DNA of 63,942 nt, filler included, from Dugesia japonica (taxonomy: Eukaryota): assembly GCA_001938525.1 (NCBI GenBank). It is 6 parts of 6 records of this genome, joined end to end, with 100 filler letters (N's around TTAATTAATTAA, not from the genome) between each part and the next. Parts side by side here need not be neighbours in the genome. Positions count along the whole stretch, not along the records: positions 1 to 9,703 come from MQRL01535294.1; 5 more parts are not named here. One strand, 5' to 3'. Below the pieces are notes generated by a model. That model saw only the letters and a list, made by a program, of their open reading frames with translations, was not told the origin of the DNA and made no database searches. A program made the position numbers and the translations under genes. This document shows positions 1 to 63,942 of this stretch, one piece after another. The stretch's first letter is position 1, and each line of letters starts with the position of its first letter.

Positions 1-539
1 TTCAAAAATTACTGGCTAACGTTGCAACAAAAATCAGGTTGATAATTCCTGACAATTTGCCTCACCAGCCGTTGTTGAGCTGATACCGGATTTCAACTAA
101 AACTGTATGTATTTATTTAACACTGCTTGCTATTTGATTTTATGTTCAACAGTCGGGTGTCGTTAATGTAGGATCGTACGTCATAAAACTATGAATGAAT
201 CTNNNNNNNNNNNNNNNNNNNNNNNNNNNNNNNNNNNNNNNNNNNNNNNNNNTGAATCTCCAAAGTGCATACGGATAACCAGCTGTATCTCGATTGATTA
301 TTTCGTAAGAAAATTCATGGTTTCTTTACACATCAGGTACAATGAACAATTTTTAGCGTTATTGTGGATAATTTCATACAATGAGAACATGCATGTGGGC
401 AAATTTATCAGTAGTTAGTCTGTCGAGTCTTTATGTTTACGAAATTGGATAGAGTTAGGGTGACACATTCTCAAACTGCTTGAATTAACTATAATCAGTA
501 GAGTGAAGTTGGCATTCACAAAAGTTGAGTTTTAGTCTT

Positions 540-1686
540 CATTACAAGATAAGAAAATCCCAACTATCCGATAAAAGGCATGGAAACTGTCGGTATATGT
601 GTCCTGATCGCAGATGGAGTTAAACCCCTCATAAGTTAACATGAAAATGTTGTAAGCTATTTCTTTTCTGTAAAAAAAAGTTTTATATAAATAAACAAAT
701 AAAGATATTCCTCATTGTTGTCAAATTTTATTATTAAATTAATTTGTTATATTACATAATTATTCAATAACATCAATTGATACTTACTGCTTGTAATTAG
801 AATATCTGCAACGGTAGGATTTCAAAAAGGAAATGTGAAATAATTTCGATTACGCGTAGTTGATGATTTCTCCTATTCAGTCTTCTTTCGTAGATAGTAT
901 AATATTTCTTTTTAGATTAAATAATTTTCCGCAAGGAGTTTGTTTCTTCTCTAATATGATGTAATATTACAAGTAAAACGTAGAAAAATTGTTGTTGTTT
1001 TTTGCTAAAATTCGGTTGCCTTTTATAGGTTTCCCGATGCAACCCAACTATATTCTTGTTGGTTGGTTATTTTTAATTTGAAATAACCCATTTCTATTGG
1101 TGGTGGTGTTACTGTTCTGGAATTTTGTAGATTTTTCTGTAATTTTGTTGGCAGCTATTTTTGGATCATCAGGTGAGTTTTTGTTCTTTATCTTATTTTT
1201 TAATTCTAGGATACATTTGGATCGATCTTAAAATCTTCGTGACGACCTTCTGGATGGTGGCATCATTTTCTAATGTTGAAAATCGGATAGCTCGGCCCAA
1301 ATCCTTTACTGTTTTTCTTATCCATTCGTTCCAGGATCAAATGGGGCAGAGATATTGCTAGAAAACTGTTTTATAACTAATTTACATTTATTCTTGTTTA
1401 TAATTAATTGATATTTTCACATAATTAATTGTTTTTTCTTGAGTATTTTCCTTTATCCTTCTTAATAATTTAATAATTCTTTTTTAATTATTTTTATTGT
1501 TGCTCTTCAAATTGTTCCATCGAGATCTTTATTTTGCTGCTTTTTTCTTATTTTGATATTTTAGCCATTATCCACTTCATTTTTTGGCTAACAAGATTTG
1601 TCGTGATTGATTCTGTTAGGACTATCGCTCCTACTTGATTTCTTTCTTCTTCTTCCTTATCCATTATTAACCTTGATCCTTGATCG
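540..1686 (-). mobile_element. Decayed gag/ORF1-like retroelement remnant (boundaries approximate)
   Basis: The minus strand near 575-620 reads HLRSGHIYRQFP, resembling a degenerate CCHC knuckle. Shares CCTTCTGGATGGTGG (1246-1260) and weaker flanking similarity with 22950-22964. Many stops. Confidence 0.3.
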
Positions 1687-1924
1687 NNNNNNNNNNNNNN
1701 NNNNNNNNNNNNNNNNNNNNNNNNNNNNNNNNNNNNNNNNNNNNNNNNNNNNNNNNNNNNNNNNNNNNNNNNNNNNNNNNNNNNNNNNNNNNNNNNNNNN
1801 NNNNNNNNNNNNNNNNNNNNNNNNNNNCAATTACACTAAAAACCTTATTGGCTTATTTTTTATCAAGTTAGCTATGCCGCCCATAGAGGTTGGATGCTAA
1901 CTGATAGCTTTTGTCTGAAAAACT

Positions 1925-1960
1925 GAGTGAAATCAGTCAGTATTTACACTGATTTCACTC
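1925..1960. repeat. Perfect 13-bp stem hairpin
   Basis: GAGTGAAATCAGT (1925-1937) - 10-nt loop - ACTGATTTCACTC (1948-1960). Confidence 0.8.
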
Positions 1961-2579
1961 GCATGCAAATCTACATTCAATATACCTTTAACCAATCAAT
2001 TTACAAAGAAAATAAAATTCCTTACTCGAATCAAAATTTAATCAATAATTTTTCCACTCAACAAAATTAATCGTAGAATAAATAAAAATTCAATTGAAAT
2101 AAAAATCAATATTGTATATAAATTTTCTAAAATTAATTATAGAATAAATATTCCAATTGAAAATAAATTGAAAATAAAATCAATATAAATTTCCACATAT
2201 ATAAATTTTCTACAACTAATTTAGACTATAAACATTATCCACAACTTATTTTTTTACAACACACTTCTCTTAGAAAATCGATTAAAAATCTTTTTTAACA
2301 ACTTTTGTATACAATGGATTAATTCAGAACAAATAAAAATAAAAATTGCAATATCAAGTAAATATCCAAATATTAAAATAATAAAGTCTAAAACAATGTT
2401 CTGCGATTGAATCACTTTCTGAATTGTTGAAATTGATTAATCTGAATTGTTGGAATTGATTGATTCTGAGTTTTCTTGAAGGTTTGTTATGTTTATGTGT
2501 GTACCTTGATGATTGTGCATGTTTGTTTCTATGTTGTATGCTCTTTGTGATCTCAAAATTAGGGCAGTTTTGATATTTG

Positions 2580-2717
2580 CATGAGATGAGGAAAAACTCT
2601 ATATTTAGCATTGGATGGGTTAGACTTGATATTTTGCAAGGGATCGGACAGTCTTAATACATATGCTCAGGGTAGTCTAAATATAAATGCTCAGGGTAGT
2701 CTAAATACTTATGCTCA
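2580..2717 (+). repeat. Fragment of the modular repeat family found in the 35.6-39.2 kb foldback arms
   Basis: CTTGATATTTTGCAAGGGAT.GGACAGTCT (~2625-2654) matches ~36194-36222. It is followed by short tandem units ATGCTCAGGGTAGTCTAAATA. Confidence 0.6.
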
Positions 2718-3433
2718 AAGATATTTAAGTTATAGAAATTTCAAAGAATACGACATAAATTAAATTTTTTAAGTTAATTAGTTGAAATAAATAAATTATT
2801 AATAATTATTTTCATGCATTGTTTCAGTAACAGTCTTGTTTGTTGTCCCATTTATCCGCCATAAATACAGACTCATTATTCTGAATAATCGCAGTAAAGA
2901 TTTGCATTAATGTGTCTATTTATTTATATATTCGCAACTATTTGATAAACGAATAATTCATATTTGACAATTTTAAAATTTGATTTCATAAATATATTTC
3001 ACCCTTAATTAGTTCTCAAATATAAACTAATCAGCAACATAATTTATTGTTCTGATAACTTATTGGAAATATAATTAAATGAACTGCCATATTCTGACAG
3101 ATTTAAAATTCAATTTTCGAAATTCTAAATGTGAGAAAATTATTATAAATAGTCATCACAAATTTCAATTCATTATTATTTAAAAATGTTGAAATAAGAA
3201 GTGTTATTTGCATAACGATCACTCATGATAATTGTCTTATTATTTTTTTTATGGGCATTATTTGAATAATCTTCATACACATTATGAGGAGTGCTTGACA
3301 TCATTATAAGTAAATATTTATTGTTAACCAGATATATAGTTGCCACTGTTTTAAATCATTGTTTCACATATTTAGGATATTCAATATAGCGTGCTACGTT
3401 TTTATATCCCACAAACCATTTATTATTGTTTAA

Positions 3434-3906
3434 CCCTTTCAACGCGGTAAACGAAAAAAAACGTTGATCTGAAAAATGCAAATTTTTCATGAAAAATAAA
3501 GTATTCTATAAAATTCTTTTTACTTTTTTTTGAGAATATCATGATTTAATACACCAAAAAATAGTCGTCAAAAAAATATGAAGAAGGATGAAGAGGCAAA
3601 AAAAAGTTTCAAAAAAAACATTTTATTTAATATACTTATATAAAAATAAAATTATATTAATTTACTAAAATATACTATAACAAACTTTTATACTTATTTA
3701 CTACAATATCCTATAAACTACAATATGATAAAATATGTAACAAACATGTATTTTTTTACAAACAAAGTAAATTTTACAGAAAAATTAAAACAATATATAA
3801 TTAAAATTAACATCACGTTTTTTATAAGCAATGGACTATAGTCGATTTACGCCTCGAAGAAGAAAAATAATTCGGGCGACTATAGTCGCTTTACGCGTCC
3901 AAAGGG
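3434..3906. mobile_element. Non-autonomous piggyBac-type MITE
   Basis: TTAA target sites at 3430-3433 and 3907-3910. Termini CCCTTTCAACGCG and CGCGTCCAAAGGG (rc CCCTTTGGACGCG). Subterminal GACTATAGTCG occurs twice. No ORF. Confidence 0.85.
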
Positions 3907-3965
3907 TTAAGGTATCCATCATTACTGAATTTATTCCATGAAATTCAATATTAACTTTAATATAT

Positions 3966-5299
3966 TTATTTTATTTTTTTTGGATCTGGTTGAATGCCAT
4001 TCTTTGATATTACATGACCTTCATATACTACTGAGTCTTTTGCCCAATCACATTTGTATATTTTTATCTTTAGATTTGCTAGTTTTACTCGTTTAAATAC
4101 AATTTCTAGATCTTTTAGATGTTCCTCAAAACTTGTCGAAAATACTATGATATCATCAATATACACTAATGCATGATCTAAGTCCATTAGTATATCATTC
4201 ATTGTTCATAGTATCATTCATAGTGCTCCAGTAAGACCAAAAGGTAGAACATTAAACTCATATAGTCCTCTGCCATCTGTACATGCCGTTAACTTCTTAT
4301 CTGCTTCTGCAACTCTAATTTGTTCATAACCATTTAAAAAATCAATTACTGATATAACTCTTGCTCGATTGATGCGATCATATATCTCTTGTGGAATTGG
4401 TAGTTGTTATGTTTCTTAGTCACACTGTTTAGTTTCCACTAGTCAACACACAATCTTGATTCCCCAGTTTTCTTTTTCGCTGGCAAAATTATAGATGACC
4501 AAGGCGAGAAACGTGACTGTAATATCCCATATTTTAACTTTAAGTCTGTTTGCCTAGTCACTTTCCCTTGATATGCATGAGATATTTTATATGCCTTTTG
4601 TTTAATTGTTATTGAGTCAGTTAGCAGGATCTCATGCTCTATTACGTGAATTCTTCTAAATTGTATGCATGTTTTGCAAATATACACTCGTATTTATCTA
4701 ATAGTTTATTCGTAATTTGTTTTGTTGTTTTGTTAAGATTTTACTATCAACAACTGGCTTACTATACTTTTTAATTTGTGGCGGTATAATTTCATTAGGA
4801 ACTTCGTGTACATGTGGGATATTTCCAATATGTGTTTTACCTTTTAATTTTAAGGATTTATTCGTGAAATTAGCAAATCTGACTGGTAGAGTTTGATCTG
4901 AAATAGTTACAAGTCCATTACACATGGGTAAATCGTGTTTTCTCATAAACGTGTCATTTGGTTCAAACAAAAATTACTCTTCTGATTTATTTGTTGTATT
5001 TGCATAGTATATCATCTTCATTTCAAAGTATTTCATGTGATTTATGAATAATTTCACCAGCAGACTTGATTATTGAGTTTCCCGATTTAAGATCCATCGC
5101 TGCATCATCTAACTGTTCTAATACATCCATGTCAATGAGGCATAATACTGGACTGTCTCTCATTACTAATACGTTTTGAGTTATGACTATACCTCCGACA
5201 CATAATTCTACTTTGATCATACCAATAATATTAAGAGCATTCTTTGACATCGATCGAATAACGTCCTCAGTGCATGTCATATTTATTAAATCTACTGGC
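3966..5299 (-). pseudogene. Ty3/gypsy pol remnant: C-terminal half of protease, linker and reverse transcriptase
   Basis: ORF fragments show CLIDMDVL (protease LIGxD region), IEHEI..TDS..IKQKAY, SPWSS...KKKTGESRLCVD, LYEFNVLPFGL (4230-4265) and the RT catalytic VYIDDIIVFS, followed by GHVISKNGIQPDPKK. Frameshifts and stops throughout. Confidence 0.92.
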
Positions 5300-7361
5300 C
5301 TAGGAGGCAGCCTGACATGCGGCCTCCATACACATATAAAGACCAAACATGAAGTGATATCACGAAAACGAGTTGCGGCTAAACCTGTGTTTGGAACTAG
5401 TTCAAACTCTAATAAGCCTTCTCCAAAAGTTACAAAATATTTTAGAAATACCAAGTACGACTCACTAGCATCGATCCTAGCTAGAATGACAGCACGTAAT
5501 GGACTTCCATTCAGAATTTTTATAACATCCGATGATCTTTGAAAATTACTGAAACCCTTAAATTTAAGGATAAACTTCCAAAATCAGCCACCGCCATACA
5601 AAAATCGTCAATAATTATTGCAAAATCATTCGTCAATTATTACTAAATTCGTCAATTATTATTATTATTATTAATTACTAAACTATCAGATTATAAATCA
5701 AAAAGAATGTGGTTTAGTATTACTTTCGATGAGTGGACCTTTCTAAGGACTCGCCTATACATAAATGTGATTCTTCATTGGGAATCAAAATTTTGGAATT
5801 TAGGACTTCTACGAATCAATGGAAGTTTACCTGCAGTAAAATGTTATGCAGAAAGTAGGCAAATTAGTACCGACTGCTCAGCAATTGTGTTTGGCTCATG
5901 CGATACAACTAGCGGTCATATATGTTCTTTATAAAAAGATAAAACTGAAGATTTAAATAGCAGTCCGAATGAGTCAATTTACATTGAATCTAATCATTAT
6001 GATGCCGTTAAATGAGATATGTATGCATATGAGGATGGATTAGTAATGGATTATGAAATACAGAAACGAGGTACAGACATAACACTTAATCAGCTTGGTC
6101 CGCTTATACAGAATAATTGTGAAAATATTTAAACGTTCACAAATAAAAAATGAAACACTTCAAAATTACGTAAATCTCGAATTTGGCAACGAATATTGCT
6201 CCAAGACTAGATGGAATGGTATATTAGCAATGTTCGACCATTTTCACAGATTAAAATCAAGCATTCAAAAATCAGAGATAGATTTTAAACTAAGTATAAA
6301 TTTTACTGATACAGATTTTGAAATAGTTTCAGTTACAATCTCAGCATTTTTGCCGGTAAAATTAGCTGTTGAGTCACTATGTTGCGAAGACGCCAATTTA
6401 CTATCTGCAGATACTACGATCAAATTTATATTTGATAGGCTAAGTAAAATTAAGTCATCACTGAGTGAAGAACTTCTAAGTGCTTTGAAAGAACAGAATT
6501 GTCTGATCTAATTTGTTATCTGCATAAAGCTCTTGGAGATGATAGTCAAAAAGCGTCCAAAAAGAAATACAAACCTTTTAAATTTCAATTTTCCTCGTGT
6601 ATCAAAAACAAGTATTCTCAATTCACTGTTAATCAAATGGGACTTTGGAATCAAAACACAGCTCCTGAAGAGCGGGCAGATGAAATGATAGATTCAGAGG
6701 TCAGTGACGCTGAGGTTGATGAAACAACAGAAAAGTCTGAAAATTTATTGAAGAAGCAGTTAGACGTAGCCATTTTGAAACAAAAAAATTTTAAAGTCGG
6801 AAAACTACCAGAACACGGAGGGTATTCAACCAAATGCCTTAAAAAAGAAATGAGCCTGCTTGAAAATGAAGGTGTGCTGGATAAATATCTCCAACAGATT
6901 TAAAAACTTCTTTTAAAGGTTAACCCAACCAACGTTGAATCTAAAAGGGCTTTTTAAAAGGTATAATTTTAAATAAGTTGTGATGCATAGTGGATGACAT
7001 AACTTTTGATGCTCTTTGTTTTTTAGGAGAGTATTTCAAAGGAAATAAATAACGATTTGATAACTATTCTACAAAATAGACCAGCAAAATGTTTATTGAA
7101 ATATATTTTAATGAATTGTGATTTTTAAGTTCCTTATGTTTAATTTAATTATTATTTTAATGAATTATTTTTATNNNNNNNNNNNNNNAAATAAATAAAT
7201 GTAAATTTTTATACATTACCAATAAAAATATGAATAATTTTTGAAAAAGTGTGATTCAATTAATTTCTTTGAATACCAGTTTTAATACCGGTACACCGGT
7301 ATTATAATTCATTATTACCAAAGTGCCGGTATTGGTTTTTCGTCCGGTATTGAATTTCATA
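5300..7361 (+). mobile_element. Decayed Ac-type hAT transposon inserted into the gypsy protease
   Basis: Transposase fragments SITFDEWT..RLYINV, SKTRWNG, NLLSAD and PTNVESKRAF (~6924-6955). The right end has CCGGTA subterminal repeats. Degenerate 8-bp TSD CTACTGGC (5292-5299) / CTCCTGGG (7362-7369), 6/8 match. Confidence 0.85.
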
Positions 7362-7490
7362 CTCCTGGGTCTAAACGTTTCTCTGATATAATGGTTACAC
7401 TAGAATCTGAGTATAATATGACGTTTAAATAAATTCCATTTAATTGTACAATAATTTTTGGTTGTCGGCCGAAAGTTTGACCGTCATTAA
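7362..7490 (-). pseudogene. N-terminal half of the gypsy aspartic protease
   Basis: The minus strand reads QPKIIVQLNGIYLNVILYSDSSVTIISEKRLDP (decayed LDSGS active site). It continues as VDLINMTC... at ~5295 once the hAT is removed. Confidence 0.75.
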
Positions 7491-7585
7491 TACGTAATTG
7501 TTGGGTAATCCCATAATATTCCTCCTTTTCCTTTTGACATCCACTTTTCTTCTCTCATTACTAAATTTATTAATTTCGATTGGTT

Positions 7586-8478
7586 TCATTTCTTTGGCAG
7601 TTGTAGATGATAATTTGGTTTAAATGAACATAATTGTTTGAATGAAATATCTTCTATAATTATCTCTGGGAGACGGTTTGTTTTATAAGTACTCCATTCC
7701 TCAACATGCAATAAAGTTTGAGTGTTATTTATAACAATATACATAGTAACTACAGTGCTAGTATCTACATTGCTTTGGTTTTCATTTACGGTACTTTCAC
7801 TTTGATATTTGACCGGTTTCCGCCGGTTTCGTCGTTTTCTCTTCATGGTTTTGCTTATCATCTGATACTTGATCAATACTATTATCCATTTCTTTAAATT
7901 GATGATTAAGAATTTTGCAAGAAATGGTATACATTCTACAATTAATTTCAATAAGATGCCGAAAATAGTATATAGTCTGTAAGTAGATAATACTTGATTA
8001 ATAAGATGCCGAAAATAGTATATAGTCTGTAAGTAGATAATACTTGATTAATTGAAAACTTTGTAATTTTCCATAACAAATACACTCTTATTAACCATTG
8101 TCCGACGAAAACCTGATAAATATAATATGGTATGTTTATCTCAGTTTTCAGTTTTAATGGATAAGCTCTTTGACACTCCACTACATCGACTAATGAATAA
8201 ATGTTTTCTATTTCGGTTTGAGAACAGCCATAAACTGTTAGTGACGTTGTATAATTAACCAAACTAATCATAACAATCATTATCAACAACCACAGTGAGA
8301 TGCCTCCAAAATTCTTTGAGAATAAAAGTTTCTTCGTTTGACTTGTTTTTCGATTCTCCAGAAATTCCCATCCTCCTTGTTTTTGAATAAACGGATAAAT
8401 GTATTTCAATATTGTTTTTGTTATTTCCTCAATCATATTCTCAAGATTTCTGCAATCAACTGAAATATGAATTCCCAT
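7586..8478 (-). pseudogene. Extra retroelement ORF: Bcl-2 BH2-like motif, hydrophobic helix, envelope-glycoprotein-like N-terminus and a basic RRNRRKPVKY segment, frameshifted by a 50-bp duplication
   Basis: YIYPFIQKQGGWEFL resembles BH2 (WIxxxGGWxxF). ISLWLLIMIVMISLV is TM/signal-like. LTVYGC...YSLVDVVEC resembles the YDC...SLLDVxxC start of chuvirus-type/retroelement env glycoproteins. ORFs 7948-8478 and 7586-7951 become one frame when the duplication is removed. Confidence 0.45.
7951..8050. repeat. Perfect 50-bp tandem duplication
   Basis: ATAAGATGCCGAAAATAGTATATAGTCTGTAAGTAGATAATACTTGATTA at 7951-8000 and 8001-8050. Confidence 0.97.
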
Positions 8479-8559
8479 CTGTTGAATTAGAAATAATTAA
8501 ATTAATAATTTTAAATAATAATTAAATAAATAATAATTGTTAATAATTAATTAATTTTG

Positions 8560-9380
8560 TTCGACATTTACTTGCAGTATATCCTTTAGTTTGGCACCTG
8601 AAGCATGTTACAGTTCTTTCTGGAGATATTTATTGAGAATTGCAGTTCCTTTCAAATTTTGGTGATTGTCTATTATTTCTCGATGATGATAGGTTGAATG
8701 TTCTTGTATGTTTGAAATATGATTTTACTTTAAAGTTTAAATTTTTCTGATCTAGGTGTTTGAAATCTCTGCATCTCAGTATAATGTTCTGTCGTGGTTA
8801 TTGTTTTTACTTCAATTCGCATGGCCTTTTTGACTATATCATCAAAATCTTGGTAAGCCGCTAAACTAAGAGCTGTTCTAATGTTCTGATGAGTTACCAT
8901 TAAAAATTGATCTTGCAAAATTCTTCTGATATGATCTCTCCAATTTTCTCGTAAAGCGAAAGTTTTTCAGCCAAAGTGCTTAATTCAAATGTCAAATCGT
9001 TTACAGATTTATTTTCATTTCGAACTAGTTTATAGAATTTCTTTATCATAAATCTGACATATTTACTGATTAATTGCTCAGCTAATGTATCTTTACAATG
9101 CGCCAAAGTATACAATTGTACTGCATTTAATTCATTGATGAATATATGCATCTCTGGATGTACCCTTTAAATAAAGTGGTAAGCTTATTACTATAAATGT
9201 TTCTGGCCATCCATAGGCTTTACTGTGCTATACTATACTGTACTTTATTATAATAAGCTCTCATGAGATCCACAAAATTCAGAGAATTTCCTCCATACAA
9301 AGCTTAAGGTAATTTTTGAAAATTAGACCCATTATTTACATTGCCGTCTTCAATAATATTGACGTTTTCCTCCATATCAC
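8560..9380 (-). pseudogene. Ty3/gypsy gag remnant with CCHC-type zinc knuckle
   Basis: The minus strand 8605-8564 reads CFRCQTKGYTASKC (CX2CX4[H>Y]X4C). Gag-like FYKLVRNENKSVNDLTFELSTLAEK and QDQFL...FDDIVKKAMRIE segments are present. Confidence 0.8.
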
Positions 9381-9518
9381 TATTGTTTTTAATTTTAATC
9401 TCTCGATTTCTCAAATTACATTGCCGTTCTCCGACAACTTGCTTTTTCTTGTTTCTTGGCACTGGAACTTTGATTAATTAACAATTGATGAATATTCTTC
9501 TAGTTCCAGCAATTATCG

Positions 9519-9536
9519 ATCACGTCGGGCTCATTA
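9519..9536 (-). promoter_or_regulatory. Primer-binding site (tRNA-Trp type) of the gypsy element
   Basis: Plus strand ATCACGTCGGGCTCATTA matches the eukaryotic tRNA-Trp 3' end ATCACGTCGGGGTCACCA at 15/18. It lies a few nt from the LTR-like CA end at 9541-9542 and upstream of gag. Confidence 0.75.
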
Positions 9537-9540
9537 GTTT

Positions 9541-9703
9541 TGTTAGTTGTTTTCAAATAATAAGTTTGAATATACCCATAGTTATTTATATTTTCATTAT
9601 ATAAATTTACATATAAAATATAACTTAAAGACTTTAATTAAAATAAAACTTTTATTTCGTTTAAAATTTTCATTTAAAATTTTTATCGGTTAAACTAATC
9701 TCA
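9541..9703 (-). repeat. Probable partial 5' LTR, truncated by scaffold end
   Basis: Ends in ...ACA on the minus strand immediately before the PBS. No second LTR is visible in the window. Confidence 0.45.
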
Positions 9704-9803
9704 NNNNNNNNNNNNNNNNNNNNNNNNNNNNNNNNNNNNNNNNNNNNTTAATTAATTAANNNNNNNNNNNNNNNNNNNNNNNNNNNNNNNNNNNNNNNNN
9801 NNN
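9704..9803. other. Artificial scaffold-joining spacer (N44-TTAATTAATTAA-N44)
   Basis: Exactly 44 N + TTAATTAATTAA (stops in all six frames, 9748-9759) + 44 N. The identical structure occurs five times. Confidence 0.95.
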
Positions 9804-10480
9804 AGAAACCTTGAAAGGAAATGAGTGCCTCGTGTATTGACTGAAATGTATAAAATGCAACTATTATCCATTTGAAATTCGTTGCTTATTTAAACGACTA
9901 AGACTATTTTCTTAATCAGATTGTCACTAATGATGAAACATTGGCCTCGTGCACCAACTCTAAAANNNNNNNNNNNNNNNNNNNNNNNNNNNNNNNNNNN
10001 NNNNNNNNNNNNNNNNNCAAATTCACAGAAAGAATGTATTCCTTAGACATCGGTGAAATGTACATGGGATTATTCACTATGAACTGCTGACAACTGGCAA
10101 AAGAATTACAGCACACTTCTATTACAAACAGTTGGCCCGATTAAAGGATATTATCATGCACTAACCAATAGAAAAGGTGTTATCCGACATCAAGATAACG
10201 CCAGGCAGCACCCCGCGAAAATGTCTCTGCCAAAAACAGGGAGTTTGACTGGTATGTTCTCACTCAACCTCCCATATTCTCCAAACAGCACCGTCAGACT
10301 AACACTTATATCAGTCGATACAGCATTTTCTTCTGACTATGAAAATTTAACACTACGATGTTTCGGATGGTCTTTTCGAGATTTTCGATTGTAAAGAAAA
10401 TATTTACAAAAGAGAAATTGCAAACTTGGTTCCCCGTTGGCAACAAGTAGAACATGAAGCCTTCATTGATCAATACGTAT
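9804..10480 (+). mobile_element. Decayed mariner transposase fragment
   Basis: FLNQIVTNDET (IVTGDE motif, ~9908-9940), HQDNARQH (~10188-10211) and a PPYSP..APSD-like segment (~10268-10300). Frameshifted. Confidence 0.8.
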
Positions 10481-11370
10481 TTTTAAAAAGCGTCATTGTA
10501 TAATTTTTAAAATATTTAAATTCTANNNNNNNNNNNNNNNNNNNNNNNNNNNNNNNNNNNNNNNNNNNNNNNNNNNNCGACTTTAACATAAAAATTATTA
10601 AGCTTTCAAAATCAAAATATCAACAAATAAACAATGGTGGCATAAAACGTTTTTAACTCATCAAGAATTTATAATTATTCATATTAAAATCGAATGTCTA
10701 TTTATCCCTCATCCACAAACTAGTTTTGAAATTTAGTAATTTCAGTTACGAAAATGATTAAAACATTTGTGCAAAGAATATCAATTATGAAATATTGATA
10801 AAGAAATTACAACACAACAATCTCAACCAATCAGATAACAATTAATATAGATAACACAACTTATTAGAAATAATTTCAACATTAATACTATTTTCTATAT
10901 TAATGAAATTTATTGTTATATTTATAATTATTATTAATTACATACAGTAACATAACCATTTTAATCGATTAATTACAGAAATATAAAGTATTATTCTCAC
11001 TGTAGTGTCATGTCCTAACAATTTGTTCAATTCTTTATAATGACAAATACCTAGTTGTTAATGATGTGGAATAATTCTGCTCTTTCTATTTTAGAAATAT
11101 GGATTAATTCATTGGATTGAGTTAAAGACTTGATAACCTAAAATATAATATTATCATTTAGAAAGTTGAAAGTTTAAAACCATTTTTGTATATTTAAGTA
11201 AAACTATGTCAGTAAATTATATTTATTTTTGAAATTCTTAATAATCGTGCAAAATTATATAGTGTACTGTAGTAGCTCCAAAATGGGGTACGCATTCCAA
11301 AAAGGAAACTTGAGAAAATATCAAGGGTACTTCAATAAAATTTGAATTTTTCGGAAGCCTTTTAAGTAAA

Positions 11371-11401
11371 ATGAAATTATTCAGAATGTTAATATTCAAC
11401 G
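11371..11401 (+). CDS. Putative first coding exon of the RIM gene (MKLFRMLIFN)
   Basis: AAAATG start and donor G|GTCAGT. Phase-compatible with the 7-nt microexon and exon 11719. No homology support. Confidence 0.3.
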
Positions 11402-11510
11402 GTCAGTTTAGGAATAAATATTTTATTTATTTATTTTTTCATATTGATGTGTATTGTGATTAATAATATTAAACGTTAGTATTTTTGACTTTGTGTTTAC
11501 TGCTTTTTAG

Positions 11511-11517
11511 TTGAAAA
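11511..11517 (+). CDS. Putative 7-nt microexon of the RIM gene
   Basis: TGCTTTTTAG|TTGAAAA|GTAAGA gives a strong acceptor and donor and restores the reading frame (31+7 nt = phase 2). Confidence 0.35.
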
Positions 11518-11718
11518 GTAAGAATTGGAAACACTGATCTACTGTATCAAATAAATTCTAAATATATTAAGCGTTTTTCTTGTATTCGTTGACGTTTACA
11601 AATGTTTCCTGTTCTTTATTACTTTTTAAGATTATTAATATTATTTAATAGAAAAATAGCAGCAACAAAAAATTTCAGGATTTCCTTTATTTTTTCTTTT
11701 AATAAGTCTATTTTATAG

Positions 11719-12288
11719 ATTCCATAAAAAGCGTAAAGGAAGCTTCCAACAATCAGATAATTCCGACGAAATAATCAGTCAAAATATATCAAATGATAAT
11801 TCTCAAATTCAACCCCTTTCCGATGACTGTAAATGTGATCTCGATGAAAATGGAAAACGAAAAGAATCATTAACATCAAATGTCACAGATCTAGAATTAC
11901 TACAAACAATTCAGTCCAGTGATGAAGGTCCTCAGCGGTTACCAGAAGTACATACTGATTGTGGACGAAAACGACGTCCGAGTATAGGTCAAAAATTTAG
12001 CAGTGTATTGCGAATTTCTCGAAAAAGTAATAGCACTTCAAATTTAGAAAAGAAAGCCCGTACTTCTTTTCAAAGAAGTGAAGAAGTGGTTCCAGCTCAT
12101 ATCAAGATATCTACAGAATGTAACAGAATTAACGCTATTGGAAATGATCAATGTGAAAGTGCTCCGGTAACAAATTTAGGAAACACTTGTAATATATTTC
12201 AAGAAGACTTGATAAAACAAGCAAATAGAAAATCTAGATCTGCTCATAATTCAAAATCTGCGACAAAATCCAAAAATTCCAATAACCA
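11719..12288 (+). CDS. RIM: RIM (Rab3-interacting molecule) exon, linker region upstream of C2B
   Basis: Acceptor TTTTATAG at 11718. Open frame FHKKRKGS...GRKRRPSIGQKFSSVLRISRKSNSTSNL..RTSFQRSEEV resembles the conserved RIM segment upstream of C2B. Donor CA|GTACAT is phase 2 and matches the next exon. Confidence 0.75.
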
Positions 12289-12319
12289 GTACATTTTCAA
12301 TTGTTAATAATATTAAGGA

Positions 12320-12321
<2 letters not shown>

Positions 12322-12388
<67 letters not shown>

Positions 12389-12438
12389 NNNNNNNNNNNN
12401 NNNNNNNNNNNNNNNNNNNNNNNNNNNNNNNNNNNNNN

Positions 12439-12505
<67 letters not shown>
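12322..12505. repeat. (TAT)n microsatellite spanning a gap, in a RIM intron
   Basis: Direct reading. The poly-N/I/L/Y ORFs here are artefacts. Confidence 0.97.
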
Positions 12506-12507
<2 letters not shown>

Positions 12508-12959
12508 TGAATCATAAATTTTCTAAGTAAATACTATCAATTCATACATAAAAAAAGAGAAAGTATACTATTAATTTTGAAATTTAATTAATATTGAAGT
12601 TTTAATGAAATGAAATCTTTATAATATTTTCACGGATAATTAGCGAATGTAAATATTAGATGTTTAAATTTATTAATTGTTTTTTCATATGAAGTCATGA
12701 GAGTAATTTGCTTTTTATGAATTTGATAAATTAGGAAATATTTGTCAAGATAAATGCTTCATAAATAAATTATCTCTTTCAATACTTAAACTCATTAATG
12801 ATTGACTCAAATATTACTTATGTTACTACAGAAATAAGTTACTTATTTATACAATGACAAACTAAAGTCATCGATTAATTACTTGTTTTAATTATTAACT
12901 TAATTTTCTATTATATTTATTAGGCCAGTTCAATAATTTATGCGCATTGGTTAATTTTT

Positions 12960-13380
12960 ATAAAAATATAAATAATAAAATTAAATAATTACAATTATTG
13001 TGAGAATAATTGTTGGACTTAACCATTGATTGCATTTGAGATTTCATTAAATTAAAAAAAAAGCTTCGATCAAAATAAAATATATTTGTAAAGAAATTCA
13101 AATTTTCGACACTTGTCTTCTTCAGGAATATGATTACTTCTTGATAGATTCAAAACCAAATGTATTTGTGATGGTAGAAATATGTGAAATAAAAAAGTAT
13201 CACTTACAAAATAACATGCACCTTACGAGTGGATACATATATAGGAGAATCATTCAGAACCATCCGTACAAGAATTAAAGAACATCTCAAACAGAAAGAA
13301 AGAAAAGAAACATAATATTTTACCAGAAAATCATCATCTTACATGGAAAACATTAAGAACAGGCTACATTTCTACACTTC
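12960..13380. mobile_element. Penelope-like element remnant: inverted pLTR (-, ~12960-13129) and GIY-YIG endonuclease fragment (+, ~13150-13300)
   Basis: Plus strand KSITYKITCTLRVDTYIGESFRTIRTRIKEHLKQ is the Penelope GIY-YIG signature. The adjacent hammerhead-bearing repeat is homologous to 41505-41658. Confidence 0.8.
13096..13129 (-). ncRNA. Minimal type I hammerhead ribozyme motif in a Penelope pLTR-like repeat
   Basis: Minus strand AUUC CUGAAGA A GAC AAGU GUC GAAA AU UU GAAU: conserved core, 3-bp stem II and stem I AUUC/GAAU. Confidence 0.6.
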
Positions 13381-13849
13381 ACAGAAAAAAAAACTTAAGA
13401 TTAACGTGATTTTTAATAATTGCAATAATTAAATTTTTCAATAAATAAAAATTTTTCAAAGATTTTCAATAATAAAAATAATTAAAATTTTAAAAAAATT
13501 AGTGAAAAATTAGAGTTTCAATATTGTCATATTTTAATGTTAATGAAATATATATTTATAATATTTTAATATTTTAATTTAATAATTTTTTTTAAAAACA
13601 NNNNNNNNNNNNNNNNNNNNNNNNNNNNNNNNNNNNNNNNNNNNNNNNNNNNNNNNNNNNNNNNNNNNNNNNNNNNNNNNNNNNNNNNNNNNNNNNNNNN
13701 NNNNNNNNNNNNNNNNNNNNNNNNNNNNNNNNNNNNNNNNNNNNNNNNNNNNNNNNNNNNNNNNNNNNNNNNNNNNNNNNNNNNNNNNNNNNNNNNNNNN
13801 NNNNNNNNNNNNNNNNNNAAGCTTTTTCTTTATTTTAATGAAATAAAAT

Positions 13850-14870
13850 TAAAAATCAAAAATTATAATGCTTAAATAAAAATCATATTTCCCATCGTTT
13901 TGTACAATCCTTTGATATTTTACCGAAAGTTTTTTAATAACTCTGTTTTGACTTCGTCTTTTGTATGAAATTTTTATAAAACAAAAAATTTTGAAATGCC
14001 ATAAAAAATGAAAATCACTTAGAGAAATGTTTTGAAATGAGATAGTTGCAGAAGAAGTTCCCAATAATATTCAGTTATTTTCTGTGGAGCTTCTTATCAA
14101 GTGCGATTGAGCATTATCCTGGTGAAATCTTTTCAATTTTCGCCTTTGTAGTACAATTTTCAAATATTGCAGTATTTAAACATGATAATTGTTGATAGTA
14201 GATTTCTGTATTGATTGTTTGGTTCCAATCTAACATTTTGAAATGGATAACACTGTACATAATCCACTAAACCTAAATAAGATTAATATTCCGGTGTAAT
14301 TCCACCTTTGTTCTTGGTGNGACCAGCTTAATTACATCTCTCCACTACGTTTTCGTTTAACATTATTGTAGACTTTCCATTTTTTGTCACTAGTGAAATT
14401 TCGTCTAAAGCTGCTTGCGCTCATGGCGTGATAAAAGTGCCATGTAAATTTTCATTTGTTGCAAGAATTTGGCTGCTGATGGCACCCATCTTTGAAGCTT
14501 GGCTGTTATGCCTTTTTCTTTCCAATGATGAAATTAAGTCTTTTTACATTCTCATCAACTGTAAGTTCTGTCTCAGTATCAACAAAAGACTTGAGGGCGT
14601 CGTTGTCATGCTGGATAGGACGTCCCAAACGTGGTTCATCAGTGATCCTGTTTTGTTCATTTTCAAATCTTCTTATACTAGCAATATTTCTACCATGAAT
14701 AGTATTAATTTTCTTTGCTGCAGAAGTTGGATTTTTTTATTGAAAAATAAAAACAGAGAATATGGTGTATCTATTTGTTATCTATTTCTATCAAGAAAGA
14801 GTAATTATTTGCGTTTATTAAATTTAGTGATTATCTTTAACGTGATCTTAGATTACAAATATGATTGAAT
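13850..14870 (-). mobile_element. Decayed mariner transposase in a RIM intron
   Basis: Minus strand DEPRLGRP (~14615-14640), KMGAISSQ (WVPH region), FTSDKKWKVYNNVKRKR (IVTGDEKW region, ~14348-14400) and FHQDNAQSH (~14101-14127). Confidence 0.8.
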
Positions 14871-15173
14871 TTATAAAAACATGTTTATTTCATCGAGTTT
14901 GATATTTCGAATAAGTAACGAATCAAACCTGTAAAACAACGCAATAATTTATAACATATTTATAAGGTTATCCTAATAAGGTTATTTTAATGTTCAGTTA
15001 CCGAAATATTGAGTTTGAAGACGAAAACNNNNNNNNNNNNNNNNNNNNNNNNNNNNNNNNNNNNNNNNNNNNNNNNNNNNNNNNNNNNNNNNNNNNNNNN
15101 NNNNNNNNNNNNNNNNNNNNNNNNNNNNNNNNNNNNNNNNNNNNNNNNNNNNNNNNNNNNNNNNNNNNNNNNN

Positions 15174-15647
15174 GCATTCATATTTTATTTATATTTGCCA
15201 CAAAATTTCAATTTTGACAAAACTGCTTTCATAAACTGCTAATAAAATTATTTCTGACAACTGAAAATTAATATTTTCACAAAGTTAATTTACTTTTCGT
15301 TATTTTAGAAAACNNNNNNNNNNNNNNNNNNNNNNNNNNNNNNNNNNNNNNNNNNNNNNNNNNGAGACAAAATAAAACGTTTAAATAATTTATATTGCAA
15401 TGATGATTTAGAATTAAATTAAGATGTCAATTAATTACTGGCTTGATAAATATCTGAAAATTTATATACGATTCATATTTCATTCATGTGATTCGTAAAT
15501 GATGCATGCATTCATATTTTATTTATATTTGCCACAAAATTTCAATTTTGACAAAACTGCTTTCATAAACTGNTAATAAAATTATTTCTGACAACTGAAA
15601 ATTAATATTTTCACAAAGTTAATTTACTTTTCGTTATTTTAGAAAAC
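15174..15647. repeat. 140-bp direct duplication (15174-15313 = 15508-15647) bounded by gaps, probably an assembly artefact
   Basis: The copies are identical apart from an N. The first copy is flanked by N runs and duplicates the RIM splice acceptor. Confidence 0.8.
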
Positions 15648-15988
15648 CTTCAAGCCTCAACGATAACCAAGTTGGAGTTTTTGTTGAAGGTTTAGGTCCA
15701 GGCCAACTTGTTGGACGACAAGTCCTTGGAATGCCTTCCTTAGGAGAATTACAATTAAGTTTTATTGACAAGAAAGGTCGTTTAGATATTGAAGTTATTC
15801 GAGCGAGAGGTCTGACACCCAAAACAAACTCTAAGGTTCTACCACAACCATATGTGAAAATCTATTTGATGGAAGGCAAAAGTATTATTGAAAAACAAAA
15901 AACTTTAGTTTCACCTCGACGGACTTTGGATCCGCTTTATCAACAACAACTTTCCTTTTCATCGGAATACTCAGGCAAAGTTCTGCAG
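15643..15988 (+). CDS. RIM: RIM exon, N-terminal part of C2B domain
   Basis: FVEGLGPGQLVGRQVLGMPSLGELQL...LDIEVIRARGL.PK...LPQPYVKIYL...KQKT...RRTLDPLYQQQLSF...GKVLQ is diagnostic of RIM C2B. Splice sites TTTTAG| and CAG|GTTCGT. Confidence 0.95.
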
Positions 15989-16518
15989 GTTCGTAAATTG
16001 CACTTTATTTTTTTTTATTTATTTCACTTGCAATATTTTAACATTAAATACCTCACAATTCTCCAGCTATTAATTGTTAAGATTTTAAATATACATTACA
16101 AATTAGCCTATAAGCAAAACATCTAAAATTTTTCAATTTTAAAATATCAATGACTTATTAGCTAATCAATAAGACTAAAATTCTTTGAAAAGTAGAAAAT
16201 GATTTGTTAAATAATTAATAATAAATAAAATCTATTTTAGTCATAAAACCGCAGGTATATAATAATAAGATATTTTTATATCAAATAAAAAAAAATTTTC
16301 AAAATCCATAAAATTATTTGTAATCCAAATTATAGGGCATAATCAATTAGGAGGAATCAAGTTTCTTTCAAAAAATATGTTGAAATTATTTTCCTTCACT
16401 AGTTATGATTTAATCTAACAATTATTTGTCTTTTTCTTATAGAAAAATAAACAGTTAAATGAAATAGTAAAAATCAAAATTATTCTCGTAAAAAAATTAA
16501 AATCAATTAAAAATTGTA

Positions 16519-16562
16519 TTGTGATATATTTCGACGGATCAACATTCGTCATCATCAGACAA
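16519..16562 (-). ncRNA. Minimal type I hammerhead ribozyme, antisense in a RIM intron
   Basis: Minus strand UUGU CUGAUGA U GACG AAUGUUGAUC CGUC GAAA UAUA UC ACAA. Intact core, 4-bp stem II, palindromic UAUA stem III, AUC cleavage triplet and stem I UUGU/ACAA. Confidence 0.8.
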
Positions 16563-16618
16563 AATGAAAAATATGAAAGTATTCAGTTTGTATTATTCAA
16601 ACAAAGATTTAAGCAATT

Positions 16619-17278
16619 ATACTGAATATTGGATGACTAATCTACAATCGATAAACGAACTAAATAATGAAAGANATCGTAATATTATTTATGTTACTTT
16701 TATTTTCTGGAATTTCAATTATTCAATCGAATACTTCATTAATTGTGCATTATGAAGAGAATTTACTGTTCGGCAAAATTTTTCCTTAAATTTCTTTTAA
16801 AATTTTCATAATTTTAAATTCATTGTCGATCATATCTGTGATCTTGTTAATAGGACTAATTGCGTTGACTTGCAACTTATCAATAGCGCTGGGAAGCGCA
16901 TAATCTTACTGGATGTGAAGACANNNNNNNNNNNNNNNNNNNNNNNNNNNNNNNNNNNNNNNNNNNNNNNNNNATACTGAATATTGGATGACTAATCTAC
17001 AATCGATAAACGAACTAAATAATGAAAGAAATCGTAATATTATTTATATTACTTTTATTTTCTGGAATTTCAATTATTCCATCGAATACTTCATTAATTG
17101 GGCATTATGAAGAGAATTTACTGTTCGGCAAAATTTTTCCTTAAATTTCTTTTAAAATTTTCATAATTCTAAATTCATTGTCGATCATATCTGTGATCTT
17201 GTTTATAGGACTAATTGCGTTGACTTGCAACTTATCAATAGCGCTGGGAAGCGCATAATCTTACTGGATGTGAAGACA
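16619..17278. repeat. 305-bp direct duplication (16619-16923 vs 16974-17278) across a gap
   Basis: The copies differ at 5 positions counted by eye and are separated only by an N run. Confidence 0.85.
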
Positions 17279-17845
17279 CCATACGACATATCTAGTAAGT
17301 TAAAATTAACTTGGGACACAAATAAATAAGTANNNNNNNNNNNNNNNNNNNNNNNNAGAAAAACCTATCTAATTGAAAGGTCTTCCTTCAGACGATCTCA
17401 GTAGAGTGTCTGAGATTGTGATGTATAGAAAATGAACCAGTGATCAACCAGGTTTAGTTTCGCGCTAATTTGGTCAGAAAATTTGATTTCGTCTCGATCA
17501 GGAAATATGACGTCTGGTCGAGCAGACAATAAGCCTTTTACGACGTACAGGCTGGATATCAAATAGGTTTAAGGATTCCGGAACCAGCATGTCTGATATA
17601 TGAAAAAATAGGGTTCACAAATAATTTCATTATTTTCTTTCGCCTTATTTTTATTTCTTCTCTTTAGGTTATGTTAAAAAGCTAATAAACATGATTTAGA
17701 CTGTGGAGGATTTTCTAGCCTAAAAGATGGCTTTCTTTATCANNNNNNNNNNNNNNNNNNNNNNNNNNNNNNNNNNNNNNNNNNNNNNNNATTTCAATTC
17801 AATTAATATCAGTTATTATAAAATTAGTTTCATTTCTTTTTTCAG

Positions 17846-18037
17846 GCTACAGTATGGGGAGAATACAGCAGAATGGACAAAAAATCCTTTATGGGTCGCT
17901 GTGAAATTCTACTTGATGACCTTGATTTTTCATCTATTGTGTTTGGCTGGTACAAACTCTATAGTTCTATAGCTTCTGAATTGCCACATCCTACAGTGCA
18001 GACCAGACGTCTCTCAACATCGTCTATAGGAAAATAA
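17846..18037 (+). CDS. RIM: RIM last exon, C-terminal part of C2B domain
   Basis: Acceptor TTTTTTCAG in phase 0, then ATVWGEYSRMDKKSFMGRCEILLDDLDFSSIVFGWYKLY...SIGK-stop (RIM consensus VWGDYGRMDHKxFMG...GWYKL). Confidence 0.95.
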   Translation, partial: ATVWGEYSRMDKKSFMGRCEILLDDLDFSSIVFGWYKLYSSIASELPHPTVQTRRLSTSSIGK

Positions 18038-18628
18038 TTATAAAATTTTCAATTCAATTATTCTTATTTAATAATAACTGGAAAGATAAAACAAAATTAT
18101 CATATTTGTTGTCAACCATCAGATCATTTATCAAATTTAACTGTAGATTTAATTATTTACTATTAATAATTCACACCAGTAATATTGTTAAAATATTTAT
18201 CGATCTATCTTTAGAAACTAATCGATTTATTGGTTATTGATTTAATTTAGATGCTGGTCATCCTTGCTGATTTTCGTATTATGACTATTATTATTATTAA
18301 TATTATCGATTATTATTATCAATTTCTATTATTCATTATTTGTTGCACAATGATAGTCATTGCTGATTTTTCAATCAATAATTTTATAACAAAATCGTTT
18401 CACNNNNNNNNNNNNNNNNNNNNNNNTGTTTGATATTATTTAATTTTTTCATTCTTGGAAAAAATCAATTTTCGACCTTTAAAAATTGGATATTCTAAAT
18501 TCTAATATGAATTTTGTGATTTGCAAATGACTAAATTAATATTGATTAATTTGTGTACAATAAATAAAGAATAATATATTTTTTTCAAAAAAAATATTTA
18601 TTTGATTATCTTGCTCATTTTTCTTCTA

Positions 18629-18728
18629 NNNNNNNNNNNNNNNNNNNNNNNNNNNNNNNNNNNNNNNNNNNNTTAATTAATTAANNNNNNNNNNNNNNNN
18701 NNNNNNNNNNNNNNNNNNNNNNNNNNNN
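18629..18728. other. Artificial scaffold-joining spacer
   Basis: N44 + TTAATTAATTAA (18673-18684) + N44. Confidence 0.95.
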
Positions 18729-18797
18729 TTAATTTCCCTTATAGACATAGATACCAAATTGGACAAAAGTTATCAAAACATCTATTAGTATTACAAC

Positions 18798-19133
18798 TTA
18801 TATGTCTTCCAACACACCAGGATCTAACCACTGATTCGGGTCAGTCTCCCAAAAGACAAACGCGGCTATATCGTCATTGTCCTCCCACTGCGTCCACACA
18901 GGGTTTCCCATTTGGCTGGACAGGTCGGCTATGTATTGCTTTAAGAAGTCTATCTTTCGTTGTAATATTTGTTGGTTTTGTACTTCAAGAGCCATGGTTT
19001 GAGCAGCCAAATCACTTTGTTTTTTAACTATTAAATCTAATTTCTTTATTAATCGGTTCCTCTGGGTGAGATGTCTTAGAAGGGCCTGTTTGGTCTTACG
19101 CTTTAAATGGCGTTCTAACAATAATCGACGCAT
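18798..19133 (-). CDS. Orphan ORF, basic coiled-coil N-half and acidic Trp-rich C-tail
   Basis: MRRLLLERHLKRK...QQILQRKIDFLKQYIADL...WTQWEDNDDIAAFVFWETDPNQW. GC-richer than the flanks. Acceptor-like TATTTAG ends at 19181. Confidence 0.5.
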   Translation of the reverse strand: MRRLLLERHLKRKTKQALLRHLTQRNRLIKKLDLIVKKQSDLAAQTMALEVQNQQILQRKIDFLKQYIADLSSQMGNPVWTQWEDNDDIAAFVFWETDPNQWLDPGVLEDI

Positions 19134-19314
19134 AATCCGNTGACACCTTCGCAAACTTGTTGAGAATACAATTCGTGGCACTAAATAATTAAACATTAAC
19201 CACAAGGAAGAAATAATAAATATTATCGTTATTGAATTATTCAAAATTTTAATGATACAATGCATAAACCAAGACTACTACGTAAAACAATTTTTTATTT
19301 GCAGAACAGAAGAT

Positions 19315-19682
19315 TTAGATACGAGGACCGGGCTTTGTCTGGGTGCCCTTATCAACCATGAGAGGTTCGAGGTATGATTTTTCNTTAAGGTGTAAAATGT
19401 CTTTGACCAGTTTATTTTCACGGTCATGGCTGGACCGGATGATCTCGGTGAACGACTTTACCTGTGATTTCCGCACTCTCTCTTGGTCGTGTGCAACTTC
19501 CATCTCTTTGCGTACCTTAATACATTTATTCTTATAACGCTTCACTTTTGCGTTGGCAGTGGCTATCTCAGCTTCGAATCGACGTTTCGCTAGTCGATAT
19601 AACTCCCAGGACATTTCGGTGTCCCCGCTGGATTCTCTCATCTGTTTATTAGGGGCCGGTGGACGGTTTAATGACGAGTGCA
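19315..19682 (-). CDS. Orphan coiled-coil ORF with C-terminal KGTQT motif
   Basis: Open frame of ~122 codons (first ATG at 19641) with helical charged content. DKGTQT lies near the end. AATAAA at 19299-19294 just after the stop. Confidence 0.5.
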
Positions 19683-19830
19683 CTATAACATAAATATAAT
19701 AAAATTATGGAATCCAATTAAAACTGTTTATAGTCCAAAAAGCCAAAGTAGAACAGGGTTTTAACTAATCAAACAATAAAAGACAGAGAAAACCAATTCT
19801 TAACCAAAACTTTATTTCTAATAAGATGGG

Positions 19831-20229
19831 TCATACCGACACCTCGAAGACTTCTTCACTAGAGTTTTCATCATTATTGCTGGACATACCATTACGGGCA
19901 TCCCATAAATAGTTTTTTACGAAGGAAGATAGTTGCGAGGTTGAGGGTAAGCGATTCGTGGTGATACCGATCAAAGATGGACCATCATGCCATACTCGTT
20001 CTACTTGTGGCACCTCGGTGGATCGCTCAAAAGAAAGTGGTGCCGATGGGAAGGCGACTCTATCTCTCCTCGGGCCACACCAACTATAATAGGCTTCCCT
20101 CTCAGTTGCATCCCATTGCCGATCTGCTGTGCGTTGTTCAACAGGAACATTGGAACGATCTAGTAATACACTGGCATACACAGGGATTTTGATACCGCCG
20201 GAATACAGTTCGACCGGAACGGGTGTCAA
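19831..20229 (-). CDS. Orphan ORF (start uncertain)
   Basis: 132 open codons with elevated GC. AATAAA at 19816-19811 after the stop and TATATAAAA upstream at ~20339-20331. An in-frame TGA at the 5' end suggests decay or splicing. Confidence 0.4.
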   Translation of the reverse strand: MTPVPVELYSGGIKIPVYASVLLDRSNVPVEQRTADRQWDATEREAYYSWCGPRRDRVAFPSAPLSFERSTEVPQVERVWHDGPSLIGITTNRLPSTSQLSSFVKNYLWDARNGMSSNNDENSSEEVFEVSV

Positions 20230-20490
20230 TGCTCACTTTCCATTTGTATTCCATGTGCAACGGTCCTAGATTAGAAATTATTCAGGTTTTCATTTGAACT
20301 GCAAAACAGAAGTGTGACATGCAGATCTTATTTTATATAACTAAACACAAGTCATAACAATAAGTCGATTTATTTCGCAAGATTGTTACTCAGTTAAAAC
20401 CACATGCAAAATTGTAATTAGAGATCGGTGGAAAATCAAACATTTATGCCTACAAGCTATCTCGCCCGAATTCGCTCCTAGTCCGCGTTG

Positions 20491-20673
20491 TCATTCCTCA
20501 TCCAAATCTACTCGATTCCGGATCGGGAACATTTCGGCGAAACACTCGAGATCGGTTTCGTCGGGATGCTCGATCANNNNNNNNNNNNNNNNNNNNNNNN
20601 NNNNNNNNNNNNNNNGAGATTTGCGTCTTTCAACCCGAATTAGCTTTAGTATTCTAGTTAAAGGATTGGCCAT
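20491..20673 (-). CDS. Short orphan ORF interrupted by a gap
   Basis: MANPLTRILKLIRVERRKS...IEHPDETDLECFAEMFPIRNRVDLDEE. Same strand and GC level as the neighbouring ORFs. Confidence 0.3.
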   Translation of the reverse strand: MANPLTRILKLIRVERRKSXXXXXXXXXXXXXXIEHPDETDLECFAEMFPIRNRVDLDEE

Positions 20674-22399
20674 GCTGTTTGGTTGTCTGACTAGTGAAAC
20701 AGGAAAGACTGTTTAATTTAACCAAGAAAAATAAAAATGTAAAAACTTTTCTATATTCCATTTCTCATCCAACTTCAACATTCTCCGATATTTACCCTAA
20801 AACCTTGGTAAACTGAGTTTATTCGGGGGAACACAAATAAATCCAAGAACCACAATTTGTGGGGCGATTCTACGTCCGATCGATTTTATCTCTTAATTTT
20901 GCAACATTAAGAACCCAGCATTGTAATTTGTAAGGTAAAACGAAATGTTTNTTCATTGATATTATTTCAATTAACCAGTTCTCGGTGACGATCTGTTCTT
21001 ATCAAAACTATTAGTAATTACTTTGTGGAAATCTACTTGATATTTGGTCAAAAAGTATTTTATAACAACGATATTGTCTAAATTTATATCATAATAAATG
21101 TATCAGTTTAAATAAATTATTGCGTACCGTTGGATTTTACTTTAGGTTTATCTGCTTAAAACTTTTTCAACTTATTAACAAAACTTTCCATATTTTGGTT
21201 AGTTAATTTCATAAAATAGAAACTTTAAAAACCCTATAACATTTCTTATTCTCTGTGATTATATCTCACCTCTTTTGAGCTCGATATCAATCAATATTTT
21301 ATAAAAAATAAAAGAAAATAATTTTAGTTTACCGAAGATCAGATTTAATTAATGCCCCTAGAAAACCCGACTGGAAGTCATGTATTATGCGATAACGAAT
21401 GTATTGATAGCAATATTATTCAAATTGTGAAATATTTGTATCTCCATTGGCAACACATTAACGGGTTGAGGGTTAACTGACGTCANCGATTCGGAGATTG
21501 TTGTGTTGGTGTGTTTGGTTAGTGGTCAGCATCCATTCAATGATGAATTAAGTAACAGTATCTCCACATACCTTCTACTAATGTAAATTCGGATTCTAAC
21601 AACACATTAATTGCAATTTGAGGACTTATCTATGTAGCTCGATTCACTGTAAAATTTATGGAGTCAGATANNNNNNNNNNNNNNNNNNNNNNNNNNNNNN
21701 NNNNNNNNNNNNNNNNNNNNTGATCTATGGAATTTAACTAGAAGGAAAAATATGCCAGATATAATTATTGATTTTTCATTATGGCTATTCCTATAGATAT
21801 TTTCATTTCGAATTGATAATGGTAATTTCATTAATTTTGATAAAATAAAATGTTGTAATTCTAGTGGTTTTATATATATTTATTTTTTATGTAGTCAATT
21901 ATTTTGGTCTATCTGTTTACTATTTGAATCGACGTCACAAAAAAGAAATTTTTTCTGATTCGATTTTTATTTTAGACGTTGCTGTGTCTTTTTGTAATTT
22001 TTTAGATTCTAGCTTGACTAAATCATTGGACTTATTTAAATTAATGTGGGATATGATAGAACTACTTTCATTTTTGTTTGTAAAGATGCATAAGTCTAAC
22101 CAAAAATAAAGACTTTTTTGTTCTAAATTTATCCATCGACTCTCGTTGTGATAGTTATTTTNNNNNNNNNNNNNNNNNNNNNNNNNNNNNNNNNNNNNNN
22201 NNNNNNNNTTACAATAAATCAGATTAAATTTTTCTTTACGAATTAACATAGCTGAAATTTTTAAATAAATCATAATAAATTTTCCTTATAATATCAATTT
22301 AACACAGCTAAATTTATTAGAATAGATTATGATAAACTTTTCATGTAACACTAGTTTAACACAATTAAAATAATAATTACTTCGTTTTTATTTCTTTTG

Positions 22400-23400
22400 G
22401 ACAAACTAAGAGATTCCTGCAACGGGTTTTTTGTGTATAACGTTTTGGTAATTCCTGGGTTTGATTCCTGAATTGGGAATTCCTGTATTTTCCTGTTTCT
22501 TAAAAGAATTAAATTTACCCACAATGCAAACAGAAAAAAATTAAGTTACAATGATCCTCTGAGATATCACGATTGACGCGCGATAACCAATATTATTTAG
22601 TTAATGTCTCGGAATATCTGTTGACTGATATGATTCACAATTAAGTCTCTACAGAAATTTGTATGTATATGAATATACGAAATTTGTGGTTTTATTTGTT
22701 GTTTTCTGTTAAAATTAAGGGTCCTTTTATATGATTTTCTGCACACTCCAACTTCTCTTCGATTTGTGGTTTATTTTTAACTGGGTTTTTAGACTTCTTA
22801 TTGGTTCCAGTGCCAATTTACTAAATTGTTTTCGGAATTTTGGAGTTATCATTGGCGTCTATTTTTGGCCTGACACATGACAATTGTGTCTTTGTTTTAT
22901 TTTTATTTTCAGGTCTCTTATTGGCCCGATCTTGATGACCTTGCAGCACCCTTCTGGATGGTGGTAAGCTTTTTCTTCTTGGCGATTTTGATGCGTCTTA
23001 TTATTTTCTTTCCGTATTTCCTTATCCAAATTCTCTCCGATTTTCCTGAACTGCGTTATTCGGTTAAAAACAGATTTCTATCTAATTTTGCTTCTTTTTA
23101 TTTTTAAAATTAATTAATTTTCCTTTGTCAATTAATTATTTTCCATACTGCTTTTCTTTGTTGTTTATTATTAATTTAATAATTTTTCTTAATTTCCATT
23201 CGTAAGTTGATTTCATGTTACCCGGTTCTACGTATTCATCTTTGATTTTATTTCGTTCTTTTTTAATGGTGATTTCATGCCTTATATTTCATTATTTGGT
23301 GACTATAGCGGTCCTGCTATTCTTTTCTGTTGATTCGGCTTTTCAGCCTTATTCTAGTTTAACGGGTGTTTCACCCCAACAAATTTATTTATTTAAAAAA
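22400..23400 (-). mobile_element. Decayed gag/ORF1-like remnant related to 540-1686 (boundaries approximate)
   Basis: Shared 15-mer at 22950-22964 (minus strand PPSRR), CLHCG at ~22520-22535 and similar strand-biased composition. Confidence 0.3.
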
Positions 23401-25427
23401 TTTCTATTTATGGTTAATTTTAATTACAAAATTTATTTAATTTATCTTTTTTAGTATTTAATATTTTTAAAATTATTTTTCTTATATTTATTTTGATTTT
23501 AAGATATAAAATTGTTTTTAATCATTTCTTCTATACTTTCTCCTGCTTCAATACTAATATTCATATGAATAGTCGTTTATTATCGTTATATAGCTTCTAA
23601 TAAATCTGGTTATGGAGGGGCGATCGCCCCCATCGCCATCCAATAAGATCCGTTCTTTAATAGTACCTAAATGGAAAGTAATATAAATAATAGAATCTGG
23701 AAATTATATAAACCAAGAAACTTGGTTTTGGAAAAAAAATTAAAATGTTAACCTTTTGTAAAATGAAAGAAATCACAGAACTAGTCTGAAAAAAATAACA
23801 AATAGAAATAATGAAAATAACAATCATAATTACTAATACCATGAGCAAAGAACCATGAGGCAATATAGAAAATTAAAACAATAATAATCATATTTCGGAA
23901 AGGGAGAATAGTAATTGCAAATGGAAGCACTCGTTGAAAAATATCAAAGTTATTGTGAAATAGAATTCCTAAAAATAAAAGAAAAATGTTTCAATTTTAT
24001 AAAAATAAATAATTTATTAAAATTAATAATTAAATTAAACAAAGAAAAATACTAAAAAATATGGCTGACATGGATTAACAAGTAACAGAATCCCATGTTA
24101 TTCAAAGTAATGGTAAATATTAAATATCTAACAGATAAATATGTTTTCATTTGATTCTTTATTTGTTCATATTTTCCTTATAATTAATTTTTTCATTTTG
24201 AATTATGCCTTGGTCCATTGCTTGGAATTGGTCCATTATCTAGGAATAACATAATTTCCTTCAAGCTTTTAAAGAGTTTCTTTATTTAAGTTTAATTGTT
24301 TTATTGTATGACTTATGTAAATAATATAATAATCAGGTTGAATAAATGGTGCCCTCTCCACAGTGACGCAGGCTTTGAAGTCTCACTTACACCGGCCATG
24401 CAACTACTTTATTAGTAGATTATTAGCATTTAAAAACTTAACCACAGAAATTCTTTGAAATTAGTTTTGCTGTTACTAATTTTTAAATGTTACTAATTAT
24501 ATTAACTTGTTACTTGATTTATTTTCTACTTTCTATTATTTTATATTTATACATACTGAAAACCTTTTATTTTGATAAGTTAATAACAAGTAACAAAACA
24601 TTGAAAAATAATGGGGCGCGTAGTAAGAGTATACAAGCGGGCGAAGAAGGTCCTCACACTGGTTCTAAGTGGTTGTATTTAGATATTGTAAAGTTTAATT
24701 CTTTTTACTTGCTTTAGCGACATTACTTATTGAGAAGTAGCATTTAAAGCAATTTTAATAACTTTTGAAATTCTGAAACTTGTTTCTTTATTTTAACAAT
24801 TTTGCAGTATGTTTCACCTAATCTGGAATTTTTTGTTTCCGAATATTTTAGATTAGGCTCCCTTGATTGTAGGATATATTATTATATTGAGAATATTTAT
24901 TAGTAATTTGACATCAATTGATTGATAAAGAAAAGTAACACAAATACTACCAGGTCACAAAAAGAAGATACTCATTTTCAAATCAAAAGAATAGGAAAAT
25001 CATTGGAATTACTTATTTTTGATTTGTTAAAATATTTGTAAATATTGATTTCTTTTATGTTAAAAAACGATTAATTAAATAATCTATTTGGAAGTTTTCG
25101 TTNNNNNNNNNNNNNNNNNNNNNNNNNNNNNNNNNNNNNNNNNNNNNNNNNNNNNNNNNNNNNNNNNNNNNNNNNNNNNNNNNNNNNNNNNNNTTTTTCA
25201 ATAGATTTCTTTCCAAATATCTGAACCCTATTAAACGATAGGATTTATTACTGTCTCGTATAAGTATCCCGCAAATAGTATCATACAAACAAGTTTATAT
25301 AAGTTTCAGAAATTTTATGCTACTCAAATTATCTTGCAGTTGAAATCTATTATAACTAAACAAAAATAAAATCCTTTGCAAAATTTTTCAACACTTGATC
25401 ATAAATATTTAAATAATAATAGGTACT

Positions 25428-25860
25428 TGTATTTTAATTCACCCGAATTATTTTTAATTATTTTTGGTTCTTATTATTAANAAATAGATTAATTAATAAA
25501 ATTAATTTGTTGCAATAATCCCATGTATGTCAGTATAAAAGAAGTAGTCTATAGTTTTTTCAACAACATGGAATTGTGCATGAAATACGTCGTTGTTCAA
25601 AAAACCAAAAAAACCGCTGACAGATACATGTAGCGTACACGTACACAAATTTCTTACAAGATACAAAAAATATTTTTTTAAAGTTATATTTTCATTGGTT
25701 TTTACAAATAATCGGTACAAATATTACATGGAAATCTAAAAAAAATTGACATACATCAGATAATTGCTACAAATTCATTTTATTAATTAATCTATTAATT
25801 AATCAATTTATTAATATAATGAAAATGAACAAAAAAATAATTCGGGTGAATTAAAAGACA
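25428..25860. mobile_element. MITE with ~100-bp imperfect terminal inverted repeats
   Basis: TGTATTTTAATTCACCCGAATTATTTT...ATGTATGTCA (25428-~25532) is the reverse complement of TGACATACAT...AAATAATTCGGGTGAATTAAAAGACA (~25747-25860). Confidence 0.85.
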
Positions 25861-26119
25861 AAACCAAATAATAATTCTATCTTTTTATATATTGTGGAGT
25901 TAAATAATATTATTGTTAAAAAGTATTTCAGAAAAAAAACTAATAAAAATTGTTGTTGGCCATCAATAAAATTTTGTTGCCGTATTTTAAAAAATAACAT
26001 TTGATTACGTAATCATATTCATTATGGCAACAAAATAGAAATGCTTTAATTTTTATATTTAATTAAAAAAATAATATCTAGATAAGATGCGCGACTGAAT
26101 ATAATTTTAGCTTAGCTGA

Positions 26120-26435
26120 TTATTGATTGTATAGTTGATGGATTGGATTGTAATATTGATTAGCATAGTATACTTTCCAGTAATCAATATTAGAAAATGA
26201 ATTACCACTATTTGGATAATTGTAGTAAGCATTGTTCGAGTGGTTAGTATTAAAATTTTGAATTTGATTCATTCCAGTATAATCATTTATTGAATCTTGG
26301 GTAATTTTTTGAAATGAAAAATTACTTATATTACTGAGTGGAGGAGACAAATCCAAACTTTTAGCAGTCATTTTTTCAGGGTCGATTATCTTTATTTCGC
26401 TAATTGATTCATCAGTGGTGTTTATTGTACTTGAA
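26120..26435 (-). CDS. Six1/2: Six1/2 exon 2, low-complexity S/N/Y-rich C-terminus
   Basis: A 46-nt GT-AG intron (26481-26436, phase 2) joins in frame with ORF 26120-26371. Total CDS is 900 nt (299 aa). Confidence 0.8.
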
Positions 26436-26481
26436 CTAAATTTTAAAAAAATATTTAAATAAAACCAATAAACAAATTCAC

Positions 26482-27065
26482 TTCTTCGATTTAAGGTTTT
26501 TGTCTCTCTGCCTTCGATTTTTAAACCAATTACTAATTTGATCTTTATTTAATTCTGTTTGTTCAGCCAAATAAGATTTTTCTTTAGCGTTAGGGAACGG
26601 TGATTTCTCATACAATTCTTTCAATAGTTTTCTTGTAGTTTCTTTAAAACAATAACTAGTTTCTTCGCCGTCCCATATTGTTCTAGGAAGTGGAAATCTT
26701 TTACGGATTCGATATTTTGATACAGAAGACAGTAGCTTTTTTTTTGAAAGTTGAGCTTCTTCATAATGAGCATTATACCATAATTCTTGAAGATATTCAT
26801 AATTTTTTGTAGAAAATTGAAAACTATTAATTATATTATACATTTCAGAAAATTTTTGATTTTGAAAATATCTCGAAATTTCTAAAAGAAGCATATTTTC
26901 TGTTTGTTCTTTATGAAAATTAAAATTATAATTAAACGCCTCATTGTTGAAAACAGGAATTTGTTGATAAAGATTATTATACTGGAAATTCTGACAAAAA
27001 TTTGAGTAGGCTGCTGGCAATTGATGGTAATTTGTTAATGGTAGATGAAAGTAATTTGAGGACAT
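26482..27065 (-). CDS. Six1/2: Six1/2 (sine oculis) homeobox protein, exon 1: partial SIX domain and homeodomain
   Basis: LQELWYNAHYEEA...KYRIRKRFPLPRTIWDGEETSYCFKE...QISNWFKNRRQRD. The ETSY tetrapeptide marks the Six1/2 class and the homeodomain is K50. Donor AA|GTGAAT at 26481. Confidence 0.95.
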
Positions 27066-27103
27066 TTTAGAAATGTAAGACGATTTTAATTTCACTTATT
27101 ATA

Positions 27104-27167
27104 TTTATATAGAAAAAAGTTTTATTGGTTTTCTTTAAGGATTGGTCATTTGCCGAATTTATATTGG
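27104..27167 (-). promoter_or_regulatory. Putative Six1/2 core promoter (TATA plus three CCAAT boxes)
   Basis: TATATAAA at 27111-27104 and CCAAT at 27128-27124, 27145-27141 and 27167-27163, all within ~100 nt upstream of the ATG. The AT-rich background weakens the TATA call. Confidence 0.4.
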
Positions 27168-28431
27168 TTAATTGAATATCAGTTTCGATTACGTAATAAA
27201 TTCAATGTCCCAGCTGTAGCCTTAGTTTGGTTTTTTTTTATAATATTAATTAATCTTGTTATATTTTTCTGTATTTTCTTGTCAAATTATACGAAAAACA
27301 CATCAAACGTTTCTTTATTTATATTTCACAATAAATTTCTCAAAAATCTAATGACGCGTGAATGTTTAATTAACAGTGTTACAATTTTGACAGGTGGTTG
27401 TAGTAAATCTCGGCAAAAACTAGTGGAATTATAACGATGCACCTGGATCCTACTGAGCCAGCTGAAATTGCATCATTAAAAAACCGCAACACAATTATTC
27501 TTTAATTTACTACTACTTATTAATTTGACAAATATATCAATGAAAAAATTCACAAATTATTGGTTTTATTTGTTGAATTCGAAAAAAAATTGTAATGATG
27601 CAACAATTTTGACGCGATTGAATTTCTTTTTTTTGTTTCTTAAATATCGAAAAACTGAAATGGGATACGTTTTTAAGTTAAAACCAAAACCTGTAAAACC
27701 ATTAATTACATAATCGACAAGTGGAAAAATTTTAACATACATTTGAGTTATTTTTTGAAAAAGGTTACAGCTGCATTTTGTTATAATATTGACAATTGAA
27801 AAAATTAACCTTTTTACGGTGTATGATATAAAATAATAATAATTAATTTCGAATTAAAATTTATTTATTTTAAAAATGTTTATTAATTATATTTAATTAA
27901 TTAAAGATAATTTAGTGAATAATTTTGAACAGTTTTAAATTTGAAAAATCAATTTTTGATTTTCAAAACATTTTATTTTACTTTTTAAAAACTTCGTCAT
28001 AAGTAGAAATAAATTTTTTTTATAAAAATTTGATGAAATGAATTCAGTCTATTTTTCTCAATTTCAACAATATTTAACAGTATTTTCTGAATTTTTTCTG
28101 TTATTTTAAATTTTGAGTAACAATCTTCTATTTAAAAAATATATTAACTAAAAAAAATTAATTTAAAAAAAACTATTAAATATCTTTAATGAAATAATGT
28201 TCATTTTGGAAAAATTAAAACATAAATAATTTCAGAACTGAGAATGAATAAAACTGTACTCTGAACTCAAGACGGTTTAAAATTTTAAGACAGACTTATT
28301 TGTTCAATATCATAAAAAAATATACTATCAACATAACTACATGATACAAACATCCAAATAATTTTTATATGGTATTTATTCAAATACAACATAATTCACA
28401 ATCATTAGTCATGTAAATAGTATTTTAACAA

Positions 28432-28531
28432 NNNNNNNNNNNNNNNNNNNNNNNNNNNNNNNNNNNNNNNNNNNNTTAATTAATTAANNNNNNNNNNNNN
28501 NNNNNNNNNNNNNNNNNNNNNNNNNNNNNNN
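28432..28531. other. Artificial scaffold-joining spacer
   Basis: N44 + TTAATTAATTAA (28476-28487) + N44. Confidence 0.95.
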
Positions 28532-31500
28532 TATTTAATATTTATTTTCGCTTAAGATTTCTTTGAATACAACACAATTAACTGTTCCCATCCTTGTAGT
28601 TATAATATTTTCTTAAATAACGTCATCATTCAAAAATCTAAAGTTAATTTTCCTGATATTTTATCATTTGTAAATTTGGAAATATATTCACTGGATTTAT
28701 ATTTTTCATTTAAAAATTTGAAATTAGAATTGAATTACATTTATCCTTTACAATCTGGAAACACAGATCTCAGAATGGTATGTACACATTTTTATTGGAT
28801 TGTAAAATGGAACAATTGTACAAAACAACTGAATAATGGAAAATGGTCAATAATGCTTTACAGTAATGATATATGATATTTATTATATTTAAAGTGTTAA
28901 TTACTTGTTTTGTTATTTGAACTACTTAAATAAATTATAATAATGTTCGAGTTTTCTTATTCGTTTTTCCTTCGCTATCAGTTTTCTTGCTATCTTATAT
29001 ACCATAAATAATTGTGATTCGTAATAAAATCTTGCGTTTATTCTTAAGTAATTCATTATTTCAACACAAGATGATACTAATGATCTATGAGAAATGTAAT
29101 TTACCAGTAGTTCATTAACAAATGTCATTGTTTATGCTTTGTGTTGTGAATAATGAACAAGATTATTCAGGTAATATGTTTATATAGTTTATTCTTGGAA
29201 ATAATAATATGAATAAATTTGTTTTTGTATTAAAACATAAAATATTATTATTGTGAAATTTAATTATTTATTTAATTTAATGTATGCTAGGTTATATTTG
29301 ATTTATTTTATATTTTGAATATTGTTTTATAAGACATTTTGTTTTGTTATTTTTGTTTAAATAAATAATAATGAAACTTCATTTTCACATGTAGTTTTAT
29401 TTTTGGCGTAAATGAGTTAATAAAAACATATATGCTAGTGCGTTAAACTATTGACTAATAAAATATTGACTAATAAATGTAATAATTATTTTACATTTTT
29501 CTTTTACTATTTCATTACTCATTATACCAAATGTAGTCAGTGAATTATACTACTGCTTTATATTCAGGAATACAATTATAATTGTTTGTTGTTTGGTTTG
29601 TTTGATTGGCCAAGTCATGACACATATATAAAACATGAATGCATCCTGATGTTTTGATAATTTATTCAGCGTGTTATTTCCTATTATAAATTAACAGAAT
29701 ATGAAATTTAATTGATTTAATGAATTAGATTTGGTAATGAAGAGGTTAACCTAATTTCATAATTCACCAGAAGAGAAAATTCTGTTAAAAATAATCATGA
29801 TTGGAATATTAATTTCAAAAAATATCTCAGCCTTGCACTGAATAACTTTTTTGTTCAACAGAATTAATTTTAAAATTAAAAAATCTTTACGTTTAAATTA
29901 TAAATTACTATGGAAACCAGATCAAAGTGCTTATTTTAGAAACCATTTCTTCCAAAAATTTATCAATTTAGTTTAAGGATACCAAATTTTATTAATCAGT
30001 TACTTATTAATAAAATTAGTAATTATTATTATAGTAAATAGCAAAACATAGAATTTACCGTCCAATTTCACTTAATAGTAATTTCAGTTTTAATGAAAAT
30101 AGTTAACGTGTATTAAATTCTTATAGGTAGGTAGATATAAACACTACATCTCTCCATCCCTTCAGGTGTTCGGAAAATATTTCGTGCACATATACAATAA
30201 TTGGATTGATTGAAAAAGTTTTCCCAACTCATTGTATATATTAATCTCTTTAGGTATGCACCATGCAAAATCCAAGAAATTTCTTTTTTCTCAACGTGTA
30301 TGTATGTAGGAGTTACTATGTACATATGTCAGTTTTTAATTGAACGATGAATCATTTATTGCCTTTCGCTGTAAGTGTATACGTGTGTCACATTTTTCTT
30401 GTTATTTAGGTGCTTAAAATTATTTTAATTTTAAGTAGTAGTAACTGATGGAAAAACTATCACGTTAAATTTTCGAACGACACTTCGCAGCACTGAACCG
30501 CTCAATTGGTTATCGCTCATTTGTTTTGAGCGCGGAAATTGAAATATTTGTACTGTGTGCGCATAATTTTTGACGAATAATATTCCAAATTCTCACAGTC
30601 ATTAGTTTTAAGTGTGAAAATTTACAAGTAAGATTCGACATTTCACTCTTCTTGTTATATACACCATGATATGTGAAGTAATAAATCAATAATCCTGTTA
30701 TTTTCCTATTCATCTATTTATTAGGATCAAATTTTAAATAACTATTCCTAAATGATGGAGAATTCTTCTATTCATGATTTGAATTATTCGCTTTTCTCAT
30801 TTTCTTTTTGTTATTGATTTTCTTTATTTTTCTCTTTATGCTCCAGGCGTTCTAGCTTAACACTTTCAATATAAATTAGTATTATTTCAAATTGAAATAA
30901 CATTTCAAATATCATAATTATTTTGAAAATGTAAAGAATATGTATTAACGTTTTGATTAATTAGATCAAACTGAAATCAAACCAGTTAAATCAAATTATT
31001 ATCCAGAAAATCTAGTTATTCTAGATACGGTTAATTTCAATTGTACATTGATATCTTATCAGGGTCCTAATGCCTTGATATTTCGAATGTTTTCCGTTAA
31101 ACCAATAATATATATAAATACATTTTATTTACAATATGGTGCTTTCAAAAGTAAAAATGTTTCATATATTCGACATGCAGTGATTATTAATTGTGAAATT
31201 TTCCTATTGACAAAAGTAGTGAGTTGGTGTCAAATATTCAGTTTAGGTGGAATTTTCAAGCGAATTATAAATTATTGTTAGTAATTACCATAATTTTTAA
31301 ATGTTTTTTTACTGGATGTAACATAATTGTTAACTTAAAATGTAAATAAAAAATAGTTGAATCAATCTGGAAAAAGAAAACAATCAATACAGGACACTAA
31401 CATATTAATTAAATATCTTTAGATAAGTGGCGTTGTGAGTATGTATGCCGCTTTGGGAGGTATTTAAAATTTTTACGCCCCACACAAAACATCAGAAAAA

Positions 31501-31563
31501 ATGATTTAATTTAATGCATTATTTATTGTTTAATATTTGAAGTTGTGTGAATACTCTATTATA

Positions 31564-32760
31564 CGTGGGTGGTTTAAAAAGTTTTGAAAACGACGGGGTT
31601 AATTTAACAATATAACAAAAATTTATAAGCCATTTTAATATTTCATCTTTAATAATAACATATTTATAATAGCATTCCAATATGTAAAGTTATTTGTTTA
31701 AGTTACTTATTTTAATTTGATTAAAATGTAAAAAATTAAATATAGAACGATCATAAAATTATTTGTCCTGGAAGGATTATCCACAACAGAAATCCATACA
31801 AAGATGGTCAAAGTATTAAAAGTAGGTGCTCCTTCTTTTTAAACCGTTCACAGATGGGCTTTGAAGTTTTGACTTAGTCATTCGATGATTGAAGATGATC
31901 TACGCAGTGAACACCCAAAAAGCGCGACAACACCACAAATCATTTAAGTAATACATGGCATATTACTTTGGCATATTTTGCTTGAAGATTTGAATATTAC
32001 AAAGCTTTGTGCAAGATGGGTGCCGCATCTGCTAACTATCGATGAAAAGCACATTCTAATGCAATTTTCTCTATAATGTCTGGATTGATTTAGTCATAAT
32101 AAAACAAATTTTTTAAGTCGTCTTGTAACTATAGATGAAACCTGAATTCACCACTACACACCAAAGACAAAAACACAATCCAAACAGCTAATGGAAGCTG
32201 GTTCTAATGCACAAAAGAATGCCAAGATAATTTTATGGCATCTGTATTTTGGGATGCGAAAAGAATTTTGTTATTAAATTACCTTGAGAAAGGAAAAACA
32301 ATCAATTCGCAGTATTATGTAAGCCTATTGGACCAATTGTGTGAAAAACTCCTTGAAAACGACCAGGTTTGCAGAAGAAAAAAATCATTTTTCTGCAAGA
32401 CAATGCATTTGCTTACAAAAGCACTTTGACCATGACAAAATTCAATGAATTTAAGTACGACTTGCTTGACCATCCACTCTATTCACCTGATTTGGCTCCA
32501 TCCGACTTCTTTCTTTTACCAAACCTTAAAATATTTCTATCTGGAAAACGTTTTTGTGACAATCAAGAAACAATTAATGCTGTAGACAGCTATTTTGGAA
32601 GCCTTGATGAAAGTCATTACAATCAAGGTATCCAGTTACTTGAAAAACGTTGGACTTAATGTGTTCAACTAATTAAGATTTTGTAGAAAATTAATGTGAT
32701 TTTTGAACAATAAATGTTGTTTTTTTCGTTTCATTTTCAAAAATTTTCAGACAGCCCTCG
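31564..32760 (+). mobile_element. Near full-length decayed mariner element
   Basis: TA-flanked TIRs CGTGGGTGGTTTAAAAAGTTTTGAAAA and rc CGAGGGCTGTCTGAAAATTTTTGAAAA. Transposase motifs LCARWVPHLL, RLVTIDET, MASVFWD, FLQDNA and HPLYSPDLAPSDF. Stops and frameshifts. Confidence 0.95.
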
Positions 32761-33759
32761 TATAAATGATATTTTAAGACAAAATATAACTAATAAACAC
32801 CTTTTTATAAAAGTTTATTTTCGATGTCTACAAAATATAACAGTAAGTTCTATCGATAACCTTTTATTAGAGTCTTGCTTTGGCTAGACCTCAGGAGCTC
32901 TATAAATTTTTGTGTTCAATATTTTGGCAAAATGGTTGAAGGATTTATTTACAATAATTGTAAACCTACTGATTCAATAATAATCATGAAATAATCGCAT
33001 TCAATAACCATGAATAAAAATAAAAATTAATAATTTCACAAATGTTTCAGCACTATTTATAAAAATTAAAACAAATAATAAAGATATGCCATGAATTTTA
33101 TTTCAATTGTACGTTATTTAGCATAAAAAAAATTAAACATATCCACTATTATTTCTAGATTTGTCAATATTTCATTATTATTAACAAAGGACAATTAATA
33201 AAAAGAATAACAAATGTCGACTAATAACACAATAATCAATAAAAATTAACAAAATTAAAATGCTCATATGATCTAAATAATGTCTGTTAGATCAAATTCA
33301 AAATCAAAATGTTTGTCTCTTCTTCTTGATTACTGATATCGAATATTGGAGGAAACATCTATTATTGAATGTTTTTGATTGAGTTTTTTGTAATTGTTAG
33401 ATGAATTTAAAGTACACATCTGATCATCAATATCAAAACTCGATTCCATAGCAAAATTAATTCCAAACACAACTATAACCAACACTATTTGTTTATTCAA
33501 ACAAATTAAAATCCATGTTTTAATTGTTGATAGCTTTTCAAATTCTTTTAAAATTTATTTAAGGTTATTTAAATTTTTCATTCCAACTTTAAAACAAATT
33601 TTTACTTTATTATTTTAAAACTTAATTTAAAATTTAAAACAAAATACAAAATAAAAATCTTTTAAATCAAAGATTTTAAGAAAAGCGACCACCAACCACA
33701 AAAATTTTAACTCGCTTTTCAAGACATTCTCACAAACCCTTTATAAGAAATTTTTTGAT

Positions 33760-34860
33760 CTTCTCTACGTTTAATTCAAGACTTTCCGTTTTTATCTTCA
33801 AGAATATAACGTCTGTCGTGAACTTTTCCTTTGATCTTATAGGGTCCTTCAAAACGATCTTGGTTCATGTTTCTTGTTTCAACTTTATCTAAGAACTCAT
33901 CACCAACCTAAAATTTTCTTTTGGTCAATATCTGTTTATCTTTTTCTGTAGGTTGTCTTTGAGAATCTGTTTGTAGCATTTTTCTCTGCTTATTCTCTTT
34001 CTAAATACGATTTCAGCTGGGCTTTTCCCAATGGTATTCTGATTTGTAGCATTCAAGATAAATTCTATCTCCTGCAATACATTAAACTATCTGAAGTTTT
34101 CCTTTCTTTACGTGTCATATGTATCATATCCAGCATAGTTCTAAACTGTCTCTCGATTTGTTCATTTGAGTCATGATGATATGGACTCAAAAACCTGATG
34201 GTAATTTTATGTTCAGCTGCAAAATCTTTCATTGATTTTGACTCTTCCACCATCAACTCGAATTTCTACTGGACACCCGAATTTTAATATCCACTTCTCT
34301 ATTATTGCTTTCCGTATGTTATCTTCACCATGTCTTGTCATTTCTATCAAGGCTACATACTTACAACATTGATCTATTATACTGAGAACATTTTTATCGT
34401 CTTTTTTTTATCTAGAACATTTTTATCTAGTCTCCAGCAGTGACACACATCTATAAATAACAGTTCAAAAATTAAGGCTGGTTGCGTCTTTTTTGTTTCT
34501 TTATTCGTTTTTGTTGTCAACACTTTAGCTTTCTGGCATATTATACAGATTTGGACAATCTCTTGTACTTTGCTCCACAAATGTTTCACGTTATATTTAT
34601 GCTTCATATACGCTGCTACCGTTTCTTTTCCGGCATGACACAAAAGATGATTTATCTTCATTATAAATTGTTAAACATTATCATCAGGTATCCATGTTCC
34701 TTCATCCTTTTCTCCAAAATGGCCTTGTTTTCCTTAAATATCTACTGTATTTAACATCCTTCTTTTTAATTTTCCACTTTTGGGGTCTTCATGTGACATT
34801 TGATATTGTGAACATGTATTGCATTTACTCCTTGACAACATATCCGCATTTACATGAAGC
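33760..34860 (-). pseudogene. Ty3/gypsy integrase remnant
   Basis: HHCC finger HLLCHAG...QICIICQKAK, core SPYHHDSNEQIERQFRT and GPY/F motif RFEGPYKI (~33835-33860). Confidence 0.88.
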
Positions 34861-34932
34861 GATCCTTTTCTATATTACAATTTGGAGGGGACCTCTCCCG
34901 GGGGCTCGGAAACACATAATGATTGTCCTGGT

Positions 34933-37491
34933 ATTTTTTCTAAGATTTTTCGGATCAAAATTTTTTTGATCGGATCAAATTTTTTTAGATCCTGGTGGTG
35001 TGTGTCTTTTTAAATTTTTAAATTTGTATGTGTTTGAGCTGTTAAGGTGGTTTTTAAAAAGTAAGTCAAATTGAGTTTGTGTGTGTGGTTGTGTGTGTAA
35101 GAAGGAATTTGGACTCGAGGTTGAGCTGGACATCTTGGAAATAGTTTTTTTGAAGTTTTTAAGATCTGGTTGTTGTTGGACAAAAATCTGGTCTATATAT
35201 TGTCTAAAGGACTTATGAGGTTGCATGTATTGTTCATCCTATAAGTTTAGTAGCGAACGATGACAGTCGTATAAGTTATCGCGGGGTGTTTTTAATGAGG
35301 CTGTAGGTTTGTATGTGGTTGATGGATTTTGTTGGTTGATATGTTGTTGAAGAGACAATGTGATAGAGAAAATGTTTGATGTCGATTGTGACTTAATTTT
35401 GTGAATTATAGTGCTTGAATTTGATTGGTTGATTTTTGTAAGTAGTATAAGTGTGTTAAAAAAAATTCGGGAGGAGGAGAGTGGTATGTGTGGAAAGATA
35501 ATTAATTATCGGATTTTTTGATAATTATTTGAAATTTTTTTGCCGCGCAAGTTTGACGTCATAATGTTTTGAAATCTTTATTTTGGTTAAAAATGCTGTA
35601 TTTTGATTAAAATGATGATTTAGAAAAAAGTAATGGTATTTTGTAAAAATGATGTGTTTTTAAATATTTTTTGAGTATTTTTGAACAGGGAAGCTTTGTT
35701 TTCTAAAATATTTTGAGAGAAGTCTTCATATTTCTTTTTTGGCAGGAAATTCAAAAATTTATTTTGTCATGGGAAATTAAAACATTTTTTGAGCAGACTT
35801 TATATTTATGTATGAGATAGAGCAGTCTTGATATTTAGCATGGGGAGTTTTTATATTTCATGGTATTTATGCATGGTATGGGCAGTCTTGATATTTATGA
35901 ATGGTATGGGCAGTCTCTTTTTTTTACATGGTATGGACAGTCTCTATATTTTATATGGTATTTCTGCATGGTATGGGCAGAATATACTATATTTTACATG
36001 GTATAGGACAGACTTGATATTTTTGTAAGAGTTTAGACAGTCTTGATTGAAGCATTATAATTATTTTTCTTTATATTTTACTTTAGATGTGTCAGTCTTG
36101 ATATTATTGCAGGGTATTGGGTAGTCTTGATATTTATAAGAGATTGAGGAATTATTGATTTTTTAAAAAATATTTTGCTTTAGGTCGAACAGTCTTGATA
36201 TTTTGCAAGGGATGGGACAGTCTACAATTTATTGACATGTGATTTTCGTTGTATGTGTGTTGCATATGAGTTACATCTGAGTTGAATACCTTTGTGATAT
36301 TTACTTGATAAAATATACAAGTAAAAAACAACTTTTTTCATAAAAAAACATATTAGTTGGGTAATTTTCTATAAAAAACATATTACTAGTGACCATTTTT
36401 TATAAAACATCTCATTAGCGACGCAATTTTTAATAAAAAATATCATTAGTGATGCAATTTTTAATACAAATTCTCATTAGCGATACAATTCTAAATAAAA
36501 AATATCATTAGTCATGCAATGTTTAATAAAAACATATTAGTCATGCAATTTTTTCTATAAAAAAACATATTAAATGAGAACATAAAAAATGATAAAAAAC
36601 ATACAACTTTTTTCATAAAAATCATAATTTCATGGAACCTTGCCATGTATAACTAATGAATCTATATAAAAAAACCTATAAGAAAATATTTTTTATGAGT
36701 GTATAGGGTTTATGAGTATATTATTTGCATAGTTAACTTGTATTATAGGGTTTACGAGTTTATAATTTGCATAGTTACCATGTATTATTTACACAGCAAC
36801 CATGTAATAAAGGAATAATAAGTGTATTATTTTCATAGTAACCCTGTATTATAGGGTTTATGAGTATATTATTTGTATTATTTATAAAGCAACTGTTTAA
36901 TATAATGCTTATGGTAGTAATATTTATATAGCAACCCTATATTTCAGGGTTTATGAGTATAGTATTTACATATTAACCGTGTAATAAGAAGTCCCCATGC
37001 AATATTTTAGATAACAAATCATATCATTTAAAATAATTTGCATCCAATCATATTAATCAAAATGAATAATAACCATTCATTTCCTTTAAAAAATGTAACG
37101 ACCAATAAAAACTAACAAATAACGAGTATAGTAGATAGATAGTAGCGCACTGGCACAATTTTTAAGCAGTTATCGCGCGACCCCTCATATTTCATCCTTC
37201 AGGAGGAGGGTCTCGGTTATAGGTAAGATTGTGCTCGTTTTTAGGGGGTTATTTTTTTCTAAGATTTTCGGGATCAAAAAAGTTTTGATCAGATCAGTTT
37301 TTTTATCCTAGGGTTGTGTATGTGTATTTTTAATTTTTAAATTTTGTGTACGTTTGGGTTACTAAGGTGGTTTTTAAAAAGTAGGTCAAGTTGAGTTTGT
37401 GTGCATGGGTGTTTGTATGTGTGAAAGAAGGAATTTAAACTCGAGGAGAAGCTGGAGATCTTGGAAATAATTTATTGGGGGTTTTAAAGAA
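34933..37491. repeat. Diverged direct repeat (~34933-35165 and ~37253-37491)
   Basis: Both copies read TTTTTTCTAAGATTTTCGG.ATCAAAA...AAGGTGGTTTTTAAAAAGTA.GTCAA...AAGAAGGAATTT..ACTCGAGG...GCTGGA.ATCTTGGAAATA. Confidence 0.85.
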
Positions 37492-39214
37492 TTTTTTTGG
37501 CGGGAAATTCAAAAAAAATAATTTTTTGCAAGGAAATATGAAAAACTATTTCTTTTGGCTGGGGAAATTTGCAATTTGATTAAACTAAATTAAATTATGT
37601 ATGAAAATTTTGGCGAGAAATTTAAAAAATTTCTTTTTGGGCGGGAAGTTTAAAAAAATATTTTTTTTGAAGGGGAAATTTTTAATTTAATTAAAATTAA
37701 TTAAATTTCTTTTGAAAAGACTATATTTATGAATGAGATGAGACAGTCTGGATATTTTGGATATTATAAATTCATAAACTCTATAATACAAGTTAACTAT
37801 GCAAATAATATACTCATAAACCCTATACACTCATAAAAAATATTTTCTTATAAGTTTTTTATATAGACGTATTAGTTATACATAGAAAGGTTCCATGAAA
37901 TTATGATTTTTATGAAAAAGTTGTATGTTTTTTATCATTTTTTTCTAAGAACTGTTCTCATTTAATATGTTTTTTTATAGAAAAAATTGCATCACTAATA
38001 TGTTTTTATTAAAAATTGCATCACTAATGATATTTTTTATTTAGAATTGCATCGCTAATGAGTTTTTTATTAAAAATTGCAACACTAATGAAATTTTTGA
38101 TAAAAATTTTATCACTAATGATATTTTTTCTAAAATTTTGTAATTAGTAATATGTTTTTTAAAGAAAATTACCTAAATAATATGTTTTTTATGAAAAAAG
38201 TTGTTTTTTATTTGAATATTTTATCATGTAACTATCGCAAAGACTCTCCTCTTTGGTTATTTTTAATACATTGAAAATCACGTGCCTAGGAATTTTTATT
38301 AATAAATGCAATAGGTATGCAACCCAGATACCATGAGAATGCAACACACATACACTAAAAATCAAGTGTCTGAAAATTTTTAATAAATTTCCCACCAAAA
38401 AGAAATTTTTAAAACTCAAAATAGCCGCCATTTTGAATTTTTTTAAATAAATTTTTAATAAATGCAATAGGTATGCCACTAAGATATAACTCATGTGCAA
38501 CACACATACAATGAAAATCACATGTCAATAAATTGTAGACCATCCCTTGCAAAATATCAAGACTGTCCGATCTAAAGCAAAATATTTTTNAAAAAATCAA
38601 TAATGCCTTAATCTCTTATAAATATTAAGACTACCCAATATCCTGCAATAATATCAAGACTGACACATCTTAAGTAAAATTTAAAGAAAAATAATTATAA
38701 TGCTTCAATCAAGAATGTCCAATCTCTTTAAAAAATATCAAGTCTGTCCTATACCATGTAAAATATAGAGACTGCCCATACCATGAAAAATATCAAGACT
38801 GCCCATACTATGCAGAAATACCATATAAAATATAGAGACTGCCCATACAATGTAAAAAAAAGAGACTGCCCATACCATTCATAAATATCAAGACTGCCCA
38901 TACCATGCATAAATGCCATGTAAAATATAGAGAATTCTTCATACCATGCCAAATATAGAAACTCTCCATGCTAAATATCAAGACTGCTCTATCTCATACA
39001 TAAATATAAAGTTTGCTCAAAAAATGTTTTAATTTCCCATGACAAAATAAATTTTTGAATTTCCCGCCCAAAAAACTTTATTTGAATTTCCCGCCAAATA
39101 AAATATCAAGACTTTTCTCTTCCTGGTTTAAAAAATTTAAAAACAAAGCTACCCTGTTCAAAAATACTATTACTTTCATCTGAATCATCATTTTAAGCAA
39201 AATGCAGCATTTTA
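35588..39214. mobile_element. Foldback-like structure with long modular inverted arms (~35588-36765 and ~37763-39214)
   Basis: The arms are reverse complements, for example 35760-35845 vs 38965-39055. Each contains tandem arrays of ~27-bp GGTATGGGCAGTCTTGATATTT units and ~30-bp CATTAG.GATGCAATTTTTAATAAAA units. No transposase ORF. Confidence 0.85.
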
Positions 39215-40189
39215 AATTGAACAGCACCTTGAATTTTATCTTAAAAATTTTATGTCAAAAACATTTTACGCTAAAACAATAATCAAATGTCCGGGTACCA
39301 ACTAAGTTTCGTATTATTTGCTAAGAGAGCAGGATTCAATACGAGGTTATTTAAATTATTTGAAGTGTAAGCTTTTTTATTCATTTGTAAAAACTCACTT
39401 TATGTGGATTTAAATTTTAAAATTTTATTGTAAAGCATCTTTGCCAAGTTTTCAAATCTCATTGCATAAACTCTCCAGTCATATTCTCACACATCATGTG
39501 TAAGATATCAATTTATTTCTGAATTGTAAAAAGATACTTAAATTATGATACTATTTCATATTATCAACTTACATAATTTTGTATTTTTATTAATTTTATT
39601 ATTATTTAATTATAGTTTTTCGGTTTAATTAATTGTTGCATTTATAATGATCATAAGCCATGCTTTTATATTTCATCATTTATAAAAGGCGCTTATAATC
39701 CAAGTGTGATACTGAGCGTTTTTGTGGTCTTAATCTATCGGTATTTACATTGATTAACTCTTTCTTATAATCCTTTTAGCACTTATACTTATAGAAATTA
39801 TTGTATATTTTTAACTCATTTTATAAACCATAAAATCTTGATCTAAAAATATTTATTTTAAAAAATCTTACCCTGACGTTGGTTTTTATTATTTATCCAC
39901 TATGTTTGCCACAGTATTTCAATAGAATCTATGTTTCTTAATGTAATTACTTGTTTCTGAGAAAATATTTGGCATACATCAACTACAATACTTTCCAAAA
40001 AGAAATTATCAGTATCAATTTCAATGAAATTATTCTTACAATTTCTCATAGTAGACAATACACATATTGTGATTGGTATATGTCTCAGTGATTATTCAAA
40101 GTGATATTAATAGGTATTTTTAGATCAACTTTTGATAAATAGCCATTTTCTGAATTTCCAATTATTAATATTCTTTTTCTTTCTAAAGA

Positions 40190-40640
40190 GATGTGGAAAT
40201 TCATACAATTTGAGAATTTTTACAAATGACGCTCAAAAGGTTACATTTAAATTGTGAAATATTGCAAATATTTTGATCTATGACTACTTACATTAATTAT
40301 TATTTAAATATTTTGTTTTTTTTTAGAATTTTTTATTCAAGGAGTTAAGTATTTTCAATTAAATATAATTGATCTTCTAATAAGTAATTTATAGATTACA
40401 AATTTTTCAATGCTACCAAATATGGAATCCATAGTAAAGCTGAACCAATGAAAATTTATATTGAAATGGGTTATCCAATCAATGTTGATTGCAATAATAT
40501 ATCTATAAATCCTGAAGTACAATTTGACAAAAAAATCAATTATACATTGGAAATTCCTTCGAAATTGTTCTTGTTAAATCCAATACAATTAAATTATGAT
40601 GGATTTTTTCAAATGTTTATAAATTTTACTTTTTATCCGG
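40190..40640 (+). CDS. Possible multi-exon orphan gene fragment
   Basis: AG/GT-bounded open segments (RCGNSYNLRIFTNDAQK; YKFFNATKYGIHSKAEPMKIYIEMGYPINVDC...). No recognisable family. Confidence 0.2.
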
Positions 40641-41336
40641 TTAATTTAACGGTTTCAAAATTTTTAAGTTTTATTTTCCACAGTAAATTATTTGTCGTAT
40701 ACGTTATAAAATTCGTAGAAAATATTAAGAATTCACTAATCAGATTTAATCTGATTTTATGCATGTACTGTTTAAAATTTGAAATTTAAAAGTGAAATAA
40801 TATAATGCTCGTTATTTAAAGATTTCACAGAGGTAGCATGCAAAGCGCTATAAAGAATAGTAAACTTTAACCAGATATTTCCCCTGCATTTTTACCTCAT
40901 TGTAAAATACACATTTTAAAGAATTACACTTTTATTCTAATGAAAACAGAATGGAATTTGACATTCAAAAAATAAAATCTTACTTTTACAAGAGACTTTG
41001 AGCAAAAACTACAAATAAGTTAATTAGACTCTGTAACCCTTTATCCTATCTTATGTAAAAATGTAAGAACATGCGGTGAAAGAACATATAAATCATGTAC
41101 CAAGTTTATATTCTCATTACTTTTGTATGATTTATCATGTTGTAATACAGCATGGTCTACTCTATTAACTTCTTTCTACAGGCCTAGTTTGTTATCAATA
41201 TGAAACAATATTGTATAATTCTTATTAAAAATTCTACTTTAAAATTTAAAGTAAATAATATTTTTTTAAATATTCCTGATAAAAAAATAAAATTTTTAAA
41301 ATAAGTCTTTTAACTGAAAGAATGTAATCGTTTTTA

Positions 41337-41954
41337 GGGGCCCTTCATAAATGACGTCACACGATTATGGGAGAGGGTCATATATTTGTGACGATGGGTG
41401 ACAAGTCGCGAGGGGGTCTAAGATATGTGATGTCACATAAAAATAAATGAGAGTATTGAAAATACTAAAAATATGAAATAAGAGTATGAAAATACTAAAA
41501 AGTCAATTCCTGACTAAGACAAGGTCGAAATGTCGAATTGTTATCCAATATCAATAATTAAAACCTAAATTTTGATCTAAGCTTTTATATTAAATGAATT
41601 CTATAAAACAATCAATGGTTAAGTCCAACAATTATTCTCGTAATAATTGCAATTGTAAGAGAGTATTGAATTTTAGAAATTTTACTGATTCTACTAAAGC
41701 ATTTATTTTTGTGCACTGGATATTAAATGATTGTTATAAGATACGTTCGATTTCTCTTTGGTGTAATATACTAAATTCATTAATTAAAAAGGATGATAAA
41801 TATTAATTTGGAATCTGTAAAGTTTCATTTTTAGAAATAAATGCAGATTTTGTAACTTCAAATTTGAGAGGGGTCTGACATTTTGTGACTAAGTGTGACA
41901 AGGGGGGTGTAAAGAATCATTCAAAATTGTGTGACGTCATTTTTGGATGCCCTC
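41337..41954. mobile_element. PIF/Harbinger-type MITE
   Basis: Left end TTA|GGGGCCCTTCATAAATGACGTCACA and right end rc GAGGGCATCCAAAAATGACGTCACA, with subterminal GTGAC repeats. A related single TIR lies at ~50712-50738. Confidence 0.8.
41461..41658 (+). mobile_element. Penelope pLTR-like insert with a mutated hammerhead (41505-41539), nested in the Harbinger MITE
   Basis: Flanked by a 12-bp direct repeat GAGAGTATTGAA (41449-41460, 41659-41670). Reads AAUUC CUGACUA A GAC AAG GUC GAAA UG UC GAAUU. Homologous to 12960-13129 (rc) and 52829-52867. Confidence 0.7.
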
Positions 41955-42049
41955 TTGGTTGTAATATGAATATAAAATCTGATGTCAGATGTAGAAGTGA
42001 CAGTTGTAATTACTACTAGATTAAATTCCTCCTTTTATGCTCAGTATCT

Positions 42050-43430
42050 TGTTCTTGTTATTGTAAGTGGAAAACTCTTCCAAACTAGTCAAGAGTTCTA
42101 GCTTTATTTATGCAATTTACCAATGAAAATTTCTGAAGAATATGAAACCTTTCTTTATGATTTCTTCAATTTTAACTTTATCATTTTAAAAATCATCTAT
42201 TCAAAACATACTAGATAACCCATATAATCAAATATTATAGAATAATCAATCCTTGAATGGAAAATCTCCCTCGTCAAGTGTTTCAATAAAAATTTTGAAT
42301 CAAATATTAAACTCTTCTTAACTGGAGTAAATAAAATTTAGAAACGATCAGTGAGAAAGTAGCGCTGAGAATTGTCTCCTTAACAAGTATTTATACAACA
42401 CTAGACTCGGAAGAAAAAATCATTTTTTGTAAATTTTTCAAAAAACGAAACAGCATTAGTATTCTTCGTTGACAGTGAAAATGATAAAATTAAAAGAAAA
42501 TATTTTAAATAAAACACAGAAAATTACACTTATTGGTATTTCATACAAACAAACCAATATAAAGCTATTGTCTAAGAAACTCTATTTCAAAGTCAGTAAT
42601 CACAACAACTCTATCACTTTGGAATTCATCGTTGCCGACTTATCCAAAACTACATTTCATCAGTATTAATTACAACAGAAAAAGCATGGTATTTTCTATC
42701 TACGGATGTGCTGTACTTGAACACTCTAGGAAATATGGTGTGATTGTTACAAACAAGTGGAAAACATGTTAATCGTAATTCATAAATGAACATAAAAACG
42801 AAAAGATTTTCTGTTAAACAAACATTTCAATAAGGTTATTTGGAGAAACAATTGTCGCAGTGAAAACATATTCCCGTTATCTCAGTCACGTGGATCAGTC
42901 GATTTGAACTCCAAGAAGTCATTACAGATAAATAACGAAAATTTGAATCAAAGCATTGCAAATAGAATTTTGTCGATTAGTTAGATCAGAAGATAATATA
43001 AGGGAAAAGAACGCATTAGAAAAGACATTAATAAATTCAAATAAGGCGTAGAAATAAAGACTATTAAAGACGGTTTTGTTTTATGGCACTTTATGCGTTT
43101 GGGGAACAAAACGTAATTCATGTTAACTAACGCCTAAGTAGAAACACCGTGTTACCAGGTTATATCATAACTGCAAATGGTATTTTTAAGGAATCAAAGA
43201 AAACATCAAAATTTAAAACAAAGAACTGATTGTATCTCAAAGAGAAAATCAGAAGTCAATAGAGATTTCCTTAATTTACTAAAGAAAGCATGATTAAAAG
43301 TATAGATTCCTATTGGTCTCGATAACAATTATGAGGTCCCATTCTAAGTCCTTAGTCGTAACAATAACAAACTTTCAAAATCGATTTAGATGGCTCGACA
43401 AAGATCGTTTCGATCGACTATTTAATGCAA
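42050..43430 (+). mobile_element. Heavily decayed gypsy gag-pol remnant
   Basis: A frameshifted GPF segment followed by VSIDRL-like sequence at ~43330-43422 is typical of integrase C-termini. The upstream part is barely recognisable. Confidence 0.4.
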
Positions 43431-43861
43431 TATTATTTAAGTGATGTAGAATTTTTATTAAAAGTTATAAATTAAAATTAAATGATTTTTGTTTAAATAT
43501 ACTTTTTAATAAAAAAAACAATAAAATTTTTACAATGAAATTCTGAACTAGAATCTGCATAAATGAATGAATGTTACAATAATGTATTCATTTTTTTACA
43601 AAATAAAGTATTAGAAATTTGCTTTTTTTTTGGTTTAAATAAATATAATTCACATAATTAAGGTGAAACTGTTCTCGTTTATCTTTATCCAAAACTCGTT
43701 AAAAGAGGATATGCAATTTCATGTGTTTCAAATTCACTCGATAAATTATTAATTTACAAATGGGTGTGTTATTTAAATGATTATAATGTTACACTTTTAA
43801 AAAATAAAAGTGCATATGATCCAAATGTGCTATTTCATAATAGTAACTTTCTGGAAAATGC

Positions 43862-43961
43862 NNNNNNNNNNNNNNNNNNNNNNNNNNNNNNNNNNNNNNN
43901 NNNNNTTAATTAATTAANNNNNNNNNNNNNNNNNNNNNNNNNNNNNNNNNNNNNNNNNNNN
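43862..43961. other. Artificial scaffold-joining spacer
   Basis: N44 + TTAATTAATTAA (43906-43917) + N44. Confidence 0.95.
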
Positions 43962-45701
43962 TGATATTCGAATATTTTTGAACGATACAAAATTATAAAT
44001 TGTAAAAATTTAATCTGTACTCTGTACTCTCAGTAAACTATAATTATTTATTTTTTTTTGATGTCCCAAACGTTGTCTCTGTACTTAAAAGAATCAGCTA
44101 ATGGTGTCATTGTTTAATACTTGGCGTCTTTGTTGTTTTATGTTATTAAACAAATACAAAAATTTTGACAAAAATTTAAACCCCCTTTTATATATTCCTG
44201 GCTACGCTACTGCTCACGAGACTTGACTCCCAGGGATTTCCATTTCTTTAAAAATCTTGATTATTTCCTGAAGGATNNNNNNNNNNNNNNNNNNNNNNNN
44301 NNNNNNNNNNNNNNNNNNNNNNNNNNNNNNNNNNNNNNNNNNNNAAATGGGGATCAATAAACTTTAATCACGTTTGCAAAAATGCATAGATTCCTACAAT
44401 GCTGCTTTTTTAATAAAATGTTTGTAATTGACTTAGTAATGACAGTTTAAGTCCACCATTACTTTCCGAATGACTTAATAATATGATTATTTTGAAATTT
44501 TTTATTGTTGAAAACAAAAAATTTCATTATTTCGTGGCAACAATTGATTTGGAAATTCAAATTTTGGTTGAATTTTTTCATTTTCGTGCGAATTTAATTA
44601 AAAGTGAAATTGAAAATTTTAACTTCAATTTATAAATAATAATGAATATTTAACTAGATAGTATTTGCAGCGTGTTACTTTAAAAAAATACTGACTATTG
44701 AGTAAAAAATTAAATTACTTAAATATATAAAATAAATGTAAGTTATTACTAAAACGCAAAAAAACTAGAAAAGTGCTTTAGAAAAATTAAGATGAGTAAA
44801 ATATCATTATGAAATTAAACTAAGATATTAAAAAAAATAATTGCTAAACTGTATATGGGAATATTCCTCGAAGAATAACGTACTTGGAGATTCGTTCGAA
44901 AAGTTTGTTGAACTAATATTACTTTTTATTTTATATCAATTAGTTCTTATTGAGTTTTAAATTTTATTTTTTTTCATTGTTATATTAGGTATAGTTTAAA
45001 AAAATTCAGTATTTTTAGCATATTTTTATCAGTAGCATTATAATTATTTTATAATTTAATATTTTACAACTTATTATTTATTTTAAATAAAATTCAATTA
45101 TGTTTAATTTTAATTATTTGAGGGGAAATAATTTGTATGATCTTTATTTTCTTCAACATGATCAATATGGTTTTTTGTTAAATGAGGTTAAATTTTTATT
45201 GAAAAACATTTTCCAATTTTTTGAGTAAAACAAACAAATTCTTTAAAATCCATCGTGACTCAACAAAGATAAAAGCAATTCATTAAAAGGCTAAGTTAAG
45301 GAAAATTTCCAAATAAAACTTGAAATTTTTTTAGCTATATAACAAATGCGATTTCACTTATGAGATATCTAACTCAACAAATTTGTTATTTGAATAAGAC
45401 TCAAGAATAAATTAGAATTTAAAGGAAGACAGAAAGATACAAACCAATATAATAAATAAACCAATTATGCCAATTTTTTTATATTTTCTTTACCACACCT
45501 TTAGAGTGGAGAGCGCATCGGAAAGATTTTTTATAATTGAAATTAGATTTTCTAGTAAATATTGATTATCAAATAAATAGATAAATAAATAATTGTTTTT
45601 TAATAATGTCAACTTAGCAGAAAATAAAATATTTTGATAATTATTAAATATATGTCAAAAATTCTTATTTTAAATGGTAATTTTTAAATCAAATTTCTAA
45701 C

Positions 45702-45841
45702 GTTGATTTGCACTTTTTCAATTTCTTGCAAAACAAAACGTTTCGAATGAATATAAATTGGAAAATTATCTCTCTCCTCACGAACCATTTCCACAAGATA
45801 TCCGAGAATAGAATAATCGTATGCCAGACGCTTCACCAAAA
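45702..45841 (-). CDS. RASSF: RASSF exon, end of RA domain
   Basis: Phase-1 join with the previous exon. VLVKRLAYD...KRFVLQEIEKVQIN matches RASSF RKL...FVLKENETGEVN(W). Splice sites TTCAG| and |GTTAGA. Confidence 0.7.
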
Positions 45842-47236
45842 CTGAATATAAAAAATACGATAATTTATTATTCTATAAGTTTAATATTAACAGAAAAATT
45901 AGCAAAATTTATTACAGTAAAATATTTATCATTTTTTAAATTGTTTATATTATAATTTACTGTTCCACTTAAATTATAAAGTGTTCACTTTTCATATTGA
46001 ATTATATTAATCACTCACTATTATAATATAAATTACAAACTAATCGATTATTAATAGATTATTAATTAATTATATAAAATTTAATCATAGTACTAAAAGT
46101 TGTTTATTTAAATAAGAGTACAACGCCTACGACCAAATTTATAAAATTATGAAATTTTCCTTAAATTTAAAATCTATTTAATGAAAATTTAATGAATGCA
46201 TTTCACAAAAACTAATAGGTGCAAATGAAAAATTTTAAATGAAAATAAAAAGTTTCAATTATAATTAAAATATTGTATTATCGATGCAGATCCTTTTTCA
46301 GTTAAAATAAATTTCTAACCAGGTTTTTTTGCATTTTTAGACAATTTTTCTTTAAGATCAGAAGAGGTACCATCACTTTCAACTTATAGTAATAAAAAAT
46401 CATTTATTTATAGCGAAAATGTTAGACATTATCCTGTTAGCTCGAATAACTTCATGATTTCGTATTCAACGATTGATTTTATAATACTCATTCCGAATCT
46501 AGGTTTCGTTTTCGTTGATAAAAATATTTGAGTGAGATTATTGATAATTGCTGATTTCCGATTTTGTGAAAATTTATTTTAGGTAACAATCAAGTTGGTC
46601 TTACAATGGATGGCATATTCAAGACGCCGCTTTTGAATTTGATCAATTGTATATCATACATGATAACCAATTTAATTATTATTTCCATTGTTATTTGCTT
46701 TTCTTAAGAGTAAAACTCCATTATATGTACATTTATTATTCATTAACTATCTTGATCGATTTTGAATATGCGATGTTTTTGGTAATAAAAAATGTGTTCT
46801 CAGACTCTAGGATCAGAGGTTGCTATTTTTACTTGAGTGCAGTGACATGAAGAAAAGTTTGTTCTTTGGGATTAAAAGAACTTTATAAAACAGATATATT
46901 TTAAAAGAATGCTTATTTATATTTCCTTTTGACCACTTGTTCCGATTAGTCGACCTCACATTACCTGGAATTTCATTTAAGTTCTTTTTCTACAAGAAAT
47001 TTAGATGTTTTGTCTTTATTTTGATATATTGAGAATACTTAATAAGACAACTGTTAAGCTTTATTCAGTGTTGAGATTTGGTTGCATTTTGATAACTATG
47101 ATCAAAGAATAAATAATTTCGCAGAAGGATTCAGCTTTAAGTTTTCTTGAAGATTAAAAGCTCACCCTAAAGTTTATGAAGTTTTGATTAGTCTTGTTCG
47201 AATTCAAACCATCAATTAAGTTGTGGTCGAAAGCCT

Positions 47237-47262
47237 GATATATATATATATATATATATATA
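47237..47262. repeat. (TA)n microsatellite
   Basis: Direct reading. Confidence 0.9.
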
Positions 47263-49202
47263 TGAGCGAATAATTAATATAAGACTAAAATATATAAATG
47301 GTTTATCACACTCGAAGAACTCATAAGAGCGATGATTAAAGCAATAAAATTATGTCTGAATGATTAAAAGCATTGATCTAGTTATTATTGGTTAGTATAT
47401 TATATTTAAGTAGTATTTTTAAATCCCGTTGATTTATTTATTTTTCCAAAAAGAATCTCAAATTCTAAATTTAAAATATTATAATTCCAAATAAAAAGAA
47501 GTCATCAATCAAAATGGCTTCTTTAATTTTATAAATTAAATAATTATTTACAACTTTGAAATATAATGATAAAGATTAACTTTCTAAGGTCAAATTATAG
47601 ATATAAAATATGAAGTTTTAAAACAGGCCTGGGCAAAAATTTTTGTTACACAGGTTAAGTTTTAAAAAAATAAAAAAGTTGTGAGGCATTTTTAAAAATT
47701 TTATTATCCAATATAATGTCAAATTGATTAGTATAAATTCTTTGGTATTTTATTAAATTAGAATATTTGTAAAGATCAAAACTCAACAAATCTATACAGT
47801 GTATAAATATTGTGATTATGTTTTGAGCGAGTTGAAATTTTTGTGTGNTTGGTGATCGTTTTTCTTGAAATTTTTTTTGAAAAAGATTTAAATTGAAATG
47901 AAAAATTAAATGACGAATAAGTAATTGTTTTTAAATTTTAATAAGTAAACAGAAAATTTATTTTAAAAAAATCTGTTTTAAAAAATCAAATGACTAAGAA
48001 GTAATCATTTTAAATTATGAAATTAAAAAGAAAATTTATTTTAAAAATCTTAAGATAAATTTAAATAAATTTTAAAAAAGATTTTAAGAAACGACCACCA
48101 TTTTAAAACAGGAATTTAATTTGTTTAAAACCTCAATTAGTGTTGTTAAAGTTTTTTATATTAATAAACCGTTGTATTGAATTTGAATTCTGATGTTAAT
48201 GATTCGATGAGTTTTNAAAACTCAAATAACAAATATAAAAAAGAAATCAGAAGAATTCGTATTTATGAAAGAAAAATCTTCTAGAAAAATATAGTTTTAT
48301 TTTGTAGTATATAAATTTACTTTGAAAGAACAGCTTGAATTTCCCCGTTGGTAGAGGAATTATTGTATGTTGCGATTCTTTGCTCTAACCGATTCAAGTT
48401 AAAGTGAAAGATTTTGCTTAGAATCTAATATTTAATTGAACTTCGAAGAATTAGCTAATTGTATTACCAGATAATTAAGAAAATTATATAAATCATATAA
48501 GTTTTGAAACATTGAGAAAAGTCACAATATGTCGAAATATTCTGAAATTGCTTTATACTAATTATAAATTTGAATATGGGTTCTGAATTAAATGTAGTAT
48601 AATATATTCATAGAAATCGCTTAACTAATATTATTAAATGACATTCCTGATAAATATTAATTTGAGAAATATAGGAAATTCGCTTAATTTACCAGATTCA
48701 TTTAATATTCAAAAGGGCATCGTAAGAAATCAATACATAACACTTATAACGCACAACTGACTTATTCATTATTCTATCGTGAAAATACACTTGGATGAAT
48801 ATTTTTTTGATTATTTTGTATTTTAATAAAAGTTTCTCAGTTTAACCACTTAAAATAATAAGCGACCACAACTTTAAAAAAATTAATTAACGGCAATATG
48901 AGCTTCTACTCCGAGACATTTTTGATCTTCAGTTGAATCGATAAAATATTAAATATATTCTAATAGTTTAAAATCGCAATAATTAGAAATAATTTGAAAT
49001 AAACTACATAGTTTTGAAATAAAATTTACTTAAAAACTTTACGTAATAAATNNNNNNNNNNNNNNNNNNNNNNNNNNNNNNNNNNNNNNNNNNNNNNNNN
49101 NNNNNNNNNNNNNNNNNNNNNNNNNNNNNNNNNNNNNNNNNNNNNNNNNNNNNNNNNNNNNNNNNNNNNNNNNNNNNCAAACTAAATCAACTAAAAACTG
49201 AC

Positions 49203-49312
49203 CTTTTTGTTCATTTTTGATAGTGTGTTCAAATAAACAGTAATTATTGTAGTTTTCTTGAATATGGAATTTATCAAATAGATGTTCGATTATTTCTTTG
49301 CAGGTGGATGTT
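49203..49312 (-). CDS. RASSF: RASSF (C-terminal Ras-association family) exon, RA domain
   Basis: TSTCKEIIEHLFDKFHIQENYNNYCLFEH aligns by eye to RASSF TxxEVIxxLLxKFxVxDNPxKFALFE. Splice sites CATTCAG| and G|GTCAGT. Confidence 0.75.
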
Positions 49313-50032
49313 CTGAATGACAAATAATAAAGAATATAAATAAATGAAAATTTCTAGATAATATCAAACGTAATGTATAAAACAGTTTTGTAAATATTTA
49401 TGACAATCGAAAATATTTACAAATCTAAATTCTAATAAAGCATCAAAAAAAAAATTTTCAATTATTTAAAACATCGATTTACAAAATCTACTTAGTAAAG
49501 AAATTTGTCAATTATTTCTGCCTACTTCACAAAGAAAATAAAAAATATACTATCTAGGAAGCAAAATTTTAAAATGAAAGTTAACACTAACTTTAGGAAC
49601 ACTCAATTTCTTTGTCAAATAAATCCATATTGAAGATTTGTATTTCTACATGTGTCAAATTAAAATTTTTCATAAATTCGCTGATTAAGTTGATTTATCA
49701 AAGAAAATATGCAAAAAAACGAAAAAGAATACTTATTACATTCAGTAAGTTATATTACATTTAAAGTATTTTCTAAAATTAATAAATAAGATTGNNNNNN
49801 NNNNNNNNNNNNNTTTTAGTACTGAAAACACAATACAACTTTTTTTGAAAAACATTTGTAGAAAATTAATAAAAAGCTTCAATGTCAAACAAATTGCCAT
49901 AAAATTGTAAAATTAGTTTATAATCCACTCGAAGATATGTATTATAACTCATTATTTTGAGAAAAATAATATTAAACTATATAACTCGAAGTTTAAAAAT
50001 GTTTTGCCTAAAAAATTATTGTTAATATTGAT

Positions 50033-50033
<1 letters not shown>

Positions 50034-50068
<35 letters not shown>

Positions 50069-50118
50069 NNNNNNNNNNNNNNNNNNNNNNNNNNNNNNNN
50101 NNNNNNNNNNNNNNNNNN

Positions 50119-50185
<67 letters not shown>
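50034..50185. repeat. (ATA)n microsatellite spanning a gap
   Basis: Direct reading. Confidence 0.97.
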
Positions 50186-53100
50186 TGACAGTGTATAATT
50201 GATTTAGCAAATTGTAAGTCTCACAACTAAGATTGATATTATTTGTCGTTTTACTTCGTCTTAGATTTGCAAAAATTAAAAATATTACTATTAAATTTTA
50301 AGTAATGAAATAATAATAATAATATTACATAATGAGAAAATCATTAATGTTATTTTATGATTGTATGTGTGTGTTAATTCGCCATGATTAATAGCTGAAA
50401 CGATAAAACAATATCAACACCACAATTTTAGATTTTTAAACCAAACACAACTAATGATTAAAGGTAGTTTTTATATTTCCCTCCAATTAGCCGAATAAAA
50501 TATCAATATTTAGTGTTGTAAAAAAAAAACGAAAATTATACAGCTGAATTGAAAATTTACAATGTTTATAATTATTAATATTTGTACTAATTGAAATATT
50601 TTTTATATCATTAAAACAGTCATGATTCTTATTTAGAAATAATGAATTTTAGATAAATTCAGTCAGAATGATATTCACAAATAGGTTCTTAAAATCTTAT
50701 GAAAATAAATTATGGACCGTTCGTAAAATACGTCACACAAAAAACTAAATATTGTTTAAAAATAATTATATTTCTTATTGATAATACAGAAATAATAGTC
50801 TATTACGTTTGTAAATGCGTAAAAAAGAAAAAATCTTCAGGCGTTTTATTAAAAGAATCTATTAAAAATTTAAATTTTGTTACACTTTCTGTTTTATAAA
50901 TGAACTCTTTTATGGAATGCAGCATTGCACGAGACGAGCAATAAAATGTAAATAAACAAAAAATAAGCTAATTAATGGAATTTGTTTTTATAATATCTTT
51001 GAATTAGAACAATAATTAATAATAATTATTATTAAACTGAACATAAAATTTGGATGTGACCACATTTCTGAGAACTACCTTCTCTAATCGTTATAAATAT
51101 CTTCTTAACTACTCTCTAAAGTGCGCGATGTAATTTAAATAATTTAAAAATTACAAAAAAGGAAATTTTTTTAGATTAATTTAATTTTCAAATAAATATT
51201 GTATTTTCCATAGAAAATAAGAATTTCTGAACTCCTCACATTTACTAATTTCTATTTAAAATTAATCAAAACTATTACATAATTTCATTAAAATTTTTAT
51301 TAATTTTTTTTATTTTTGATTAATGGCTATGAATGATAATTGAATTAACTTATTTTTCATAAAACTCATTGAGTTTTGACTAATGCTCAAAAGCGTCATT
51401 GGAATAACAATTTCCAACCCAATAATGAGATTCAATAAATTATTAAAAATAAGAATTATTATTTCTAAAATTATTAATTTAACTCTTAAATACATAGTGT
51501 ATATACATATATGCTACATGGTTTTTAAAAAATGAGAGTTACCTAAACTAAACCTAGGAGATATGCAACAACATGTGTACAATGATTTTTTTTAGTATTC
51601 CGCAGATGGGATTTATATGAACCTTTGGGAAAATTAGATGATGTCAGCAAAGGAAATCCAAAAATATTTTTTTAAGTAAAATGATACAATCATACATTTA
51701 AGGGTTAAGAGCTGCTTTTATTTCATATAAATTATTCAATAAATATAAAAATCATAATTCGAAATACTGTTACTTTTATTAAAAAAAACACATTTTTTAT
51801 TTATAGAAATTAATTAATAATAATCAAATAAAATCCATATTCAAGTTTAAAATAAATTAAAAATTTTTTTTTACTTTATAAGATTGTAATAATTAATTTC
51901 TATATTAACCTTTACATGGTGAGAGTTGACAATTTTTGAAAAAAACTTAATTTTTTAAGTCTTACACTGAGTCCATCATAAATCAATTTGTCAGATTGTT
52001 TTAATATAAACGGATTAAAATTTTTTGTATATTCATTGAGTAAAAATTTATTAAAATATNTGTATAATAAATAAATTTATTCGTAAGATTAGTTATTTTA
52101 AAATCAAATTTTTGAAAAATAAATTTTTAAACAGAGAAGTTTCAAAAATGTTAAAATTTTGAAATTCGTACTAAGAATGGTTTTTAATTTAATAGATTTT
52201 TTTAGGTGAATCTGTAACATTCATCTTTGCATTTAAAAAACGAACACTTCATTTCAAGATTTATTCAAGANAAAACAAAAACAAAAACTATCAATTTGTT
52301 TTTTTAAACAAATTTTTAAAACAATCTAACATTTTTATTTAATTCTCACCCAAGTTATTTAAAAATATTCAAAAACAATAAATTTTGAAAATTAATCATT
52401 TTACAAAATTTTGTGTTTAACAAAAAATATTCTTAATTAAATTTTGAAAATTAACATTTTACAAAATTTTATTATTAAAAAATATTTTCAATTAAATTTT
52501 CTAACTTTATTACATGAAATTAATTTAATTATTCATTAAATTATTTTCGTTAACAACTTCGGTTGAACTATCAAAAAATTTAACTATCTAAAACCATACT
52601 TACAGATTTATTTTAAAAAAGTATTAAATGTATTGTTTTACAATTGCAATTATTGCGANNNNNNNNNNNNNNNNNNNNNNNNNNNNNNNNNNNNNNNNNN
52701 NNNNNNNNNNNNNNNNNNNNNNNNNNNNNNNNNNNNNNNNNNNNNNNNNNNNNNNNNNNNNNNNNNNNNNNNNNNNNNNNNNNNNNNNNNNNNNNNNNNN
52801 NNNNNNNNNNNNNNNNNNNNNNNNNNNNAACCTAAATTTTGATCTAAGCTTTTATATTAAATGAATTAAATGTATTATTGAATATAAGTTATAAATTACG
52901 TATATTTCAAATTTAGTTTTTAAATTTATTAATAAGAATTGGAAATTAAACCGTTTTAAAAGATAAATTAATTAATTTTAATTTTTAAATATTTTGAGAT
53001 TTAAATATATTTTGTTTGTTATAAAATTTTAAGATTATAAATAAATTTTTATAATGAATTAATGATTTATTTTTAATAATTTTAAATAAAATAAAATTAA

Positions 53101-53650
53101 TAACGATTTAGGTTCAAATAAGAATTTTTCTATATTTGTTTAAAAATAAATTGATATTATTTTAGTTACTCCATCTCATAAAAAGTGGATTTAATAAATT
53201 ATTTTATTTGTATATATTTGAAAAATAAAAATTTTCTTGCTTTTTTAATTTTTTTACAAATCCACATTTTTTATGGGATGGAATATTTTTTTTTATTGTT
53301 GTAATATAATAAGCTAGTTTTTTAAAATCTTCGATGTGCCACATAGTCATCTAACACAATTAGTGTAGAAATNTACAAATTTCTAAAAAACTTATTAACT
53401 GGATTTCTTTATTAATGAAACTTAAATCTTATTAATTTTTCATTGTATTATATTAGCCATACTTCTCGAAAAGTATAAAGATAACTTTTGAGGAACTTCT
53501 TTGTCTTCTATGGTCGCAAAGAAATTTTCACGGCTCCATTCAGGGCGTCTGCTCTACCTTAAAAAACTATGATCTATATCAGTGATTCTCAAGGGGGGTC
53601 ATATGGTGTCCCGGAAGACCAAAAAATATATTTGGAAAATAGGGGGCTAC

Positions 53651-54094
53651 TTAGATCAGAATCTCTTTCTTTGCCTTCTTCTGTGCTGTTGCGTTTATCA
53701 GGAGTGCTGCTATTAAAGACTCTCTTGACAGATTATGACTAAGCAGTTTATTTGCCAGTTTTTCTACATCATGGAAGAATACCAAATTATTGGTATCACC
53801 CTGCCTGTAACGAATGAATTCTTCTAGGTCTTCAAAAACGTCTCTTGGTCTTTCCACCAGTAATTGTAGCCTAGTTTCATACCCCTTGACTTTGTTTTCT
53901 GATGTTTCATACCTTTCTTCTAGTTTCGGGTCAATCATCTTGCCGATTACAATCTCTTGTAAATCTTTGGGAATTTTAGCCGCTTTGAAGAATCGACAGA
54001 CGTCTCTCAAGAATATGTCCCGATTGTCGCCTAAATTGAAAGGTCTCGGGTGTAACAAATCTGTTACTAAGTTTGAGCCTGGTGTGGTTGCCAT
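53651..54094 (-). pseudogene. LTR-retrotransposon gag fragment, 3'-truncated
   Basis: MATTPG...PRPFNLGDNRDIFLRDVCRFF...EFIRYRQGDTNNLVFFHDVEKLANKL resembles the retrotransposon gag RQxxxE region. It ends next to a Buster-type TIR CAGTGATTCTCAA at 53580. Confidence 0.6.
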
Positions 54095-55645
54095 ATTAGC
54101 CAGAAAAACACTATCCTCACCCAACATTTATTTAAAACAAAGTTACTATGACTTGAAAAACTGGATTAGAAAAGTTTTAAAATTCAAACAAATAGGCGCA
54201 ATTAATATTTTAATTTTTTTCTTTAAATACTTTAAATTTTATAAATATTTTAATTACGCATATAAATTCGAAATTAAACAATTCAAATATCATTCTCACA
54301 GCGACTATTGATAATCTCATATTATTTATAATCTCTATTTGATGTTCATCCTTTTGAAATATTCACTATTTTGATGATGGCCATTTTGAAGTATATCTAA
54401 TTTTCAACGATATAGATCAAATTAGAAACTACGAAAAATCAGATAAAACCAGAAAATTGATTTTTAAAAAATTAAATTTTTATTCATAATATAAGAACAA
54501 TAATCAAATATTAATTTAAATACTATTACAATTAAAAAGAAAACAACATTAAAATAATAAAAAATAAATTAACGACGAAATAAAAATTGTGACCAAACAA
54601 AATATGTAATTAATAAATAAATAACAAGGAAGAACTAAATAGTAGAATATTAACTGAAAAGGCGGAAACTGAAGAAAAAACAGTGTAATACGAATGCAAC
54701 TATGTAAATTGATTTATAACTCTTTCACTTCTTTTAAAATAAATACACTTTTTTGAAAAACCCCAATATATTTTTTAAATAAAAACTCCAAACAAATCAT
54801 TGTTTTATCTATGTAATATTTTTACTTTGAAATAATTTTCAACTTATAAACTGACACAAATTAAATTTTTCTCTTAATCAGAAGCGACATAGTTAAGTAG
54901 GGTTTATATATATATATTATATATATTTTATATTATATTTTATATTATATATATTTATAAATATTATAAATAAAAATATTATAAATATTATATAAATATT
55001 ATATATATTTTATTTTCCAATAATATCAATTCTCAACTTGACAGTCATGATATTGCTAATTTCCAGTTTCAGTGACGAAAAAAATTTAAACGACAATTTA
55101 TTGCTTTTCTACAAAAACTATAAACAAAAACAATCTATTATTGAATATTATTATTTCTTTCAAAAAATTCAGCAACATAATCGATTCAGAATTTCATAAT
55201 ATTTAATAATTTATTAGTATTAGAAAGTATAAAGTTTTACATGAAAATCAAATTTTATGTCTATTTTCATGATGGCCACTTTAAAGTAGTCGCTATTTAG
55301 TGGTCCCCATTTTTGCCGTAAACCATAAATTTATATAACTTTGTGTTATTTAGTCCTCAAGTTTAAGAAACACAAGATATGATTTGTGAAATTTTATTTT
55401 TATATATTATTGTTTTTTCGTTGTTAAATTATAAATTTTTACATATATATGTGGCGTTTTCCTACAAATAACACTACTTCGGAATATAATNNNNNNNNNN
55501 NNNNAATATAATTAGTAATAATTTGGAATATAATTAGTAATATTTTCGAATATATTTAGTAATATTTTGAAAAATATAGTAATAGCACTGTAACATAAAA
55601 ATGAAAACAATCTATAAATTAAACGCAAATTTTAAATAATAAATT

Positions 55646-55745
55646 NNNNNNNNNNNNNNNNNNNNNNNNNNNNNNNNNNNNNNNNNNNNTTAATTAATTA
55701 ANNNNNNNNNNNNNNNNNNNNNNNNNNNNNNNNNNNNNNNNNNNN
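55646..55745. other. Artificial scaffold-joining spacer
   Basis: N44 + TTAATTAATTAA (55690-55701) + N44. Confidence 0.95.
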
Positions 55746-56080
55746 ATTTTCTGCGATAGCATGGGGTTTTTCAAATTTGGCAATTAAATGATTTACTACA
55801 AATGATGCTTCAACAACTCAGACAGTTATTGTGAATCTTTTCTTGACGATTTGCCTCTTCAGGTCATTCAATTTTTGCATGAAATAATTTTCTTTCCTGT
55901 TTTTAAAGCTCCTGTGTTTGCTTTCCATGAACCGCTTCAGATTTGATGATTTCATACTATCGTTACTAAGAATCTCATAGCAGATGACACACTGATACCT
56001 TAGAATATCGTCATTAGAAGATCTAAATTAAAGTTTTAAATAAGCTTCATCGTATTTTCTTACAGCCTTCTGTCTTTATT
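55746..56080 (-). mobile_element. Buster-type hAT transposase N-terminal remnant, cut by scaffold end
   Basis: Minus strand VRKYDEAYLK, QCVICYEILSNDSMKSSNLKRF...H (BED finger) and IAKFEKPHAIAE. Confidence 0.85.
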
Positions 56081-56819
56081 TTTCAATGATCATACCATCA
56101 TTGACGAATTCTTTCATTGGGCCAATATTTAACTAGTTAATTTATAAACACTAGTTAATAAAGAGAAGAATAAGAAGTAAATGGAAACAATAAGATTTTA
56201 AAAAATGACAAAATATAATAAAATGATGATGCATTAGCATATATTCAAACTTTTTTAAAGTTGAAACATATCTTAACCCTCTTGTTCCTGAATGGTGTTA
56301 TAATCTACCCAAAAATTCTTATTATGTCAAAATTTTGTGAAATTTAAAACGTATCTATGTGACATTTTTCATTCCTTGCAGTTATTTTATATTATTCTGA
56401 ATTTTATACATAATATAAAGATGTTCATAGCTTATTATGAAATTTATTTTAGTAGAATACTCAAATTTTAATGGGATCCTTTGTATCCAATTCCGATCCT
56501 TTATTTCATTTTTGAAGTTTCAGTACTCGAAGGTTAAAATAGTAACTATATGATAACATGGGTTTTATTTAAATTTATTGTCTCTAAAAATTTTAGACAT
56601 TTCAAAATAATCTGAAGTTTAGAATCATTTTAAGAAAAATTAAGCTCTTAATGGATACGTTGGAAGTAAAGGCTTTGATATGTCTAAAAGTCTTTTAGTT
56701 GAAAGGAAATACATTTTAAAATTTTATAGAATAAAAAAAGGAAACAATTAGTATTATCAATGAACTATAAGAAAAAACGCAAAATTTTCAATAACAGTAA
56801 ACTGATAATTCTAAATGAA

Positions 56820-57682
56820 TACCTCAATGTTTCAATTTTACACAGCTGTCAATAATTTTTGAAAAAATTTGATGTGTATGCATTAGATTTAGTTCACATG
56901 AAAGGTAATGCAGAACAAACAAAACTCTACGTTAAATTTGAATTGAAAAAATTAGAAATAGATATAGAGAAATATAATATCATCAACACATAATGCGGCT
57001 TCGGTTATGATCAAATATGGACAAATTTCGGGCCTCATATCTCAACGTTGCTATAACCATGGTCTGTATTTAATAATAATCGATGTACTGTATGAACATC
57101 AATCAATTGAAGAAGACAAAAATTTTAAAAGTATTCATGTATTTGTTTATGACAGCGCTCAGAACGATGACTTAGAGCTTGTAGTTGATGTGGAAGAAAT
57201 CACGAATCAAAGTGAGTTAGAAAGTCAAAACACTGCAATGGTTTATAAAAATTCACTGTAGCAACAATTGAAAGTGGCAATTTTCTCAATTATCCCTGTT
57301 GAAAAGAAGAAAAATATAATTACAGGATTGCTGACAATTAGATTTCATAATTTTAACAAATTCCAAAACAAGGGTAGATAATTTAAGTATATTACGTAAT
57401 GCACTTTTTACAATAAAACCCAACATCTATGGCACCGAACGCGTCTTCTCAATTACAGGCCTGGCTAAGATAAAAATTAAAACTCACCTAAATTTTGAAA
57501 CTTTTAAAAATGAAATAAATTTAAGCTATAACTTTTTTATTATTTTATGAATTAATAATGTATATAATTTAAATATTTGAATTCAGTCTATTATCTTTTA
57601 TTTCTCTTTTTTATCCGGTTATCTTGATTTTTCTATATCCGATATGCGGATAATCGTTTTTGTCGAATAATTGGAAATCCTA
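56820..57682 (+). mobile_element. Ac-type hAT remnant
   Basis: MIKYGQ...QRCYNHGLYLIIIDVLY (CxxH motif, same family as 59503-59865). Right end ...TTGGAAATCCTA (rc TAGG) with CCGATA/CGGATA subterminal repeats. Confidence 0.65.
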
Positions 57683-58159
57683 GTGTTCATTTAAGCTCGT
57701 ATCTTAGATCATTAACTTCAAGCACAACTACACTGATGTTAAATGAATGGAGAAGGAAACAACGAAACATCTCATAACTACCCTCCTTATTATAAATGAT
57801 AACACTCATCAATTATCATTCATCTAAGTGAAAACGATATTATGTTGGGTACTCGACTCAACTTATTTTTATTACAATTTATTTAATACTACTCCTATCA
57901 ATTATCATTATTTATATTATAAATATTATTTTAAAAATGTTGTTTTCAATAATAATTAACAAAATTCATTTTTAACGCATACCAAATATCAAAATGCAGA
58001 GATAAATATTGAATTATTTTTATTCACAGTCAAATCATGTAACACTAGTTTATTGTCAAAGACTTTANCTCTCTAATTTCTTTCTCTTTCTTCATAGGCA
58101 ATTGAATTTTTGACTGTAAGAGTGATAAAATATAATGATTATATTTAGATTTTTATTAT

Positions 58160-58443
58160 TTATTTTATAGTGGCTATAGGCCATATTAGTATATCTTTCC
58201 ACCCAAAAATGCTTATCGTCTAAGCATGACAGTGTACATTTCATGCTTTCGATAGTATACAGCTGGTGATTTACTGATTGAAAGCTAGTTTGCTTAACTT
58301 TAATAATTTCACAAACTAGTTTTTCTTCATTTTCTTCTTCATTTTCTTGCTTTAAACTAATACCCTTGGCTTTCATCGTTATGGTTGAATCTTTCTTTTT
58401 CAAACTGTAACACTTTGTTGCAACAAAACCCATTCATCATAAT
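58160..58443 (-). pseudogene. Polinton/Maverick protein-primed DNA polymerase B, C-terminal piece
   Basis: ATKCYSL...KAKGI...FQSVNHQLYTIESMKCTLSCLDDKHF...AYSHYKI matches the pPolB C-terminal pattern (KxY, KAKG, xHxIYT, LSxxDDKR, YGHY). Confidence 0.85.
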
Positions 58444-60739
58444 TAGGGTTTCTCATTTCTCGAAGTATTTTTATTCTCGAGAATTGCAAAATTTTTCCAA
58501 AAATTCTCGAGAATTTCAGGAATAATATAAGTTTGCAATTTTAAAATAAATACAAGTCAATTTGTTTGAATATTTTTAAATATTTTATTTCTTAAAATNA
58601 TATTTCAAAAAACAATATATTTGCTGATTTATCCGATAACTGATAAACGTTCCAGAAGTTAAAAAATGACGTTCATTTTGTGTTGAGGTAGGTCTTATTT
58701 TTAGCAGTGCATCAAATACTTGTAGCAAATTTTGAGTACTATTTCCAGTACATTCGTAAATATTGAGTTCTTTTGTCAATGATGTTTCACTATTTTCGTG
58801 AGGCTTTGTCGTGTCTGTATACATAGATATTGAACTTTATAATTGGTCATGCAAAGTTTTTGCAATAGCATTTCCACTTGAGGTATAAATTATAATTCAA
58901 CGTTATTAATACTATGGTTAATTTTATTACTAAAAATTCTTATTATTAGTGATTTTGCAAGTTTTAACATTTCTGATTTATTTGATTTAAAAAAAATCGT
59001 CATTTTCCTGAGTGAATTGTGAATTACTTAATAACTTTATTAGTGAAACCAGTGGTATTTTACAACGTTTAAATATATAAGCTTTCAATTCATCTAACAA
59101 CTCATTGGCCATACTGAAATTTTGATTTTTTAAATTATTAAACAAAAAATGAAGTGTACCTTCGCTGATCAATAGATTTGCATTATGTTTGCTGAGTTCC
59201 TCCACAACAAGCTTAACATTAACCATTTCTTTACAAACTTTTTTATATTCGTTTTTTCCACAGATACGATAAGTTTATTTCATTTAAAGCTTTAATGATA
59301 GGTTCTTCAAGCTTCATTAATTGGATAACCATATTTATTAAGCTATTCCAGTGAGTCTTACAATCGCGAATTAACCACAGTTCTCTTTTTTCAACAGCAA
59401 CAACTTCTTTTTGAAGAATAAAATTTCTCACTGGTGAGTTTTTAAATAATTTTACAATTTTCCGGACAGCATCAATGGTTTCACGAACAGTTTTTGCTAA
59501 AACTAGTTTTGTATCTGACTCAACGACATCTTCACTTTCAATATTCTCATCTTCATCGTTAGAAAATGATTTATGTTGGCTTTTCTAGTATAAAAAACCT
59601 TTATAACCACAAGATGAATTGAGTGATTATAACACAGTTGTTGAATGGAAGGAAATAATTTTCCGAATTTCTCCATTACCACTGCGCTATCACTTGTTAC
59701 AGCTATTACGTCTTTTTCGAATGATAATTTAAATGTTGTTAACATTTCGTCAACTAAATTTAAAGCCATTTCGGCTGGGCAAGAGCCATGTATTCTTGCC
59801 AGTCCGAAATCAAGTGAATTTTCATTATTATATAAATGCACATTCAAGTATCTACGGTTTCTCAAACTTCTAGATTCATCAATTGAAATACTAGTCTTCT
59901 TATTTTAATTTTTCAATATTATATTTTGGTTTATATACTCCAATTTAACATTCTCGTAATATGCAAAAATTAATTCCATAACATGAGAAGGATTTTTAGG
60001 AAGGTCATGCTTTTTCGTATAAAATCACTTTTTGCTATGCCATTTATGGAAAACCCATCAACTGCAGCACATTTTCAAACCAGCTCTGCGAGAGTTGGAT
60101 GGTTTATATATTTACCCAAAGTATTTTTGGTTTCAAGCATGATGAAATTTCAAAATCATTTGTAACGGCCTTTCTATTTAAACCATGAACTCCTCCTGTT
60201 GTAGACGAATTTTTGCACGCCAATTTTTATGCACACAGTTGACAATCATCGGTTTGATTCTTTTCGTCTTTTTTTGAAATGTGACCAACAGTTTAAATAT
60301 GTTTTGCTCATTTTGCTTGCCCTTAATAAATTTATTTTATAAATCAATTCATTCTAATTACTTAAATAAGTACACTATAATTTTATCTTTCAAACAACAT
60401 TTATGTATTTATTTTACGAAATAACTGGTAACTAACTTGCGTTATTACGAAAGAAATCACTACTACTAAATTGAAGGATGAATTGTTGAATGACTTTGTA
60501 AATCATAAATAATACAAAAAAATTGCAATTTAAAAAATAAAAGAATTTCACGATTTCGAATAATAAAATGTATATCAAGTTGCTTTGTATACCATGAATT
60601 ACTTGATATATATAATTGGAAAGATTAATATGATAAAAATTTAAAAAATTATTCATTAAAAAAAGCCTCTTTATAGTTCGTGGGCTAAGAAAAATTAAAA
60701 ATTATATTGGAAAAAAAGAATTCTCGAGAAAAAACTCTA
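58444..60739 (-). mobile_element. Decayed Ac-type hAT transposon inserted in Polinton pPolB
   Basis: Perfect 8-bp TSD ATCATAAT (58436-58443, 60740-60747). Termini TAGGGTTT and rc TAGAGTTT, with TTCTCGAGAA subterminal palindromes. Transposase motifs SIDE...RRYLNV, LCYNHSIHL, CKTHWNS and PTSTQNERHF. Confidence 0.93.
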
Positions 60740-60808
60740 ATCATAATCTTCTCCTTGACCTTCATCTTTGAACAACCCAATTTAGTTGGTTACTTCAGTA
60801 GTATAGAG
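60740..60808 (-). pseudogene. Polinton pPolB middle piece between the two hAT insertions
   Basis: The minus strand reads LYTTEVTN*IGLFKDEGQGE (GxFKDE motif). Confidence 0.8.
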
Positions 60809-63412
60809 CAGGAACGGCCAACTTTTGTGTACATAAGATCGACTTTTTATCGTACAAATGCGTCGCGATCGACTTGGGACATTTTTCTTTAGTTCATTGG
60901 ACACTACAGTTCGGAAAATAGACAATAGACATATTATGTTTATATCTACCTACGTAAACAATAAGATAATTATTAAACGGGCCAAACTGTCATATCCCAG
61001 GGTTTTGGAAGAACATGTGTATTTATTAATATAAATCAGCAGATTATAGAAGATAAAACAGATGACATTAATGAGAAGCCTGTGTTTGCATCTTTCTAAC
61101 CAAGAAATCATAATTAGGGGTATAATTGGACAAAGATTCTTCAATATGGGAATCGGTGAGAGCAGAACGTTGTTTAATCTTCGTTAACTTTAAATACAAA
61201 AATGCTTATTCAGAAAGGTATGTTGATCCGAAACAAGAATAAATTTATTCGCTACATTTGGTAATATTGGGATATTTTTCACGGTTAACATATTTCCTAA
61301 AGTCTTCAAATTTTCTGGCTTGTAAGATTAAATCAGTTTGTAAAATTATAATTTCACTTTCTAATTCATTTTGCTCCATATGAAATATATCTCAAATTTT
61401 TTGGCAAATGCGTTTCACACTTAAATCTTTTTTAAAAGGAAAAGATATATATTCAACAATTTCTTTGATTTTTTCAAAATCTTCAATTAATTTTTGGATT
61501 TCTGCGACGTATTTGTAAATATTATAATTATATTTTTATGTTTTCGTAAATGATCTGACATATTTGGAAAATGATTCAGATTATTTTGTTGCAGATCTTC
61601 TATAAGTAATACAAATTTTGTTTTATATGCATCTATGCAGCTGATGATTTCAATTACTGTTTTATTTTTACCTTGTAATTCTAAATTTAAATGACTTAAC
61701 ATTGAAGTAAAATCGGTAAGAAAAGCTAAGTCACTAAGCCAAGTTTCATCATTTAAATTTTCACATTTTTTATCTTGCTCGTTGAAAAATTCTATCATTT
61801 CAGTCAATAAATCACGAAAACGTTGATGAAATTTACCTCTACTTAGCCATCTTACATCGGTATGTAGTAATAATTCAGGTTGGCTCTCATCAAGCTGCAT
61901 TTAGAAGAGACACTATTTAAGGGAATTTCCTCGAATTGAATTAACAATTTTAATTGCTTTGTCAATAACTTCTTTTGTGTTAAGCCACTTGTCGGTGAAT
62001 TATGCAAATGTAACTCAAAAAAGCTGGGAAGTTGTCTTCATTTTGACATAGGGCTATAAATCCATTTATGTGACCTATCATTGCATCTGTGCCTATAATT
62101 TTGTTATTGAAATTAATTTAAAAGTGGTACTTTCATATCATTGAGCAAATTTTTAAAGGCTTTGAATATATCTACGCCTCTAGTTCTTTCTTTCAAAGAA
62201 ATAATTCCTAACAATTCTTAAAAACCATACGAATGAAAACAAGTAATTGTGCTATATCACATATATCTGTCGATTCATCACATTGAAGGTGAAAAACAAA
62301 ACATCTATTAATATCATTATATACTGATATTTTACATCGTCACTCATTTTCTCAATTCGGCACATCACAGTATTTCGAGAGAATTGTAGATCTTCAATAA
62401 TTTCACTCCTGTTTTTAAAATCTCTAAAAAGTGAATCTGATATTTCCAAAAAAGTTTCCTTGAAAAATTCACCCTCGAAAAATGGTTTACATTTTTTTGA
62501 TAAAAAATAGCTAACTTTGAATAATGTAGTAGTTACTGATTGTGACTTCAACATTGACTTTTCAAAAATATTTCGTTGATTTGTTAATTGCGTTTTAAGA
62601 ACCCTAAATTTACGTTTTCTCAATTCGGTATTTTGTGGAAAATCTGTTTGTTATGTAAAGTTAAAAAAATGTCTCTCCAGATTACCTTTTTTACCAATGG
62701 CTATCGAGGTAAGGCATATTTCGCAACAACATTTATCATTTACCATTGTACTTACAAGGTACTTACAAATAAAACAGAAGAAAAATTGAAATTTAACATA
62801 GACACCGTTGATAGATAATATCGATTAATAATTTTTCGATTTTTTTGGTTTACTACTCATGTTTATGGGTATACTAAAATGCAAAATAAAACTTCATGAA
62901 AATTTATTTTCCCTTACTTATCTGAAATGAATTAANNNNNNNNNNNNNNNNNNNNNNNNNNNNNNNNNNNNNNNNNNNNNNNNNNNNNNNNNNNNNNNNN
63001 NNNNNNNAGCTTAGATGTCTGTGCCACAAATTAGTTTAAAGCATAAAGAAAAGGTAGTTAGAATTTAAACATAAGAAAAATTGAAATTTAACGTAGTCAC
63101 CATTGATAGATAATATGGATTATAATAATATTGTTAATACTCAATAAAAGAAGCTATAGTATGGCACTACCAAATATTGCTTTATTCAATATTTATTTAT
63201 TTATTTATTTCAACACACCACTGGCTGTCTTCCTATGAGTCATAACTTCATGCATACTGTTAGCGGATTGCGCGTTACTAGCTAAAAATATTGCGCAATA
63301 TTATTTTCAATAATGATACGACTTAGGGACTTTACCTATTTCACTTGTAACAAGACAGTTTTTGCGCGATCGACCAAAAGTGGCTTCGCGATCGACTTGT
63401 TTGCCGCCCCTG
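60809..63412 (-). mobile_element. Decayed Buster/SPIN (GTF2IRD2-like) hAT transposon inserted in Polinton pPolB
   Basis: TIRs CAGGAACGGCCAAC and rc CAGGGGCGGCAAAC. TSD GTATAGAG / GTATATAG (7/8, central TA), with CGCGATCGAC subterminal repeats. Transposase motifs KPFFEGEFFKE, LQFSRNTV, LLHTDVRWLSRGK and LNLELQGKN. Confidence 0.93.
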
Positions 63413-63456
63413 GTATATAGTGTATGATCTTTATGATAATTTTTGGTATCTAGGAA
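63413..63456 (-). pseudogene. Polinton pPolB upstream piece
   Basis: The minus strand reads FLDTKNYHKDHTLY (pPolB FDTSNYPxDHxLY pattern) and joins the 60808 piece at the TSD. Confidence 0.75.
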
Positions 63457-63942
63457 ACCATCCGATTTCATTTCGAACAAAAGTCGGTTTTTATCAACTC
63501 CACAACAAGCAAGGAAAAAACTGTCATTCCTTGAAGGTGGACCAGAGAAGACGACAGCTGGAAACTACCATCTTTTCTCGTCCTCCATCATCCGAAACTC
63601 TCAGAAGATGTCCTTATTATTCAATTATTTAAGATTCAATTATTACAATTTGTTAAAATCATTAAAATAACAATTATGAAATTATTATGATCTACATCAG
63701 TAAATATCAATTATTAAGTGAAATTTATCAAATTTTCATTTGTAAAATTATTAAAAAACATAATAATGAAAAAAAAATAATGCACAAAATTTTCCGATTA
63801 AAACGTTATACTTACATGTAACCAGGTAACATGAAATAAGATAAAAAATAAAAAACTATATTGAAGATAATCCAACAATTAGTGAATTAGGTAATAACTA
63901 ATTTCCCGAGCTCCGTTTCATTTAAAAATCAATCATTCTATT

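Follow-up and report, generated by a model that had tools for sequence, protein, structure and literature searches.

Planarian genomes contain giant gypsy-like LTR elements, Burro/GYPSM1, for which the order gag-BCL2-env-protease-dUTPase-like-RT has been described; passages of PMC6431247, which cite Jurka 2007 and Grohme 2018 for these elements, describe them as the first example in which env lies between gag and pol. GAG-ENV-POL elements with a gB-type Env are reported from flatworms, nematodes, and bryozoans in sections of PMC13524379, six of them in Schmidtea mediterranea (Smed_errantivirus_1-6, present in 1 to 215 copies); the string "Bcl" has no occurrence in the main text of that paper, and Bcl-2 goes unmentioned in passages of PMC12440569 and PMC8532177. 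The capture of a chuvirus-type glycoprotein as env by an LTR element, a likeness to the locus described below, is also seen in the Anakin / BEL-Pao elements, although these belong to another superfamily and have insect hosts (passages of PMC7642597 and PMC12440569).

In the current study, we analyzed a window of 63,942 nucleotides of Dugesia japonica DNA, filler included (GCA_001938525.1; six parts joined end to end, with positions 1 to 9,703 from MQRL01535294.1). A sequence-only reading had picked out, on the minus strand, an extra open reading frame (ORF) of about 0.9 kb between the gag and protease of a gypsy element, and had proposed that it encodes a Bcl-2-like domain joined by a hydrophobic helix to a chuvirus-type envelope protein. 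We are highly confident that what remains here is the middle of a dead Ty3/gypsy retroelement, now collapsed, and that element was likely one of the planarian Burro / GAG-ENV-POL kind. The copy is a remnant of that kind and not an intact member, and the "0.9 kb extra ORF" is likewise a remnant and not a separate gene. The proposed combination does hold for the family, whose intact relatives, as judged from their sequences, have both a gB-type envelope protein and, ahead of it, a Bcl-2-like domain inserted between Gag and the protease, but it is not new: the gag/Bcl-2-like/Env/protease layout has already been published for planarian elements (in the part of PMC6431247 that treats Burro/GYPSM1), and the copy itself is decayed.

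The locus resembles Burro/GYPSM1 in having a Gag with a CCHC knuckle, a BCL2-like domain, a mononegavirus fusion glycoprotein-like Env, a protease, and an RT, with a candidate dUTPase-like motif between the last two, and decayed fragments occur there too (same source, in part). In both, the BCL2-like domain lies directly before Env, in the window as a remnant. Those passages of PMC6431247 describe Burro/GYPSM1 as exceeding 30 kb, with long LTRs, and as encoding one polyprotein of about 4,900 aa in which there are 2 to 3 knuckles and MATH, ubiquitin-like, BIR, and ankyrin domains. The window copy shows one knuckle and none of these four domains, but the region where the upstream ones would lie has been lost from it and it stops short after RT; its gag-to-protease span has been reduced by deletions to about 1 kb. 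With Smed_errantivirus_1-6 the locus shares an Env that is of gB type and lies between gag and pol, and on visual comparison window positions 8130-8080 look like the beginning of Env in Smed_errantivirus_1 and _2; those elements, however, are intact with no primer-binding site (PBS) assigned, whereas the window copy is dead and has a decayed Trp-like one (sections of PMC13524379). The window holds a Ty3/gypsy-type RT, an env between gag and pol, and an Env remnant whose relatives are of gB/class III type, while intact open frames and a full Env ectodomain with its cysteine pattern were not found in the window copy. Both the family name and the single-frame parent are drawn from relatives at 32 to 41% identity, no intact parent having been retrieved, and are therefore given as probable.

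Results

The ORF starts at an ATG at 8478 and remains open to 7951 on the minus strand (176 aa), and a second open frame on the same strand extends from 8047 to 7586. When 1.84 billion proteins were searched with HMMER at a threshold of E ≤ 0.001, 11 matches were obtained (the P-numbered relatives), all within aa 14-125 of the ORF. Ten of these are envelope proteins of the gB/chuvirus type; P0007, a beetle protein with repeats around its GGW, was regarded as a chance match and was left out of the alignments. The Pfam Monjiviricetes fusion family (PF24664) was matched by 9 of the 11, in six cases above the cut-off and with E values down to 2.7e-95, and Pfam Bcl-2 by two (0.00096 and 0.012). P0008, in which Gag, a CCHC knuckle, a full Env, and a protease occupy one frame of 1352 aa, also matched retroviral protease (0.0018). 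A weak model of P0003 (pLDDT 52.6) matched chuvirus glycoproteins at 5e-24 and herpesvirus gB at 3.6e-7, with TM scores of 0.1-0.2, whereas the AlphaFold model of P0006 (pLDDT 39) was unusable; the Bcl-2-like region is helical in both of these low-confidence models. The profile and structure check on the relatives accordingly bears out the earlier identification of the YGC...SLVDVVEC stretch as the start of a chuvirus-type Env.

Other searches were blank. Word-index protein searches returned nothing with the ORF and only P0003 itself with P0003 aa 1-200, no usable lead came from the ESM Atlas with either the ORF or P0006 aa 20-150 as the query, and eight pattern matches among viral contigs included no relative. 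Metagenome contigs gave 0 of 110 for P0012, and the one locus found for P0004 (1 of 163) was bacterial housekeeping DNA and was discarded as a false match. With the whole 176-aa frame, Pfam gave at best a trace match, in which the beginning of the Monjiviricetes fusion family was hit at E 3.6. The word-index, Atlas, and viral results, together with this E value, are what one would cite for chance motifs, or for an unrelated insertion or mis-assembly between gag and protease, but such a reading must contend with the HMMER relatives and their Monjiviricetes and Bcl-2 matches, with the tblastn map and the profile described below (E 5.5e-5), and with zero-difference contigs from two studies that cross the junctions. 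The relatives and the spanning contigs rule out mis-assembly and unrelated insertion, and we consider the probability of the reading as a whole to be vanishingly small.

The Bcl-2-like C-terminal remnant (8362-8496, minus strand) comprises the end of helix 5, helix 6, and the GGW of BH2, as judged from Pfam, an alignment with three relatives, and a profile. Residues 11-37 match positions 74-100 of the 100 in the Pfam Bcl-2 profile (E 0.012-0.018); for aa 1-45, Bcl-2 is the best Pfam match (E 0.018; 16 bits against a cut-off of 31.4), and it was not seen with the whole 176 aa as the query. Every single-sequence match to Bcl-2 falls below the Pfam cut-off. A profile of the three relatives plus the window piece matched Bcl-xL at E 5.5e-5, with 59 of the 60 matches listed belonging to the Bcl-2 family, and P0003 aa 9-80 matched Bcl-xL/Bcl-2 from helix 4 to BH2 (E 0.01). 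A PDB sequence search with aa 1-45 found nothing, and the one PDB sequence match to the ORF, N-WASP, was set aside as chance. The BH2-like motif FIQKQGGWEFL occurs once in the window and in none of 100 order-3 Markov windows, as does YGC..SLVDVVEC, in both cases with a pattern that was written after the motif had been seen. The sequence-only reading was correct that a BH2-like motif is present and that BH1 upstream of it is missing from this copy; BH1 has been deleted.

The ATG and the supposed splice acceptor in front of it likely lie inside former Bcl-2 coding sequence, because the gap between the zinc knuckle and the frame is short compared with that of the relatives and because the codons before the ATG keep the register of helix 5. 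In the window, the knuckle and the start of the frame are 67 nt apart. In P0008 the knuckle lies about 300 residues ahead of Env, and in P0002 over 1300 (1313) residues precede the GGW. In an alignment, the six codons before the ATG match helix 5 of three relatives without a shift of register, although they raised neither the Pfam nor the pairwise scores. One could instead suppose that the acceptor and ATG at 8479/8478 open a separate spliced gene for a short protein in which Bcl-2, TM, and Env parts are fused and a second BH1 lies downstream. A CAG with an AT-rich stretch does precede the ATG, and the frame is open for 176 codons, but acceptor-type sites are plentiful (the window has 17 instances of CAGATG and 599 of a branch-point-plus-AG pattern), so that the acceptor at 8479 is no sign of splicing; moreover, the relatives hold these domains inside long frames, the helix 5 register runs upstream of the ATG, other copies among the contig matches listed follow the window as far as 8494 and then diverge, and the supposed second BH1 is the end of Env (see below). 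A protein with BH2 alone, furthermore, could not fold as Bcl-2. We therefore view a separate spliced gene as very unlikely. The earlier claim of an extra ORF between gag and protease survives as to frames and position but not as to a separate 0.9-kb ORF.

The remnant runs in the order Bcl-2 tail, Env signal helix, first 40-50 Env residues, a deletion of about 490 residues, and Env C-terminal end. The hydrophobic helix (8245-8313, minus strand; about aa 56-78 of the 176-aa frame; hydropathy up to 2.18), which had been noted from the sequence between the Bcl-2-like and Env parts, is likely the Env signal sequence and stands at the same place in all the env-type relatives. Next, at 8093-8241 (minus strand), comes the beginning of an Env ectodomain of the gB/chuvirus type, of which 40-50 residues are kept, with a frame break after 8113. 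The tblastn matches to this Env start end at 8113 in 10 of 11 cases and at 8110 in the other, and similarity resumes in another frame at 8116-8093, where none of 2000 shuffles scored as well against P0012 and P0004; this frame-shifted similarity was not significant in shuffles against P0003 or P0008. At 7586-8085, likewise on the minus strand, lies the post-deletion part, an Env C-terminal end with a hydrophobic helix and basic tail plus a linker to the protease, which aligns with P0008 1110-1165 and P0003 696-736. The two Env anchors are 562-567 aa apart in P0003 and P0008 and about 69 codons apart in the window; therefore, about 490 Env residues are gone. It is this C-terminal end that had been taken for a second BH1-like stretch: it aligned with the end of Env in P0008 (score 96) and in P0003, at 0 and 1 of 500 shuffles, respectively, found no alignment support against P0002 (54 of 500), and had no Pfam match, and the BH1 interpretation was abandoned. 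Between the two frames, a 50-nt exact tandem duplication (7950-8052, minus strand; exact copies at 8052-7953) shifts the frame.

In short, what survives in the window copy is the final third of the Bcl-2-like domain, the signal helix of Env, and the first 40-50 and last residues of Env; the copy lacks the stretch from the knuckle to helix 5 of Bcl-2 as well as the roughly 490 Env residues. It carries stops, frameshifts, the 50-nt duplication, and an inserted transposon along with its deletions, in agreement with the decay that had been read from the sequence.

Contigs of four runs (X1, X2, X5, and X8) from three studies were compared with positions 7200-9700, 32 of 2461 records being listed. 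Among the matches listed, zero-difference contigs from two studies, with a depth of 5-8, span the window junctions. The gag-spacer-ATG junction is crossed by X2 8410-8742 (with X2 record 13 showing 0 differences there), the Env deletion is spanned in X1, a run that may come from the sample behind the window and that has a zero-difference contig at 8023-8391, and the junction of tail, protease, and insert is spanned in X1 and X2 (X2 7281-7607). The layout of the window is therefore real DNA, at about single-copy depth. Among the matches listed, some zero-difference contigs break off at 7979 and others begin at 8023, a pattern that would be expected at a real tandem repeat.

Other copies behave differently. 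Among the matches listed, they leave the window sequence at 8494 in X2, X5, and X8 and at 8093, the latter continuing for 227 (X2) and 244 (X5) letters at a depth of about 38; there are also indels at 8113 and 8233 and, in another copy, a joint of 7478 with 7594 that brings the tail close to the protease. Related contigs occur on all 30 bins in X1, X2, and X5. Summed depth, although no measure of copy number, greatly exceeds the single-copy level across gag, the Env start, and the protease, and fits a multi-copy family; the high contig depth at 8460-8560 was put down to low-complexity matches and disregarded. The coverage of all 30 bins and the 7478-7594 joint would both suit a short form that had been amplified as a non-autonomous subfamily, keeping both membrane helices and mobilized by intact elements. 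This is nonetheless very improbable in our judgment, given that, among the matches listed, the contigs across the window junctions have a depth of 5-8 like unique DNA while the copies at a depth of about 38 leave at 8093, and given the many stops and frameshifts throughout. As a separate observation, run X8, which bears a second species label, has related copies on 26 of 30 bins, and these leave the window at 8494 and at 8093-8114.

The outer parts of the element were also found on the minus strand. The stretch at 9537-9703, which ends in CA, precedes the PBS, has high summed contig depth at 9552-9700, and adjoins an assembly gap upstream, is likely the 3′ end of the 5′ LTR; blastn found no second LTR within the window. 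The decayed tRNA-Trp PBS (9519-9536), whose match presumably extends beyond the 12-mer, agrees at 9 of 12 positions (9536-9525) with the Trp_CCA 12-mer, but 13 sites in the window match equally well, so that the call, already made from the sequence, rests on its expected position. The 12-mer was taken from supplement 1 of PMC13524379. The gag remnant (8552-9480), with stops and frameshifts, aligns in pieces with P0008 Gag (9 of 1000 and 3 of 1000 shuffles, and 187 of 1000 for a third piece); a Pfam search of the window gave no gag match. Its zinc knuckle at 8564-8605 aligns with the CCHC of P0008 and is where it had been placed, but its form is C-x2-C-x4-Y-x4-C, with Tyr replacing His. Between the knuckle and the Bcl-2 remnant, at the first deletion junction, lies an AT-rich spacer (8495-8551), at the edge of which, 8494, the contigs of the other copies mentioned above leave the window sequence; positions 8480-8560 are 94% A+T.

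The first half of an aspartic protease, with a decayed active-site motif, was confirmed from 7490 onward (7360-7490, minus strand; aligned with the P0008 protease, 0 of 1000 shuffles), although a Pfam search gave no match for it. The protease region is split by a plus-strand insert at 5300-7350 (ends approximate), a DNA transposon fragment; two of its pieces match the transposase-like ORFs at 59.2-59.9 kb, with none of 1000 shuffles doing as well for either piece. We take the insert and the related ORFs to be hAT-like, a label that Pfam and PDB did not support. Beyond it, at 4800-5290 (minus strand), lie what are likely the second half of the protease and a dUTPase-like spacer, on the basis of candidate motifs (the dUTPase-like one at 4973-4800); this segment had no Pfam match, and 795 of 1000 shuffles did as well against the end of P0008. 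The truncated Ty3/gypsy reverse transcriptase remnant (3969-4690) lies on the minus strand; 4403-3969 matches Pfam RVT_1 at 5.7e-20, and its best PDB matches are Ty3 RT (1.6e-22 and 8e-22). It probably belongs with the gag-Env-protease part upstream, across the inserted transposon. Remains of all the parts of the order LTR-PBS-gag-extra ORF-protease-RT were recovered, the LTR and PBS as probable assignments, except that RT does not directly follow the protease, the insert of about 2 kb intervening.

Discussion

A GGW or QGW occurs shortly upstream of the Env signal helix in P0002, P0003, P0005, and P0006. P0008 and P0012 cover the same position without a GGW, and because of this the Bcl-2-like domain is not family-wide. 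Nor do we know of any Bcl-2 domain in Anakin / BEL-Pao elements. As in Bcl-xL and Bcl-2, helix 4 to BH2 can be aligned and a hydrophobic helix follows, and the BH2 motif is present in the window; unlike in those proteins, the domain is embedded in a retroelement polyprotein, BH2 alone survives in the window, and NWGR is not kept. Bcl-2 and Bcl-xL depend on the Gly and Arg of the NWGR in BH1 to bind BH3. In all three relatives that cover BH1, the alignment shows the region to be present with its motif changed and NWGR absent, and the classical anti-apoptotic role suggested for the domain in the sequence-only reading is uncertain because of this loss.

For intact members, we propose that one polyprotein would be made from the genomic RNA, and that cleavage by signal peptidase where the hydrophobic helix ends would release a class III fusion protein into the ER lumen. 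The helix left behind would then anchor a cytosolic Bcl-2-like domain in the membrane, much like the tail anchor of Bcl-2; what we observed is the adjacency of the two. The domain would most likely damp a death or alarm response of the producing cell during particle formation. The window copy can make neither a folded Bcl-2 domain nor a fusogen. A further, tentative possibility, to which we give rather less than even chances, is that flatworm-type GAG-ENV-POL elements have turned the Env signal helix into a tail anchor for a captured Bcl-2 domain with a rewired BH1 groove, such that each Env made would leave behind a membrane-bound regulator of death or immunity. From the sequences, this module would be present in some diverged lineages (P0002, P0003, P0005, P0006, and the window copy) and absent from others (P0008 and P0012). 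If true, this reading concerns the family and not the dead window copy, and the domain order is in any case already in print. Whether a retrotransposon Bcl-2-like domain alters host cell death is a question raised in a passage of PMC6431247, and it is sharpened by the loss of NWGR and the patchy presence of the domain. We found no functional test of such a domain in the literature, though Grohme 2018, Repbase, and supplements may hold more. For annotation, the locus is a caution, as its deletions have made a remnant look like a small additional gene that begins at a start codon of its own.

Additional Observations

Remains of other mobile elements lie elsewhere in the window. The insert at 5300-7350 (plus strand), within the protease region, and a segment at 58987-59904 (minus strand) are two related, decayed transposase-like fragments. 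An integrase zinc-binding fragment of another LTR element is found at 34377-34670 (minus strand; 5.5e-5), and an ORF at 53651-54127 (minus strand) is presumably gag-like and of another LTR element. Nested long inverted repeats occupy 35709-39100, with arms of up to 229 nt that are 89-95% complementary and with 31- and 42-nt subrepeats; this region has a foldback-like look, and a piece of the repeat also occurs near 2600.

The rest of the window has the look of AT-rich animal DNA, in which host sequences include a SIX-class homeobox gene at 26478-27095 (minus strand; Pfam SIX1_SD, 3.3e-23; homeodomain, 2.5e-12) and an exon with a C2 domain at 15623-16126 (plus strand; 3e-10), which we take to be RIM-like. 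Near-identical direct repeats of 140 and 300 nt, with spacings of 334 and 355 nt, lie at 15174-15647 and 16619-17273 and are possibly assembly duplications. Finally, three tandem ORFs of 129-158 codons at 18798-20232 (minus strand), which had no convincing Pfam match, are coiled-coil-like and of higher GC content.
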